A DNA stretch of 64,000 nt from an uncultured delta proteobacterium. GTDB lineage: Bacteria; Desulfobacterota; Binatia; Binatales; Binataceae. The translations under genes were made by a program, and so were the position numbers. The notes beneath the pieces were generated by a model. That model had not been told where the DNA came from. It saw nothing but the letters and a program-made list of their open reading frames with translations, and did not search any database. This document shows positions 1-64,000 of the stretch, one piece after another (position 1 is the first letter of the stretch; the number at the start of each line of letters is the position of its first letter). The stretch lies in NCBI GenBank assembly GCA_963765675.1, contig CAVXXK010000003.1, forward strand, positions 512,001 through 576,000. Direction: 5' to 3'.

Positions 1-2
1 AT

Positions 3-782
3 TTCGGCGGCGACGGCCGCCCGTGGCTGGTATGCATTCACGGCCTCTCGGGCAACGCGCACAACTTCGATCAGATCGCTCCACGCCTGGCGCAGCGGTA
101 TCACGTGCTCTCAGTCGATGTGCGCGGACGCGGCGACAGCGCGTGGGGTCCGCCGACCGAGTATCTGCCGAAGAATTACGTCGAGGACCTGGCGGCGATC
201 CTCGAGCGACTGGGAATCGCGCGCGTCACGCTGGTCGGCACCTCGATGGGCGGGATCATCTCGATGATGTACGCAGGAGGATGGCCGGAGCGGGTCGAGC
301 GGCTGGTGCTGAACGATATTGGGCCGGACATCGACCCGGCGGGCGCCGCGCGAATCGGTGCCTACATGGGCGTCGCGCCGGAACGCTTCAACGACATCGG
401 CGAGGTGGCGGAATACTATCGCAAGACCTATCCAACAAACGCCAAGGTGCCGGAAGCGGAGCTGCGGGAGTCGGTAAAGTGGTCGGTCAAGCCTCTGGAC
501 GGCGGCGGACTGGGATGGAAGATCGATCCGACGATTCGGCGTCCAATACGCGGCGCGACGGCACAGCAACGCCCTGATCTCTGGGTGCCGTTTGCACGCA
601 TCACCTGCCCGGTCCTGGTGATCCGCGGCGCCGACAGCGACATCCTGTCGCAGCGCACAGCGGCCCAGATGAGCACGACCCACACGGGAGTAACGATCGT
701 CGAAGTTCCGGGCGTAGGTCACGCGCCGTCACTCGCCGAGCCGGAGGCATCCTCGGCGCTCGCAAAATTCCTCGCGCTGTAG
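3..782 (+). CDS. alpha/beta-fold hydrolase (5' truncated by window edge)
   Basis: Frame is open from base 3 (FGGDGRPWLVCIHGLSGNAH...). Motifs DVRGRGDS, nucleophile elbow GTSMGG, RGADSD and VGHAP. Confidence 0.9.
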   Translation, partial: FGGDGRPWLVCIHGLSGNAHNFDQIAPRLAQRYHVLSVDVRGRGDSAWGPPTEYLPKNYVEDLAAILERLGIARVTLVGTSMGGIISMMYAGGWPERVERLVLNDIGPDIDPAGAARIGAYMGVAPERFNDIGEVAEYYRKTYPTNAKVPEAELRESVKWSVKPLDGGGLGWKIDPTIRRPIRGATAQQRPDLWVPFARITCPVLVIRGADSDILSQRTAAQMSTTHTGVTIVEVPGVGHAPSLAEPEASSALAKFLAL

Positions 783-928
783 CGCCTGGCGAGTATTTTC
801 GCTCGAAAAATAAATTTTGCGTGGTAACTATATTGATCTAAGTTCAGATGTAGTTTGACACCGGGCAGCGGAGTCCGGCCGGAAAGCGATTGGCGCGGGT
901 TGAAATGTCAACTCACGGGAGGTGCGCG

Positions 929-2275
929 ATGCCTGCAAGAGCTTTCAACCTGTCCGCGAGGGTATTCATCGCGACAGCCACCGGCATAGCGGCAATCGCG
1001 ATCGCTGCCGGGAATGTGGCGCGGGCCACGATGCCGCCGCCGAAACCGGGAGCGTCGGCCGAACCCAAATCGGCAGACCAGACCGGCTTTCCCGCCCTGC
1101 TCTATCAATGGAGCTCGCCGGCCGATAATCCGCAAAGCGCGGCCAAAGTCGCACTGGGCAAGGATCTGTTTTTCGACCCGCGGATCTCGGTGGACAACAC
1201 GGTCGCGTGCGCCAACTGCCACGACCCTGACAAGGGTTTCACCGATCAGTTGCCAACCGCGATGGGCGTGCATGGCAAGTTCGGCCAGCGCAACGCGCCC
1301 ACCGTCCTCGATGCGATGTTCAATATCGAGCAGTTCTGGGACGGGCGCGCGCCGACGCTGGAAGATCAGGCCGGGCAACCGATCCTGAATCCGATCGAGA
1401 TGGGGAACCCGGATCAGCAAACCGTAGTGAACAAGCTCAATTCGATTCCTGACTACCGACAAGGTTTTCAGCAGGTTTTCGGCGCGGCGCCCAGCTACGT
1501 GAACATGGAGCGCGCGATCGCCGCGTACGAGCGCACGCAAATCGCCTTCGACTCGCCGTTCGATCACTTCATGGCGGGAGACGCGAGCGCACTCACCGCG
1601 CAGCAACAGCGCGGATGGGCGATCTTCAACGGGCAGGGACGCTGCATGTCGTGCCACGGATGGAATCCGACCCGGCCAACCTTCACCGACGATCGCTTTC
1701 ACAATATCGGCGTGTCGGCGCACGACGCGCAGTTCGTTCCGCACGCGCGCGAGGCGCTCGCACTGCTTGCCAGCGGTGGCGGAGGCGTGCAGCAGATCGA
1801 TCGGCTCGCGATCTCGACCGACATGAGCCAGCTCGGACGCTTCCTGGTGACCAAACAGCCGCACGATATCGGCTCTTTCAGGACCATGGACCTGCGCAAT
1901 CTGTACGTCACCGAGCCGTACTTCCACGATGGATCGCAGAAGACGATCTGGGACACGCTCGATCACTACAACAAGGGCGGCGTACCCAATCCGTTCCTCG
2001 ACGGCGGGATCACGCCGCTCGGCCTCAGCGAAAAGCAGGAGGACGACCTCGCGGCGTTCCTGCTCTCGCTCACCAGCAAGAGCTACATGGAGCAAGCCAA
2101 GGCCGAGTACGAGCGCCAATTCAAAGAGTCGAGGACCACACGGCCGCAGCGCGACACCGCCGCGGCGATGGGACAGATCGGACGCGACGGTCCGGGCTTC
2201 GCGGGGCCATTTGGGGATATCGGACCGGGCGAGGCCGCGATGCAGGAAAGTCCCGCGCAGCTTGGCGGAGACTGA
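929..2275 (+). CDS. diheme cytochrome c peroxidase superfamily protein, MauG/MbnH/BthA-like
   Basis: Signal peptide; two CxxCH motifs (CANCH, CMSCH); LGKDLFFD, RNAPT, QFWDGRA, PYFHDGS; Tyr in DHYNKGG. GGAGG RBS precedes ATG 929. Confidence 0.9.
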   Translation: MPARAFNLSARVFIATATGIAAIAIAAGNVARATMPPPKPGASAEPKSADQTGFPALLYQWSSPADNPQSAAKVALGKDLFFDPRISVDNTVACANCHDPDKGFTDQLPTAMGVHGKFGQRNAPTVLDAMFNIEQFWDGRAPTLEDQAGQPILNPIEMGNPDQQTVVNKLNSIPDYRQGFQQVFGAAPSYVNMERAIAAYERTQIAFDSPFDHFMAGDASALTAQQQRGWAIFNGQGRCMSCHGWNPTRPTFTDDRFHNIGVSAHDAQFVPHAREALALLASGGGGVQQIDRLAISTDMSQLGRFLVTKQPHDIGSFRTMDLRNLYVTEPYFHDGSQKTIWDTLDHYNKGGVPNPFLDGGITPLGLSEKQEDDLAAFLLSLTSKSYMEQAKAEYERQFKESRTTRPQRDTAAAMGQIGRDGPGFAGPFGDIGPGEAAMQESPAQLGGD

Positions 2276-2328
2276 GGGTACGCGAGTATCGCGCATTCGT
2301 CGTTTCATCGGCGGGAGAGGACAAGACC

Positions 2329-3477
2329 ATGGCAATCCGGCACAAGAGTATCGAGACAAAATTTTACGAAGATCGCGAGCGCGTGATGAAGGCGCTGCGC
2401 AACTGCGACCGGCGCACGTTCCTGAAAATCACCGCCGCAACGATGGGCGCGGTGATGGCCAAGGGCCTGATGCCACCGCATACGTTCCAGCTGGTCGAGG
2501 TCGCCAACGCCGCCGTCACAAAAGGATGGGACAGTGCCGGCGCGCAGGGCGCCCTGCCCTTTCGCTTCGCGTATATCTCGGACGCGCACCTATACGAGCG
2601 GACGCTCAATCAGCGCTTCGTGCGCGCGATCGTCAAGGCGGTCGATGACGTCAACGCGCTCGATCCGCAACCCGACTTCGTACTCTACGGCGGCGACCTG
2701 GCGCAGCTCGGCAGCGCGGCGCAGCTCGAACTCGGCAAGCAAATCTTGAGCGGTCTCAAGGCGCCGGTGAAGATGATGGTCGGCGAGCATGACTGGTTCC
2801 TCGACCTGGGCGTGAAGTGGCAGGAGCTGTTCGGGCCGCCGACTTACTCGTTTGACTGGAAGGGGGTGCACGTCGTGGTCCTGCAGAGCGTGTACGAGAA
2901 CGATTTCTGGACCGCGCGCAAGATGACGCCGGAAGAGCGGATGCAGACCGTCGCCGGTCTTGACAACGGAATCCAGGGGCGCTTCCAGGTCGGCGCGGCG
3001 CAGCGCGAATGGCTCAAGAAAAATCTGGCGAACGTTCCCGTCACCACGCCGATTCTCGTGTTCTCGCACTCGCCGCTCTACAAATATTATCGCAACTGGA
3101 ATTTCTGGACCGAAGACGCCGACCAGGTGCAGGCGATCCTGAAGCCGTACAACAAGGTCACCGTGATCCATGGGCATACGCATCAGATGTTGTTCAATCA
3201 GATCGGAAACATCAGCTTCTACGGGATGCTCTCGACGGCGTGGCCGTGGCCCTACGCACCGGAGGGGTTGCCGCCGCTGACGATCCAGATGAACCGCGCC
3301 GATCCGTTCGATCAGTTCGACGGATGCGGCGACGGCCAGTTCGACGCGCGCGCCGACGGCCTGGTCGATACCATCTACAATTTGTGGGATCGCAATCCGG
3401 TCACGGTGAAGGCGAGTTACCTGACCTCGGGCGGCAAGGTTGATCGTCCGCCCGCGCCGCAGTTTGCGAGCTACTGA
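2329..3477 (+). CDS. Tat-exported calcineurin-like metallophosphoesterase-fold protein
   Basis: DRRTFLK twin-arginine motif; metal motifs DAH, GGDL, GEHD, SH, HGHTH; GGAGAGG RBS before ATG 2329 (3' part of the 1615..3477 ORF). Confidence 0.85.
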   Translation: MAIRHKSIETKFYEDRERVMKALRNCDRRTFLKITAATMGAVMAKGLMPPHTFQLVEVANAAVTKGWDSAGAQGALPFRFAYISDAHLYERTLNQRFVRAIVKAVDDVNALDPQPDFVLYGGDLAQLGSAAQLELGKQILSGLKAPVKMMVGEHDWFLDLGVKWQELFGPPTYSFDWKGVHVVVLQSVYENDFWTARKMTPEERMQTVAGLDNGIQGRFQVGAAQREWLKKNLANVPVTTPILVFSHSPLYKYYRNWNFWTEDADQVQAILKPYNKVTVIHGHTHQMLFNQIGNISFYGMLSTAWPWPYAPEGLPPLTIQMNRADPFDQFDGCGDGQFDARADGLVDTIYNLWDRNPVTVKASYLTSGGKVDRPPAPQFASY

Positions 3478-3483
3478 GAGGGG

Positions 3484-4269
3484 ATGATGAAAGCTCAATC
3501 CAAACTGATTACTACTGCGATACTCAGTGCGCTTGCTGGCGGCGTGATAATCGGCGCATGGACAATTTATCCTCACACTCGCGCGGCTTACGCGCAATCT
3601 GCGCCGACTCATTCAGTGCCACAGGCGACGGCGGGCGGCATCGTCGTCGAGTTATGCGACGGGGTGACTCACACAGAGGTTACCGGCCTCAAGCCCGGGC
3701 AGCCGATGTCACATGCGCAGGCGCTCGCCGTCACCGGCAAGCTGATGGCCGAGTGGCAGCGAAAGCATCCGGACGAGAAATGGCAGATGGCGCAAGCGGG
3801 CGACCAGCCGGCGCCCGGCACGGCGGAGCCCGCGGCGTCTGCCTCCGGCAACGCGTCAAAGAATATCGGCGGCCCCGGGGCGGCGGAACAAGGCGCCAAG
3901 CTCAAGAGCCAGCAGGGCGATACCTACGCGAGCTTTCACGATCGCGATTATAAAGTGTGGAAGGCCGAGACCGACGCCTTCGTCGCGCGCGGCAGTGAGA
4001 TATTCCATTCCAGCAAGTTGCTCGGCAGCACCATCGGCGTGAGCTGCGACATGTGCCATCCCAACGCCGCGAATACTCATCCCGAGACCTACCCGAAGTA
4101 CCAGGAGCAGCTACAAAAAGTCGCGCTGCTGCGCGACATGATCGACTGGTGCATCGAGAATCCGGTCAAGGGCAAGACGCTCGACCCCAACGACCCGAAT
4201 CTGCGCGCGCTCGAAGCGTACATCCTTGCGTCGCGCAAAGGCGTGCCGCTCGACTATGGCAAGCACTGA
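3484..4269 (+). CDS. exported monoheme c-type cytochrome with SoxA/TsdA-like Cys motif
   Basis: N-terminal hydrophobic signal, CDMCH heme motif, downstream LRDMIDWCIENP; 6 bp after the previous stop. Confidence 0.8.
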   Translation: MMKAQSKLITTAILSALAGGVIIGAWTIYPHTRAAYAQSAPTHSVPQATAGGIVVELCDGVTHTEVTGLKPGQPMSHAQALAVTGKLMAEWQRKHPDEKWQMAQAGDQPAPGTAEPAASASGNASKNIGGPGAAEQGAKLKSQQGDTYASFHDRDYKVWKAETDAFVARGSEIFHSSKLLGSTIGVSCDMCHPNAANTHPETYPKYQEQLQKVALLRDMIDWCIENPVKGKTLDPNDPNLRALEAYILASRKGVPLDYGKH

Positions 4270-4290
4270 TCCCGAGTTGACCTCGATACC

Positions 4291-5640
4291 CTATTCCCGC
4301 CGATGGATGCGGCCGTATCGGAACCATTCGATTTCGCCGTCGCGGTTGCGCAGAAATTCGGCTTGCGCGCCGATGAACGGCGGATCGATCGCAGCGACAC
4401 GATCGAGCGCAGTGAACTTGAGCCGCGTCGGCGGGGGCGGCGGTCCTGCCGGCGCGTCGCGCGTCGGAAAGCCGCCGTGGGGAGTGACCTGCATCACCAG
4501 GTGACCGTCGGCAACTTTGAGCTCGACCGCATCGAGAACGGAGTCATAGCGGCCGGCGTATTCGGCAAGCTCAGCCTCCGGTTTCTCGATCGGCGCCGGG
4601 ACCTGAATCTTCGCGTCCAGGAATAGTTCGAGCGCGAGCTTGGTCGTTTCGTTAATCACCAAGGTGCCGCTCCCGGCATTGGTCAGCATCACGAGCGCGA
4701 ATTTACGCTCGGGCGCGATCATGAAGGCCGAGAGCTGGCCGAGCGTTCCGCCGCCGTGAAGCACGAGACGGACGCCGCCCATCTCCTGGATCATCCACGA
4801 CAATCCCATTTTCGTGTCGAGCGCGCCGTCACACACCGGTGTCTGCATCGCCGCCATCGTCTCGGGCGCGAGCACGCGAGTGCCGTCGTCCGCAGTGCCG
4901 TCGCCGAGATGGAACCGCGCGTAGCGAAGCTGGTCCTTCGCCGACGCCGCAATCCCTCCTGCCGGCCACGCCGATCGCGGTATCGGCCAGGGCCTCAGTA
5001 CATATGCCTTGTCCTTGACGACCGCATGGCCGACCGCGAACCGCTTGAGCATCACGAATGAGGGAAAGAAATACGAGCGGTTGAGTCCGAGCGGCTTCAG
5101 CACCAGCTCCAGCATCGCCGCTTCATAGGTCTTGCCAGTCACAGCGGCGATTACGTGTCCCGCCAGAGAGAACGCGGAGTTGTTGTAGGACCATACCGCG
5201 CCCAGCGGCGTGAGCTGAGGAAGCTCCGCCATCTTGCGCACGTAAATCGCAAGCGCGTCGTCGCCATCGCCCGTGTCGTCGAAGAAATCGCCGACCCATC
5301 CGCCGACGTGGGTCAGCAGATGCCGGGTGGTCGCGCGCGCGGTGACTTCCGGATCGCGCACCTCGAAATCGGGCAGGTAGGTGCGAATCGGTTCGTCGAG
5401 ATCGAGCTTGCCCATCTCGACCAGCCGCATGATCGCGGTCGCGGTAAAGGTCTTGGTGGTCGAGCCGATTTGGAACAGCGTGTCGGCATCGACCGGCAGC
5501 GGATTATCGACGCTGGTAACGCCAAGCCCCGCGCTGAATTCCTGCCCGTCCGCGATTACTCCGATCGCGCATCCCGGCAGGAAGTTGCGCTTCATCGAGT
5601 CGGTGGCTCCCGCGACGAGCGCGTCGAATTTTTCCTGCAT
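4291..5640 (-). CDS. serine hydrolase, beta-lactamase/class C family
   Basis: FQIGSTTK (SxxK), YNN, LLTH and HGG motifs. Confidence 0.9.
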   Translation of the reverse strand: MQEKFDALVAGATDSMKRNFLPGCAIGVIADGQEFSAGLGVTSVDNPLPVDADTLFQIGSTTKTFTATAIMRLVEMGKLDLDEPIRTYLPDFEVRDPEVTARATTRHLLTHVGGWVGDFFDDTGDGDDALAIYVRKMAELPQLTPLGAVWSYNNSAFSLAGHVIAAVTGKTYEAAMLELVLKPLGLNRSYFFPSFVMLKRFAVGHAVVKDKAYVLRPWPIPRSAWPAGGIAASAKDQLRYARFHLGDGTADDGTRVLAPETMAAMQTPVCDGALDTKMGLSWMIQEMGGVRLVLHGGGTLGQLSAFMIAPERKFALVMLTNAGSGTLVINETTKLALELFLDAKIQVPAPIEKPEAELAEYAGRYDSVLDAVELKVADGHLVMQVTPHGGFPTRDAPAGPPPPPTRLKFTALDRVAAIDPPFIGAQAEFLRNRDGEIEWFRYGRIHRRE

Positions 5641-5655
5641 CCTGCGACCTGCGTT

Positions 5656-6672
5656 CTAGTGCGCGAACTCGACCAGCACCTTGGCGCGCGCACCGGGGTT
5701 TCTCAGCGCCTCGAACATTTCGGGAACTTTCTCGACCGCGACCACGTCGGTGATCATCGGTTTCGGATCGATCTTTCCCGAAGCGATCGCCGCGATAGTT
5801 TCGTTGAACTCGGCGCGGTTGTATCCAACGATAAATTCGAGGCCGACTTCCTTGAACAGGCAGGTCAGCGGAGTGATCTGGTCGGGCTCCATGCACGCCC
5901 CAAGAATGACGACGCGGCCGTGAAGCCCTACCATGTCGATCGCGGAGCTGAGCGTGGTTTTGACGCCGATACATTCGAAGACCACGTCGGGCAGGCGCCC
6001 GGTGAGCTCGGCGACTTTCCTGGCGGGACTTTCCTCTTTCGGATTGACCACCGCCGCCGCGCCGAGTTTCAGCGCGAGATCTTTGCGTCCCATCGCGAGC
6101 TCCGAGACGACGACCTTCGCGCCTTTGGCGGCGGCCCAGATGGTCGCCGAAAGTCCGATCGGTCCCGCGCCCATCACGACCACGCCCATCCCCGGCTGAA
6201 GATTCGCGCGATTGACTCCATGCAGTCCGACCGAGAGCGGCTCGACCAGAGCGCCCTCGCGGGAACTCACGTTGTCGGGGAGCCTCAGCAGGCTCGACGC
6301 GCCGCACATCACGAATTCCGCATAGCCTCCCGGCAGTTGCCCAAGCCCGAGGCCGCGGATGCGCTCGCAATGCATCCCGTCGTCGCGGCGGCATCGCTCG
6401 CATTCGCCGCAGGAGATGAACGGCAGCGCGGTCACACGCTCGCCCTTCTTAAAGCCGGTCACGCCTGCGCCGAGCTCGTGGATCTCTCCGCAAAACTCGT
6501 GGCCCATCACAGTGTCGGGCCGAAGCCCCATCCCGTATTGCACGGCGTGCAGGTCGGAGCCGCAGATACCGCAGTTGTGAACCTTCAAGACGACTTCACC
6601 AGCGCCCGCTTTCGGCGCGGGAACGTCGATCACCGCCATTTGATTGAGCTGTTTGAAGACCGCGGCTTTCAT
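5656..6672 (-). CDS. zinc-dependent medium-chain alcohol dehydrogenase
   Basis: CGICGSDLH, GHEFCG, structural Zn CxxCxxC...C, GAGPIG. Confidence 0.92.
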   Translation of the reverse strand: MKAAVFKQLNQMAVIDVPAPKAGAGEVVLKVHNCGICGSDLHAVQYGMGLRPDTVMGHEFCGEIHELGAGVTGFKKGERVTALPFISCGECERCRRDDGMHCERIRGLGLGQLPGGYAEFVMCGASSLLRLPDNVSSREGALVEPLSVGLHGVNRANLQPGMGVVVMGAGPIGLSATIWAAAKGAKVVVSELAMGRKDLALKLGAAAVVNPKEESPARKVAELTGRLPDVVFECIGVKTTLSSAIDMVGLHGRVVILGACMEPDQITPLTCLFKEVGLEFIVGYNRAEFNETIAAIASGKIDPKPMITDVVAVEKVPEMFEALRNPGARAKVLVEFAH

Positions 6673-6694
6673 CTGTGAATCCTCCGCAGGCGTC

Positions 6695-7090
6695 TTATGC
6701 GGCAGCGCGTTTTTGCTCGATCAGCTCGATTTTGTACCCGGTCGGATCTTCGATAAACGCGATCGGCGTGCTGCCGTGCTTCATCGGACCGGGCTCGCGC
6801 ACGACCTTGACGCCCTTCGCTTTCAGATCGGTGCAAGTCTGGTAGATATCGTCGACGCCGATCGCGAGATGCCCAAACGCGCTGCCGATTTCGTATTTCG
6901 AGGTACCCCAGTTGTAGGTCAGCTCGACGACGGTCTGGTCGCGCTCCTCACCGTAGCCAACGAAGGCGAGCGTGAACTCGCCGCCGGGAAAATCATTCTT
7001 GCGCAAGAGCTTCATTCCGAGCTTGTTGCAGTAGAAGTCGAGCGATTCGTCCAGGTTCGCCACTCTGATCATCGTGTGCAGCAGGCGCAT
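6695..7090 (-). CDS. gloA: lactoylglutathione lyase (glyoxalase I)
   Basis: MRLLHTMIRV, ELTYNW, FGHLAIGVDD, FIEDPTGYKIELI. Confidence 0.95.
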   Translation of the reverse strand: MRLLHTMIRVANLDESLDFYCNKLGMKLLRKNDFPGGEFTLAFVGYGEERDQTVVELTYNWGTSKYEIGSAFGHLAIGVDDIYQTCTDLKAKGVKVVREPGPMKHGSTPIAFIEDPTGYKIELIEQKRAAA

Positions 7091-7097
7091 CGCGGTT

Positions 7098-7391
7098 TTA
7101 CCTCCGGGTTTTGCCTTGATCAGCGCCGGGCTTGCGCCGCGCGGCGATCGCCTTGTCGAGTGCGCCGCTGATCTCGTTGAAGAGATCCTCGGTCGGCGCG
7201 AAGCCCTGCTCTTTCATCTTGGCGACAAGATCGCGCCGCCCGATTTCGAGCATCTCGAGCGCTTCATGCTCATGCAGCCGCTTCGATCGCACCAGGTCGA
7301 GAATCGCGAGTTCGCGCACGCGCGCGCGAAAATCAGCTTCCGGAAACTGATCGTCAAAGACGTCAGCAGGCAGTTCGATTTTGAGCTCCAT
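7098..7391 (-). CDS. small hypothetical protein, UPF0175/antitoxin-like
   Basis: MELKIELP...RELAILDLVR...EALEMLEIGRRDLV resembles UPF0175; start set at ATG 7391. Confidence 0.55.
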   Translation of the reverse strand: MELKIELPADVFDDQFPEADFRARVRELAILDLVRSKRLHEHEALEMLEIGRRDLVAKMKEQGFAPTEDLFNEISGALDKAIAARRKPGADQGKTRR

Positions 7392-7564
7392 GGCGGTTAT
7401 GCCCCGACTTTCCGCGATCGCCAAAATGAAGTCAAACTCGCCGACGGTCTGTCTGAACATCTCTTCGCTTGCTGGTGCGTTTGAAGATCAGCGTGACGTT
7501 CGTACCGTGGATCATTCGCGTGCTATCGAAATGACAGATGCCGGCTTCAGCCGAGCCCCCAACC

Positions 7565-7680
7565 GTCATTCCGAGCCCTGGGCGAGGAATCCCGAGGCGG
7601 CCATGCTCCGAGCCTCGCTGGATGCGGCGGCCCGTCGTTCGGGATTCCTCGCGCGCGGCAGCCACGCGCGCGGGAATGAC
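7565..7680. repeat. REP/MITE-like nested inverted repeat
   Basis: Ends GTCATTCC...GGAATGAC; inner CGAGGAATCCC / GGGATTCCTCG. Confidence 0.7.
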
Positions 7681-7802
7681 ACCATTGACCGACGGTTCAG
7701 AGACTCTTGGCGAATGAGCCCGATGTATGCGATTTCTATTGGCGGGGAACCACTCAAATCCGGGGCAGGTGACACGCAAATTCGCCGCCTCAGGAGGGGA
7801 TC

Positions 7803-8987
7803 ATGGATTTCAATTACAGCGCTGAAGACGAGAACTTCCGCACCGAATTCCGCGCGTGGCTCGAAGCGAACAAGCAGTTCGCACCGCATCGCGCCGAAGT
7901 GATGGGCGATGAAGGCGGCAGCGGATGGGACGCGCAAGTGCGCTGGGCCAAAAAACTCAGCGAGGGACGCTGGCTCGCCGTCAATTGGCCCAAGGAATAC
8001 GGCGGGCGCAGCCTGAGCGTGATGCAGACGATCATCTACAACGAGGAGCTCGCGCGCGCGGGGCTCGCCGCGCCGATGATCGGAATGGGCATCAGCCTGC
8101 TCGGGCCGACGCTGATTCATTGGGGCACCGACGAGCAGAAGCAGCAACATATTCCGAAGATCCTGAAGGCCGAGGAAATCTGGTGCCAGGGATATTCGGA
8201 GCCCGGCTCGGGCTCGGACCTCGCGTCGCTGCAGACCCGCGCGGTCGAAGACGGCGACGACTACGTCGTCAACGGGCAGAAGGTATGGACCTCGGCGGCG
8301 CAGCACGCGGACTGGATTTTCCTGCTGACGCGGACCGATCCCGCAGCGCCGAAGCACAAGGGTATCAGCTATCTGCTGGTCGATATGAAATCTCCGGGAG
8401 TGACCGTGCGTCCACTGGTGCAGATCACCGGCGGCCGCGGTTTCAACGAAGTTTTTTTCGAAGACGTGCGCGTGCCGAAGAAAAATCTGGTCGGCGAGAA
8501 GAACGCCGGATGGCAGGTCGCGATCACGACGCTGATGTTCGAGCGATCGGGCGGCGGCGGAGATCGCGGCGCGATGTTCCAGGTGCGCGAGCTGGTCAAT
8601 CTTGCCAAGAAGCTTCCGCGCGATGGGAAGACCGCGTGGGACGACGCCGGCGTGCGCCAGAAAATCTCAGAGTTCGCGTGCGAGGCTTACGCGCTCAAGT
8701 ACACCGGCTATCGGCAGCTCACGCGGCGGCTCAAGGGGATGCCGCCGGGACCGGAGGGCTCGATGATGAAGCTGTGCGGCACGGAGCTTAATCTGCGCAT
8801 GCAGCTCTTTGCGATGGAGCTGCTCGGGCCGTACTCGCAATTCGAGTATCACGCGCCGATGGCTATCGATCACGGCAAGTGGTCATTCCGGATGCTCGCG
8901 GCGCGCGGCGGTACAATCGCGGCCGGTACCAATCAGATTCAGCACAATATAATCGGCGAACGCGTCCTCGGCCTGCCAAAGGGTTGA
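7803..8987 (+). CDS. acyl-CoA dehydrogenase (FadE26/29/30-like), paralog 1
   Basis: WPKEYGG, WCQGYSEPGSGSDLASL, NGQKVWTS, FNEVFFEDVRVP, TLMFER, NIIGERVLGLP. Confidence 0.95.
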   Translation: MDFNYSAEDENFRTEFRAWLEANKQFAPHRAEVMGDEGGSGWDAQVRWAKKLSEGRWLAVNWPKEYGGRSLSVMQTIIYNEELARAGLAAPMIGMGISLLGPTLIHWGTDEQKQQHIPKILKAEEIWCQGYSEPGSGSDLASLQTRAVEDGDDYVVNGQKVWTSAAQHADWIFLLTRTDPAAPKHKGISYLLVDMKSPGVTVRPLVQITGGRGFNEVFFEDVRVPKKNLVGEKNAGWQVAITTLMFERSGGGGDRGAMFQVRELVNLAKKLPRDGKTAWDDAGVRQKISEFACEAYALKYTGYRQLTRRLKGMPPGPEGSMMKLCGTELNLRMQLFAMELLGPYSQFEYHAPMAIDHGKWSFRMLAARGGTIAAGTNQIQHNIIGERVLGLPKG

Positions 8988-9034
8988 GACCTCGCTGGGT
9001 TGCAGGAAGACTGCATCAAGAGGAATGATCACGC

Positions 9035-10219
9035 ATGGATTTCAATTACACGCCTGAAGACGAAGCCTTTCGCAGCGAGTTGCGCACCTGGCTCGAAGCC
9101 AACAAAAAGTTCGCTCCCGCGCCGAGCAATATCATGGCCAACGAGGGCGAAGGCGAGTGGGAAGCGCGCGTGCGCTGGCATAAGAAGCTCAACGAGGGCG
9201 GCTGGGTGGCGGTCAATTGGCCCAAGCAGTACGGCGGACGCGGAGCCAGCGTGATGCAGCGGCTCATCTTTCGCGAGGAGCTTTCGCGCCTGGGCCTCAA
9301 CGAACCGTTCATCGGCATGGGCATCAGCCTGCTCGGCCCGACGCTGATGCATTGGGGAACCGAAGCGCAGAAACAGAATCATCTGCCGAAAATCCAGAAG
9401 GGCGAAGAAGTCTGGTGCCAAGGCTATTCCGAACCGGGCGCGGGCTCCGACCTTGCCGGATTGCAGACGCGCGCGGTCGAGGACGGCGACGACTTCGTCG
9501 TCAACGGACAGAAAGTGTGGACCTCGATGGCGCAGCATGCGGACATGATTTTCCTGCTGGTGCGCACCGATCCCTCCGCGCCGAAGCATAAGGGGATCAG
9601 CTACCTGCTGGTCGATATGCATAGCCCCGGAATCACGGTGCGTCCGCTGGTCCAAATCACCGGCGGCAAGGGGTTCAACGAAGTATTTTTCGAAGACGTG
9701 CGCGTGCCGCGCAAGAATATCGTCGGCGAGCTGAACAACGGATGGCAAGTCGCGATGACCACGCTGATGTTCGAGCGCGGCGGTGGCGGCGGCGAAAACG
9801 CGCTCGGCGAGGTTCAGGAGCTGGTCGATCTGGCCAAGCGGCTTCCGCGTAACGGCGCAACCGCGTGGGACGATTCGAGCGTGCGCCAGAAAGCGGCGGA
9901 GTTCGCGGCCGACGCCCTCGCGCTCAAGTACACCGGCTATCGCCAGTTGACGCGCCAGCTAAAGGGGATGCCGCCGGGGCCGGAAGGCTCGATGATGAAG
10001 CTGTGCAGCACCGAGCTCGGACTGCGCATCGCGCTGTTTGCGATGGAACTCCTCGGGCCGTACAGCCAGCTCGAGTTCGGCGCGCCGTTCTCGGTCGACA
10101 AGGGCAAGTGGTCATTCCGGATGTTGTCCGCGCGCGGACCGACAATCTACGCCGGCACCAATCAGATCCAGCACAACATCATCGGCGAGCGAGTGCTCGG
10201 GCTGCCGAAGGGATCGTAA
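9035..10219 (+). CDS. acyl-CoA dehydrogenase, paralog 2
   Basis: Same motif set as paralog 1; tandem duplicate. Confidence 0.95.
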   Translation: MDFNYTPEDEAFRSELRTWLEANKKFAPAPSNIMANEGEGEWEARVRWHKKLNEGGWVAVNWPKQYGGRGASVMQRLIFREELSRLGLNEPFIGMGISLLGPTLMHWGTEAQKQNHLPKIQKGEEVWCQGYSEPGAGSDLAGLQTRAVEDGDDFVVNGQKVWTSMAQHADMIFLLVRTDPSAPKHKGISYLLVDMHSPGITVRPLVQITGGKGFNEVFFEDVRVPRKNIVGELNNGWQVAMTTLMFERGGGGGENALGEVQELVDLAKRLPRNGATAWDDSSVRQKAAEFAADALALKYTGYRQLTRQLKGMPPGPEGSMMKLCSTELGLRIALFAMELLGPYSQLEFGAPFSVDKGKWSFRMLSARGPTIYAGTNQIQHNIIGERVLGLPKGS

Positions 10220-10243
10220 GCTAGTTCGATTTGAGAAGATTTC

Positions 10244-10268
10244 GGGCGGTCTTTGGACCGCCCTTTTT
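10244..10268 (+). terminator. intrinsic terminator
   Basis: GGGCGGTC-TTTG-GACCGCCC followed by TTTTT, just after the ACAD stop. Confidence 0.75.
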
Positions 10269-10309
10269 GCCGGACGCTCGGCGCAAGCGCGAAATCTTCG
10301 TTCCCTCTT

Positions 10310-11638
10310 CTACACCGCGCTGGCGAGGGAGCCAGGCGCGATCGCCGATGCGATATCGCGCGCGAGGCGCGGAGCATCTTCGACCGCGAGCGCCGCGACC
10401 GTCGCGCGGATTCCCGGCGCGGCGCGAATCCGGAAGCGCTCACCCGCACGGAGCGCCCACTTTGACGCGGCAAGCGACTGGATTGCGCCCGATTCGTCCT
10501 GCACCGGAATCCATACGTTCAAGCCCGAGCGTCCCTGCGCCTTGATTCCATGCTCCGCGAGCGCGTCGATCAACGCATGGCGGCGCTCGCTATAGGTATC
10601 GGCGGCGCGGCGGACCAGCTTCGTGATCTTCGGGTCGGACCACATCACGGCGAGCAGTTCCTGCAGCACGTGACTGACCCATCGCGGGCCGAGCCGCTGC
10701 ATCCCTTCGACGCGCGCGATTGTCAGCGCGTCTCCGGTGGCAAAGGCGATTCTCAAATCGGGACCGAGCGCTTTGGAGACCGAGCGGATAACCGCCCACC
10801 GTTCGCGCCGCGGATCGATCGCGGAAACCGCGGGCACGCCGGAGACCGCGCCGGCGAAATCGTCCTCGACGATCAGCACCTCGGGGTGGCCAGCGAGTAT
10901 CTCCGCGAGTTCGCGCGCGCGGCGGCGGTCAAACGCGGCGCCGGTAGGGTTCTGCGCGCGCGGCGTGAGGACCATCGCCTGCGCGCCCGCGCGCAGCGCA
11001 GCCGCAACCGCGGCGGGCGTGGCCCCGAACTCGTCCATCGCAATCGGCTCGGCAACGTAGCCGAGTGCTGCGATCAAATCGAGCGTGCCACTGTAGCTCG
11101 GATCCTCGACTCCGACGATATCGCCCGGGCGCAGATGGGCCGCGAGAATCCGCTCGAGCGCGTCCATCGCGCCGCTCAAGATCGCGATCGCCTTCGCGCC
11201 GATCCCGTCAGCCGCGAATTGCCGCGCCGCAATGCGCAGCAGATCGGCGCGATTCGCTTCGCCGCCATAGAGCAACTGCCCGCCTTCAATTCGCGCGAGC
11301 GCGTCCTTGAGCGACGGAAGCATCGCGGGGTCGGGGTTCCCGTTGGCGAGGTCGCGCACTCCCGCCGGCGTTGCCGGAGCCGACGGTATCGCCAGCGCGG
11401 GCCGGTGGTTGACCGCCGTGCCGCGCCTGCCGCTGCCGCGCACGAGGCCGCGCACGCGCAGAGTTTGGTAGGCGGCGGCCACGGTGGTGGGGCTGACGCC
11501 GAGGCGGTTCGCGAGCCCGCGGATGGGCGGCAAACGGTCGTTGACTTTCAGGCGTCCGGCGCGAATCGCGTCCTCGACGCTGGCGGCGATCTGGTTGCCT
11601 GATTTTCCTTTGATCTGATAATGTACTGATACGTTCAT
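10310..11638 (-). CDS. MocR/GntR family regulator (wHTH + PLP aminotransferase domain)
   Basis: LPPIRGLANRLGVSPTTVAAAY HTH; GNPD, QNPTG, EDDF, SVSKALGPDLR. Confidence 0.93.
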   Translation of the reverse strand: MNVSVHYQIKGKSGNQIAASVEDAIRAGRLKVNDRLPPIRGLANRLGVSPTTVAAAYQTLRVRGLVRGSGRRGTAVNHRPALAIPSAPATPAGVRDLANGNPDPAMLPSLKDALARIEGGQLLYGGEANRADLLRIAARQFAADGIGAKAIAILSGAMDALERILAAHLRPGDIVGVEDPSYSGTLDLIAALGYVAEPIAMDEFGATPAAVAAALRAGAQAMVLTPRAQNPTGAAFDRRRARELAEILAGHPEVLIVEDDFAGAVSGVPAVSAIDPRRERWAVIRSVSKALGPDLRIAFATGDALTIARVEGMQRLGPRWVSHVLQELLAVMWSDPKITKLVRRAADTYSERRHALIDALAEHGIKAQGRSGLNVWIPVQDESGAIQSLAASKWALRAGERFRIRAAPGIRATVAALAVEDAPRLARDIASAIAPGSLASAV

Positions 11639-11666
11639 TAGTTTGTACTGTTACATATTATACAAA
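11622..11666. promoter_or_regulatory. putative MocR operator (direct plus inverted repeats)
   Basis: TGTACTGWTAC at 11622 and 11644 (22 bp apart); TTTGTA (11642) / TACAAA (11661) inverted; sits at a 39-bp divergent gap. Confidence 0.6.
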
Positions 11667-11677
11667 GGAACCCGGAA

Positions 11678-12331
11678 ATGGAAGAGCCGCGCCGCACGCC
11701 CCGAACCACCGTCAAACGGATGGCCAAACGCGCCGCCTACGACCTCGAGGTTATCCACTCGATCCTCGACCGAGCACTGGTCTGCCACGTAGGCTTCGTC
11801 GCCGGCGGCGCTCCTTCGGTCCTGCCGACACTGCATGCGCGGATCGAGGATCGCCTGTTCCTGCACGGCTCGGCCGCAAGCCACATGCTCCGCACCGCAG
11901 CCGAAGGCGCCGAGATCTGCGTGACCGTGACTATGATTGACGGGCTGGTGCTCGCGCGCTCCGCGTTTCATCATTCGGTAAATTACCGCTCTGCCGTGAT
12001 CTTCGGCCGTGCCCAGCGGGTCGATGATCGAGAACGCAAGCTCGCCGCGATGCGCGCGCTGGTCGAGCACGTCGCACCCGGAAGATGGGCCGGCACGCGC
12101 GCACCCAACGAGAAGGAAATCAGTGGTACACTCATTTTGGAATTGCCGATCGAAGAGACCTCGGCAAAGATTCGCACCGGCGGTCCGATCGATGACGAGG
12201 CCGACTATGCTCTGCCGTTCTGGGCCGGCGTGATTCCCCTGACGCTCGCCGCATCGACCCCGATCGCCGATCCGCGGATGGACCGCTCGATTGAAATGCC
12301 GTCGGCACGTCTTCGAATACCGCACGCCTGA
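11678..12331 (+). CDS. pyridoxamine 5'-phosphate oxidase-like flavin-binding protein (probably N-terminal half of a fusion with the next GNAT)
   Basis: RAAYD, CHVGF, LHGS, DGLVLARSAFHHSVNYRS, SAKIRTGGP, WAGVIP. Confidence 0.9.
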   Translation: MEEPRRTPRTTVKRMAKRAAYDLEVIHSILDRALVCHVGFVAGGAPSVLPTLHARIEDRLFLHGSAASHMLRTAAEGAEICVTVTMIDGLVLARSAFHHSVNYRSAVIFGRAQRVDDRERKLAAMRALVEHVAPGRWAGTRAPNEKEISGTLILELPIEETSAKIRTGGPIDDEADYALPFWAGVIPLTLAASTPIADPRMDRSIEMPSARLRIPHA

Positions 12332-12368
12332 CGAGCGCGCTCTCGGTCTCGCCCACGACGGCGCGCCG

Positions 12369-12821
12369 TTGGAGCAGCGTGTCGGCGAATTTCTGATTAC
12401 AACCGACGTCTCTCGACTCGACCTTAACGTGATCCACCGGTTCCTGACCGGCAGCTATTGGGCCGCCGAGATTCCGCGCGAGGTCGTCGCGCGGGCGCTC
12501 AAGAACTCGCTCTGCTTCGGTCTCTATGACGGCGATGCGCAAATCGGTCTCGCGCGAGTGGTGACGGACTATGCGACCTTCGCGTACGTCGCCGACGTGT
12601 TCGTGCTCGAGGAGTATCGCGGACGCGGACTCTCGAAAGCCCTGATGACGGCCGTGCTCGCGCATCCTCATCTGCAAGGACTGCGGCGCTGGACGCTGGC
12701 GACGCGCGACGCGCACGGACTCTATCGCAAGTTCGGATTCGAGACGCCGCGCTTGCCCGATCGCCAGATGGAACGGGCGGACCTGGAGGTTTATCGGCGC
12801 AGATCGGCGGGCGCCAAGTAG
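12369..12821 (+). CDS. GNAT family N-acetyltransferase
   Basis: SYWA, SLCFGLY, ARVVTDYATFAYVADVFV, RGRGLSK, LATRDAHGLYRKFGF. Start uncertain (possible fusion). Confidence 0.88.
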   Translation: MEQRVGEFLITTDVSRLDLNVIHRFLTGSYWAAEIPREVVARALKNSLCFGLYDGDAQIGLARVVTDYATFAYVADVFVLEEYRGRGLSKALMTAVLAHPHLQGLRRWTLATRDAHGLYRKFGFETPRLPDRQMERADLEVYRRRSAGAK

Positions 12822-12849
12822 CCTCGTCGATTGATGGAAGGAGGAAGAA

Positions 12850-13518
12850 ATGTACATTCCGAAACCCTTCGAGATAACCGAGACGCGCACACTGCACGAA
12901 TTTATCCAGGCGCACAGCTTCGCCACGATCGTGTCGAACAGTGCGGATGACATGCTCGCTTCGCACGTTCCACTGGCGCTCAATCATGCCGGCGGCGCAA
13001 ATGCGTCGCTCGCCGGCCACTTTGCGCGCGCAAACCAGCATTGGCGCGCACTCGAGCGAAGTGGACAGTGCCTCGTGATTTTCGGCGGGCCGCATTCGTA
13101 TATCTCGCCCAGCTGGTACGCGAATTCTCCCGCGGTACCGACCTGGAACTACGCCGCGGTGCATGTGTATGGAAAGATGAGGATCATAGACGATGCCGCG
13201 TGGGTGGCCGGTCTGCTTGACCGGATGATCGCGATCTACGAAGCGCCGCAAGCGCGGCCGTGGCCCGGACTCCTGCCGGTGGAGTTCCGCGCCAAGCTCA
13301 CCGAAGCGATCGTGGGCTTCGAGATTCAGATCGATCGAATCGAGGGCAAGTTCAAGCTCGGGCAGAATCGCCCACTCGAAGATCAGCGTGGCGCCCTGCG
13401 CGAGCTCGAGCGCAGCGGCGACGCGGCGGCGCGAGAACTCGCTTCGATGGTGCGGCGGCATCTGGGAATTGCCGCTGGCGACGGTGATCATCGCGCAGAG
13501 ATCGGCACGGCGAAATGA
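12850..13518 (+). CDS. FMN-binding negative transcriptional regulator, PaiB family
   Basis: MYIPKPF, GHFARANQHW, YISPSWY, VPTWNYAAVHVYG, GKFKLGQNR. Confidence 0.92.
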   Translation: MYIPKPFEITETRTLHEFIQAHSFATIVSNSADDMLASHVPLALNHAGGANASLAGHFARANQHWRALERSGQCLVIFGGPHSYISPSWYANSPAVPTWNYAAVHVYGKMRIIDDAAWVAGLLDRMIAIYEAPQARPWPGLLPVEFRAKLTEAIVGFEIQIDRIEGKFKLGQNRPLEDQRGALRELERSGDAAARELASMVRRHLGIAAGDGDHRAEIGTAK

Positions 13519-13675
13519 CTTTTCGCGGCGGCGGCGCGCCGTCGGGCGATTTGCCGTAGCTTGCGCCGCTTTCAGCGCGAGGCTTATATAACATCCGTTA
13601 GGTCCTTAACCGGCCGACGCCGCTCGCGCGGCCAGGTTACGATTCGCTGGGACCGCGATCGGAGGTCTTCATCAG

Positions 13676-14875
13676 ATGGATTTCAAATTCAGCGCCGAGG
13701 ATGAGTCGTTCCGCCAGACACTGCGCTCGTGGCTCAAAGCCAACGCGCCCAAGCGCGAGCACAGTCCTGATGAGGACCTCGGTCCGATGAGCGAGTCGGG
13801 CGGCGACGACTGGAAGCATCGGTTGCAATGGCACAAGAAGATGCACGAGGGCGGCTGGGTCGGAATCAGTTGGCCAAAGGAATACGGCGGGCGCGGCGCA
13901 ACCATCACACAGCAGCTCATCTACAACGAGGAGATGAACAAGGCCAACACGCCGCAGCTCGTCAACGGACTCGGCATCATGTTGGTCGGTCCCACCCTGA
14001 TCCACTGGGGCACCGAAGAACAGAAGAAGCGCTACGTTCCGAAGATCCTGTCGGGCGAGGAAATCTGGTGCCAGGGCTATTCTGAGCCGGGCTCGGGCTC
14101 CGACGTCGCGTCGCTGCAGACTAAAGCCGTCGAAGAGGGTGACTACTTTATCGTCAACGGCCAGAAGGTCTGGACTTCCGACGCGCATCACGCGGATTAC
14201 TGCATCCTGCTGACCCGCACCGATCCGAGCGCGCCCAAGCACAAGGGAATCAGCTATATCATCGTCGATATGCACTCGCCCGGCGTGACCGTTCGTCCGC
14301 TGGTGCAGATCACGGGCGACGCGAATTTCAACGAAGTGTTTTTCGAGGACGTAAAAGTCCCGAAGAAAAACCTGGTCGGCGAAAAGAACCAGGGATGGCA
14401 GGTCGCGATCACCACGCTGATGTTCGAGCGGTCCGGAATCGGCGGCGGACGCGACATGCTCGGCGAGGTGAAGGATCTCGCGCATCTCGCGCGCGCGGTG
14501 CAACTGAACGGCCGCAGCGCGTGGGAGCATTCGAGCGTCCGGCAGAAGATCGGCGCATTCGCGTCGGAGGCGCTCGGGCTCAAATACACCGGCTATCGCC
14601 AACTGACGCGGCGGCTCAAGGGACTTCCGCCGGGCCCGGAAGGATCGGTGCTCAAGCTCGGCGCCAGCGAGCTTAATCTAAAGATGAACAAGTTCGCGAT
14701 GGAGTTGCTCGGGCCCTACTCGCAGATGGAGTTCAAGGCGCCGTTCGCGGTCGACAAGGGCAAGTGGTCGTACCGGATGCTGGCGTCGCGCGCACTGACT
14801 ATCGCCGGCGGCACCAGTGAGATTCAGCATAATATCATAGGCGAACGCGTTCTGGGGCTGCCCAAAGGTTATTGA
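13676..14875 (+). CDS. acyl-CoA dehydrogenase, paralog 3
   Basis: Same motif set as paralogs 1 and 2; ends IAGGTSEIQHNIIGERVLGLP. Confidence 0.95.
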   Translation: MDFKFSAEDESFRQTLRSWLKANAPKREHSPDEDLGPMSESGGDDWKHRLQWHKKMHEGGWVGISWPKEYGGRGATITQQLIYNEEMNKANTPQLVNGLGIMLVGPTLIHWGTEEQKKRYVPKILSGEEIWCQGYSEPGSGSDVASLQTKAVEEGDYFIVNGQKVWTSDAHHADYCILLTRTDPSAPKHKGISYIIVDMHSPGVTVRPLVQITGDANFNEVFFEDVKVPKKNLVGEKNQGWQVAITTLMFERSGIGGGRDMLGEVKDLAHLARAVQLNGRSAWEHSSVRQKIGAFASEALGLKYTGYRQLTRRLKGLPPGPEGSVLKLGASELNLKMNKFAMELLGPYSQMEFKAPFAVDKGKWSYRMLASRALTIAGGTSEIQHNIIGERVLGLPKGY

Positions 14876-14897
14876 ACGCGCGGGTTTGAAAAAGCGG

Positions 14898-14929
14898 AAA
14901 AAGGGCAGCCCGACCTGGCTGCCCTTTTT
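14898..14929 (+). terminator. intrinsic terminator (bidirectional-type)
   Basis: AAAAAGGGCAGCC-CGACCT-GGCTGCCCTTTTT. Confidence 0.8.
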
Positions 14930-14969
14930 GTTTGCGAAAGACGCGCACGGCGCGCAAGGAAGAGCTCCG

Positions 14970-15521
14970 ATGGAAGGAAAGCTGGTCAGGCTTCGCGGCT
15001 ACGAGAGAACCGATCTGGACGCGGTCATGAAGTGGATCAACGACGAGGAAGTGACCCAATTCCTCGGCGGCGAGATCCTGGCGCTCCCGCAATCGTCGAT
15101 CGCGGAGATGAAATTCATCGAAGCCTCGGCCGGACGTGTGCCGTCATCGGCGGACCAGTCGTTCGTTATCGAGACGCTCGCGGACCGTAAATATCTGGGC
15201 GGCGTCGCCTTCCATGCGATCAACTGGCACAACCGCGCCGCCGGAGTCGGAATTGTCATCGGCGACAAGAGCTACTGGGGCCGAGGTTACGGGAGCGACG
15301 CGATGCGCGTGCTGATGCGAATCGGATTCGACAAGCTCAATCTGCATCGCCTGTGGCTGCACGTTTACGATTTCAATCAGCGCGCGATCGCATCGTACGA
15401 GAAGTGCGGCTTCAAACGCGAGGGCGTGCTGCGCAAGGAGCGCTTCCACAAGGGAAGCTATTGCGACACGATCGTGATGGGAATTCTCGCTGACGAGTAC
15501 CGCGCGATGAATCAGCAGTAG
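14970..15521 (+). CDS. RimJ/RimL-type GNAT acetyltransferase
   Basis: GIVIGDKSYWGRGYG, LNLHRLWL, NQRAIASYEKCGFKREG; ATG at 14970. Confidence 0.9.
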   Translation: MEGKLVRLRGYERTDLDAVMKWINDEEVTQFLGGEILALPQSSIAEMKFIEASAGRVPSSADQSFVIETLADRKYLGGVAFHAINWHNRAAGVGIVIGDKSYWGRGYGSDAMRVLMRIGFDKLNLHRLWLHVYDFNQRAIASYEKCGFKREGVLRKERFHKGSYCDTIVMGILADEYRAMNQQ

Positions 15522-15527
15522 GCTGCT

Positions 15528-18500
15528 CTACTTGCCGGTGCCGGCCAGCGCCGCGGAAAGCGTGCTGCTCTTGCCGTTGCTTCGAATCGTGAAGGTGCCG
15601 GCGCGTTTTCCAACTGCCGTCGGAGCAAACGAGATCGTATATTTGCATCGCTGGTGGGCGGCGAGCGTCGAGGCGCAAGTGCTCGCGCCCACGATGATCG
15701 CGAAATCGCCGGTTACCGATGCGCTCTCGATCGCGATCGTCGCGCCGCGAGGATTGACGACCGTCAGGTTTTTGGTTTTCCCCGCGCCCGCCCGAAGTCC
15801 CTACCGCTTCCTTGCCGAAATTCAAGCGTTTCGGCGTCAAGCTTGAGCGTCGACGTTACCGGCGTAGGCGTCGCCGTCGGCGTGGGAGTTCGCGTAGCAG
15901 TTGGCGTCGGCGCCACAGTGGGTGTTGCAGTTGACGTTGTAGTCGCGGTCGGGCTCGCAGTGACCGTCGCGGTCGGCGTGGCCGTGCGTGTCGCGGTGCG
16001 CGTTGGAGTCGCGGTCGGGGGCGGTGTTCTCGTCGCCGTCGCCGTCCCGATATTGGTCGGTGTGGCCGCCGGAGTTGGCGTGGGGGTTGCCGTCGGGCTG
16101 CTGCTGACGTTGGCGCCGGCGATCTCGAAAACGCCGCGTCCAAACGTGCCGGCAAAGATCATCCCATTCTGATTCTGTTCGAGATCGAACACCGGCACCG
16201 CCGGAACCGCGCCGAGATTATACGGCGTCCAATCCGCGCCGCCGTCGATGCTTCGAAAAATACCGATATCGGTCCCGGCAAGAATCGTGTTGCCGGTGCT
16301 ATCGGTGCCATCCACCAGAATCCGGAGCACCGGAATATCGGGCAACGCGTTTGTGGGCGGCGGAATCTGGTTGAGTGGATTGCCGTCCACCTGCGCCCAC
16401 GTCACGCCGAAGTCGTGCGTCACGAAGACGTGCCCCATCTGGGTGGCTGGCGGTGAATCCCGACACGGAGAGATAGGCGGTTGCGGAATCTCCCGGATCG
16501 ATCGCAATACCGGTGGCCTGCGTGTAACGCGGCAGCACCAGCGGTGAAAGATTCGCGGTCACGTCCTTCCAGGTCGCGCCCTCGGGATTGTCTCCGGTCA
16601 CCTGCACGTTGGCGTCAGAGGTTGTCATCAGGCGAAACGGCGTCGGAGTGAAGGTTGTATCGGTTTCCATCGCGAGGGCGTATGCCTTGGTGTCGTCCGA
16701 CGGCGCGATCTCGAGATCCTCGAGCGCGCAATTCCCGTCGCCGCATCCTCCGGTCAAATCCTGCGTGGTCTCCGCCGCCCAAGTGTTGCCGCTGTCGCTC
16801 GAAACGTAAACCGAGTGCGCTCCGAACATCACCCTGCCCTGCTGCTCGGGATCGGCCGCGAGCGGAGGATAAAGCCCCGCGCCCCGGTCGCCGTTGGACG
16901 CAAGCGCCGCACGCAACGCCCGGGTCGGGCCGGCCGAGGTCCACGAGGTTCCTCCGTCGGTCGATTGCGCGATCGCGGGGCCGGCGCTCGTCGTAGCGAA
17001 GACGTGGTACGCGAGCGATGGATTGGCCGGATCGAAAATCGCGAACGCGCCGTCGAGCGTATCGACTTGCCCCCATGCTGCCGCCAGCGGCATCGAGCTG
17101 TTACCCAGCCCGGTTCCGTTGTCGGACATCCCTGCGAGCACCAGCGAGTTGTTGGTCGGATGCGGCCCCACGGATTGAACCTCCTCGGCGCCGATCGAAG
17201 AGTTCAGTCCGCTCCAGGAGCCACCGGGCGAGGCAAAATGAAACACGCCGCCGTCGTTGCCAAGATAAAAGCTGTGCGCGCTCGCCGGATCGAAGGCGAC
17301 CGCATGCTGATCGGAATGGGTTCCGCCGTTCTGTGCAAGGAAAGTCCACGCGGCGCCCGAGTTGGTCGATCGATAGATTCCAACTCCACCGAACACGACG
17401 GTAGCGCCGCTCGAGTCCGCCGGATCGATCGCAAGGGCCTGGCCAAAAATCGAGTCGGAGACATTGTCAGCCGCGGTACCGTCGAGCACCACGCCGTCGC
17501 CAAGGCTCGCGCTCGGAACGCTCTCCGCGGTCCAGGTGGCGCCACCGTCGGAGGATTTGTAGAAGCCCGCGTACTCGATTCCGTCGGCCGCGCCGAGCAT
17601 CGCATAGACGATTCCCGAATCAGCGGCGATACTCGAGCGCCCGATCGCTCCCGCGAAACCCGGGAAGGTAATCTGGCTCCAGCTCAGGCCGGAGTCTGAC
17701 GAGTGAAACACTCCGGTCCATTGCACCGCCGCATAGACGTTTGCTGGCGCCGCCGGATCGATCACCACCTGGGTGACGGGGCACGGCTGATTCGTGAAGT
17801 AGGTGCAAGTGCCGAAGGTGCCGAGCGGATACGTAAGCCAGGAATTTCCTCCGTCGGTCGACCGCCAGACTCCCATCTGGCTCCATTGCGTTTCGATCCA
17901 TCCGGCCTGCGCGCGATTGGCGCTCGATCCGTAAGTCACGGCCGCATAGATAGTCCGCGGGCTCTGCGTAGTGTCGACCGCAATACCGCCGATCGAGGCG
18001 TCGTCGAAATTAGCCGCGCCAAGCTGGCTCCACGAGCCGCCGAGGTCAGATGATACGAAAATCCCTTCGCCATAATAGGAATCGTTCGAGCCGTCGCCCT
18101 CGCCCGTCGCGACGTACAATGTAGGATTCGGCGTCGTGGTCGGGTCGAGCGCCATCGATCCGACCGACAGCGTCGGCTCCGCATCGAAGATCGGCGTGAA
18201 CGCCGCGCTCGCATTCGGACGCATCCACACTCCACCCGCCGCCGTGCCAACGAACAGCCGTCCGCTCACCGTCGGATCGGCTATAATCGCAGTCACGCGT
18301 CCGGTCGCATTCGGCAGCGGCGAGCCAATCGCGACTCCGCCGAACGTAGCGACTTCCGCGTCCACCGGCTGCGGTCCAGTAAAGCTCCAGGAGGTGGTCT
18401 GCGACAGCGCAGGAATCTCAGCGGCGTTCGCCACCTGCGCTTGCGCCATCTCTTGCTGGCGCATCATGGCGACCGCTCGCAGATATGCGCCGCGCGGCGT

Positions 18501-18695
18501 TCCGAATTGATGTCCCCGTTTCGCGGCAAGGAATTCGCGGCGTGCCTCGAGCCGGCGCGCCTTCTGATAACGTGCCGTGTCGCGGCGCGCGCCGGGCGCC
18601 GCCGCCGGCATCATCGCCGCCCCTGCCAGGAGCGCGGCGAGAATCAATCCGGCAGGCGCAAGCCGGCGCGCGCGCGATAATCGCAACGTAATCAC
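15528..18695 (-). CDS. large secreted BNR/Asp-box beta-propeller protein with Pro/Thr linker and C-terminal Ig-like (choice-of-anchor D-like) domain; three +1 frameshifts
   Basis: Signal peptide; many SxDGGxxW Asp-boxes; PTATPT linker. Reconstructed C-terminus LTPKRLNFGK...NLTVVNP...GDFAI...C...C.YTISFAPTAVGKRAGTFTI...LAGTGK. Frame switches near 16445, 15840 and 15780. Confidence 0.75.
15856..16100 (-). repeat. Pro/Thr-rich low-complexity linker (coding)
   Basis: PTATPTPTPAATPT...TATPTPVT in the 15764..16507 ORF. Confidence 0.8.
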
Positions 18696-18880
18696 GGGCC
18701 CCCTTTTGCCCTAACTACGCTGCGATCTTACCTAGTAGTCGATTATATACCTATTATAGATAGTCAGTAATACTCACTAGCTATTTACGGATAGACTAAT
18801 CTCTGTCGGTCTATATTGAGCAGCTCTGGCCCGTATCGCTTATGTTTCGGCACGTTCCGCCGGCGACATTCAAAAGCCGC

Positions 18881-19792
18881 CTACGCGGCGGAAACGCGGA
18901 AACCGATCTTGGGAAAGTGATTTACGACGCGTCCGACCGCGGGATCCTCCCGCTCGATCGCGATCTCCTGAATCGTGTTGAGCGCCACTGTCCCTGCCAC
19001 CGGATCAAATGCGTAGTCGTCCGGAGTTACCGCAACGCGCGCCCCTGTCTTCAGGCCGCTCGGATCGGCGGGGTCGGAATTCGGCTGCGTGGCGGGATTG
19101 GCAGCCTTTGCGATTTTGAGCGCTTCGTCCGGGTCCATCGGAGTCATCGCACCGTAACCCATTGCGTCGATCCGCTCGAACCATCGCATCAGATTCGGAA
19201 ACTTCTGCGCGTGCGAGAACGCGGTCGGCTCCGCGCGCAGGAACCACACCGGATGGAAGCAAGCGGCGTCGGCGAGGCTGAAGCGATCGCCAAGAATATA
19301 CGGCTGCGAGGCGAGAGAGCCGTCGAGGATCTGCAGGAACGCACGCAGTTGGTTGAGCGCGTCGGGCGCGGCCTTTCCGATCTGCGCAAAATCGGCGCCC
19401 TGCATCATCTTGCTGCGATCTTCGATAAATTCCTTCGGCACCACTGCGGCGAGCTTCTCGAAGATCACCGGCGTGGTGGACCAGAAGATGCGCCGGTCCG
19501 CCCACATATTGAGCGCGTTGCACGCGGCTTCCATCCCGCGCGGATATAGCGAGGGCTCGGGATGAAGCTCCTCGAGTTTGCGGATGATGATGCCGGTATC
19601 GCACCACACGTCGGCGCCGATCTGGAGGACCGGAATTCGCCGGTAGCCGCCCGTCAGCGGAACGAGCTTGGGCTTCGGCATGATCACTGGCTGCTCGACG
19701 GCGCGCCAGCCGATCTTTTTGTACGCGAGAATTTTGCGGATTTTTTCCGAGAACGGCGAATTCACATACTGATGCAGAATAACTTCGGGCAC
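18881..19792 (-). CDS. glutathione S-transferase family protein
   Basis: SPFSEKIR, PKPKLVPLTGGYRRIPVLQIGADVWCDT, SLADAA, HFPKIGF. Confidence 0.9.
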   Translation of the reverse strand: MPEVILHQYVNSPFSEKIRKILAYKKIGWRAVEQPVIMPKPKLVPLTGGYRRIPVLQIGADVWCDTGIIIRKLEELHPEPSLYPRGMEAACNALNMWADRRIFWSTTPVIFEKLAAVVPKEFIEDRSKMMQGADFAQIGKAAPDALNQLRAFLQILDGSLASQPYILGDRFSLADAACFHPVWFLRAEPTAFSHAQKFPNLMRWFERIDAMGYGAMTPMDPDEALKIAKAANPATQPNSDPADPSGLKTGARVAVTPDDYAFDPVAGTVALNTIQEIAIEREDPAVGRVVNHFPKIGFRVSAA

Positions 19793-19899
19793 GATGAGCC
19801 TCCTGGGTTGATCGATTCCAACGGGTCAAAATTTACCGCACCGCGCTCAATTGGGGAACCTCCATTGCAGCGCCTGCGAAACCTGATATTTTCGCCGTT

Positions 19900-20556
19900 A
19901 TGTTCGGACAACAGGAATTCGATCTTTTCGAAGCAATTTATACGACTCGTTCGATGCGCCGGCTGAAACCCGATCCGGTCGCGCCCGAATTGATCGTCAA
20001 GGTGATCGAAGCGGCGACGATGGGCCCCAGCGGCAGTAACCGGCAGCCGTGGATCTTCGTCGTGGTGCGCGATGCGGAAACCAAAGCCTTCGTTGCGGAG
20101 CGCTACTTGAAGGCGTGGGAAGTCTACTTCACGCCGCGGGCGCGGGAGATCGTCGCGAACGATCCGCAAAGTCCGCAGGGACGAATTCTGCGCTCGGCAC
20201 GCTATCTGGCCGAGCACGTCGGCGAAGCACCGGTGATGATCTTCTGCTGCGTCAAGAAATACAACGACGCGAGGCGCAGGGGGCAGCCGATGCTCAACGC
20301 GATCTTTCCCGCAATCCAGAATCTGTGCCTCGCGGCGCGCGCCTACGGCCTCGGCACCTCGATCACCGGGCTGCATCAGATGCATGGCGCCGAGATCGAC
20401 GAGCGGCTTGGCGTGCCGGCCGAGTACTCGAACGCGGCGATGATTCCGATGGGCTATCCCAAAGGCAGATGGGCGCGGCCCGAGCGCAAGCCCGCCCTCG
20501 ACGTGATCAACTGGGAGCGATGGGGGAGCCGCACGAGCTCTGTACCGGAAAAATAA
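19900..20556 (+). CDS. nitroreductase family protein
   Basis: RSMRRLKPDPV, PSGSNRQPWIFVVV, QNLCLAARAYGLG, PMGYP. Confidence 0.9.
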   Translation: MFGQQEFDLFEAIYTTRSMRRLKPDPVAPELIVKVIEAATMGPSGSNRQPWIFVVVRDAETKAFVAERYLKAWEVYFTPRAREIVANDPQSPQGRILRSARYLAEHVGEAPVMIFCCVKKYNDARRRGQPMLNAIFPAIQNLCLAARAYGLGTSITGLHQMHGAEIDERLGVPAEYSNAAMIPMGYPKGRWARPERKPALDVINWERWGSRTSSVPEK

Positions 20557-20574
20557 ATTCTGCGATCGGCGCGT

Positions 20575-20793
20575 TCAGCCCTCGATCACGGCGAGCACCA
20601 GACCGCGCTGAATCTGATCGCCGGCCTTGACGCGGAACTCGCGTAGCCGTCCCGTGGCCGGCGCCTTGATCGGAATCTCGACCTTCATCGACTCGATCAC
20701 CATCACTTCGTCGCCGCGCGCAACCTGCGCGCCCATATCCACCGTGAGCCTCAGCACCTTGCCAACCGCGGGGCTTTTTATGTCCATGCTCAT
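20575..20793 (-). CDS. stand-alone biotin/lipoyl carrier protein
   Basis: 72 aa with IESMKVEIPIKAP. Confidence 0.85.
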   Translation of the reverse strand: MSMDIKSPAVGKVLRLTVDMGAQVARGDEVMVIESMKVEIPIKAPATGRLREFRVKAGDQIQRGLVLAVIEG

Positions 20794-21010
20794 GCGCCAG
20801 CGGCGCCGTCCTTTCCGAAAGTCGTCGAGATACCGGCGTCATAGCAGGCGCAAGCGCGGTCCGCCAGTATTGGCGCAAATTGCGCGCTTGAGTTGCGCGG
20901 CCCGATGGCTGTAGAAGGGGGGCATCGGCAGCGGTCTGGGGACCACGCTGCCGGAATCGATCAGGCGAAAAGAGCGGCTGGAGAAACTGCGCTTGGGTAA
21001 TGACAGCAGG

Positions 21011-22354
21011 ATGAGCGGTATCGTCGCCGCGCGCACATTGCTCGAGTATCCGCGCGGGGCGCATCGATGGAGCCTGCTCGGGCTCACGGTGATCGCGACG
21101 ATTCTCGCGTCGTACGAATTCCAGCTCGCGCCGATTCTCTCGCTGCTGCTGCCGTTCCTGCACATGAGCCAGGTCGGGTACGGCTACTTCATCACTTTTG
21201 CGGTTCTGATTTCCGGAATCTCGGCGTTCTTCGGCGGACCGCTCGCTGACCGCTACGGCCGCGTGATCCTGATCGACATCTGCCTTGGCCTGACCGTGGT
21301 GCTGGTGTTCTGCAACCTGTTCATCACCAATATCGTTTCATTCATTATCATCCGCACGCTGATGAGCGTCGTCGCGGGCACGATGGCCGGTGCTGGCGCG
21401 GCGTTGATGCGCGACATGTCGCCGCGCGTCGATCGCGCGCTGGCATTTGGCCTTTTGACGATCGGGCCGGTCGGCGCGAACTTCCTGGCCAACAAGATCG
21501 CGGCGTGGACGCTGCCGATCTACCACACCTGGCAATCGCAGATCTGGATCACGGGATTTCTGGGCCTCGCGATGTTCCTGCCGATCGTGCTGTGGCTGAA
21601 GGACTTGAGCACCGATCTGCGCTTGCAGATTTTCCGCACCGAGATCGCCTCGATGGAGGCGCGCGGGGTCAAGCTGAAGGCGGCCGAATTGCCCTCGAGC
21701 ACCAACGACGCCTTCCGGCGTCTGCTGAAGCATCCGGAGATCTGGATCCTGGTCGTCGGGATGAACGCCAATTTGACGCTGTATTTCGCGATCACCGCGT
21801 TCGGTCCGCTGATGTTCACGCAGGCGTTCAAATATCCACCGGCCGAAGCGGCCGCGATGAACTCGAACTTCTGGTTTTGCAACCTGGCGATCCTGATCGC
21901 CACCGGATTTATCTCCGACCGCCTGCAAATCCGCAAACCGATCGCGATTATCGGCGCCGCACTCAGTATCGGACTGCTCGCGTGGTGGATTCCGAGCTTC
22001 ACAGGCACTGGTCTGCCGCGCGGCGAGATGGCGATTGTCGCGGCGGTGCTGGGCGGCTTCCTTGCGATCGGCTATGTGCCGTGGGCCGCGCACTTCTCCG
22101 AGACGCTCGAGGAAGTGTCGCCGGCGCTGCAGGCGACGGGATGGGCGTTCTTCGGATTGGTCGCGCGCGCGTGGGCGGGACTGTCGGCGCCGCTGACCCT
22201 GTGGGTCGCCAAGGAATTCGGATGGCAGGCATGGATCAAGGTGAGCATCGTGGGAATGGCGATCTACATCGTAGCCCTGCTCATCACGCGCGGCATTCAT
22301 CAAGAGGCCGCCGAGACCGCCGAAACAGAAGCAACCGCAACCGCGGCACAGTAA
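21011..22354 (+). CDS. MFS transporter
   Basis: About 12 hydrophobic segments; motif A GPLADRYGR and GFISDRLQIRK. Confidence 0.9.
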   Translation: MSGIVAARTLLEYPRGAHRWSLLGLTVIATILASYEFQLAPILSLLLPFLHMSQVGYGYFITFAVLISGISAFFGGPLADRYGRVILIDICLGLTVVLVFCNLFITNIVSFIIIRTLMSVVAGTMAGAGAALMRDMSPRVDRALAFGLLTIGPVGANFLANKIAAWTLPIYHTWQSQIWITGFLGLAMFLPIVLWLKDLSTDLRLQIFRTEIASMEARGVKLKAAELPSSTNDAFRRLLKHPEIWILVVGMNANLTLYFAITAFGPLMFTQAFKYPPAEAAAMNSNFWFCNLAILIATGFISDRLQIRKPIAIIGAALSIGLLAWWIPSFTGTGLPRGEMAIVAAVLGGFLAIGYVPWAAHFSETLEEVSPALQATGWAFFGLVARAWAGLSAPLTLWVAKEFGWQAWIKVSIVGMAIYIVALLITRGIHQEAAETAETEATATAAQ

Positions 22355-22375
22355 GTATTGCCCCTGTGCGGAATG

Positions 22376-22640
22376 TCCCTCTCCCAGATTGGGAGAGGGT
22401 GCGTGGCGCGGCGATTGCTCTTTTCAGCAATCGCCGTGACGCGCGGGGTGAGGGACCGGCAGAAATAAAAATCTGCGACCGCGCGCTGCGACATTCTGTG
22501 CGCGCTTGCGGAATCCGAATTCTGGTGCTTTGGACAAACTTGGTGCGTATGCCGAAACAAGCAGGAGAGTTTTCTCTGTCGGTCCCTCACCCGTCGCGCG
22601 CAACGCGCGCCACCCTCTCCCAAACTTATTGGGAGAGGGA
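22376..22640. repeat. REP/MITE-like composite palindromic element
   Basis: Ends TCCCTCTCCCA...TGGGAGAGGGA; inner GTGAGGGACCG/CGGTCCCTCAC; about 43 bp nearly identical to 39127-39169. Confidence 0.8.
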
Positions 22641-22655
22641 CTGATCGGATCGCGG

Positions 22656-24212
22656 CTACGGGCGCATCGTGCGAGTGCGGATTCCCAGCTGGGTTGGCAC
22701 AATCTCATATGCCTGGTGCACCCAATCGACCAGGATCGGACGCGTGTCGCGAGGATCGATTATCTCCTCGATTCCGAATGCCTCCGCAGTGCGAATCGGC
22801 GAACGCACGGCGTTGAACTTCTCTTCGAGTTCTCTGCGCAGTTTTTCCGGATCCTTCGAGGCCGCAAGATCGCGCTTGTACGCCGCCTCAATGCCGCCCT
22901 CGATCGGCAGTGATCCCCAATCCGCCGATGGCCACGCATAGCGCAGATTGAGTCCGCTGGTGATTCCGTGCGCGCCGCCGGCGACGCCGAACGCTTTGCG
23001 CACTATAATCGCGACCCATGGCGTGATCGTCTGGTACACCGCGCACATCGCGCGCACGCCGTGCCGGATGGTTCCCTCGCGCTCGGCTTCGCGACCGATC
23101 ATAAAGCCCGGCTGATCGACGAAGTTCACGATCGGCAGATGAAACGTGTCGCACAGGTCGATGAACTTGACCATCTTGTCTGACGCCGCCGCGTCGAGCG
23201 ATCCACCGATCGCGAATGGGTCTCCCGCCATCACGCCGACCGGATAGCCGTCCAGGCGCGCGAACGCGGTGACCAGCGACGGTCCAAAGTACGGGGTCAT
23301 CTCGAAAACTGAATCGCGATCCATCACCAGCTCGAGAATCCTGCGCGCGTCATAACCTTGCCTGCGGTTGCGCGGCACGATGCTGATGAGCTCGTCCTCG
23401 CGGCGATGCGGATCGTCGAGCGGCGTAGTCCGCGGCGGCGCCTGCCATACGCTCTGCGGCAGATAGGACAGGAAACGGCGAATCTGGTCGAAGGCGTCCT
23501 CCTCGCTTTCGGCCTCGTTGTCCACCGCCCCGCTCTCGTGCGCATGGATGTCAGATCCGCCGAGCTGTTCCTTGTCCAGATTCTCGCCGGTTCCCCACTT
23601 CACCACCGGAGGTCCGGCGACAAAGAGCTGGCTCGAGCCTTTTATCATCACCGCAAAATGCGATGCCGCCACCCGCGCCGCGCCAATTCCCGCAACCGAG
23701 CCCATGCATCCCGCCACCACAGGGACTTCGGACATGAGCTGCATCATGATGTTGAATCCGGCGACCGCAGGGACGTAGGTCCTTTTCATCGTCTCGAACG
23801 TGCGCACGCTGCCGCCGCCTCCGGTGCCGTCGATCAATCGCACAATCGGCATGCGCAGCTCGTGCGCGATCAGCTCTGCGTATCCCCGCTTGTTGCCGAT
23901 CGACGCGTCCGCGGCGCCACCGCGCACGGTGAAGTCGTCTCCCGCGACCACGACGCGCCGTCCGCTGATTCTTCCGGTTCCGCCGACAAAGTTGGCCGGC
24001 AGGAACTCGATCAGAGTATCGCCCTCATACTTGGGTGCGCCCGCCAGCGCGCCGTATTCGTGAAACGATCCGTGATCGAGCAATCGCTCGATCCGTTCGC
24101 GCACCGTGAGCTTGCCGCCGTCGTGTTGGCGCTTGATATTGTCGGCGCCGCCCATCTGCTTCGAGAGCTCGAGGCGGCGGCGAATTTCATCGACTTCCGG
24201 TTGCCAGGACAT
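22656..24212 (-). CDS. acyl-CoA carboxylase carboxyltransferase (beta) subunit
   Basis: GKLTVRERI, DDFTVRGG, DTFHLPIVNFVDQPGF, IIDPRDTR. Confidence 0.92.
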   Translation of the reverse strand: MSWQPEVDEIRRRLELSKQMGGADNIKRQHDGGKLTVRERIERLLDHGSFHEYGALAGAPKYEGDTLIEFLPANFVGGTGRISGRRVVVAGDDFTVRGGAADASIGNKRGYAELIAHELRMPIVRLIDGTGGGGSVRTFETMKRTYVPAVAGFNIMMQLMSEVPVVAGCMGSVAGIGAARVAASHFAVMIKGSSQLFVAGPPVVKWGTGENLDKEQLGGSDIHAHESGAVDNEAESEEDAFDQIRRFLSYLPQSVWQAPPRTTPLDDPHRREDELISIVPRNRRQGYDARRILELVMDRDSVFEMTPYFGPSLVTAFARLDGYPVGVMAGDPFAIGGSLDAAASDKMVKFIDLCDTFHLPIVNFVDQPGFMIGREAEREGTIRHGVRAMCAVYQTITPWVAIIVRKAFGVAGGAHGITSGLNLRYAWPSADWGSLPIEGGIEAAYKRDLAASKDPEKLRRELEEKFNAVRSPIRTAEAFGIEEIIDPRDTRPILVDWVHQAYEIVPTQLGIRTRTMRP

Positions 24213-24323
24213 ATGGTTCCTCCGCTGTTTGCCGATCTTATCAATCATGCTCAGCGCGTTCACGGCAAACGGGCGAACGACCCCGTTTCGAGCGACGATT
24301 CTTCCTGTTAGCCTTGAGCGTCG

Positions 24324-25727
24324 ATGAGTGCCGCGCCGATTCAGACTGTTCCGAACGCGAACTTCTCCGCGCGACCGAAGCGCGCGATGCTCTCCGGATG
24401 GGGCCGTTACGGAGCGCTCGAATGCGATCTCTACCGGCCCGAGAAATTCTCCGAGCTGGCGGAAATCGTCGCATCAAACTCGACCTCGCTTATCGCACGC
24501 GGCGCCGGGCGCGCGTATGGCGACGCCGCGGTGAACGGCGACAATCGGGTCGTCGATGTGACCCGGCTCGGGAGGATGCTCTCCTTCGATCCAGACAGCG
24601 CGACGCTGCGAGCGGAGGCGGGGGTCACGCTCGATGAGATCATCGATGTGTTCCTGCCGCGCGGATTTTTTCCGCCGGTAGTGCCGGGCACGCGCTACGT
24701 CACGCTCGGCGGATCGATCGCGGCAGATATCCACGGCAAGAGCCATCATCGCGACTCCTCATTCGCGAGCCACATCACCAGCTTCATCCTGATGCTTGCG
24801 TCGGGCGAGATTCGGCGATGCTCGCGCGAAGAAAACGCCGACCTGTTCTGGGCTACTGTCGGAGGGATGGGCCTGACCGGCGTGATTCTCGAAGCGGAGC
24901 TGCGGCTCAGTCGTATCGAGAGTGCGTGGCTGGAAGGCGAAGTGATTCGTGCGGAGAACCTGGACGCGGCGCTCGAGGCGTTCGAGCGCACCGACGGCCA
25001 ATACGGCAACTCGGTTGCGTGGATCGATTGCGCGACCACTAAAGGGCGGCTTGGGCGCTCGATCCTGAACGCCGCAAATTTCGCGACGCGCGACGCTCTT
25101 GCGCCCGCGATGCGCCAGGATCCGTTTGCGATCAAGCCGAAGTTCCATCCCGCCGTGCCGTTCGATCTGCCGAACTTCGCGCTGAGCGCGCTCACGGTTA
25201 GAACGTTCAACGACGGTCTGTACGCGATTCATCGCCGCAAGGCTGGCCGCGCGCGTTTCGACTATCAGAGTTTTTTCTTTCCGCTCGATTCGATTCATGA
25301 CTGGTACCGAATCTACGGCAAGCGCGGATTCGTCCAGTACCAGTGCGTATGGCCCGAGGCCGAGAGCCGCGCGGGGTTGATCGAGACTCTGGAAGCGATC
25401 AGCGCGAGCCGGCGCGGATCGTTTCTGAGCGTCCTCAAGAAGTTCGGCGCGCAGGAAGGGATGCTCTCCTTTCCGATGCCGGGTTATACACTTGCGCTGG
25501 ATTTTCCAGTCGCGGAAGGTTTGATGGAATTTCTCGACCGGCTTGACGCGATGGTGCTAGCGCGCGGAGGCCGCGTCTACCTCGCGAAGGACGCGAGGAT
25601 GCGCCCGGAGACGTTTCGCGAGATGTACCCGAACCTCCCGCGATGGCAACAGATCAAGACAGCCGCCGATCCGAATAACCGGTTTTCCTCGAGCCTCGCG
25701 CGGCGTATCGGGATGCTGCCCACGTAG
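24324..25727 (+). CDS. FAD-binding oxidoreductase, DprE1-like
   Basis: LSGWG, RGAGRAYGDAA, PGTRYVTLGGSIAADIHGKSHH, GGMGLTG, GYTLALDF, GGRVYLAKD. Confidence 0.88.
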   Translation: MSAAPIQTVPNANFSARPKRAMLSGWGRYGALECDLYRPEKFSELAEIVASNSTSLIARGAGRAYGDAAVNGDNRVVDVTRLGRMLSFDPDSATLRAEAGVTLDEIIDVFLPRGFFPPVVPGTRYVTLGGSIAADIHGKSHHRDSSFASHITSFILMLASGEIRRCSREENADLFWATVGGMGLTGVILEAELRLSRIESAWLEGEVIRAENLDAALEAFERTDGQYGNSVAWIDCATTKGRLGRSILNAANFATRDALAPAMRQDPFAIKPKFHPAVPFDLPNFALSALTVRTFNDGLYAIHRRKAGRARFDYQSFFFPLDSIHDWYRIYGKRGFVQYQCVWPEAESRAGLIETLEAISASRRGSFLSVLKKFGAQEGMLSFPMPGYTLALDFPVAEGLMEFLDRLDAMVLARGGRVYLAKDARMRPETFREMYPNLPRWQQIKTAADPNNRFSSSLARRIGMLPT

Positions 25728-25749
25728 GCGCACAGGCGCTTCCAGAGCC

Positions 25750-26488
25750 ATGGCCAAGGTAATCGTCTTAGGTGCGACCAGCCCGATCGCGCGAATCCTC
25801 GCGATGCGCTTTGCCGCGGACGGCGACGCGGTTTATTTAGCCGCGCGCGACGCGGGCGAGGCAGCGAGAATCGCAAGCGACCTATCGGTACGCACGGGAG
25901 CGGTCGCGCTGTCAGGCGCATTCGACGCGGCCGATTTCGCCTCGCATACCGATTTCATCCGCCGCGCGACCGACGAGCTCGGCGGCATGGACGGCGTCGT
26001 GCTTTGCTTCGGCACGCTCGGCGACGAAGACGCGGCGCAGATCGATCCTGACGCCGCGCTGGCGACGCTGCATCAGAACTTCACCGGCGCGGTCAGCCTG
26101 ATGACGCTCGCCGGGACGCATTCTCGAACAACAGAAGCACGGCTTCATGATTGTGATCGGCTCGGTCGCCGGAGATCGCGGCCGCGCGAAAAATTATGTG
26201 TACGGCGCGGCCAAGGGCGGGCTGCATACTTTTACCCAGGGACTGCGCGGACGGCTCACGCGCGCGGGCGTCCACGTGATGACGGTCAAGCTCGGCACGG
26301 TCGACACGCGGATGACGTGGGGTCGCGAGGGAACTCTCCTCACCGTCTCTCCCGAGAAAGCCGCGAACGCGATTTACGCCGCGTACCAGCGCAAGGCTGA
26401 GGTCGTGTACGTACCGTGGTTCTGGCGCCCGATCATGGGAATCGTGAAGTTAATCCCGGAGCGGTTTTTCAAGCGCACCAGCTTCTAG
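25750..26488 (+). CDS. short-chain dehydrogenase, DprE2-like; +1 frameshift near 26114
   Basis: LGATSPIA in the first frame; GSVAGDRGR..NYVYGAAKGG and VDTRMT in the second. Removing one G restores LAGRILEQQKHGFMIV. Confidence 0.85.
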
Positions 26489-26491
26489 CGA

Positions 26492-27262
26492 TCACTCTTC
26501 CAAGTAGTAATCGATCGTCGAAACCAGACGCACCTTCTTGTCGATCGAGCGCGCTTCGTCGAAGCCGCTCTGCGAGCCGGAAGCGTCACGCGGAAGAATC
26601 TCGAACACGCCCTGATTGGCGCGCCGGATCGGGCCGAGCTTGCTGTTCGAATCGTTGGCGAACTGCTGCGCGACGGCGCGCGCGCTCTTGGTCGCCTCCG
26701 CCAGCATCGCGGGCCGGATCGAATCGAGGTTGGTAAAATAGTAGGCAGGATTGGCGATGCCGTTGTCGGGTTCGAGGTTGAGCACGATTCCCTGGCTGAT
26801 GAGATCACCGGTGAGTTGACCGGTCTGCGCAACGCGATCGACATTGCCCGAGCGGATCTGAATGCCGCCCTTGACCAGATAGCGCCCGTTGCTGCGATTT
26901 TGCGTGGCGCCGAACTGCTCGGTGTCGGTGACCTTTGCGGGGACTATTTCGATCTCGGCGTCCGTGAAGCCATGCTGATGCGCAAACGCAGTGACGAGCT
27001 TCGCGTCACGAACGATTTCAGTATTTGCCTTGATCACGTCGTCGCTGGTGGCGGTGTATGAGATGTTCCACACCGCCACGTCGGCTTTGACCGGCCGCTC
27101 GACCAATCCGCGGACCGTCACATAGCGGTCGCGTCCGCGCGCAGACAGAAACCCCTGCTCGATAAAATAGCCGCCCAGCGCAAGCCCGATCGCAACCAGC
27201 GCGCCCAGGATCGCAGCGCTCGAAGCAGGCATCCCGCGAGATTCCATGATTCGCGTCTCCAT
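26492..27262 (-). CDS. SIMPL (DUF541) domain protein
   Basis: TM anchor; VTVRGLVERPVKAD, RPAMLAEATKSA, LGPIRRANQGVFEI, KKVRLVSTIDY. Confidence 0.88.
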   Translation of the reverse strand: METRIMESRGMPASSAAILGALVAIGLALGGYFIEQGFLSARGRDRYVTVRGLVERPVKADVAVWNISYTATSDDVIKANTEIVRDAKLVTAFAHQHGFTDAEIEIVPAKVTDTEQFGATQNRSNGRYLVKGGIQIRSGNVDRVAQTGQLTGDLISQGIVLNLEPDNGIANPAYYFTNLDSIRPAMLAEATKSARAVAQQFANDSNSKLGPIRRANQGVFEILPRDASGSQSGFDEARSIDKKVRLVSTIDYYLEE

Positions 27263-27303
27263 CGTTATAGGCCGTCGCCCTAGAGGCTACGCGCAAACCG
27301 CAG

Positions 27304-27339
27304 AAAAGAAAGAGGCCCGATTTAGCGGGCCTCTTTTTT
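27304..27339 (-). terminator. intrinsic terminator downstream of korB
   Basis: AAAGAGGCCCG-ATTTAG-CGGGCCTCTTT with A/T tracts on both sides. Confidence 0.8.
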
Positions 27340-27363
27340 CGATCATGTAAGTAATCTCGCGAG

Positions 27364-28365
27364 CTAGTTGACGGTCCAGGTGTCGCCGCGATTCAGGAGC
27401 TCGGTCAGATTGCCTGGGCCCTGCTTGGCCTTGGCGTCTTCGAGCTGCTTGTTGATCGCGCCGTCGTAGGTCGGACGCGAAACCGCGTAGAAGACTCCGA
27501 CCGGCGTCGGCATCGGCGCCTCGAAATTTCCGAGCATGAAGGCGAGCGAGAGATTGGTTTCGTCGTGGACCACGATGTCTTTTTCGCTGATGCCATTTTC
27601 GCCCAGCGTCACGACCTCGGGCCGCATCCCGTTCATCTTGATGCCCTTGTTGCGTTCCTTGCCGAAGAGCAGCGGCTTGCCATTCTCGAGGATCAACTGA
27701 TGCTCGGCTTTGATCGCCTTGTCGCTGACCTCGTTGAAAGCGCCGTCGTTGAAGATATTGCAGTTCTGCAGAATCTCGATGAACGACGCGCCGCGATGCG
27801 CATGCGCGCGCTTGAGCATCTCGCCCAGATGCTTCTGCTCGACGTCGATCGCGCGCGCGACGAAAGTCGCATGTGCGCCGAGCGCGACCGTGATCGGGTT
27901 GAAGGGAAAATCCACCGAACCCGCGGGAGTTGACTTGGTCACCTTGCCCACTTCGGACGTCGGCGAGTACTGGCCCTTGGTCAATCCGTAGATACGGTTG
28001 TTGAAGAGCAGAATCTTGAGGTCGATATTGCGGCGCAGCGCGTGGATCAGATGGTTGCCACCGATCGAGAGGCCGTCGCCGTCGCCGGTGACGACCCACA
28101 CGTCGAGGTCCGGCCGCGTAACCTTGAGACCGGTCGCGATCGCTGGCGCGCGTCCGTGAATCGTGTGAAAGCCGTAGGTGTTCATGTAGTACGGAAAGCG
28201 GCTCGAGCATCCGATGCCCGAGATGAAGACCGTGTTGTGCGGCGCGATGCCGAACTCGGGCATCGTCTTTTGAACCTGCGCCAGGATCGCGTAGTCACCG
28301 CATCCAGGACACCATCTTACTTCCTGGTCGGATTCGAAATCCTTGCGGGTAAATGCGGTAGCCAT
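27364..28365 (-). CDS. korB: 2-oxoacid:ferredoxin oxidoreductase beta subunit
   Basis: WCPGCGD, SGIGCSSR, HTIHGRA, GDGD, NNRIYGLTKGQYSPT. Confidence 0.93.
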   Translation of the reverse strand: MATAFTRKDFESDQEVRWCPGCGDYAILAQVQKTMPEFGIAPHNTVFISGIGCSSRFPYYMNTYGFHTIHGRAPAIATGLKVTRPDLDVWVVTGDGDGLSIGGNHLIHALRRNIDLKILLFNNRIYGLTKGQYSPTSEVGKVTKSTPAGSVDFPFNPITVALGAHATFVARAIDVEQKHLGEMLKRAHAHRGASFIEILQNCNIFNDGAFNEVSDKAIKAEHQLILENGKPLLFGKERNKGIKMNGMRPEVVTLGENGISEKDIVVHDETNLSLAFMLGNFEAPMPTPVGVFYAVSRPTYDGAINKQLEDAKAKQGPGNLTELLNRGDTWTVN

Positions 28366-28371
28366 TGGTCC

Positions 28372-30274
28372 TCAGCCCTCCAATACGCGGTTGATGCGGG
28401 TGACGATTTCGCTGACCTTGAACGGACGGCCCTGGATCTTGTTGAAGCCGACCGCGTCGATCAGGTAATCGGCGCGAACCATCTTCAGCAAATGGCCCAT
28501 GTTCATTTCGGCGATCATCACGGTCTTGAATTGGCGCAGCTTGGCAGCCAGATCGCGCGGCAGCGGATTCAGGTAGCGCAGATGGATGTGCGAGACCTTC
28601 TTGCCCTTCTCTCGCACCTGCTTGACGGCCTCGCGAATCGGACCGAAGGTGGAACCCCATCCGAGCACGACCAGGTCGCCGCCGTTCGCGTCGCCGAAGA
28701 TTTCAGTCGGCGGAATGTCCTGCGTGATCCCCGCGACCTTGCGCGCGCGCGTGCGGATCATCAGCTCGTGATTTGCGGGCGAGTAACTGATGTTGCCGGT
28801 CAGGTTCTCGCCGGTGATTCCGCCGAGCCGATGCTCGAGTCCCGGAGTGCCGGGAATCGCCCACGGACGCGCGAGCGTCTGGTCGTCGCGCGAGTACGGC
28901 AGAAATCCGACCGGGTCGGTTTCGAACTCAACTTTGATCGGCGCCAAGATCCTCAACCTTCGGCAGCAACCACGGCTCGGCGCCGTTGGCGAGCTGTCCG
29001 TCGGTGAGCAGGATCACAGGCGTCATGTACTTGACCGCGATTCGAACCGCCTCGTACGCGCAATCGAAACAATCGGCGGGAGTCGACGCGGCGATGATCG
29101 GAATCGGCGACTCGCCGTGACGTCCGTACATCGCCTGCAGCAAGTCGGCCTGCTCCGGCTTGGTCGGCATCCCGGTCGAAGGACCCGCGCGCTGGATGTC
29201 GGTAATCACGAGCGGCAGCTCGACCTTCACCGCCAGACCGACGGCCTCTGCCTTGAGATTCATGCCGGGGCCCGAGGTCGTGGTGATCGCGATCGCGCCG
29301 CCGAATGAGGCTCCGATCGCGGAGCACACGCCGGCAATCTCGTCCTCGGCCTGGAACGTATAGACCGGGAAATTCTTGAAGGTCGCGAGTTCATGCAGAA
29401 CGTCGCTGGCCGGCGTAATTGGGTATGATCCGAGGAACAGCGGACGATTCGATTTCACCGCCGCCGCGACAAATCCCAGCGCGGTCGCTGTGTTGCCCGT
29501 GATATTGCGGTAGAGGCCCGGAGCGATCTGCGCGGCGGGAACCTCGTACGACGAGGTGAACATCTCCGTGGTCTCGCCGTAATTGAAGCCGGCCTTGAAG
29601 ACGCGGATGTTCGCCTCGATGATCTCGGGATTCTTCTTGAACTTGCTCTCGATATACTCGATCGTGCTCTGGGTCGGGCGCTGATACAGCCACGAGAGCA
29701 TCCCCAGCACGAACATATTGCGGCTGCGGAACACGGCACGGTTGTTGAGTCCGAGCCCATGCACAGCGAGCGTGGTGAGCTTGGTCACGTCAACCTGGAT
29801 GACCTGGTACTTGTCGAGCGAATGGTCTGTGAGAGGATTATCGGTGTAGCCGGCGCGCTTCAGGTTCGCGGCGCTGAACGCCTCGCGATCGACGATTAGC
29901 AGGCCGTTGGGCGGCAGGTCTTCGAGGTTGGCCTTGAGCGCGGCCGGATTCATCGCGACCAGCACGTCGGGCTCGTCGCCGGCGGTAAAGATCTGATTGC
30001 TGGAAAAGTTGAGCTGAAATCCGCTGACTCCGGCGAGCGTACCCGCAGGGGCGCGGATCTCGGCCGGGAAATCCGGCAGCGTCGCGATATCGTTGCCGGC
30101 AAACGCCGACTCGGTCGTGAACTGCATCCCGGTCAACTGCATCCCGTCGCCGGAATCTCCGACGAAGCGGATGACGACGCGGTCTTTGCGCTGAAGAGGC
30201 TTCTTGGCGTCACCGGAACGGCGCTGACTCGGGGAGTCCGTAATCTGTCCGGCGGCCTCAGGTGGTACAGCCAT
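28372..30274 (-). CDS. korA: 2-oxoacid:ferredoxin oxidoreductase alpha subunit; +1 frameshift near 28947
   Basis: GDSGDGMQLTG, YPITPAS, QAEDEIA, QRAGPSTGMPTK. Continues in the 28372..28956 frame (PWAIPGTPG, GWGST, EMNMG). Confidence 0.92.
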
Positions 30275-30407
30275 CTCGGTCCAATCTCCTTACGCTGACA
30301 ATCGTGGTGATGAAGACATTGTTGGGTTACATGCGGAACAAAAGCTCAATCGTATGCGCGGAACTAAAGTATATCTAATGTTAGGATTTCGTGAAAGAGG
30401 GGGTTGC

Positions 30408-30686
30408 TTATCTGATTTCAAACCCGGCGAGCTCTCCGCTCCACTCCATCCACTCCTGCTCCACTGAACTCACACTCGCGAACCGCGGCCCCTGATGCGC
30501 CCACGCCGCAAGCTTGTCCAATCCATCCTTATCCCCTTCGGCGACAATTTCAACGCCTCCGCCCGCCAGGTTTCGCGCCCATCCCGCAAGCCCGTGCCGC
30601 TGGGCCTCGGCGACGGCAGCCCAGCGGAAGCCGACGCCCTGCACCCGTCCGGTAACAATCAGCCGCATCCGCGCCCGTGCCGCCAT
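30408..30686 (-). CDS. acyP: acylphosphatase
   Basis: GRVQGVGFR, GWARN, HQGP. Confidence 0.93.
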   Translation of the reverse strand: MAARARMRLIVTGRVQGVGFRWAAVAEAQRHGLAGWARNLAGGGVEIVAEGDKDGLDKLAAWAHQGPRFASVSSVEQEWMEWSGELAGFEIR

Positions 30687-30697
30687 CGCGAAATCCC

Positions 30698-32737
<2,040 letters not shown>

Positions 32738-33106
32738 TTAGTTCTCGTTCGGTTGGTAAACCCGAACCCTTCCGATCTCAACTATCCAGAGCTTGCCGTC
32801 CAGTCGTTCTTTGCCCAGCGCGGATCGAAGCGTGCTTATCAGATCGTGAAGGGCGCGAGCCGACGGATGCCGCGGCAGACGAAGAACCGCTATTCCGTGA
32901 TAGCGCGACGGGCGATAGGTCAGTGGATTCGCAAAGCCCAAGTCGAGCGTCACTATTGCTCTGCGCTCACGACGGCATCGCTCGATCAGATCGCTGTCCG
33001 AGGCGCCGCTCATGGTCTGTTCGCTAACCGTCGAGACGTCATGTCCTGCCGCTCGCAACGGAATCGCCAGGCGCGGAGCCAAATTCTCGTCGAGCTTGAG
33101 TTTCAA
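32738..33106 (-). CDS. DUF5615 PIN-like protein (putative toxin)
   Basis: MKLKLDENL, GHDV, SDSD, IVTLDLGF. Confidence 0.85.
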   Translation of the reverse strand: MKLKLDENLAPRLAIPLRAAGHDVSTVSEQTMSGASDSDLIERCRRERRAIVTLDLGFANPLTYRPSRYHGIAVLRLPRHPSARALHDLISTLRSALGKERLDGKLWIVEIGRVRVYQPNEN

Positions 33107-33369
33107 TGCCGGGGATGGGTAGGAATTTCGACGAACCGTTCTCGAGACATTTCCGCTCCATATGCGATGCAGGCATCGATATCGGCGTTATCCAGCCCCG
33201 GATACTCATTTCGGATCCCTTCTTTGGACTCACCACTGGCGAGAAGGTCCAGAATAAGCGAGACCCAGATCCGATGACCTCTGATGCACGGTTTTCCAAA
33301 ACACACTTTCGGGTCGATGGATATTCGTTTCAAAAGGCTTTTACGGCTCGCCACTGGCCACCTCGCCAA
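33103..33369 (-). CDS. DUF433 protein (putative antitoxin)
   Basis: RISIDPKVCFGKPCIRGHRIWV...EYPGL...DIDACIAY; 4-bp overlap with the PIN gene. Confidence 0.9.
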   Translation of the reverse strand: MARWPVASRKSLLKRISIDPKVCFGKPCIRGHRIWVSLILDLLASGESKEGIRNEYPGLDNADIDACIAYGAEMSRERFVEIPTHPRH

Positions 33370-33394
33370 TCGTGGTTACTCGGTGTCTCCAATC

Positions 33395-34090
33395 CTAGCG
33401 CCGGGAATAGCCCATCGCGTCGAGGAAGTCGTCGAGGGTCGTGAATCGCATATACATATTGTGACGCTTCTGGTCGGCGATCGTAGTACTTGATTCCGAG
33501 GAATAGGCATGGCCGGGAAATACTACGGTCGCGTCATCGAGCGACTTCAATGTAGTATTCAGGCTATGGTACATCGCCTCGGGGTCTGAGCCCGGCAGAT
33601 CGACGCGCCCGCACGAATTCACGAATAAAGTATCGCCAGAAATCAGATTTCCCTCGGCCAGAAAGCATTGCGAGCCGGGAGTATGGCCGGGAGTATGGAG
33701 AAACTTCACCTCGATCTCGCCGACCTTGAACGTATCGCCGGCTTCGACCTTTACTATATCGCTGTCGGAAAGGCCCGCGACCTTTTTTGCGCCTTCCGCT
33801 TCGTGCTTGTTGAGATATACTTTCGCCTTTACCCGCTCCAGCATCTCTGCCACGCCTTCGATACTCTGCCCCATCATCTTTCCACCCAGATGATCCGGAT
33901 GGTAGTGAGTAATCAGAATTTTATCCAGTTCGTACCCTTCGCGCTCGACGAAATTGCAGATTTTGGCGACGTCCCAGGCGGGATCCACTACTGCCGCTTT
34001 CTTGGCGACTTTGTCACCCACTATATAAACGAAATTCGCCATCGGACCGATTTGCGCCTGGCGAAGATAGAGTCGATTTTCCGCTTCCAT
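33395..34090 (-). CDS. MBL-fold metallo-hydrolase (glyoxalase II-like)
   Basis: NFVYIV, VDPAWD, THYHPDH, HTPGHTPGS, SGDTLF, PGH; start ATG 34090. Confidence 0.9.
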   Translation of the reverse strand: MEAENRLYLRQAQIGPMANFVYIVGDKVAKKAAVVDPAWDVAKICNFVEREGYELDKILITHYHPDHLGGKMMGQSIEGVAEMLERVKAKVYLNKHEAEGAKKVAGLSDSDIVKVEAGDTFKVGEIEVKFLHTPGHTPGSQCFLAEGNLISGDTLFVNSCGRVDLPGSDPEAMYHSLNTTLKSLDDATVVFPGHAYSSESSTTIADQKRHNMYMRFTTLDDFLDAMGYSRR

Positions 34091-34107
34091 GACCGATCTC
34101 CGGGGAT

Positions 34108-34782
34108 TCAGGATTTCGCGGCACCGCTGCGCGCGGCGTGTCGTTTCATCGCGGCTCTGCGCCGCGCGGCCTTGATTTCGGGATCGTCCAGCCGCAGGCC
34201 ACGATCCCACAGGAACTCGGACTCGCCGAGCTTGTGCGCGACCCATCGCGATTGCACGAAAAGATGATCGCTCAGCCGATTCACGTAGATGATTAACTGC
34301 TCGTTGATCGGTTCCTCGCGCTGGAGGGTCCACAGCACCCGCTCCGCACGACGGCATACAGTACGTGCCTGATGCAGAAATGCGTTCAACACGCCGCCGC
34401 CCGGGAGCGTGAAGGATTTGAGCGGCTCGAGCACTTTCTCCATCCGATCCATCTCGTTTTCGAGGAGATCGATTTCGAGCGCGCTCATCCGATACATCCC
34501 CTCGTACTCGCCGTCGTGCGGAGTAGCCAGTTCGCTGCCGACGTCGAACAACTCGTTCTGAATCCGGCGCAACATTTCGGCGTACCAGACGCCATCCGCA
34601 CCGAGCCGGGACACGTATCCGGGCAGATAGGTCCGCACGATTCCGATGATCGAGTTGAGCTCGTCGATCGTGCCGTAGGCGTTGATGCGTCCGTGCTCTT
34701 TCGGCACGCGGCGGCCGCCGACGAGAGCGGTCGTGCCCTTGTCGCCGGTGCGGGTGTAGATTCGGTTGAGCCGAATAGCCAT
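34108..34782 (-). CDS. pduO: cob(I)alamin adenosyltransferase, PduO type
   Basis: IYTRTGDKGTT, YGTIDELNS, IQNELFDVG, ARTVCRRAER, NRLSDHLF. Confidence 0.92.
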   Translation of the reverse strand: MAIRLNRIYTRTGDKGTTALVGGRRVPKEHGRINAYGTIDELNSIIGIVRTYLPGYVSRLGADGVWYAEMLRRIQNELFDVGSELATPHDGEYEGMYRMSALEIDLLENEMDRMEKVLEPLKSFTLPGGGVLNAFLHQARTVCRRAERVLWTLQREEPINEQLIIYVNRLSDHLFVQSRWVAHKLGESEFLWDRGLRLDDPEIKAARRRAAMKRHAARSGAAKS

Positions 34783-35222
34783 TAGATATTCGCCTTTTTG
34801 CGGATTGCTTCGTACGACGCGTCGCCAAGATCGGTCGAGACCGGCAGTCCGCTGTCGCGCCATCCCGGAACGACCACCGTGCCGGATTGATCGCGCTGTC
34901 CGCCGAAGCCGCCGGTGACATTGGTCAGATCGGCATAGCCGGCATCCTCGAGCATCTCGCACGCGCGCATCGAGCGTCCGCCGGCCTGGCAGCCGACGAC
35001 GAGGGTTTTATTTTTCGGCAGAATTTTTTCCGCGATTTCGAGAAAATCGGGATTTAACTGCATCTGGCCGGGACCTTTGATGAACACGACCGGAATATTG
35101 ATCGCGCCCGCGGGATGACCCTGCGCAAACTCGCCCTCGGTGCGCACGTCGAGGTAGATCGCTTCGGGATTGCGCTTGAGCGTCTCATTCGCGTCGCGCG
35201 GCGGTTGCTCTTTTATCGGCAT
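34782..35222 (-). CDS. rhodanese-like domain protein
   Basis: YLDVRTEGEF, GHPAGAINIP, CQAGGRS. Confidence 0.9.
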   Translation of the reverse strand: MPIKEQPPRDANETLKRNPEAIYLDVRTEGEFAQGHPAGAINIPVVFIKGPGQMQLNPDFLEIAEKILPKNKTLVVGCQAGGRSMRACEMLEDAGYADLTNVTGGFGGQRDQSGTVVVPGWRDSGLPVSTDLGDASYEAIRKKANI

Positions 35223-35291
35223 GGGAATTCACCTTTGAATCTTCAATCGCAATTCTAGCAGATAACGATGCGGCTCGCTCGGCGCGGTTGA

Positions 35292-35804
35292 TCAGGCTTG
35301 CGGCTTTCCGACCCGTTCATGATGCACCATCGCACTGCGCGGTTTCAGCGGACGCGCCTCGGGCGGGCGCGTCGCGTCGGGGTAGCCGAATGGCAGAATC
35401 GTGAAGATGCCCCATCCCGCGGGCAGATCGATGAGCGGGCCGATCTTCGCGGCGTCGAAATTGCCGACCCAGCAGGTCCCCAGCCCGAGCGCCCATCCGG
35501 CGTTGGCCATGTTCTGCACGGCCTGCGCGCAATCGACGTCGGCCCATCGCGTGTTGCCGAGATCCTTCAGCACGACAACCGCGCTCGGAGCGTCGGCGAC
35601 AAATTTGCCGGTGCTGCAGAGCGCGCCGATCTCTTTGAGGCGGGTGCGATCGCGAATCACCACGAATTGCCACGGCTGCAGGTTGCGCGCGCTCATCGCA
35701 TGGCGTCCGGCCTCGACGATTTTGTTTAGCTTGTCGTCATCGACCGCTTTGGGCGCGAATGCCCGTTGCACCTTGCGCGAATTGATCGCCTCTATCGCGT
35801 CCAT
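35292..35804 (-). CDS. nitroreductase family protein
   Basis: MDAIEAINSR, SARNLQPWQFVVI, GLGTCWVG, PFGYP; GGAGG RBS. Confidence 0.88.
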   Translation of the reverse strand: MDAIEAINSRKVQRAFAPKAVDDDKLNKIVEAGRHAMSARNLQPWQFVVIRDRTRLKEIGALCSTGKFVADAPSAVVVLKDLGNTRWADVDCAQAVQNMANAGWALGLGTCWVGNFDAAKIGPLIDLPAGWGIFTILPFGYPDATRPPEARPLKPRSAMVHHERVGKPQA

Positions 35805-36178
35805 CGTGGACCTCCCGTGCTGCAACCGGGCGGCGAGCCCCTTACAGCCGTAAGATTGAATTTTTAACGGCGCTTGCAAGTCTTGTAGTATCAACTCGCG
35901 CCAAATTCTAGTTGACGATCGGGGACCAGAGGACGGAATCGGCGCCGGCGCGGGGACGCTTCGACTGCATGCAGCGAAGCCGCTGCGCAGTTGAGCGCCG
36001 GGATTCGCAGAAAATCGATGCCCGCGCAATAAAGAATCCGGCGGCATCAGGATTGCTGGACAACGGCCGTCCGCCGAATGGAACGCGGGCTATCGACGCG
36101 GATGATTCGCGTGGGGAGTAATTTTTGAAAATAATCCGAATCGAGCGCTTGTTGCCCCGCATCGTCGATGCGCCGCGC

Positions 36179-38950
36179 GTGCATCATCGAAGTGCATTCA
36201 GTTCCGTTCCGAAAATAATTCTCGCGCTGGCGTGCGCGATGCTCGCGGCGATTTCCACTCCCGCCGCCGCGATCGCGGCGCAGGCGTCCGCATTCAAGAT
36301 CTATTTCAGCGGGACCGAAAACCTTGTGCTCGATCGCCTGAGGCTCGACCCGTCGACACATCGCGTGAGCGATCTGGCCGATGCGCAAGCCGCGGTCTTC
36401 GACGACGCCCTGCCCGCTCCCGGTCCTGCGCTCGACGCGCTCAAGGCGAGAGTGGCGGCCGGCATGGGTGTGGTCATCGTCACAGGGCCGAATACCGATC
36501 CTGCCGCGTTGGGGGCTCTGACCGGAGGAGCGATCACGCAGACGGGGACGGTGGATGTGCCCACCGGACCGACGCACGCGCAAGAGATCGAGAAACTCGC
36601 CGCGATAATCGTTTACACAGGCCCGGCGTCGAATCCGCTTGCAACCAACGTGAGCTGGAAGTCCGCGGTGCGGGTGCACGAGCGCTCGCTCCTCGCCACG
36701 ACGCCGGCCGCGACCGTCCTGGTTGCGACCAGCGGCAAGGATCCGGTGCGCGCGCATACTCCGATCCTGATCGAGATGAAGTCGGGTGCCGGGACGATCT
36801 ACGTGCTCAACGTATGGCTCCGGCAGGGCGACCAGCGCGCGCGGATCGCGAGCTATCGCAAGCTGCTCGGCGGGATCGCGGGTGCGCAGAATTACGATTT
36901 CCAGCGCTGGGCCTACTTCAACTGGCTCCTCTACGACATGTCGCGATCGTCGGCGGGCGTCGCCGCGGCGCCGTACGGGTCATGGATCGGATCGCCGGTG
37001 CCGGACACGCAGCAGATCATCTGGCTCGGCGTGATCTTCTCGACGATGTTCGCCGCATTCGTGATCTGCTACATCATCGTGCGCCGCTACAGCCTGAGGC
37101 ATCCCGAGCAGCTCGACCATTTTTATCTGCCGGCAAAGCAATCCTCGGCACCGCAGCCAGCCTCGCTCGGCGCTGCGGCGGCGGTGCCGATCGCAGCCGA
37201 GACTGCGCCGAACCGCGGCGACCCGCGATGGGAGAAAGTCGGGTTCCATCGCCCGCTCTCCGGCTTCTTCTTCAACTATCTGCTCGCGCTGATTGTCATG
37301 ATCCCGTTCAACTTCATCGTGACGTTTTACATCGAGCGCAACTTCGTCAATCCATTCCTCGAGGCGCGCGGCGCGTGGGCCGCCGTCACCCAATTCATGC
37401 TGTTCTTCTTTACGCTGCTCGATCTCGGGACCGGGCAGGCGATGGTGAAATATTTCGCCGAATACCGGGTGAAAGAACCCGGCCGCGCGATCAGCTACGC
37501 GCAATTCTTCATCTGGTTTCATGCGATGGCGGGGATGTTCCAAATCACGGCGCTCGGACTTATCGCCGCGATCTGGATGCCGCACACCGCGATGGCGTTT
37601 CTGACGTGGTTCGTGATCCTGCACACGCTCATCCAGTTCCCGGGCTTCATCGCGATTTTCTCGAACCTGTTCCGCGCGCTGCAACGCTTCGACTACGCGC
37701 AGTTGCTGATCGTCCTAACCTACGTGCTCAATCCGTTCGTGCAGCTCACCTGCGGCGTCTACGGGCGGCACTGGGGACTGGTGCATCCGGTGTTCGGCGA
37801 AGGGATGGGCGTGGTGTTCGGCTTCGCGATCGGCGGCGTGATCGCGAACCTCTTGATGGGCGCGTTCTGCGCGGTGTTCTACGACAAGATGGGTTTTCGG
37901 CTGATCACGATCTTCCTTGCGCACTTCGATCGCGACACGGTCCGCAAATCGCTCATCTACGGAATCAAGCTGACCGGCGGGCAGGTGCTGGCCGCGACCT
38001 CGTGGGCGCTGGTCCCGGTCATCATGGGAATCCTGATTCCGAATTTCCTCGAGCTCAACGAAATCTGGATCCTGACTTACTCGCTGACCTTCGCCTACCT
38101 CGAGACCGGCGCCTACATCTTCACCACGCTGATGCCGTCGATCTCGGAGAGCTATTCGCAGGCGATGATGTTTCTGACGCGGCGCTACCTCGACCAGGGT
38201 TTGCGGTGGGGAATAATCGTCACCTCGATGCTGGGCGGAGCATTTGTCGCGTTCTCGGACATTTTCGTGAACGGACTGCTGCCGCCGCAGTTCGTGCGCG
38301 CGGCGGGCGTCATGATGCTGATGCATGTGTGGCGCGTGTTCGACTTCACGACCCGGATGCCGGATCAGGTGTTCCAGGGAGTCGGACGCACGGGACTGTT
38401 CACGATGACCGCGCTGGTGGAAAACGTCGGGCGCGTCATCCTGTCGTGGTATCTGATCAAATGGTACGGATTCGACGGCGTGTTCTACGCGTTCATCCTG
38501 TCGTCGATCATGAAGTCGGCGCTGGCGTGGCCGCTGATGGGCTACCTGATCGCGTGGCCGTCGATCAGCGTCTGGCAGACGCTAGTCAATCCGATCCTGG
38601 CGGCGTTTGGGAACTATGTAGTACTGCACGAATTCGCGATCGCGGTTTTTCGCGGACCCGGACACGCCGGAAGCGCATGGCTGGTCGTGCTGCTGTGCCT
38701 GTTCGGATCGCTGCCGGTCTATATGTTCATCACCGGGCTGCTTGGATGGGACACTCCCGCGCTGCTGGAATTTCGCGACGCGGCCGAGCTGGTGCCGCCG
38801 CCGTTCGGAGCGATCGCGCGGATGGCGCATCGAATCGTGCAGTTCGGCTCGATGCTGAGTCCGTTGCAGGATCGATTCCCGGGCCAGTTGGTGGAGGAGG
38901 CGGCGGCGCAGGCCAGAGAGTTAACCGCGCTAAAGGCCGAGATGCATTAG
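36179..38950 (+). CDS. extracytoplasmic N-terminal domain fused to a multi-pass MOP/oligosaccharide flippase-like membrane domain
   Basis: Signal peptide, about 250 aa soluble domain, one TM, then 12-14 hydrophobic segments with DLGTGQAMVKYFAE and MPSISE. Start codon uncertain. Confidence 0.7.
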   Translation: MHHRSAFSSVPKIILALACAMLAAISTPAAAIAAQASAFKIYFSGTENLVLDRLRLDPSTHRVSDLADAQAAVFDDALPAPGPALDALKARVAAGMGVVIVTGPNTDPAALGALTGGAITQTGTVDVPTGPTHAQEIEKLAAIIVYTGPASNPLATNVSWKSAVRVHERSLLATTPAATVLVATSGKDPVRAHTPILIEMKSGAGTIYVLNVWLRQGDQRARIASYRKLLGGIAGAQNYDFQRWAYFNWLLYDMSRSSAGVAAAPYGSWIGSPVPDTQQIIWLGVIFSTMFAAFVICYIIVRRYSLRHPEQLDHFYLPAKQSSAPQPASLGAAAAVPIAAETAPNRGDPRWEKVGFHRPLSGFFFNYLLALIVMIPFNFIVTFYIERNFVNPFLEARGAWAAVTQFMLFFFTLLDLGTGQAMVKYFAEYRVKEPGRAISYAQFFIWFHAMAGMFQITALGLIAAIWMPHTAMAFLTWFVILHTLIQFPGFIAIFSNLFRALQRFDYAQLLIVLTYVLNPFVQLTCGVYGRHWGLVHPVFGEGMGVVFGFAIGGVIANLLMGAFCAVFYDKMGFRLITIFLAHFDRDTVRKSLIYGIKLTGGQVLAATSWALVPVIMGILIPNFLELNEIWILTYSLTFAYLETGAYIFTTLMPSISESYSQAMMFLTRRYLDQGLRWGIIVTSMLGGAFVAFSDIFVNGLLPPQFVRAAGVMMLMHVWRVFDFTTRMPDQVFQGVGRTGLFTMTALVENVGRVILSWYLIKWYGFDGVFYAFILSSIMKSALAWPLMGYLIAWPSISVWQTLVNPILAAFGNYVVLHEFAIAVFRGPGHAGSAWLVVLLCLFGSLPVYMFITGLLGWDTPALLEFRDAAELVPPPFGAIARMAHRIVQFGSMLSPLQDRFPGQLVEEAAAQARELTALKAEMH

Positions 38951-39016
38951 GGCGGGATCGGCGCGAGATCCTGCAAGGCCACTGAGAGAGTATTCAAGCA
39001 CCAGCCGCGATCGAGC

Positions 39017-39182
39017 AAGGCCGCCCTCACCCGCTGGAGGCTTCGCGCAGCGAAGCCTCTAGCGACCTCTCCCGAAGGGAGAGGCGCAATCGTCGTCTGC
39101 CCCTCTCCCTCCGGGAGAGGGCAAGCGGCGCGGCGATTGCTTTTTTCAGCAATCGCCGTGACGCGCGGGTGAGGGCGGCCTT
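39017..39182. repeat. REP/MITE-like element with 18-bp perfect terminal inverted repeats
   Basis: AAGGCCGCCCTCACCCGC (39017-39034) / GCGGGTGAGGGCGGCCTT (39165-39182); internal CCTCTCCC..GGGAGAGG hairpins. Confidence 0.8.
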
Positions 39183-39209
39183 CCTCGATCGCGGCTGCGA
39201 CCTGATGGA

Positions 39210-39491
39210 CTATCCCCGCCGATAAACCGCGTAGTCGCGTTGGAGCTTTGCCACGCGATCCTGCATCGAGGGCGAGCGCTGCATCTCGAGAAAAAACTCC
39301 ACCAGCTCCTGGTGCGCTACCTGCCCGCCGGGACTCAGGAGCTCCACCAGTTCTTCGATCAGGCTTGGGAACTTCTCGCTCGGAATATAATAGTTGGCCC
39401 AGCCGAAGTTGCAGTGGCGATGCAAAATCTTCGCGATGGTCTTTTCGAGTTCTTCGCGCCTGCCCGCGCTGTTTTCCCGTTCGTCGCTCAA
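39210..39491 (-). CDS. hypothetical protein
   Basis: 93-aa helical-looking ORF with a GGGGGAG RBS-like site, co-oriented with the upstream gene. Confidence 0.6.
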   Translation of the reverse strand: MSDERENSAGRREELEKTIAKILHRHCNFGWANYYIPSEKFPSLIEELVELLSPGGQVAHQELVEFFLEMQRSPSMQDRVAKLQRDYAVYRRG

Positions 39492-39521
39492 GGTTGCTCC
39501 CCCGCTTGCGGAAATTGCGTA

Positions 39522-40427
39522 TCAGGCGCCCTTCTTGATCTGGACCGGCGTCAATTCCTCGGCCCACAGGATCTTGTGGTAGTCGAAACGCATGTTCTCG
39601 ATGATATTGAACTTGACGATCTCGAAATAGGGCGACAAGTCGAAATCCCGCGGCGTTACCAGCCACGGCGGAACCGAATGAAACACCCCCGCCGGCAGCG
39701 GCGCGGTCCGCCGGCGCCGGATTACCGGCCACAGCCTGCCCTGCCGGGGAGCCGCCGCGGGGGTTCCGTCGGGCAACTGCTCGTAGCGCGGCACGATCGG
39801 GAACCGCACCCGCGCGAAGCATGACGCGATCAGGCTCGAGCAGATAACGCGGGTCGGCTCGCCGCTGCCGAAGTGCAGCGCCTGGCGGCGAAAGCGCGCC
39901 GGGATCAGGCTGACCGGCAGGAAATAGCGCGCGAGGTCGACCGCGTTCTTGATGTCGTACTGGTCGCCGACGTTGGCGATCGCCTCGTCCATCACCGCGC
40001 TGAGATCCTGCGCCGACAAATTGTAGGGACGGCATATGCGGATGTTGAAATCGCGGTAGCGGCTGAGCGGCGACAACACCACGCCCGACTCGACCAGCGC
40101 CTCGACCAGCAGGAATTCGGCGTCGTCGCCGTAGAGCTTCACATACTCGGCGCGCGCCTGCGGATTGCGCCGCAGCGGTTCATCGCCGACGTAGAGTGCC
40201 GAATGCGACCACGAGCTCTGGGTCAGGTACTTGATGCACTGGCTGATACGCTCGTTGCCCTCGACCAGGATGACGTCGCCCTTGCGGATATGGCGGCGCA
40301 AGCTCGCGAGATCGTTGGGCGCGTGGAGATCGTAGCTTTTGAGCGGCTTGGTAAGAATCGCGACGGCGGCGTCGGCAATCTTTTGCCGCAGCCACGTGAT
40401 CGGATTGTATGTTTCCGTCCAGGCCAT
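39522..40427 (-). CDS. permuted papain-like amidase (YiiX/YebB, NlpC/P60 superfamily)
   Basis: GDVILVEG, TQSSWSHSALYVG (His), ICSSLIA (Cys), PRDFDLSPYF. Confidence 0.85.
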   Translation of the reverse strand: MAWTETYNPITWLRQKIADAAVAILTKPLKSYDLHAPNDLASLRRHIRKGDVILVEGNERISQCIKYLTQSSWSHSALYVGDEPLRRNPQARAEYVKLYGDDAEFLLVEALVESGVVLSPLSRYRDFNIRICRPYNLSAQDLSAVMDEAIANVGDQYDIKNAVDLARYFLPVSLIPARFRRQALHFGSGEPTRVICSSLIASCFARVRFPIVPRYEQLPDGTPAAAPRQGRLWPVIRRRRTAPLPAGVFHSVPPWLVTPRDFDLSPYFEIVKFNIIENMRFDYHKILWAEELTPVQIKKGA

Positions 40428-40551
40428 GAAGTGGGCTTGAGCGGCCGCTTTCCCGATGCGGCGCACAGCCGTCATCTCTAATTGAATATACGAGCGAACA
40501 GGACCCTGAGACAAGGCGGAACGATCTCGGGCGCTGCACCCCCTCCTTTAA

Positions 40552-40581
40552 TCCTCCCCCGTGTCGGACAACGGGGGAGGA
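40552..40581. repeat. REP-like hairpin
   Basis: TCCTCCCCCGT-GTCGGACA-ACGGGGGAGGA. Confidence 0.55.
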
Positions 40582-40594
40582 ATCAGCGATATAG

Positions 40595-41620
40595 CTACAA
40601 GCGGGGTTGGCCGACTATTGCGTAGAACGGGACGGTGATCGACGGTTGGTCGGGGTCGTCGGTTTTGATCGTTATCTGGCCGCGGAGCTGGCCCTCCGGG
40701 GCGCCGCGGTTTAGCGTCACCGTGATTTTGTATTCCTTGCCTGGAGTTACCGGCGCATAGGTTACGCCGACGGTCGGTTCCGAGCTTTTGACGTCCAGGA
40801 TCTTGACGTCGCGCGGGCCGATGTTCTTGAGCGCGATCAGGCGGACTACGTCCTGACCCTTCGGCGCGATTCCGAATGAGACCTGCGCGGGATCGGCGGT
40901 CAGGTCGCCGCTGATCGTTCCGAATACGTCGATCTGAATCGGCACGCGGTTGGTCACGACCTTAATCGTGTCGTCGAAGCTGCCGGCCGGCATCGTCTTT
41001 TCCAGCGTCACATGAAGAATCGCGCCGGGCTTCTTGTCGGTGCGCGGCGCTTGCACCACCTTTATCGACGAATTGGAATTGGTGACCGGTCCGACCTCGA
41101 AGCCCTTGCGCGCGGTCAGGTCGTCGATCGTCACGTCCTGGGTGACCTCGGTTCCCTTGCGCACAGTCCCAAACGAAACTTGCGAGGGTGTGGCGGAGAC
41201 CTGCTGCTTGACGATTCCCTGCATCGTCATCACCGCCTGCGGGACATCGGGATCATTGGTGAAGGCGGTGATGGTACGAATCTGATGGCCTTTCTGAAAG
41301 TGGGTGTCGAAGCCGACGTCGATGTTGGTCTCTTCGCCGGGAGCGAGATGGTTTTTGTCCGGCGTCGCGGCGGTGCATCCGCACGAGGTTTTGACTCCGC
41401 GAATCAGGAGCTCGCCCTTGCCCGCGTTCTTGATCCTGAACGTATGCTTGACCATCGTGCCTTCGAGCGCCGAGCCGAAATCGAACAGCGGATTTTCGAC
41501 CTCGGCTTTGGGCTGAGGTCCCGGAGGCGCGGCGTTGGCGCCGGGGATATCGGGCGACTGGGCGCGTGCGGTGCCTATCGAGATAAAGCAGATCAGCAGG
41601 GCAAGAAAAAATCGGCGCAT
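40595..41620 (-). CDS. DUF1573 domain exported protein (tandem Ig-like domains)
   Basis: Signal peptide; FDFG, HTFRIKNAG, VKTSCGCT, LAPGE, TNDP. Confidence 0.85.
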   Translation of the reverse strand: MRRFFLALLICFISIGTARAQSPDIPGANAAPPGPQPKAEVENPLFDFGSALEGTMVKHTFRIKNAGKGELLIRGVKTSCGCTAATPDKNHLAPGEETNIDVGFDTHFQKGHQIRTITAFTNDPDVPQAVMTMQGIVKQQVSATPSQVSFGTVRKGTEVTQDVTIDDLTARKGFEVGPVTNSNSSIKVVQAPRTDKKPGAILHVTLEKTMPAGSFDDTIKVVTNRVPIQIDVFGTISGDLTADPAQVSFGIAPKGQDVVRLIALKNIGPRDVKILDVKSSEPTVGVTYAPVTPGKEYKITVTLNRGAPEGQLRGQITIKTDDPDQPSITVPFYAIVGQPRL

Positions 41621-41649
41621 GGTTCGCTCCGGAAGCTGCGCGGCGGAGA

Positions 41650-43041
41650 TCAAGAGGCCTTCTCGGCGGCGACGGCGCGAGCGTCGGCGTCGTGGGCGGC
41701 GGCCGGCATATAGCGGGTGAGAAAATCGGTCGCGAAATCGCCGCGGATAAAATCGGGGTCGTGCAGAATCTTCAAATGCAGCGGGATGTTGGTCTTGATT
41801 CCGTCGATCACGTACTCGCGCAACGCCGCCTTCGCCCGCGCAATCGCGAGCGCGCGCGTGTCCGCATGGACGATCAGCTTGGCCACCAGCGGATCGTACT
41901 GCACCGGCACTCGGTAGCCGTCATATAGCGCGGTTTCGACGCGCACGCCGAGTCCGCCGGGCGGATGATGATTCGAGACCACGCCCGGCGACGGGATATG
42001 GCGTTCCGGGTCCTCGGCGTAAATCCGAAACTCCATCGCGGCACCCTTGAAGACGACGCTGCGCTGCTTGATTCCCAGCGCCTCGCCCATCGCCATCCGG
42101 ATACTTTCCTTCACCAGGTCGGTCGAGGTCACCATCTCGGTGACGCCGTGCTCGACCTGGATACGCGTGTTCATCTCGATGAAATAAAACTGGCCGTCCG
42201 GCGCGAGCAGAAATTCGACCGTGCCGACATTCGAGTAGCCCACGACCTCGGCGGCGCGGACGGCGGCCTTGCCCATCTTTTCGCGCATCCGCGCGGTCAG
42301 GACCGGGCACGGCGATTCCTCGATCACCTTCTGATGACGCCGCTGGATCGAGCAGTCGCGTTCGCCGAGATGGATCACGTTGCGATGGCTGTCGGCGAGA
42401 ATCTGAAATTCGACGTGGCGCGCGCGTTCGAGATATTTTTCGAGGTACATCGTGCGCGAGCTGAAGGCGGCTTCGCTTTCGCCGCGCGCGATCGGGAACA
42501 GGCGCTCGAGCTCGCCGCGATCGCGCGCGATACGCATGCCCTTGCCTCCGCCTCCGGCCGCGGCCTTGATCAGGACCGGAAAGCCGAGCCGGGCGCCGTC
42601 GGCGAGCGCGTCTTTGACTTCGGTGACGCCTTTGCCGTCGCTGCCGGGCAGGACGGGAACGCCGGCGCGCTTCATGATCCGGCGCGCGCGAGGCTTGTCG
42701 CCCATCAGGCGGATATGGCGCGCGCGCGGTCCGACGAATTGCAGGCCCGAGCGCTGGCAGGCCTCGGCGAAATCTCCGTTCTCGGACAGGAAGCCGTAGC
42801 CCGGATGGAGCGCATCGGCGCCGTAGGTCAGCGCGGCGCTCAGAATCGACGGGATATTGAGATAGCTGTCTTCAGCGGCGGGCGGACCGATACAGACCGA
42901 CTCATCCGCCATCCGGACGTGCAGCGCGTCCTTGTCGGCAGTCGAAAAGACCGCGACCGTCGGAATTCCAAGCTCGCGGCAGGCGCGAATAATCCGGATT
43001 GCGATCGTGCCGCGATTTGCGACCAGCAGCTTCTTGAACAT
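41650..43041 (-). CDS. accC: acetyl-CoA carboxylase biotin carboxylase
   Basis: [44 protein letters not shown]. Confidence 0.96.
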
Positions 43042-43049
43042 CGCGATGC

Positions 43050-43547
43050 TCAGCCCGCCTCGATAACCATCAGCGGCTGTCCATACTCGATCGCCTGCCC
43101 ATTGTCGGCGATGATCTTGACCACGCGGCCGCCGGCAGGCGCTTCGACCTCATTCATCATCTTCATTGCTTCAATAATACAGACGGTCTGGCCTTTGCGC
43201 ACCGAGTCGCCTTCGTTGACGAAGGGGTCGGAGTCGGGCGACGGTGAGCGATAGAAGGTTCCGACCATCGGGCTTTCGACCAGCACCTGATTCGGCGCGA
43301 GTTCGATCGGCACGGCGATCGGTCCTCCGCTGCGCGGAGCGGCCGGAGCTGGTCGGGCAGATGCTGACGGTGCCGCGGCAGGAGCGCGCGCGGGCGCAGC
43401 GGGCGGAGGCATCGCGGGCGCGACGGCGTCGCCAGGAGCAGCCGCACGGACCAGGCGAACCTTGCCCTTCTTGTCTTCGATTTCGAGCTCGACCAGCCCG
43501 TAATCATTCATCAGTATTATCAGAGCCTTGATCTCGCGAACTTCCAT
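43050..43547 (-). CDS. accB: biotin carboxyl carrier protein
   Basis: Ala/Pro linker, [16 protein letters not shown]. Confidence 0.96.
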
Positions 43548-43573
43548 CCCCACTCCCGAATTGGCACCAGGTT

Positions 43574-44074
43574 TCATCGAGTTTGCGGCGCGGCCGGCGC
43601 CAGCTCGCGCGCGGCGCGCAATGCCAGGTAATAGCCGGATGCGCCAAAGCCCATAATTCTCGCCACGGCGATATCGGCGATCATCGAGCGATGACGAAAG
43701 CGCTCGCGCCGGTAAACGTTGGACAGATGCACTTCCACGGTCGGCAGCGCCACGGCGCTGAGCGCGTCGCGAATAGCGACGCTGGTGTGCGTGTAGGCGC
43801 CAGGATTGATCAATATCACGTCGGCATGGCCGCGCGCTTGCTGGATCCGATCGACGAGTGCGCCTTCCGAGTTCGATTGATAGCTGGTCACCGCGATTCC
43901 AAGCTCGGTTCCGAGGCGCTTGAGCTCGCGGTCGATATCTTTGAGCGTGGCCGATCCATAAATCTCAGGCTCGCGCGTGCCGAGCAGATTCAGATTGGGG
44001 CCGTGGATAACCAGCGCCTTGAGCGGCCGCGGCGCGGCATCACGCGCGGGAGCCTCTTTTCGGTTCGTCGCCAT
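43574..44074 (-). CDS. aroQ: type II 3-dehydroquinate dehydratase
   Basis: [32 protein letters not shown]. Confidence 0.96.
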
Positions 44075-44154
44075 CGCTATGAAACGGGTTCCTCGCGGCA
44101 TTGAAGCCTACCGCGCCGATGACTGCAAGACGGGTTTGCGCGAGTGAGGCTCCA

Positions 44155-45018
44155 CTATTCGTGGTCCTTATCCGGATCGTTGCGGTTTTTGATCGCCTGC
44201 TGGTAGATCTCGCGGCGGCTCTGGCCGGTCAGCTTTGCGATTATCGCGCTCGCCTGTTTGAGGCTCACGCCCTCGGCTTGCAGCATCTCGATTGTGACCG
44301 CGGAGCCATCGCTCTCAATGCTCTCGTCCGCTCCTGCGACGACGATCGTGATCTCGCCGAGGGCGGGAGTCTCGCCGAAGCGCCGCGCGAGGTCGCCGAG
44401 GTTGCCGCGAATCGTCTCTTCGTAGGTCTTCGTGATCTCGCGAACGACGGCGGCCTCGCGATGCTCGCCGAGCGCCGCCGTCATCGCGGCGAGAGTCTCG
44501 CCAAGACGGCGGCCAGCCTCGTAGAACACGAGGGTGCGAGGTTCGCGGGCGAGCGACTCGAGATGCTTCCGGCGCGCGGCACCGCGCGAGGGCAAGAAGC
44601 CTTCGAACGCGAATCGGTTGGTCGCGACTCCCGCGATCGATAGTGCCGCGATTGCGGCCGACGGACCCGGCACCGCGCGCACCGCGACTCCGGCGTCGAG
44701 CGCTGCGCGTACTAATCGGTAACCGGGATCGGAGATCGCGGGAGTGCCGGCGTCGGTCACGAGTGCGATCTTTTCGCCGTCACGCAGGTGCGCCACGATC
44801 TCGGGCGTGCGCTGCGCCTCGTTGTGCTCGAAGTACGAGAGCATCGGGCGCCGAATCTGATGCGCGGCGAGCATCGCCCCGGTGCGGCGGGTATCCTCGC
44901 ACGCGACGCGATCGGCCTCGGCGAGAACGCGCAGCGCGCGCGGCGAAAGATCCTCGGGATTTCCGATCGGGGTCGCGACGACGAACAAGACTCCGGAAGT
45001 GGGCGCATTCCGATTCAT
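44155..45018 (-). CDS. rsmI: 16S rRNA (cytidine1402-2'-O)-methyltransferase
   Basis: VATPIGN, CEDTR, DAGTPAISDPG, FEGFLP, REITKTYEE. Confidence 0.96.
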   Translation of the reverse strand: MNRNAPTSGVLFVVATPIGNPEDLSPRALRVLAEADRVACEDTRRTGAMLAAHQIRRPMLSYFEHNEAQRTPEIVAHLRDGEKIALVTDAGTPAISDPGYRLVRAALDAGVAVRAVPGPSAAIAALSIAGVATNRFAFEGFLPSRGAARRKHLESLAREPRTLVFYEAGRRLGETLAAMTAALGEHREAAVVREITKTYEETIRGNLGDLARRFGETPALGEITIVVAGADESIESDGSAVTIEMLQAEGVSLKQASAIIAKLTGQSRREIYQQAIKNRNDPDKDHE

Positions 45019-45315
45019 CAAGTTTGCGTATTACCTGCGTTTCCAGCGGACCTGGCTGCGCCCCGGAGTGAAATACAGCAGGCGGCATGGATGCCTTCGA
45101 CACCAGGATGAGCGGGACCTCGTTGGACGACCGGCTCGATCGATCCGGTGGGAGTGAAATGCACAGGACTCTTCGCGAGGTTGATCGGATTTTTGATTGG
45201 CCGGGCCGTTGTCGTGGCTTTCATACCGATTGCTCCTGGGTGGGGCAGATCAACGGATTGTGCGCCGGCGTATCGCGACATTACAATTGTTCGCGACACT
45301 ATATCGAGGATCACG

Positions 45316-46179
45316 ATGGCCGCCGCCAAAGCTACTTTGCTCATCGCATGCATCGACCGCCCGGGAATTATCGCCAGCGTGGCCGGGCATCTGTTCGCGC
45401 TCGATTGCAACATCATCACGTCGGATCAATACAGCGACGACGAGGACGGCCACTTCTTTTGGCGGATTCATTTCGAGAGCCTGAAACGTCCGATCGCGGA
45501 CCTCGCGCACGATCTGAAAGCGTCGCTTCCGAAGTTGTTGCCATGGGAGCAACTGCGATGGCATCTGCACGACGCAGCGCGGCAGGACCGCATGGTGATC
45601 ATGGTGTCGCGGCTCGGGCACTGCATGATCGATCTGCTGAGCCGGCATCACGCGGGCGAGCTCGACGCGGAGATCGTCGGGGTGATCAGTAACCATCCCG
45701 ACCTCGAGCCGCTGGCGCGTCCATTCAACGTGCCGTTCGAGGTTATTCCGGTCGCGAAGGGCGCGAAGGCCGCGGCCGAGACTGCGCTGCTGGCGCGGCT
45801 TGCGGAGCTGCGCGCCGACACGGTGGTGCTCGCGCGATACATGCAGGTGCTGTCGGGCGATTTTCTGCGCGGATGGCAAAAGCCGATCGTCAATATCCAT
45901 CACAGCTTCCTGCCGGCGTTCGCGGGCTCGCGTCCGTATCAGCAGGCGCGCGAGCGAGGAGTGAAGCTGATCGGCGCGACAGCGCATTACGTAACCGAAG
46001 AGCTCGACGCCGGGCCGATCATCGCGCAGGCGACGACCGCGATCACGCATCGCGACACGGTCGCCGACCTGACGCGCAAAGGGAAGGACCTGGAGGTGAT
46101 GGTGCTGGCCAAGGCGGTGCGGGCGCATCTTCGCAAGCAGGTTCTGACGCATCGCAACAGAACGATCGTGTTTGAGTAA
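45316..46179 (+). CDS. purU: formyltetrahydrofolate deformylase
   Basis: ACT-like N-terminus, LARYMQVL, NIHHSFLPAF, GVKLIGATAHYV, LDAGPII. Confidence 0.96.
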   Translation: MAAAKATLLIACIDRPGIIASVAGHLFALDCNIITSDQYSDDEDGHFFWRIHFESLKRPIADLAHDLKASLPKLLPWEQLRWHLHDAARQDRMVIMVSRLGHCMIDLLSRHHAGELDAEIVGVISNHPDLEPLARPFNVPFEVIPVAKGAKAAAETALLARLAELRADTVVLARYMQVLSGDFLRGWQKPIVNIHHSFLPAFAGSRPYQQARERGVKLIGATAHYVTEELDAGPIIAQATTAITHRDTVADLTRKGKDLEVMVLAKAVRAHLRKQVLTHRNRTIVFE

Positions 46180-46562
46180 TTTGCTAATCGAAACGCCGTT
46201 ATAATGGTGGGTTCGTTTGGGCGATTTTCGGTTGAAGGAAAATTGGAATAGCTGGTAGACGCTGAATAATTTTGTCAGCTCGATTAGTTCGTTCGGGGTT
46301 CGCGCGAAATGCGAATCCAGTCATCTCTCGGCCGGAAACAAACGGGTTGGTTCGCGTTTTCCGAATCACAAGATTCAGATTTTGGTGACGCGGTTCCACA
46401 TGGACATTATTGCATGAAATGGGAATCCGCATAAAGGCTGAACAGTTCAGCCATGAACAAATCTGGCAAAAAATCTAACGATCGTTAGGGTCGAGTTGCG
46501 CCCTCGCCCGCGTCTGGTCCCTCGCCCACAAGAGGGTGTCGATAAATGGCGAGTTCTTTTCC

Positions 46563-46591
46563 GTCATCCTTCGCCTGCGGCTCAGGATGAC
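46563..46591. repeat. REP-like hairpin
   Basis: GTCATCCT...AGGATGAC, related to the ends of the 7565-7680 element. Confidence 0.55.
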
Positions 46592-46724
46592 ACCAACGGA
46601 GCGTCTGCGAGAAAATCATCAGCCGCCAGAATGGATGAAGGTTGGGTGATGAACGGCGTGCGTCGCCGTACCTACGCGCGCAGCGGTCTCTCAAAAACTA
46701 AAGTGTCACTTTAATTCCACCAGG

Positions 46725-47399
46725 TCACTTCAATTCAACCAGCACCTGCCGGATGCGGCCCGCGCCGGAGTTGTGGAATTTGCGCCCTGCCCCGCGCGGA
46801 TACCACGCGACGCTCCCCGCCGGCATGGCGGTGCGCTGCGCGCTGTCGCGCCCGGCGTCGGCGCGCTCGACGACTTCGAGCTCGCCGCCCTCGGCGACGT
46901 AGGCGACCGCGTCGTGCGAGTAGCGGCGCATCGCGCTCTCCGCGCCGGGAGCGAGCGTGATTTCGCTGACGCGGACGCGGTCGTTGTCGAGAATCGTGAT
47001 CGTTCCCGGTTCCGGCTCGCGCCCCGCAACCGCTTCGCATCCGACGAAGCCCAGGCGCTCGGCGCCGCGCTTTGCGGGCCGCTTGAGCTCGAACAGCGCT
47101 TCATGAAAGCGCGTGGTGCCGACGTTGTGCGCGCTCTCGATACCGCCGGCCGGCACGAAGTAGGTCGCACGCGCGTGCAGCGGAAGGCCGCGCGGCTTCC
47201 CGCCCGGAGGATTCTCGCCGCGGCGCAGCGCGCCGACCGACGCGCTCGACAGGATGAACAGCACGTAGTCGAGCGTATGGTGATGCAGCCCGCAGACCTC
47301 GCCCGGCTGCAGATCCATCTCCCACACGCGCACGTCGTCGTTCTCAAAAAGCGTGCGAGTCGCGACCGGTCCCAGTTGCTCGGCTTGTGCTGCGCCCAT
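46725..47399 (-). CDS. tandem cupin-like protein
   Basis: Internal duplication: LFENDDVRVWEMDLQPG..HHHTLDY versus ILDNDRVRVSEITLAPG..RRYSHDA. Confidence 0.75.
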   Translation of the reverse strand: MGAAQAEQLGPVATRTLFENDDVRVWEMDLQPGEVCGLHHHTLDYVLFILSSASVGALRRGENPPGGKPRGLPLHARATYFVPAGGIESAHNVGTTRFHEALFELKRPAKRGAERLGFVGCEAVAGREPEPGTITILDNDRVRVSEITLAPGAESAMRRYSHDAVAYVAEGGELEVVERADAGRDSAQRTAMPAGSVAWYPRGAGRKFHNSGAGRIRQVLVELK

Positions 47400-47401
47400 C
47401 T

Positions 47402-47617
47402 CTATTGCTCCTCTTCATAGCATCCGCGGCCCGGGCCGCAGGAGTCTGTATCGGCAGGCTCGCCGTCGGGTCCGTACGGACGCTGAGTGTTCAGGCAGGT
47501 ATAGCACGCGGTGGTGCTGTCGGGATCAAACATCCGCGCGCCCTCGGGAGTGCGATAGTACGCAGTCTTGGTGCGGAGCAGTCCGCAGAATTGGTGCGTC
47601 GCTATTGCGGTAGCCAT
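47402..47617 (-). CDS. small Cys-rich hypothetical protein
   Basis: 71 aa, 5 Cys (CGLLRTK, CYTC, SC, GC); GGAGG RBS within the end of the upstream gene; 5-bp and 2-bp gaps to neighbours. Confidence 0.75.
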   Translation of the reverse strand: MATAIATHQFCGLLRTKTAYYRTPEGARMFDPDSTTACYTCLNTQRPYGPDGEPADTDSCGPGRGCYEEEQ

Positions 47618-47622
47618 CGTGC

Positions 47623-48609
47623 TTACACCTCCGCGACTCCGCCTGCGGCCAGGATTGCGCGGCGCACAATCACCTTCGCGATCGTGACCTTGTAGGCGTT
47701 ATCCGACATCGGCTGTGCCGTCGCAAGGGCAGCGTCGGCGGCGGCGCGCGCGCGTGCGGCGTCCAGCGGAGCGCCGATGATCGCTTTCTCGGCATCCGGC
47801 GCGCGCCACGGAATCGGAGCGACGGCGCCCATCACGATCCGCGCGTCGCGAACCGATTTGCCGTTTGGAACTATCACGACCGCGACGCTCGCCAGCGGCC
47901 AGTCGAAGCTCTGCTTCTCGCGCACTTCAAGGTAGGTGCTGCGAGTGCCGGACGCAGGCGCGGGCACGATAACCTCGGTGATTATCTCGCCGGCGCGCAA
48001 ATCATTTTCGCGCTTCGGATCGACTTCGGGCAGCGTGAAGAATTTCTCGAGCGCGACTGTGCGCTCGCCCGCAGGCCCTGCTATTCGCGCGCTCGCACCG
48101 AACGCGACCAGCGCGGGCGCGAGGTTCGAGGGATGCACGATATACGACGGGCCGCCGCCGAGGATCGCGTGATAGCGATTGAGCCCGCCGATCGAGTAGC
48201 ACTTGTCGCCGCCTTTTTTGAGGCAGACCGTCAGCGGATTGCGGAAATACCAGCATCGCGGACGCTGCAACAGATTTCCGCCGACGGTGCCGAGGTTGCG
48301 AATCTGCGGCGTGGCCGCTTCGCCGGCAGCGTCGGAGATCGCGGTGAAACGTTTTTGAATTTCGGGATTGGTCGCGACCTCGTGCAGTTTCACCAGCGCT
48401 CCCAGGCGCATCGAACCGTCAGGCTGAAACTTAATTCCTTCAAGCTCCGGCAAACCCTTCAGATTGACCAGCGTGGTGGGACTGGCGATGTCCTGCTTCA
48501 TCAGATCGACGACGTCGACTCCGCCGGCTATCGCTCCGTGATTCGGCGCGGCGAGCATCGCGCTCGCGTGCGCAAGATCGGCAGGTGTGACGATCGTGAA
48601 CTTGTTCAT
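47623..48609 (-). CDS. xanthine dehydrogenase family FAD subunit (PaoB/YagS-like)
   Basis: IAGGVD, ATPQIRNLGTVGGNLLQRPRCWYFR, VAPIPWR, NAYK. Confidence 0.92.
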   Translation of the reverse strand: MNKFTIVTPADLAHASAMLAAPNHGAIAGGVDVVDLMKQDIASPTTLVNLKGLPELEGIKFQPDGSMRLGALVKLHEVATNPEIQKRFTAISDAAGEAATPQIRNLGTVGGNLLQRPRCWYFRNPLTVCLKKGGDKCYSIGGLNRYHAILGGGPSYIVHPSNLAPALVAFGASARIAGPAGERTVALEKFFTLPEVDPKRENDLRAGEIITEVIVPAPASGTRSTYLEVREKQSFDWPLASVAVVIVPNGKSVRDARIVMGAVAPIPWRAPDAEKAIIGAPLDAARARAAADAALATAQPMSDNAYKVTIAKVIVRRAILAAGGVAEV

Positions 48610-50825
48610 CACGCATGCCCTACCGCGGCGAGAATTTTGTCGGGCGTCAGCGGCAACTCGCGCATCGGAGCGCCCACCGCGTCGCTGACCGCGCACGCGA
48701 CGGCAGCGGCGCTCGCGACGTGCGCAACCTCGCCGATTCCGAGCACGCCGGTGTTGGTACCGCCATTCATCACGTCGAGGAACATCACGTCGATTCGCGG
48801 AACGTCGAGCGAGCCGACCATTTTGTAATCGTCCATGGTCGGATTCATCATCAGGCCGAGATTCGGGTCCATCCGGCGGTCTTCAAACAGCGCAAATCCG
48901 ATTCCCATCAGCACGCCGCCATTGATCTGGCTGCGCGAGGTCATTGGATCGATAATTGTGCCCGCATCATGCACCGCGACCACGCGCTTGACGCGCACCA
49001 CACCGGTCTCGGTATCGACTTCGACCTCGGCGAATTGGCATCCGGCCTGATCGGGCCGATAAGAGGCGTAGTTCGGAATCCGGTCGCCGCCGGCGGAAAT
49101 TGAATCGCCGGGAATACGGCGGCACAGATCTTTGAACGCGACTTTTCTTGACGGATCGAAGCGCACGCGAATTGTGCCGTCGCGCGCTTCGAGGTCCGAT
49201 GGTTCCGCCCCGAGCATCGGCGCCGCCATCTTGAACAGCTTGTCCTTCAGATGCGCCGCGGCCTGGCGGATCGCGGGCGTGTTCGAGGGCGAGCTCATGC
49301 TGCCGCCCGACGGCAGCGAGAACGGATAGCGCGTGTCGCCGATCTCGGTGGAAATCTGTGCGATCGGGAGGCCGAGCTCCTCGGCCGCAACGACGGCGAG
49401 CGCGGTCCGGGTGCCGGTGCCGATATCCTGCGTGCCGCAGCGAATCTCGACGCGGCCATCGCGATGCGCGATCGCTAGCGCTTCCGGCCCCGAGGCTCCG
49501 AGCGCGTGCCATGCGGCGCACGCGACGCCGGTTCCGCGGCGGAGGGGGCCGCCGGATTTTTTCGCGGCGCCGTCTTTTCGCGCTGCGCTGTCTGGGGTCC
49601 ATCCAAAGGCGCGCGCGCCGAGTTCGAGCTCGATCGCGCGGACAGGATTGATATTGTTCGCGCGGCGGAACTCCAGCCGATCGATCCCGGCCTTGCGCGC
49701 CATTTCGTCCATCGCCATTTCCAGCGCGAACGTGCCCTGCGGCCATCCGGGCGCTCGCATCGGCGACGACGGGCCGGTGTTCATATAGACGTTGGTTTCG
49801 GAAGTGCGAACGTTAGCACATGGATAGACCAGCTTGAATGGACCTGAGCTACCCGATCCGCCGCCGATTCCGCCGCTGCCGCGCTGTACGAGATCGATAG
49901 CGACCAGCTTGCCTTTCGCATCGGTGCCCATGCGGACTTTCTGCTCGGAGCAGGGACGATTTCCCGTCGCCAGATGCTCGTCGCCGCGGGGCAGCATCAG
50001 CTTGACCGGCGCTCCCGATTCTTTGGCGAGGCGTGCGGCAATCACAATGTCCGGGGTCGCGCCGAATTTCGATCCGAAGCCGCCGCCGAGATACTCGCTG
50101 ATCACGCGGACCTTGTCGGGCGCAAGATTGAACAGGACCGCAAGGTCGTCGCGCACTGAGAACACGCCCTGCGTCGAGCACCATACCGTGAGCGCGCCAC
50201 CGTCGAATTGGGCGACCGCGCCGTGCGTTTCGAGCGAGACGTGCGTCTGCACCGGAGTCGTGTAGGTTGCCTCGATTCGATTCGCAGCCTGCGAGAGTCC
50301 ATGCTCGACGTCGCCCTCGCTCGAGGTTTTTGCGGCACCCACGTTCGAGCCGCTGAATACGCTCGGCGCGCCGGCGGCGGCCGCGGCGTCCATCTCGACG
50401 ACGAACGGCAGCGGGTCGTAGTCCACCTTGATCAGGCGAATCGCGTCGGCAGCGATATCGGAACTGGTGGCGGCGACGGCGGCGACCTCTTGTCCGGCAA
50501 AGCGAAGCTCACCCTCAGTGACCTGAAGCGCGGCGCGCACTCCGGCAAGGCGCTTCGCGGCAGAAAGATCGACGCTCTTCACGTGCGCTCGAGGATAGGG
50601 GCTTCGCAGAATCGCGCCGTAGAGCATCCCAGGGAGGGCGATATCGTAGGTGTAATGCGCGGTGCCGGTGGCTTTGGCGGGGCCATCAACCCGAGGAGTT
50701 TCTACGCCGACGATTGTGAATTTGTCGCCGAGCTGCCACGGGGTCGGCTCGTCGTCGGGAATCACGACGGTGACCTCGCGCGGCGCCTGAGGGATTCCGA
50801 GATTCACCGTCACGCGCCGCGACAT
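48609..50825 (-). CDS. xanthine dehydrogenase family Mo-binding subunit (PaoC/YagR-like)
   Basis: RVDGPAKATG, GGGFGSK, MRAPG, QDIGTG, SGGS, SQINGG, GIGE. Confidence 0.93.
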   Translation of the reverse strand: MSRRVTVNLGIPQAPREVTVVIPDDEPTPWQLGDKFTIVGVETPRVDGPAKATGTAHYTYDIALPGMLYGAILRSPYPRAHVKSVDLSAAKRLAGVRAALQVTEGELRFAGQEVAAVAATSSDIAADAIRLIKVDYDPLPFVVEMDAAAAAGAPSVFSGSNVGAAKTSSEGDVEHGLSQAANRIEATYTTPVQTHVSLETHGAVAQFDGGALTVWCSTQGVFSVRDDLAVLFNLAPDKVRVISEYLGGGFGSKFGATPDIVIAARLAKESGAPVKLMLPRGDEHLATGNRPCSEQKVRMGTDAKGKLVAIDLVQRGSGGIGGGSGSSGPFKLVYPCANVRTSETNVYMNTGPSSPMRAPGWPQGTFALEMAMDEMARKAGIDRLEFRRANNINPVRAIELELGARAFGWTPDSAARKDGAAKKSGGPLRRGTGVACAAWHALGASGPEALAIAHRDGRVEIRCGTQDIGTGTRTALAVVAAEELGLPIAQISTEIGDTRYPFSLPSGGSMSSPSNTPAIRQAAAHLKDKLFKMAAPMLGAEPSDLEARDGTIRVRFDPSRKVAFKDLCRRIPGDSISAGGDRIPNYASYRPDQAGCQFAEVEVDTETGVVRVKRVVAVHDAGTIIDPMTSRSQINGGVLMGIGFALFEDRRMDPNLGLMMNPTMDDYKMVGSLDVPRIDVMFLDVMNGGTNTGVLGIGEVAHVASAAAVACAVSDAVGAPMRELPLTPDKILAAVGHA

Positions 50826-51496
50826 CACGCACTCCCCTTCGCGCCGCCGTTGGTGCGCGCGACGTGGAGCGCGGCCGCGAACACATGAGGATAAGTTCCG
50901 CAGCGGCAGATATTTCCCGCGACCGATTGACGGATCGTGTCCAGTTCGGCGGCGGGATTTTGCTTGAGCGCCGCCGCGATCGACATCACCATCCCCGGCG
51001 TGCAGAATCCGCACTGCATCGCGTCGGCGTGCACGAACGCGTCCTGCACCGGATGCATCCGGTCAGGATTTCCGAGTCCTTCGATCGTCGTGACCTCGTG
51101 GCCGCGCGCGTCGACCGCCAGCATCATGCAGGACGTGACCGGCTGCCCGTCGAGATGAACAGTGCAGGCGCCACACGATCCGCGATCGCAGACCAGCTTG
51201 GTGCCGGTCATCCCCAGATGCTCGCGCAGGGCGCGGACCAGGGTCACGCGCGGCTCGACCGCGAGGTGGTGAGTGGCGCCATTTATTTTGAGCTCGATAT
51301 CGACCGGTCCGGGACCGAGTTGTTCCGCGGCGCCTTCGGGAAGTGCTGGCGCGGACGCCTGGGCGTGCGTGAGATGACCGAGCGTGGCGACGGCAGCAAC
51401 AGCGCCGGCGCTGGTAAGCGCGGCGCCCTTCAGGAAGGATCGGCGACTCAATGGCAGCTTGCGCGGATCTTTGTCTTTTCCGGATTTCGATTTCAT
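50825..51496 (-). CDS. Tat-exported (2Fe-2S) subunit (PaoA/YagT-like)
   Basis: SRRSFLK Tat motif; GTKLVCDRGSCGACTV, QCGFCTPG, GNICRCG. Confidence 0.93.
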   Translation of the reverse strand: MKSKSGKDKDPRKLPLSRRSFLKGAALTSAGAVAAVATLGHLTHAQASAPALPEGAAEQLGPGPVDIELKINGATHHLAVEPRVTLVRALREHLGMTGTKLVCDRGSCGACTVHLDGQPVTSCMMLAVDARGHEVTTIEGLGNPDRMHPVQDAFVHADAMQCGFCTPGMVMSIAAALKQNPAAELDTIRQSVAGNICRCGTYPHVFAAALHVARTNGGAKGSA

Positions 51497-52002
51497 TGAG
51501 GAGCCTCGCGCGGCGCGGGAGCGGCAATCGAGACCGCCATCGCGACGATCGCGAATATCGCGAGTCCGGCTATGAGCCCGAAGAAAAGTACCTTAAGAAA
51601 GTAAACGCCCGCGATCAGAAGCTTGTCAACGATCGAACTCATCGCATAGGTGTCAAACGAATTCGCTCCCGTCCATCCGAGCTGGCCGAGTGCCGCGCCG
51701 AGCCGCGCGAGCGGGATCAGCACGATCACGCCGGCGATCACGGAAATCGCCGCAGTGCGGCCGCGCAGCGCGGCGTCGTCGAGCAGTCGCGCGCCAATTC
51801 GAATCGCGATGAGCATTCCCAGCGCGGCCGCCGCAAAGATCATCAGCGCAAATTCGTGCTCGTTCCACCATCGTCCGAGCGGAGGATCCATGTATCGGAC
51901 AACCAGGTGGGCGCCGCTGCCGTAGCTCAACGTCGAGATGATTCCGGCCACCAATGCGATGATGGTGAGCCATCGCAGCCATCTTTGGTAGGCCGGCTTC
52001 AT
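51493..52002 (-). CDS. hypothetical 4-TM membrane protein
   Basis: Four hydrophobic segments; 4-bp overlaps at both ends. Confidence 0.75.
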   Translation of the reverse strand: MKPAYQRWLRWLTIIALVAGIISTLSYGSGAHLVVRYMDPPLGRWWNEHEFALMIFAAAALGMLIAIRIGARLLDDAALRGRTAAISVIAGVIVLIPLARLGAALGQLGWTGANSFDTYAMSSIVDKLLIAGVYFLKVLFFGLIAGLAIFAIVAMAVSIAAPAPREAPQ

Positions 52003-52475
52003 CCGATCGCGATCGGTCCCGCGACGCGGGTCAGTCCCAGCGACAGGTAGACGATAAGGAGCACGATCATCCCCTGCGTGAGACCCACGCGGCGGAAGCG
52101 CGCCAGCAGAGGAGGCAGATCGGGCGCGGGGCCGTTTTCCGAGACGCGCCAGATTCGCGCACCGAGATTTGCGTACTGATAAATCGCAAGACCGATCACG
52201 ATCACGACCAGGACCAGCTTGATCGCAAGCAGGACGCTTATCGCGCCGATATACAGCACGTTGAGCATCCCGGTTGCGACCAGGATCACAAGCGCGCTCA
52301 GTACGATCACGCCCAGGCGCCGAACGACACGCCGCACTACTTTGACTCGCGCGGCGGGCTCGAGCTCTCCGGCCAGGATCGGAGTGAGCGCAAAGGTGCT
52401 GAAGAGAGAACCGCCGAGCGCGACGATCACCGCGGTCACGTGGATGAATAAGATCAGTAGGCGCATGCTCAGCAT
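51999..52475 (-). CDS. 4-TM membrane protein, CopD/DUF4149-like
   Basis: FIHVTAVIVALGGSLF, LVATG, LAIKLVLV pattern. Confidence 0.7.
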   Translation of the reverse strand: MLSMRLLILFIHVTAVIVALGGSLFSTFALTPILAGELEPAARVKVVRRVVRRLGVIVLSALVILVATGMLNVLYIGAISVLLAIKLVLVVIVIGLAIYQYANLGARIWRVSENGPAPDLPPLLARFRRVGLTQGMIVLLIVYLSLGLTRVAGPIAIG

Positions 52476-52487
52476 CGCGGACTTCGC

Positions 52488-53585
52488 TCAGAGATTGCGG
52501 CGGTAGGTGACAAAATTTCCCGAGATATGCGCGCCCAGGCTCTCCGCCGTTCGGCGCGAGGCCCAGTTGTCGTCGAGCACGAGAGTGTAGCCGGCGTAGC
52601 GCATCCGCTGCTCCGCCATCTTGAGGTACGAGCGCGACGCCATCGCAGTTGCGATTCCGCGGCCGCGCGCGCTTTCCTTCACGCCGATATTGATCAGCGC
52701 GCCGCGCGTGCCGCCGCCGCGATGCGGCTCCAGGCGGACGCCGCGCCTGACCTGCGCGAGCATCGGACTCAAATCCGGCACCGAGAACACCGCGCCGACC
52801 GCTTCATCGTCAATCTCGGCCAGCATCGAAAGGTCGGCCGCCGGGCTTTCCCACAGCGACATCAGCATCGGGCGCACTTCCGTCTTGGTGACGGGATTCC
52901 ATCCCCAATGACGCGCGAAAGCGGCATTAGTCACTTCGGTCCAGGCGTCGATCGCGGCAAGAAATCCGAACTCGCGCCAGCTCTTGATCGTGACGCCTGC
53001 CGCGGCGGCTGCCGCAACCGATCGGCGATAGCGCTCGAGCAGCTCGGGACTCAACTCGGCTGTGTAATCGGTCTGCCCTTTCTCCGTTTCGAAGCCCGCG
53101 CGTTTGAAGCATCGATGGTAATACGGCGGATTGCCGCGGAGCAGAAAGGAAGGCAGCCGCCCGTATCCGTCGACGGCGTATGGATAATCAAGGAACGCGG
53201 CGAAGCCGCTGCGCGCCGCTTTCATCCCGCGTGCGCCGAGAGACTCCGCCGCGGCTTCGAGCATCGCAACGGCGGCATCCTCTTCGCCCTCGTAGGCTTC
53301 AAAATGGATTAGCTGTCCGAGCTGCTCGCCCCAGTGTTCGATATAGCGGCGATTAACGACCGCACTGACCCGCGCGACCATCCGCCCGCGCCGGCGCGCG
53401 CAAAATGCTTCCAGATCGAGGTAGGCCGCGAAATGCGTGCGGCGCGTGATCATGTCGATCTCGCTCTGAATATCGGGCGGCCACCATGCTTCGCGCGCCG
53501 CGTAAACATGATACGGCAGGCGCGCAAATTCCTCGCATCCATCGCGCGTGGCAACGCGCTCGATCGTTATCCCCGTGCCGTTCAT
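52488..53585 (-). CDS. tandem-GNAT-fold protein (YghO-like)
   Basis: EFARLPYHVY..WWPP, NPPYY, AFARHWG, IGVKESARGRGIA, VLDDN. Confidence 0.75.
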   Translation of the reverse strand: MNGTGITIERVATRDGCEEFARLPYHVYAAREAWWPPDIQSEIDMITRRTHFAAYLDLEAFCARRRGRMVARVSAVVNRRYIEHWGEQLGQLIHFEAYEGEEDAAVAMLEAAAESLGARGMKAARSGFAAFLDYPYAVDGYGRLPSFLLRGNPPYYHRCFKRAGFETEKGQTDYTAELSPELLERYRRSVAAAAAAGVTIKSWREFGFLAAIDAWTEVTNAAFARHWGWNPVTKTEVRPMLMSLWESPAADLSMLAEIDDEAVGAVFSVPDLSPMLAQVRRGVRLEPHRGGGTRGALINIGVKESARGRGIATAMASRSYLKMAEQRMRYAGYTLVLDDNWASRRTAESLGAHISGNFVTYRRNL

Positions 53586-54457
53586 GAATCTCGCGCGGTG
53601 CGTCGGCGCCCCCGCGCGTCAAGCTTAGCACCGGTGCGCGCAGAATGAGCATCGGCGACAATCCCGTCGCGCAGCCATCGCGCGAGCATCGCATTGATCG
53701 CGGCAACCGGATCATGCTCCGGTGTCTTGCCGGCGAAGGCCGCGCAGATTGCGCCGAATGTCGCGCCGCGCCGAAGCTTCGCGATCGCACGCGCTTCGCA
53801 AGCGTCCAGCTCGCGAAAAAGGACTTTCGCCTCGCGCCGCCAAACCAGGATCGTGCTCAGACCTCGCGCGGGCGCCTTGAGCTTTCTTCCGGCCACGAAC
53901 GTGCGCAGTGCGAGCGCGACTTGCCACTGCGTTTCGAGCACCTGCAATGCCGCGATCGCACGCATCCGTACGCTCGTCCACGCTTCGGGCGTGATCGCGC
54001 GCATCGTTTCGGCGTCGAGAGGCACAGTATCGCGAGCGCAGAAGACCTCGACGATCGCGCGCTCGAGCGCGGCAAGATCCGCGATATAAGGATACTCGCG
54101 GCGAATCGGATGCATACGCAGACAATCTGCGAGATATTTCCCCACCCAGAACACCGACGCCTCAGTTGGCGGATACTCAGTCAGATATCCAGTCACGAGA
54201 TTGTGAAAATTGTCTTCTCCGAGCGCCGCGGCGACCGCCGGGAAATCCTCTTTGAGGACCTCCAACAGGCGAAAGAAGTACATATTGGCGTAGATATCCA
54301 GTCGCTCGACGGCCGTCATGCGCGGATCGCCGCCGATCACCGCGTCGAGTCCGCCGCGCGCAACGCCGCGCTCGTGCTCGAGACCTTCCGCTACGCCGCC
54401 GGGCACCGCGATAAGCCGATAGAGGAGAGCTTGAGTGTTCTTAAGCTGGAGCGGCAT
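53582..54457 (-). CDS. DUF2063 MNIO partner protein (BufC/HvfC-like)
   Basis: ERLDIYANMYFFRLLEVLKEDFP, LGEDNF, DLAALE; directly follows the DUF692 gene. Confidence 0.88.
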   Translation of the reverse strand: MPLQLKNTQALLYRLIAVPGGVAEGLEHERGVARGGLDAVIGGDPRMTAVERLDIYANMYFFRLLEVLKEDFPAVAAALGEDNFHNLVTGYLTEYPPTEASVFWVGKYLADCLRMHPIRREYPYIADLAALERAIVEVFCARDTVPLDAETMRAITPEAWTSVRMRAIAALQVLETQWQVALALRTFVAGRKLKAPARGLSTILVWRREAKVLFRELDACEARAIAKLRRGATFGAICAAFAGKTPEHDPVAAINAMLARWLRDGIVADAHSARTGAKLDARGRRRTARDS

Positions 54458-55304
54458 GAATCGTCGCGGATTTGGTATGCGCGGATTCGTAGATACGACG
54501 CGCACGCTCAGCGGCGGCGGCCAGCACCGGGAACGCCGGGATGTTATCGTCCCATTCGATCAAGGTTGATACCGCGCCGAAGCGGCGAACCGCGCGCTCG
54601 TATAGCATCCACACCTCATCGCGGATCGGATAGTCATGCGTGTCGAGCAGGTAGTCGCCGTGGTCACTGTGGCCGGCGAGATGAAATTGCACGACCCGCT
54701 CGGACGGTATCGAGTCAATATACACTTCAGCGCGGAAGCGATGGTTGAATGCATTTACAAATATATTGTTGATATCGAGCAGAATTCCGCAGTCGGCTTC
54801 CTCGGCGACCGCGCGGATGAATTCCCACTCGGTCATCGTCGAGTCGCGAAACGTAAGATAGCGCGACACGTTCTCGATCAGTATGTAGCGACCCAGGATG
54901 TCCTGCACTCGGCGGATTCGCGCGGCTACGTGGCGCACCGTTTCCTCGTTATGCGGAAGCGGCAGCAGGTCGTGCAGGCGATGCCCGCCCACGCCGCTCC
55001 AGCATAGATGGTCCGATATCCATGCGGGCGGGGTGCGGCGGGCGAGGGCGCGCAGGCCGCGAAGATATGGGAGATCAAGCGGGTCGGTCGAGCCGATCGA
55101 CATCGACACTCCGTGCATCACGACCGGGTAGTGCGCGCACACGGCGTCGAGGACCTCGAGCGGACGGCCGCCGGCAACCATGAAGTTTTCCGAAATGACT
55201 TCGAACCAGTCGATCGCGGGATGTCGCTTCAGAATATGCACATAATGCGGCCGGCGCAGACCAACCCCGAAGCCCAGAAACGGAAAATCCTCGCGCTGAA
55301 ACAT
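54441..55304 (-). CDS. DUF692 multinuclear non-heme iron oxidative enzyme (MNIO, BufB-like)
   Basis: GVGLRRPH, EVISENF, HGVSMSIG, SDHLCW, DLLPLP, ENVS, LLDINN, HLAGH, DTHD, EWD. Confidence 0.95.
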   Translation of the reverse strand: MFQREDFPFLGFGVGLRRPHYVHILKRHPAIDWFEVISENFMVAGGRPLEVLDAVCAHYPVVMHGVSMSIGSTDPLDLPYLRGLRALARRTPPAWISDHLCWSGVGGHRLHDLLPLPHNEETVRHVAARIRRVQDILGRYILIENVSRYLTFRDSTMTEWEFIRAVAEEADCGILLDINNIFVNAFNHRFRAEVYIDSIPSERVVQFHLAGHSDHGDYLLDTHDYPIRDEVWMLYERAVRRFGAVSTLIEWDDNIPAFPVLAAAAERARRIYESAHTKSATIHAAPA

Positions 55305-55338
55305 AAAGCCAAGCCGGCTACACGACGTCGAGCGAGTT

Positions 55339-55611
55339 CTAGTCCGCCTTGGCGGCGTGGCCACCCTGCTTCACGCACTGCTGCGCGCTCGAAGTCATCA
55401 CGTAGCCTTTGCCCTTACAGGAGTTCTGACCAGCGCATCCGCTCGAGGCGGTTTTGCACGCGCTCTGGCCCTTGCACGCATTGCCGCCTACGCATTTCAC
55501 TTGCGCCGGCGCCGTTCCCGATCCAGCGCTGTCGGCCGCCATCGCGCTGCCGGTGAACATCAAGGCGACGGCGGTCGCGAGCATCGCACCGCCCAATGCT
55601 GATTTTCTCAT
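55339..55611 (-). CDS. bufferin-type (BufA2-like) 6-Cys RiPP precursor with Sec signal peptide
   Basis: Signal ending AMA; core CVGGNACKGQSAC...CAGQNSCKGKG...CVKQGG; AGGAG RBS; directly upstream of DUF692. Confidence 0.88.
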   Translation of the reverse strand: MRKSALGGAMLATAVALMFTGSAMAADSAGSGTAPAQVKCVGGNACKGQSACKTASSGCAGQNSCKGKGYVMTSSAQQCVKQGGHAAKAD

Positions 55612-55718
55612 GAGTGATTCTCCTTAATCGCGATCGCGCGATGCCATCTTACCTACGGTCTCCAGTTCACGCCAAGGTATCGCAAACAAGGTGCCTGGTG
55701 ATCTATCGTCGCGACTCG

Positions 55719-56531
55719 ATGAGTACGCAAGCATATCGCTCGCCGTGGCCCGGAACTGCGGGAAGCCGCACCGCGCTGTTCTCGATCGGCGCCGGAATCG
55801 CGCTGATGTTCCTGGTAGGGCCGCTGGTCAAGCTCGTGGTGACGAGCAATCCGCGCGGTCTGCTCAATTCCTTTGCCGACCCCGAGGTCATGAGCGCGAT
55901 CGGACTCAGCGTGCTCGCGGCAACGTGGGCGACCGCGCTCGGAGCGCTCATCGGACTTCCGCTCGGCTTCCTGCTCGCGCGGCATAGCTTTGCGGGCAAG
56001 CCGCTGGTCGAGGGGCTGATCGATCTGCCGGTGGTGATTCCGCATCCGATCGCCGGAATCGCGCTACTGTTCGTATTCGGACGCGGCTTTTTTGTCGGGC
56101 ACACGTTTTCGATGATGGGAATCCATTTCGCCGGCGCAATTCCGGGAATCGTGATCGCGATGCTGTTCGTCTCGGCGCCGTTTCTGATCAACGCCGCGCG
56201 CGACGGCTTTGCCGCCGTCGATCCGCGGCTCGAAGGCGTTGCGCGCACGCTCGGGCGCGGTCCGTGGGCGGTCTTTTTTGGCGTCACGATTCCGCTGGCG
56301 CGGCCGTCGATCGTCTCGGGCGCGGTCATGATGTGGGCGCGGGCGCTCAGCGAGTTCGGCGCGGTGGTGGTGCTGGCGTACTATCCGATGACGGCGCCGG
56401 TGCTGATCTACGATCGCTTCGAGGGCTTCGGCCTCGACGCCGCGCAGCCGGTCGCCGCAGTGGTGGTGATCGTGGCGCTCGCGATCTTCGCTGCTCTAAG
56501 ATGGCTGAACGTGCGCGCGCAGACGTCGTGA
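55719..56531 (+). CDS. molybdate/tungstate ABC permease (ModB/WtpB-like)
   Basis: IDLPVVIPHPIAGIALL, FVSAPF, EGVARTLG, WARALSEFGA. Confidence 0.85.
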   Translation: MSTQAYRSPWPGTAGSRTALFSIGAGIALMFLVGPLVKLVVTSNPRGLLNSFADPEVMSAIGLSVLAATWATALGALIGLPLGFLLARHSFAGKPLVEGLIDLPVVIPHPIAGIALLFVFGRGFFVGHTFSMMGIHFAGAIPGIVIAMLFVSAPFLINAARDGFAAVDPRLEGVARTLGRGPWAVFFGVTIPLARPSIVSGAVMMWARALSEFGAVVVLAYYPMTAPVLIYDRFEGFGLDAAQPVAAVVVIVALAIFAALRWLNVRAQTS

Positions 56532-56552
56532 CGGTGTTGGTCCGCCGGGAAT

Positions 56553-58028
56553 CTAGCGGCGGGCGGCGGCGAGCATCTCGCCGCGGTCGGCGGCGTCGAA
56601 CAGATGCAACTGATGCGGAGAGCCTCCGGCCGGTATCTCGACCGGATATTTCCCGGTGAAGCAGGCGTCGCAGTAGCCCTCGCGATTTCCGTTGCCGACG
56701 AACGAGTACAGTCCTTCCCAGCTCAGGTAGCCGAGCGAGTCGGCGCCGATCCATCGCCGGATCTCCTCGACCGAGTGCGACGACGCGAGCAGCTCTTCGC
56801 GGGTCGGCGTGTCGATTCCGTAGAAGCACGAGTTGGTCGTGGGCGGCGCCGCGATTCGCATGTGGACTTCGCGCGCGCCCGCCTGCCGCAGCATCGGGAT
56901 CACCTTGCGCAGCGTGGTTCCGCGCACCAGCGAATCCTCGATCAGCACGATTCGCCTGCCGCGCAGCAGCTCTGCGACCGGGTTGAATTTGATCTTGACG
57001 CCGAAGTGCCGGATCGACTGGCGCGGCTCGATAAACGTCCGGCCGACGTAATGGCTTCGGACCAGCGCCATCTCGAACGGGATCTTCGATTCTTCAGCAT
57101 AGCCGAGTGCGGCCGCGGTGCCCGAGTCGGGCACCGGCACGACCAGGTCGGCCTCGGCGGGACACTCGCGCGCGAGCGCCCTGCCCTGCTGCTTGCGCAC
57201 CGAATAGACATTGCGGCCGTAGAGCAGGCTGTCGGGCCGCGCAAAGTAAACATACTCGAAGATGCATCGCTTGGGTCCGGCGGGAGCGAACGGGCGCATC
57301 GAGCGCAGGCCGTTTTCGTCGACGATCACCATCTCGCCCGGCTCGATCTCGCGCACGTACTCGGCGCGGACCAGGTCGAGCGCGCAGGTCTCCGAGCTGA
57401 CGATGGTCGCGCCGTTGAGCGTGCCCAGCACCAGCGGCCGAAAGCCGTGAGGATCGCGCACCGCGATCAGGCTTTTCTCCGTCAGCAACACCAGGGAGTA
57501 CGCACCGCGCACCTGCGCCAGCGCCTCGATCAATTTTTCGGGCAGCGTGGCCGCGCGCGAGGCCGCGATCAGATGAATCACGATTTCGCTGTCCGACGAC
57601 GAATAGAAAATCGTGCCGCCCGCTTCGAGCTGCTCGCGCAGCTCCTCGAAGTTGACGATATTGCCGTTGTGCGCGACCGCGAGGCCGCCTTTGGAGTATT
57701 CGACCACGATCGGCTGGCAGTTCTTGAGCGAGCTCGATCCCGTCGTCGAATAGCGGTTGTGGCCGATTGCGCTGGTGCCTTCGAGCTCAGCGATAATGCC
57801 GGAATTGAACACGTCCGCGACCAGGCCCATCCCGCGATGCGAGATTAACGCCTTGCCGTTGGAGGAAACGATTCCGGCCGACTCCTGCCCGCGATGCTGC
57901 AGCGCATACAGCCCCAAGTACGCCAGGTTGGCGGCCTCAGGATGGCCGTACACGCCGAAGACGCCGCACTCGTCGTGGAAGGCGTCGAGTTTCGATTCCT
58001 CGACTATCACCGCGCCGTCGTCAGTCAT
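56553..58028 (-). CDS. purF: amidophosphoribosyltransferase
   Basis: [44 protein letters not shown]. Confidence 0.97.
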
Positions 58029-60258
58029 GGCTGGCTAGCCTCCGGGGAATTGCGGCTTCGTAAAGCTCGTACAACTCGTTTATGTTCTCGTTCACGGCTG
58101 GCGGGAGTGCGAGCCGCGGTTCAGCAAGCACGCGTCCGGCTTGATACACCGGCAATCGGCGGCCCGAGAATATCCGCGTCACCGCCGCGACTTGTTGCGG
58201 TGCGGCGGAGATCACTACGGTCGAAGGTCCTTCTCCAAACAATTCCACCGTATCGGCCAAGCCGTGCGCCGACAGATCAAGCTCAGCGCCCAGCCTCGCC
58301 TCGGGATTGAAACAGGCTTCCGCGATCGCCACCGCGAGCCCGCCTTCGGCTGCGTCGTGACATGATCTTATCAACCCGTGGTCAGCGCATTCAACCAGCC
58401 CTTCGAGCAGGGCATTTTCGCGCGCCAGATCGATCGGACTGAGCGCCTCGTCGCTGTCGCCGTACATCGCGGCGTACTCCGACGCGGCGAGCGACGGCCG
58501 CACCGTGCGGACGATCAGAATCGCATCGCCGGCGCGCTTGAAATGCGAGGTGACGTGATGCGCGACGTCGGTGAGCAAGCCGACTACCGCGATCGTCGGA
58601 GTCGGCGGAATCGCGCGGCCTTCGGTCTCGTTGTAGAAACTCACGTTGCCGCTCACGACGGGCGCTCCGATCGCGCGCGCCGCGTCGCCGAGGCCGCGCA
58701 CGCCCTCGGCGAATTGCCACATGATCTCGGGCCGCTCGGGATTTCCGTAGTTGAGGCAATTCGTGATTCCGACCGGTCGCGCGCCGACGCATGCGACATT
58801 GCGCGCCGCCTCGATCACGGTCGCGACCGCGCCGGCGTAGGGATCGAGCGCGCACGCGCGAGGATTTGAATCGACCGTGAGCGCGATCGCGCGCCGCGAT
58901 CCTTTGATCCGCAACACCGCCGCGTCACCGCCCGGCCCGCGCACCGTATTGCTCTGCACGATCGAATCGTACTGGCGATAGACCCATCTTTTCGACCCGA
59001 TGTTCGGATTCGAGAGCATCGCTCGCAGCGCCGCCGCGGGCGTGGGATCGTCGCGGCGGTTACGCGCGGGATTCTTTTGCGGAGATTTCGGCGGATGCGC
59101 GGGGCGATCGTAAACCGGAGCGTCGTCGGCGAGCGCGCCGGCCGGAATATCGGCGACGACTTGTCCGCGCCATCGCGCACGCCATCGACGGTCGGCGGTG
59201 ATTTCGCCAATTACGACCGCGTGCAGATCCCATTTCTCGAACACCGCCTGCAACTCGGCTTCGCGTCCGCGCTCGGCGACGATCAACATCCGCTCCTGCG
59301 ATTCCGAGAGCAGAATTTCATACGGGGTCAGGCTCTGCTCGCGCAGCGGAACCTTGTCGAGATCGAGATCGATCCCGAGTCCGCCGCGCGCCGCCATCTC
59401 GGAGGACGACGAGGTCAGTCCCGCCGCGCCCATGTCCTGAATCGCTACGATCGCGCCGGTCTTGCCGGCTTCGAGACAGGCCTCGATCAGCAGCTTTTCG
59501 GTGAACGGATCGCCGACCTGCACCGTAGGCCGCTTGGATTCGCTCTCGGCGTCGAACTCGGCCGAGGCGAGCAGCGACGCGCCGTGAATTCCGTCGCGGC
59601 CGGTCGCCGAGCCGACGTACAGGACCGGATTGCCGACGCCGCGCGCCTTCGCGCTCCATAACCCTCCGGCGCGCGCGAGTCCGAGCGAGAAAGCGTTGAC
59701 CAGGATATTGCCGTTGTACGCCGCGTCGAACATCACCTCGCCCGCGACGGTCGGCACTCCGACGCAGTTGCCGTAGCCGCCGATTCCGCCGACCACGCCG
59801 CCGAGCAGGTAGCCGGTCCGCGGATGATCGAACGATCCGAATTTCAGCGAGTTCATCGAGGCTACAGGCCGCGCGCCCATCGTGAAAATGTCGCGCAGGA
59901 TTCCGCCGACGCCGGTCGCCGCGCCCTGATACGGCTCGACGTACGAAGGATGGTTATGGCTTTCGATTTTGAACACGGCGACCCATCCGTCGCCGAGGTC
60001 GATCGCGCCAGCATTCTCGCCCGGTCCGCCCTGCACAACGAGCTCGCTCTTCTGCGGGAGCGTGCGCAGATATTTTCGCGACGATTTGTACGAACAGTGC
60101 TCCGACCACATGACCGAGAAGACACCCAACTCGGTAAAGGTCGCGACACGTCCGAGGATTTGTTTGACGCGCTCGAACTCCTCGGGAGAAAGGCCGTGCG
60201 CGCGAGCCTGCTCGAGATCGACTCGAGGCTCGCCGGGCAATGCGACAGGCGTCGTCAT
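58021..60258 (-). CDS. purL: phosphoribosylformylglycinamidine synthase subunit PurL
   Basis: [44 protein letters not shown]. Confidence 0.97.
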
Positions 60259-60941
60259 GCGTGCTCTGCGATCGATTGAAAAATCTTGCGGCCGTCGGTG
60301 CCACCGAGCATCGCTTCGACCGCGTGCTCGGGATGCGGCATCAGGCCGAAGACATTGAAGCGCTCGTTGGCGACGCCGGCGATCGCGCGCATCGAGCCGT
60401 TGGGATTCGCGGCGTCGCTCTCGATGCCATCGGCGCCGCAGTAGCGCAGAATTATCTGCCCGCGCTCTTCCATCTGGCGCAGTTCATCTTCCGGCGCGAC
60501 GTAGAGTCCCTCGCCGTGCTTGATCGGCAGATTGAGCACGTCGCCCTGGCGAGTCGCGCGAGTAAACGGAGTCTTCGCGTTTTCAACCCGCACATGGACC
60601 TGCTGGCAGATAAAGGAAAGTGAGCGGTTGCGCGTTAGCGCGCCGGGCAGCAGATGCGCTTCGCACAGAATCTGGAAGCCGTTGCACGTGCCGATCACCA
60701 GCCCGCCGTCGGCGGCAAATTTCTCGACGCTCTTCATGATCGGAGAAAAGCGCGCGATCGCGCCGGTGCGCAGATAGTCGCCGTAGCTGAAGCCTCCCGG
60801 CAGCAGGACGCACTCGGCGCCGCCGAGCGACGTGTCCTTGTGCCACAGGATCGCGGCCTCCTGCCCCATCACTTCCACGAGAGCATAGAGGGCGTCACTG
60901 TCGTCGAGCGAACCGGGGAACCTGACGACGCCCCACTTCAT
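60255..60941 (-). CDS. purQ: phosphoribosylformylglycinamidine synthase subunit PurQ
   Basis: [36 protein letters not shown]. Confidence 0.97.
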
Positions 60942-61183
60942 TCGCCTTCGACCTCGAAGGTGAAATCCTCGATATTCGGATTCGCGAGCAGCCGCTCGCA
61001 CATCCGGCGGGTTTCCTCGCGCGCGGCGGCGGCGTTTTTTGCCGCGACGTCGAGCACGATATATTTCCCGACCTTGACGCCGGAGACCTCGGGGAAGCCG
61101 AGCGTCTTGAGCGACTGCTCGACGACGCGCCCTTGCGGATCAAGGATTCCCTTGCGCGGCGTGATGAAGACCTTTACCTGCAC
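60938..61183 (-). CDS. purS: phosphoribosylformylglycinamidine synthase subunit PurS
   Basis: LDPQG, VGK, LLANPNIE. Confidence 0.95.
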   Translation of the reverse strand: MQVKVFITPRKGILDPQGRVVEQSLKTLGFPEVSGVKVGKYIVLDVAAKNAAAAREETRRMCERLLANPNIEDFTFEVEGE

Positions 61184-61203
61184 GCGATTCCTCGGTTATG
61201 CCG

Positions 61204-61251
61204 CCCTAACCCGACCTAACCCCTGCCCCCTTCCCGCACGGGAAAGGGGGA
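61204..61251. repeat. REP-like hairpin
   Basis: CCTAACCC twice, then CCCCTTCCC-GCAC-GGGAAAGGGG. Confidence 0.5.
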
Positions 61252-61353
61252 CTATGGCCGACTGCCTCAGACCGTTCGATCATCCTTCTACCCCGCGGAG
61301 CATCTCGCATAGATCATGAGGACGCCAATCGGGAGATTGGCGTTCCCGGCCGG

Positions 61354-62070
61354 TCATGCTTCCACTCGGCGGAGCATTTCGTGGTAGGCCTCTTCGACGC
61401 CGCCCAGGTCACGGCGGAAGCGATCCTTGTCGAGCTTCTGGCGCGTCGCCTTGTCCCAGAAGCGGCAGGTGTCGGGACAGATTTCGTCGCCGAGCAGGAT
61501 CTGTCCATGATGCCGCCCGAATTCGAGCTTGAAATCGACCAGCAGCACGCCGCGCTCGTCGAGGAAGCTCGTCAGGAGCTCATTGATGCGCAACGCCTGT
61601 TTTTTGATTTCCGTGAGCTCGGCCTCCGTCGCCCATCCGAACGCGATCGCGTGCTCGGGATAGATCAGCGGATCATCGAGCGGGTCGGACTTGTAATAAT
61701 ACTCGACGAACGGATGCTTCAGCGTCTCGCCCTCCTGGCGGCCGAGTCGCTTGGCGAGTGAACCGGCAACGATATTGCGCACGACGGTTTCGACCGGCAC
61801 GATATCGAGCCGCTTGCACAGCATCTGGCGATCGTCGAGGCGGCGGACGAAATGCGTCTTGACGCCCTGCTTCTCGAGCATCGTGAAGAACAACTCGGAC
61901 ATCCGGTTGTTCATCACGCCCTTGTCTTCGATCGTGCCGCGCTTCTTGGCGTTGAAGGCGGTCGCGTCGTCTTTGAAATACTGGATGATGAGGTCGGGGT
62001 TCGAAGTCGCGTAAAGCTTCTTCGCCTTGCCCTCGTAAAACTGCTCGCCGCGCTGCGGAGTGGATTCCAA
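61354..62070 (-). CDS. purC: SAICAR synthase
   Basis: YEGKAK, FKDDATAFN, DFKLEFG, DEICPDTCRFWD, DKDRFR; AGGAG RBS before TTG 62070. Confidence 0.96.
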   Translation of the reverse strand: MESTPQRGEQFYEGKAKKLYATSNPDLIIQYFKDDATAFNAKKRGTIEDKGVMNNRMSELFFTMLEKQGVKTHFVRRLDDRQMLCKRLDIVPVETVVRNIVAGSLAKRLGRQEGETLKHPFVEYYYKSDPLDDPLIYPEHAIAFGWATEAELTEIKKQALRINELLTSFLDERGVLLVDFKLEFGRHHGQILLGDEICPDTCRFWDKATRQKLDKDRFRRDLGGVEEAYHEMLRRVEA

Positions 62071-62201
62071 ATTCCTGTCTCCTAATGTGTATTTGTCTTT
62101 CAACTATCTGACCACGCCGGCTTGAACAACAAAAGCTTCGCGCGATCTATCCACAAACCAAACTTGTATTCACAGCGCCGCGCCGATTGCGACGCTGGGG
62201 G

Positions 62202-63629
62202 TCATCGCGCTCGCGTCTTGGGCGAGTCACCACCGCCGGGGGCGAAGCGCTCGACCAGCTCCTCGGCCAGGCCGACGTAGCTGCGCGGCGACAGGGCGCG
62301 CAGCGCGGCGCGCGCGGATTCATCGAGCGGGAGCGTCGCGATAAATTCCTCGATCAGCTTGCGGCTGACGGGACGCCCGCGCGTCAGTTCCTTGAGCATC
62401 TCGTAGGGCCGCGGCATCCCGCGCGCCCGCATGAGAGTTTGAATCGCCTCGGCCACGACTTCCCATGCCTGCTCCGCGTCGAGGTCCTCAGCGATTCGGC
62501 GCTCGTTGACCTCGACTCTCGCAAGCCCGCGCTCGAGGGCGGCGAGCGCCACGACGACATGACCGAATGCGGTGCCGATCGCGCGCAGCGCGGTCGAGTC
62601 GGTCAGATCGCGCTGCCATCGCGAGATCGGCAGCTTGGTCCCCAGATGCTCGAACAGGGCGCTCGCGATTCCCAGGTTACCCTCGCAGTTCTCGAAATCG
62701 ATCGGGTTGATCTTGTGCGGCATGGTCGAGCTGCCGGTTTCGCCCTTGACCGCCTTCTGCGCGAAGTAGCCGATCGAGATGTAGCTCCACATGTCGCGGC
62801 AGAATCCGAGCAGGATCGTGTCGAGCCGGACCATGATCGCGAACATCTCGGCGATAAAGTCGTGGCTCTCGATCTGCGTCGTCAGCGGATTCCAGGTGAG
62901 CCCCTGCGCTTCGACGAAGCGGCGCGAATGATCGATCCAGTCGAGCGCGGGCGCGGCGAACCGGTGCGCGTTGAAGTTGCCCACCGCGCCGTTGATCTTG
63001 CCGAGATACTCCTGGCGGCGAAGCTGCGCGAGTTGGCGCTCGAGCCGAGCCGCGAAAATCGCGATCTCCTTGCCGACCGTGGTTGGCGAGGCCTCTTGCC
63101 CGTGCGTCCGCGCCAGCATCGCCAGCGCCTTGTAGCGATGCGCGATCGACGCAATCGCCGCGAGAGTTTTTTCGATTCGTGGAGTCAGCTCATGCTCGGA
63201 AAATTCCTTCAGGATGAGCGCGTAGGCGAGGTTGTTGATGTCCTCGCTGGTGCAGGCGAAGTGCACGATCTCGACTGGCAGCTTCGCATCGAGCGCTGCG
63301 ACTTTTTCCTTGACGAAATACTCGACCGCTTTGACGTCGTGATTGGTCTCGGCCTCGAGCGCTTTGACGCGTGCGGCATCGGCGAGCGAGAAGTCCGCGT
63401 AGATCGCGCGCAGCTTCGCAACTGATGCGGCCGGAATCGACGCGAGCGCCATGAATGCAGGGCTCGCGGCGAGCGACAGGTACCATTCGATTTCGACCCG
63501 GACGCGATAGCGGATAAGCGCAAATTCGCTGAAGTAATTCTGCAGCGCCGCAGTGCGCGCGCGATAGCGTCCGTCGATCGGCGTGACCGCCATCAAGGCT
63601 TCTTCCGCAGCCTGCTTGGCGATGCTCAT
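62202..63629 (-). CDS. purB: adenylosuccinate lyase
   Basis: PIDGRY, TNHDVKAVEY, TSEDINN, RTHGQ, GSSTMPHKINPIDFEN, SRWQRDLTDS. Confidence 0.97.
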   Translation of the reverse strand: MSIAKQAAEEALMAVTPIDGRYRARTAALQNYFSEFALIRYRVRVEIEWYLSLAASPAFMALASIPAASVAKLRAIYADFSLADAARVKALEAETNHDVKAVEYFVKEKVAALDAKLPVEIVHFACTSEDINNLAYALILKEFSEHELTPRIEKTLAAIASIAHRYKALAMLARTHGQEASPTTVGKEIAIFAARLERQLAQLRRQEYLGKINGAVGNFNAHRFAAPALDWIDHSRRFVEAQGLTWNPLTTQIESHDFIAEMFAIMVRLDTILLGFCRDMWSYISIGYFAQKAVKGETGSSTMPHKINPIDFENCEGNLGIASALFEHLGTKLPISRWQRDLTDSTALRAIGTAFGHVVVALAALERGLARVEVNERRIAEDLDAEQAWEVVAEAIQTLMRARGMPRPYEMLKELTRGRPVSRKLIEEFIATLPLDESARAALRALSPRSYVGLAEELVERFAPGGGDSPKTRAR

Positions 63630-64000
63630 GGCTTCGCAAGGCCTCGAAAAGAGCTTTTTCGGTCGGTCAAATCTTTGCCTAATGAATAGGCAAATGGCTC
63701 GTAACCTATCGAAATAGTTCCTAAATATGAGCCAGATAATTCAGAACTAATTGGGTTCGTTTGGTAAATTTCGCAATCTGCGAAACAAACTTCCCAATTA
63801 TCGCTTCGATGGCGGAGCCGCGAGATGATGCGCGCGATTTTTGGATACGTTACAGACCGAGTTGGAAGCAGTTGCTTCACTCAAACACTTTAGCGCAGAT
63901 CCGGCCGCCGAGTAAGGGCGTGAGACGGGAATCAAGTCTCACGGCTTGGCGCGGAGCACCGATGCGGTGGTACCGCAGGCCTCCCGGGTCTTCGTAATTC

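Follow-up and report, generated by a model that had tools for sequence, protein, structure and literature searches.

Three genes for exported metal or heme proteins lie on the same strand at positions 929-4269 of the window, i.e. of the 64,000-nucleotide stretch of DNA that was analysed, and they raise the question of what a diheme enzyme, a metallophosphoesterase-fold (MPE) protein and a cytochrome may do together. The gap between the diheme and MPE genes is 53 nt and that between the MPE and cytochrome genes 6 nt (Table 1). The same triad in unchanged order is found in 80/80 genome-derived loci, drawn from Binatia, Myxococcota, Terriglobia and Methylocystis, and because of this identical order we take its members to be real genes and not chance open reading frames. 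Among 41 related genomes (that of the window included), the triad is present in all 19 that have a full-length MPE orthologue; locus L008 of this set is cut by a contig end, and the set includes the unpublished genome G010 (locus L005), on which no claim depends alone. The diheme gene is directly upstream of the MPE gene in each of the 80 genome loci and in 32/32 main-clade rows of the tree with enough flanking sequence. The triad loci have no flanking genes in common, while the order of the triad is the same across several phyla. As judged from the sequences, the three genes are one widespread operon.

Table 1. Positions of the predicted operon's genes and motifs in the window
Feature	Position	Strand	Remarks
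Diheme enzyme, bCcP/MauG superfamily	929..2275	+	448 aa from ATG at 929; Pfam CCP_MauG E 5.5e-58
First heme motif CANCH (C94-H98)	1208..1222	+	C94, C97, H98 kept in 79/79 ungapped orthologues
Inter-heme Trp W137 in QFWDGRA	1337..1339	+	kept in 79/79 ungapped orthologues
Second heme motif CMSCH (C239-H243)	1643..1657	+	kept in 80/80 ungapped orthologues
Tyr347, predicted sixth ligand of second heme (MauG Tyr294 position)	1967..1969	+	78/78 ungapped orthologues
Conserved motif (Q397, R405, P406, R408, A413, G415) in low-complexity C-terminal tail of diheme enzyme	2117..2173	+	nearly invariant, alignment A6, n=31
MPE protein, GpdQ/Rv0805 type, predicted Tat export	2329..3477	+	382 aa; Pfam Metallophos E 5.7e-14
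Twin-arginine motif DRRTFLK	2407..2427	+	R28, R29 invariant in both MPE clades
MPE motif I, D85-A-H87 (metal ligands)	2581..2589	+	D85, H87 in 81/81
MPE motif II, G122-D123 (bridging Asp)	2692..2697	+	81/81
MPE motif III, GEHD	2782..2793	+	kept in 81/81
MPE motif IV, His247	3067..3069	+	81/81
MPE motif V, G-H283-T-H285	3172..3183	+	H283, T284, H285 in 81/81; G282 in 80/81
W305-P306-W307 in invariant LSTAWPWPYAP	3241..3249	+	81/81; invariant in sister clade too
Monoheme SoxA/TsdA-type cytochrome	3484..4269	+	261 aa; Pfam SoxA-TsdA_cyt-c E 2.6e-09
Cytochrome N-domain, His43 to Cys58 (LCDG)	3610..3657	+	C58 in 78/81
Heme motif CDMCH	4045..4059	+	79/79 ungapped orthologues
W222-C223, C223 predicted Cys axial ligand	4147..4152	+	78/78 ungapped orthologues

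The diheme enzyme

The diheme enzyme begins with a Sec-type signal peptide (a TTG at 890 is an alternative start), and its superfamily assignment follows from the PF03150 score of 196.3 bits against a cut-off of 25.6 together with two CxxCH motifs. It is the sole CCP_MauG gene found in its genome. H98 is residue 35 of the MauG chain, as calculated from the alignment end points. Y347 lies within DHYNKGG, downstream of PYFHDG, and its column is Tyr in 10/10 aligned rows, including the MauG of a Paracoccus mau cluster and an MbnH that adjoins MbnP; PDB 6e1c matches it with the Tyr of its DIYSEGG. Met is absent throughout residues 336-360, and the loop His of activation-dependent CcPs is poorly kept in the orthologues (H in 46/81). 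With a Tyr at the Tyr294 position and the inter-heme Trp, the sequence belongs to the functional class of MauG-like His/Tyr diheme enzymes, i.e. the enzyme is of the MauG/MbnH type by its second-heme signature, the His/Tyr ligation being predicted. The first-pass annotation had listed three co-oriented genes, the CxxCH motifs, QFWDGRA, the Tyr and STAWPWPY, all of which are present, and its placement of the enzyme in the MauG/MbnH type is borne out by the Tyr column and by the invariance of Y347 and W137; the Met ligand that it named as an argument to the contrary was not found in the residues around Y347.

Narrower assignments were rejected. A canonical detoxifying bCcP has a His/Met electron-transfer heme, and the stretch without Met speaks against it; the Met of the P. 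aeruginosa CcP falls at Y347 by ungapped count from PYFH and at G350 in the gapped HMMER alignment. MauG proper (TIGR03791) scored 199.3 bits against a cut-off of 443.85 and mau genes are absent from the window. The MbnH family (TIGR04039) scored 220.5 bits against 362.85, and the MbnP-like model (TIGR04052) has no match in the window's genome (95.6% complete). The conserved motif in the C-terminal tail may be a docking motif.

The metallophosphoesterase-fold protein and its cytochrome

The second protein is a metallophosphoesterase (PF00149, 53.4 bits against a threshold of 21.5) that has all five motifs, the third one as GEHD. Its AF2 model has a pLDDT of 84.1, and the best Foldseek matches of the model are GpdQ (3d03, E 2.5e-14), Rv0805 and purple acid phosphatases. 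Each of the seven dimetal ligand positions is occupied, one of them by Glu153 of GEHD, which replaces the metal-binding Asn of the family (GNHD) and reaches a conservation of 90% or more over the wider Tat-MPE family (alignment A3). H283 and H285 align with His195 and His197 of GpdQ. The Pfam TAT_signal model scored 17.1 bits, below its cut-off of 22.7; the twin-arginine motif is followed by ITAATMGAVMA and preceded by a conserved extension of 26 residues (2329-2406) in which S7, E9, T10 and R16 are invariant (alignment A1).

Six of the protein's 11 Trp residues, i.e. W164, W194, W257, W305, W307 and W353, do not vary in either clade. W305 stands opposite His217 of GpdQ without gaps, but in a low-scoring segment (0.7 bits). 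We take His217 to be the substrate-binding His of GpdQ; a literature search on GpdQ and His217 returned no paper. Because GEHD and WPW are invariant, W305 lies opposite this His and four further Trp residues are invariant, the protein is unlikely to be an ordinary hydrolase. Distant relatives in the wider family carry a fused cupredoxin (P0223, P0251) or Rieske (P0228) domain. Two named groups were considered and set aside, i.e. the thiosulfohydrolase SoxB, given that the 5_nucleotid_C domain is missing and no SoxB model matches at E <=0.1, and the CpdA/GpdQ group of cAMP phosphodiesterases, whose model NF008359 scored 36.5 bits against a cut-off of 225. SoxB is not among the best 50 Foldseek matches of the model. 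Databases name the protein Icc or CpdA.

The cytochrome consists of a hydrophobic N-terminal anchor or signal, a small conserved N-domain for which no family match was found and which the short cytochromes of the sister clade lack, a low-complexity linker and the heme domain. This last part is a SoxA/TsdA domain (PF21342, 37.4 bits against 27) with CxxCH and with a Cys in the place of the ligand: C223 is matched to residue 114 of the SoxA chain 1h31_A, a Cys that presumably is the heme ligand of SoxA. SoxA proper was rejected (TIGR04484, 33.5 bits against 110; SoxY is missing from the same genome). No partner of the MPE protein is as constant as the cytochrome, which is present in all three clades with WPW, and the constant core of the predicted operon consists of these two proteins rather than of the diheme and MPE proteins. 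The third gene, which the first-pass annotation saw as a redox partner, is not an accessory.

Related clades and their sulfur context

The sister MPE clade keeps both WPW and the cytochrome, yet in 29/31 of its loci for which the flank is long enough a diheme gene is missing next to them. On Sinorhizobium plasmids WPW is kept as well and a different gene is found upstream of the MPE gene; attempts to confirm its exported product as a cupredoxin were unsuccessful. The gene linkage and the WPW conservation expected in the first-pass annotation are thus seen in the window's clade (80/80 and 81/81), but its view of WPW as a trait linked to the diheme enzyme does not hold, since the motif is equally invariant in the sister clade and is kept in Sinorhizobium too. 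The W-C pair is also present in the sister-clade and Sinorhizobium cytochromes that have no diheme next to them.

Two sister-clade loci, L109 and L132, do have a diheme gene, and both encode short cytochromes without the LCDG N-domain. In the tree the diheme of L109 forms a pair with MauG (support 100/99) and that of L132 with a Thiothrix protein (100/97). These are unrelated Tyr-type lineages, which suggests that the association between diheme and MPE proteins arose more than once. Every diheme seen to adjoin this MPE family carries Tyr at the ligand position.

Sulfur-oxidation genes accompany the relatives. Within 57 sister loci, SoxY occurs in 16, SoxZ in 15, HiPIP in 11 and flavocytochrome c sulfide dehydrogenase (FCSD) in 7, and on pSymA of S. 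meliloti the operon and the genes for SoxY, SoxZ, a c-type cytochrome and FCSD point away from each other. At locus L116 a sister-clade MPE coexists with a 562-aa protein beside SoxZ, a putative SoxB to judge by where it lies and by the 5'-nucleotidase domain at its C-terminus. None of the 103 main-clade loci has SoxY, SoxZ, HiPIP or FCSD nearby, and SoxY was not found in the window's genome (95.6% complete) or in 4/5 other main-clade genomes tested. As the MPE and cytochrome core lies beside sulfur-oxidation genes in its relatives, the operon may encode a novel type of oxidising enzyme system in the periplasm. The first-pass annotation did not mention this sulfur context.

Possible roles of the diheme enzyme and known systems

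We tentatively favour, with somewhat less than even confidence, the reading that the operon encodes an oxidative module of the periplasm whose MPE protein is oxidised by the diheme enzyme. Together, this MPE-fold protein and the His/Cys heme would act on a reduced sulfur substrate of the sulfane or thiol type. In the window's clade the diheme enzyme would be the oxidant of the module, reaching the bis-Fe(IV) state with H2O2 or, by an alternative route, with O2 once the His/Cys heme, which has a low potential, has reduced it, and it would then draw electrons at long range from the MPE protein. Most likely this would be a maturation step, the oxidation of an active-site aromatic residue, with W305 and W307 as the best candidates, and it would leave the metal site altered or redox-active. 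In favour of this we count the position of the diheme gene directly upstream of the MPE gene, the cupredoxin and Rieske fusions as a sign of redox coupling in the MPE family, the sulfur context of the core, and the fact that both His/Tyr members of known function act on a protein from the same cluster, MbnH on MbnP (PMC11951088) and MauG on its substrate within the mau cluster. Against it we count that WPW and all other invariant aromatic residues are as conserved where no diheme is adjacent, that main-clade loci are without sulfur genes, and that the alignment of W305 with His217 comes from a 0.7-bit segment.

The persistence of WPW with or without a neighbouring diheme gene also agrees with our main rival explanation, which we consider unlikely though deserving of serious weight: the MPE protein and the cytochrome would oxidise their substrate catalytically and the diheme enzyme would be the terminal acceptor, passing electrons to H2O2 or O2 without any covalent modification and replacing, in non-lithotrophic soil bacteria, the HiPIP, cupredoxin or Rieske carriers of the relatives. 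One-electron carriers indeed recur in the family, as fused domains or as the HiPIP of the sister loci, and the slot upstream of the Sinorhizobium MPE gene is filled by a different exported protein, albeit not one confirmed as a cupredoxin. This diheme is moreover the only CCP_MauG gene of its genome, and BthA, a His/Tyr diheme of Burkholderia thailandensis, turns over H2O2 if an electron donor is supplied (PMC6405878, in the portion accessible to us). A peroxidase, however, needs just a small electron donor, so that the strict adjacency to the MPE gene is left unexplained, and the Tyr in every diheme adjoining this family also speaks against a mere acceptor. To our knowledge there is no established detoxifying CcP with Tyr ligation, which counts in the same direction. 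The available text of PMC6405878 is consistent with this.

Two further explanations place the action elsewhere. The invariant W222-C223, and an LCDG N-domain that occurs in the clade always having the diheme, would fit a diheme enzyme that matures the cytochrome and not the MPE protein, either by modifying or cross-linking W222-C223 near the heme or by acting on the Cys58 N-domain; the cytochrome is likewise exported and encoded in the same operon. We consider this improbable, given that L109 and L132 have a diheme but short cytochromes without the N-domain, that the W-C pair occurs in relatives with no adjacent diheme, and that next to the diheme gene one always finds the MPE gene and not that of the cytochrome. 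Little credence is also given to an ordinary periplasmic phosphodiesterase, e.g. for phosphate scavenging or cyclic nucleotides, the Fe-containing dimetal site of which is kept mixed-valence or peroxide-safe by the heme proteins. Purple acid phosphatases are redox-regulated, and they are, with GpdQ and Rv0805, the nearest solved folds; the nearest NCBIfam models are cAMP phosphodiesterases, although far under their cut-offs, and the database names point the same way. On the other hand, the Asn of motif III is replaced by Glu, a Trp stands opposite the presumed substrate-binding His of GpdQ, and the related clades are found in sulfur-oxidation and not in phosphate loci, no pho-type genes being near the operon. 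Finally, that three unrelated exported proteins are neighbours through inherited synteny alone is scarcely credible in view of an order that is the same over several phyla without a common flanking gene, and of an MPE and cytochrome pair kept in three clades whose other neighbours differ.

If the favoured oxidative module is extended to the whole family, Tat-exported MPE-fold proteins of the WPW type would be a new class of redox enzymes and not hydrolases, built on either a dimetal site that is redox-active or a cofactor derived from Trp. Sulfur compounds would be their substrates, oxidised jointly with a His/Cys heme partner of their own, in a process linked to SoxYZ in Proteobacteria and driven by a bis-Fe(IV) diheme with peroxide as acceptor in the window's clade. 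We regard this generalisation as doubtful.

The first-pass annotation knew of no characterised system of this composition. That statement stands for the triad, but a His/Tyr diheme partnered by a putative purple acid phosphatase has been noted in print before: in the part of PMC6405878 available to us, BthA is described as 'always' beside PhosA, an MPE fold, and the authors suggest that BthA oxidises this partner. The likeness lies in a MauG-branch His/Tyr diheme encoded beside an exported MPE-fold protein. BthA is nevertheless distant from the window's enzyme (PDB 6nx0, E 7.8e-17, against 4.9e-41 for 6e1c), the same portion of the paper mentions no SoxA-type cytochrome, and PhosA is described there as a purple acid phosphatase on the external side of the outer membrane, whereas the window's MPE protein is GpdQ-like and predicted to be exported by Tat.

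MbnH, which converts a Trp of the WxW motif in the Trp-rich exported MbnP to kynurenine (according to the accessible part of PMC11951088), is the best NCBIfam match of the diheme enzyme, has its Tyr in the same column and likewise has a Trp-rich exported partner next door; the MbnH and MbnP genes are adjacent in L193. In contrast, the partner in the window is a dimetal MPE fold and not a copper-binding MbnP, and WPW of the window's type is conserved even without an adjacent diheme. MauG shares the two CxxCH motifs, the inter-heme Trp, the Tyr and a substrate encoded in its own (mau) cluster, but only ~37% identity. The Sox system offers a SoxA-fold His/Cys heme protein working with a Tat-exported dimetal MPE-fold enzyme (SoxB), and SoxYZ adjoins the operon in the sister and Sinorhizobium clades; the MPE protein, however, lacks SoxB's 5'-nucleotidase C-domain, the cytochrome has a single heme and SoxX was not encountered. 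GpdQ and Rv0805 are the nearest solved folds and sequences, yet at ~16-17% identity, and relative to them the window's MPE protein adds a predicted Tat signal, an extra C-terminal region and obligate heme-protein neighbours. TsdA shares the SoxA/TsdA cytochrome domain with its Cys ligand, but it is a diheme protein that works alone, whereas the window's cytochrome joins one heme domain to an unrelated N-domain and is always paired with the MPE protein.

The triad and its conservation

The three genes at 929-4269 form, at the level of sequence, a strictly conserved operon whose predicted products are a MauG/MbnH-type diheme protein, an atypical dimetal protein with the metallophosphoesterase fold (MPE) and a cytochrome of the His/Cys type. 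The genes are co-oriented and separated by 53 and 6 nt, and every coordinate in the first-pass annotation proved correct when rechecked against the window sequence. A scan of the region for promoters and terminators gave nothing informative. No RNA run was listed as covering 800-4400, and soil and peat DNA runs contained small shares of that stretch only.

Features of the triad and of other parts of the window
Feature	Coordinates	Strand	Remarks
Diheme gene	929-2275	+	448 aa, exported; Pfam CCP_MauG E 5.5e-58; CANCH, CMSCH, QFWDGR, PYFHDG then DHYNKGG
MPE gene	2329-3477	+	382 aa; Pfam Metallophos E 5.7e-14; DRRTFLK twin-arginine motif; DAH, GD, GEHD, SHS, GHTH; STAWPWPY
Cytochrome gene	3484-4269	+	261 aa; C-terminal SoxA/TsdA cytochrome c domain, 37.4 bits vs cut-off 27; CDMCH, later W-C pair
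Acyl-CoA dehydrogenase genes, three paralogues	7803-8984, 9035-10216, 13676-14872		
DUF2063 gene	53585-54505	-	beside DUF692 gene
MbnB/TglH/ChrH-family (DUF692) gene	54444-55364	-	E 6.2e-109
90-aa ORF	55342-55611	-	beside DUF692 gene

About 50 kb from the triad, the genes at 53585-55611 resemble a small cluster for peptide modification of the RiPP type. The acyl-CoA dehydrogenase paralogues (7803-14872) are interspersed with GNAT, FMN-binding and GntR-aminotransferase genes.

Among 41 related genomes, that of the window included, 22 have a match to the MPE protein and 19 a full-length orthologue. The same three genes occur in the same order in all 19, one of which is the unpublished genome G010; one locus runs into the end of its contig. 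Scanning species-representative genomes yielded 339 relatives among 600 candidate stretches, and the order was the same in all of the best 80 of these, which bears out the gene linkage underlying the first-pass proposal of a single system. The 80 loci come from Binatia, many genera of Myxococcota, one Terriglobia MAG, Methylocystis and Alphaproteobacteria MAGs. Compared with the window's proteins, their MPEs are 64-97% identical, their diheme proteins 46-93% and their cytochromes 41-93%. The loci have no flanking gene in common, and the genes that surround the triad in the window recur in at most 3 of the 80. The next commonest neighbour is a bacterioferritin-like gene, found in 19 of 81 main-clade loci (the clade of the window's MPE). 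It lies directly upstream of the triad (L041-L059 and other loci) and is absent from the window.

The conservation is also evident at single positions. LSTAWPWPYAP, which contains the W305-P306-W307 motif (WPW) singled out in the first-pass annotation, is invariant in 81 of 81 MPE sequences, as are every metal-ligand residue and the GEHD motif, in which Glu153 replaces the Asn of the family. The cytochrome orthologues keep CDMCH (79/79) and W222-C223 (78/78); C223, the predicted axial ligand, aligns with position 114 of the SoxA chain 1h31_A. The N-terminal mini-domain of the main-clade cytochromes (window 3610-3800) carries H43, G52, LCDG with C58 (78 of 81), W91, P96 and W100. It gave no family match and no usable match in an ESM Atlas search, and might be a substrate carrier or a metal binder.

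The diheme enzyme and the phosphoesterase-fold protein

The first-pass annotation had proposed that Tyr, not Met, occupies the position of MauG Tyr294, and the alignment agrees: the column of Y347, the predicted sixth ligand of the second heme, is Tyr in all ten rows, with MauG from the Paracoccus versutus mau cluster (between mauJ and mauM) and an annotated MbnH adjoining MbnP as references. In PDB 6e1c, presumably MbnH and the best full-length solved match (E 4.9e-41), the Tyr of DIYSEGG likewise falls opposite Y347; a literature search on this entry brought up nothing relevant. The end points of the MauG match place H98 at 35 and Y347 at 294. Residues 336-360 contain no Met. The Met of CcP falls at Y347 when counted ungapped from PYFH; the gapped HMMER alignment moves it by three. 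Among ungapped orthologues Y347 is retained in 78/78 and the inter-heme W137 in 79/79; conservation does not extend to the loop His of activation-dependent CcPs. Judged by its sequence, the protein is MauG-like in kind yet belongs to neither the MauG nor the MbnH family, since its scores are below both NCBIfam cut-offs (MbnH 220.5 bits against 362.85; MauG 199.3 bits against 443.85). It is encoded by the only CCP_MauG gene of its genome, in which no MbnP-like gene was found. The C-terminal low-complexity tail (window 2117-2173) has a nearly invariant R-P-x-R-D-T...A-x-G motif.

The MPE protein was modelled with AF2 from a deep alignment (pLDDT 84.1, exceeding 90 across most of the mature domain); this model replaced a first one made from orthologues only (pLDDT 68.5, WPW loop below 50). 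The nearest solved folds in Foldseek were GpdQ (E 2.5e-14), Rv0805, purple acid phosphatases and SMPDL3, and SoxB was absent among the matches listed, to rank 50. W305 stands at GpdQ His217, which we take to be substrate-binding, in an ungapped but weakly scoring segment between GHxH and P-Y; a literature search on His217 found nothing relevant. The protein has 11 Trp residues, and its public names are generic only (Icc, CpdA, metallophosphoesterase). It starts with an extension of 26 residues before the twin-arginine motif (window 2329-2406), in which S7, E9, T10 and R16 are invariant in 35 orthologues. The extension, missing from the sister clade described below, could be a chaperone-binding leader.

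The wider family comprises 4817 clusters (90% identity) at E up to 1e-10, and a search of 1.84 billion representatives gave 2126 relatives at E up to 1e-3. The latter have a Tat motif and a Glu in motif III in common and often contain TAWPxP; the second Trp is confined to the closer clades. Some distant Tat-MPE relatives in the representative library carry a fused cupredoxin (P0223, P0251) or Rieske 2Fe-2S (P0228) domain. These fusions suggest cooperation with electron carriers throughout an entire branch of the 'phosphoesterase' superfamily; if true, thousands of 'Icc/CpdA' annotations would read differently. More distant paralogues without WPW (genomes G018, G022, G023 and G044) have no c-type cytochrome neighbours and were set aside.

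A sister clade and the sulfur-oxidation loci

When intermediate relatives served as seeds, a metagenome scan found 23 loci of the main clade and 57 of a sister clade. The sister MPEs are 35-48% identical to that of the window and retain both TSWPWP and GEHD. The main clade of the MPE tree (52 rows, SH-aLRT 98) has both diheme and cytochrome genes in 32 of the 32 rows with enough flank. The sister clade (47 rows, SH-aLRT 99) has the cytochrome without the diheme in 29 rows, an absence that on metagenome contigs refers to adjacency and leaves room for a diheme gene elsewhere in the genome; two rows have both, L109 and L132, the latter being the earliest branch of the clade. A short SoxA-type cytochrome gene directly follows the MPE gene in 50 of the 57 sister loci, the remaining seven ending within about 350 nt of it. 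The two clades share 61 invariant MPE positions, including all ligands, W305-P-W307-P-Y309, W164, W194, W257 and W353.

Both sister-clade dihemes have Tyr at the ligand position. In a 26-row diheme tree L109 groups with MauG (100/99) and L132 with a Thiothrix protein (100/97), neither falling within the main-clade dihemes. Given the long branches and the unresolved backbone of this tree, the result only suggests that Tyr-type dihemes were recruited more than once. A Thiothrix plasmid (L199:1-1868) carries two tandem genes, one of them the nearest relative of the L132 diheme. Both are annotated as 'cytochrome c peroxidase' and adjoin an arsenate reductase (azurin) small subunit gene.

In 42 of the 57 sister loci (L109-L165) the gene after the cytochrome encodes an Lcl_C/DUF1566-domain protein, so that the sister clade has a three-gene module of its own. 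Its Pfam-confirmed neighbours (n=57) include SoxY (16), SoxZ (15), LysR (21), HiPIP (11), flavocytochrome c sulfide dehydrogenase (FCSD, 7) and the reaction-centre cytochrome PufC (7). In L116 a 562-aa protein adjoining SoxZ is read as canonical SoxB from its position and its 5'-nucleotidase C-terminal domain. A third WPW clade is found on pSymA-type plasmids of Sinorhizobium meliloti (35 records, 46-47% identity). Its three-gene operon combines an MPE, which has ATSWPWPYAPEG and GEHD, with a SoxA-type cytochrome and a CarboxypepD_reg-domain protein. Oriented divergently from this operon are the genes for SoxY, SoxZ, a c-type cytochrome and a sulfide dehydrogenase flavoprotein. A core of MPE and cytochrome is thus common to the triad operon and the sulfur-oxidation loci. 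Sulfur-context genes of the SoxY, SoxZ, HiPIP and FCSD types occur in 0 of 103 main-clade loci, and SoxY was not found in the window's own genome nor in four of five other main-clade genomes tested.

The exported protein upstream of the Sinorhizobium MPE (L192:8080-8799) has a C-x2-H-x2-M motif that resembles the short loops of type-1 copper sites. Its identity as a cupredoxin was not confirmed: for this protein (P0274) Pfam gave CarboxypepD_reg only, NCBIfam nothing relevant, and BLASTP against the cupredoxin-fused MPEs was not significant. An SCO1 gene lies near the operon.

Possible function

We infer that the MPE and the cytochrome would act as an oxidative enzyme pair, probably on reduced sulfur species, with the diheme enzyme as their putative oxidant. 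That the diheme enzyme may oxidise the MPE protein itself, as a maturation step, we hold to be a serious possibility that falls short of probable, because of the precedents (MauG, MbnH and BthA-PhosA), the strict juxtaposition of diheme and MPE genes, and the apparent repeated recruitment of Tyr-type dihemes. The pairing of BthA with PhosA is already in print (PMC6405878). WPW, which the first-pass annotation had put forward as the site of oxidation, cannot be claimed as 'the' target, because it is equally conserved where no diheme gene adjoins. A complex predicted from diheme residues 55-420, MPE residues 70-382 and two hemes was uninformative either way (ipSAE 0.00 and 0.00).

A diheme protein serving as an electron sink would explain the conservation of WPW regardless of an adjoining diheme gene, the cupredoxin, Rieske and HiPIP links of the MPE family, and the single CcP-family gene in the window's genome, but it leaves the Tyr ligand unexplained, and we consider it somewhat unlikely. 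It is improbable that the diheme enzyme matures the cytochrome instead, and similarly doubtful that the MPE is an ordinary phosphodiesterase tuned by redox state; mere chance synteny of the three genes is hardly credible. Literature searches for MauG with a metallophosphoesterase, for a purple acid phosphatase with a diheme protein in Burkholderia, and for SoxYZ with a metallophosphoesterase or SoxY with a calcineurin-like protein and cytochrome returned nothing relevant.

To our knowledge a protein substrate has been established for only two of the His/Tyr diheme enzymes, and the triad represents a third candidate pair that is widespread and well defined. Where it neighbours SoxYZ and sulfide dehydrogenase, the pair of MPE and His/Cys cytochrome points to a part of bacterial sulfur oxidation not described so far, a candidate that is present in the genetically tractable S. 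meliloti. Culturable hosts of the triad itself include Myxococcus, Corallococcus, Cystobacter and Methylocystis.
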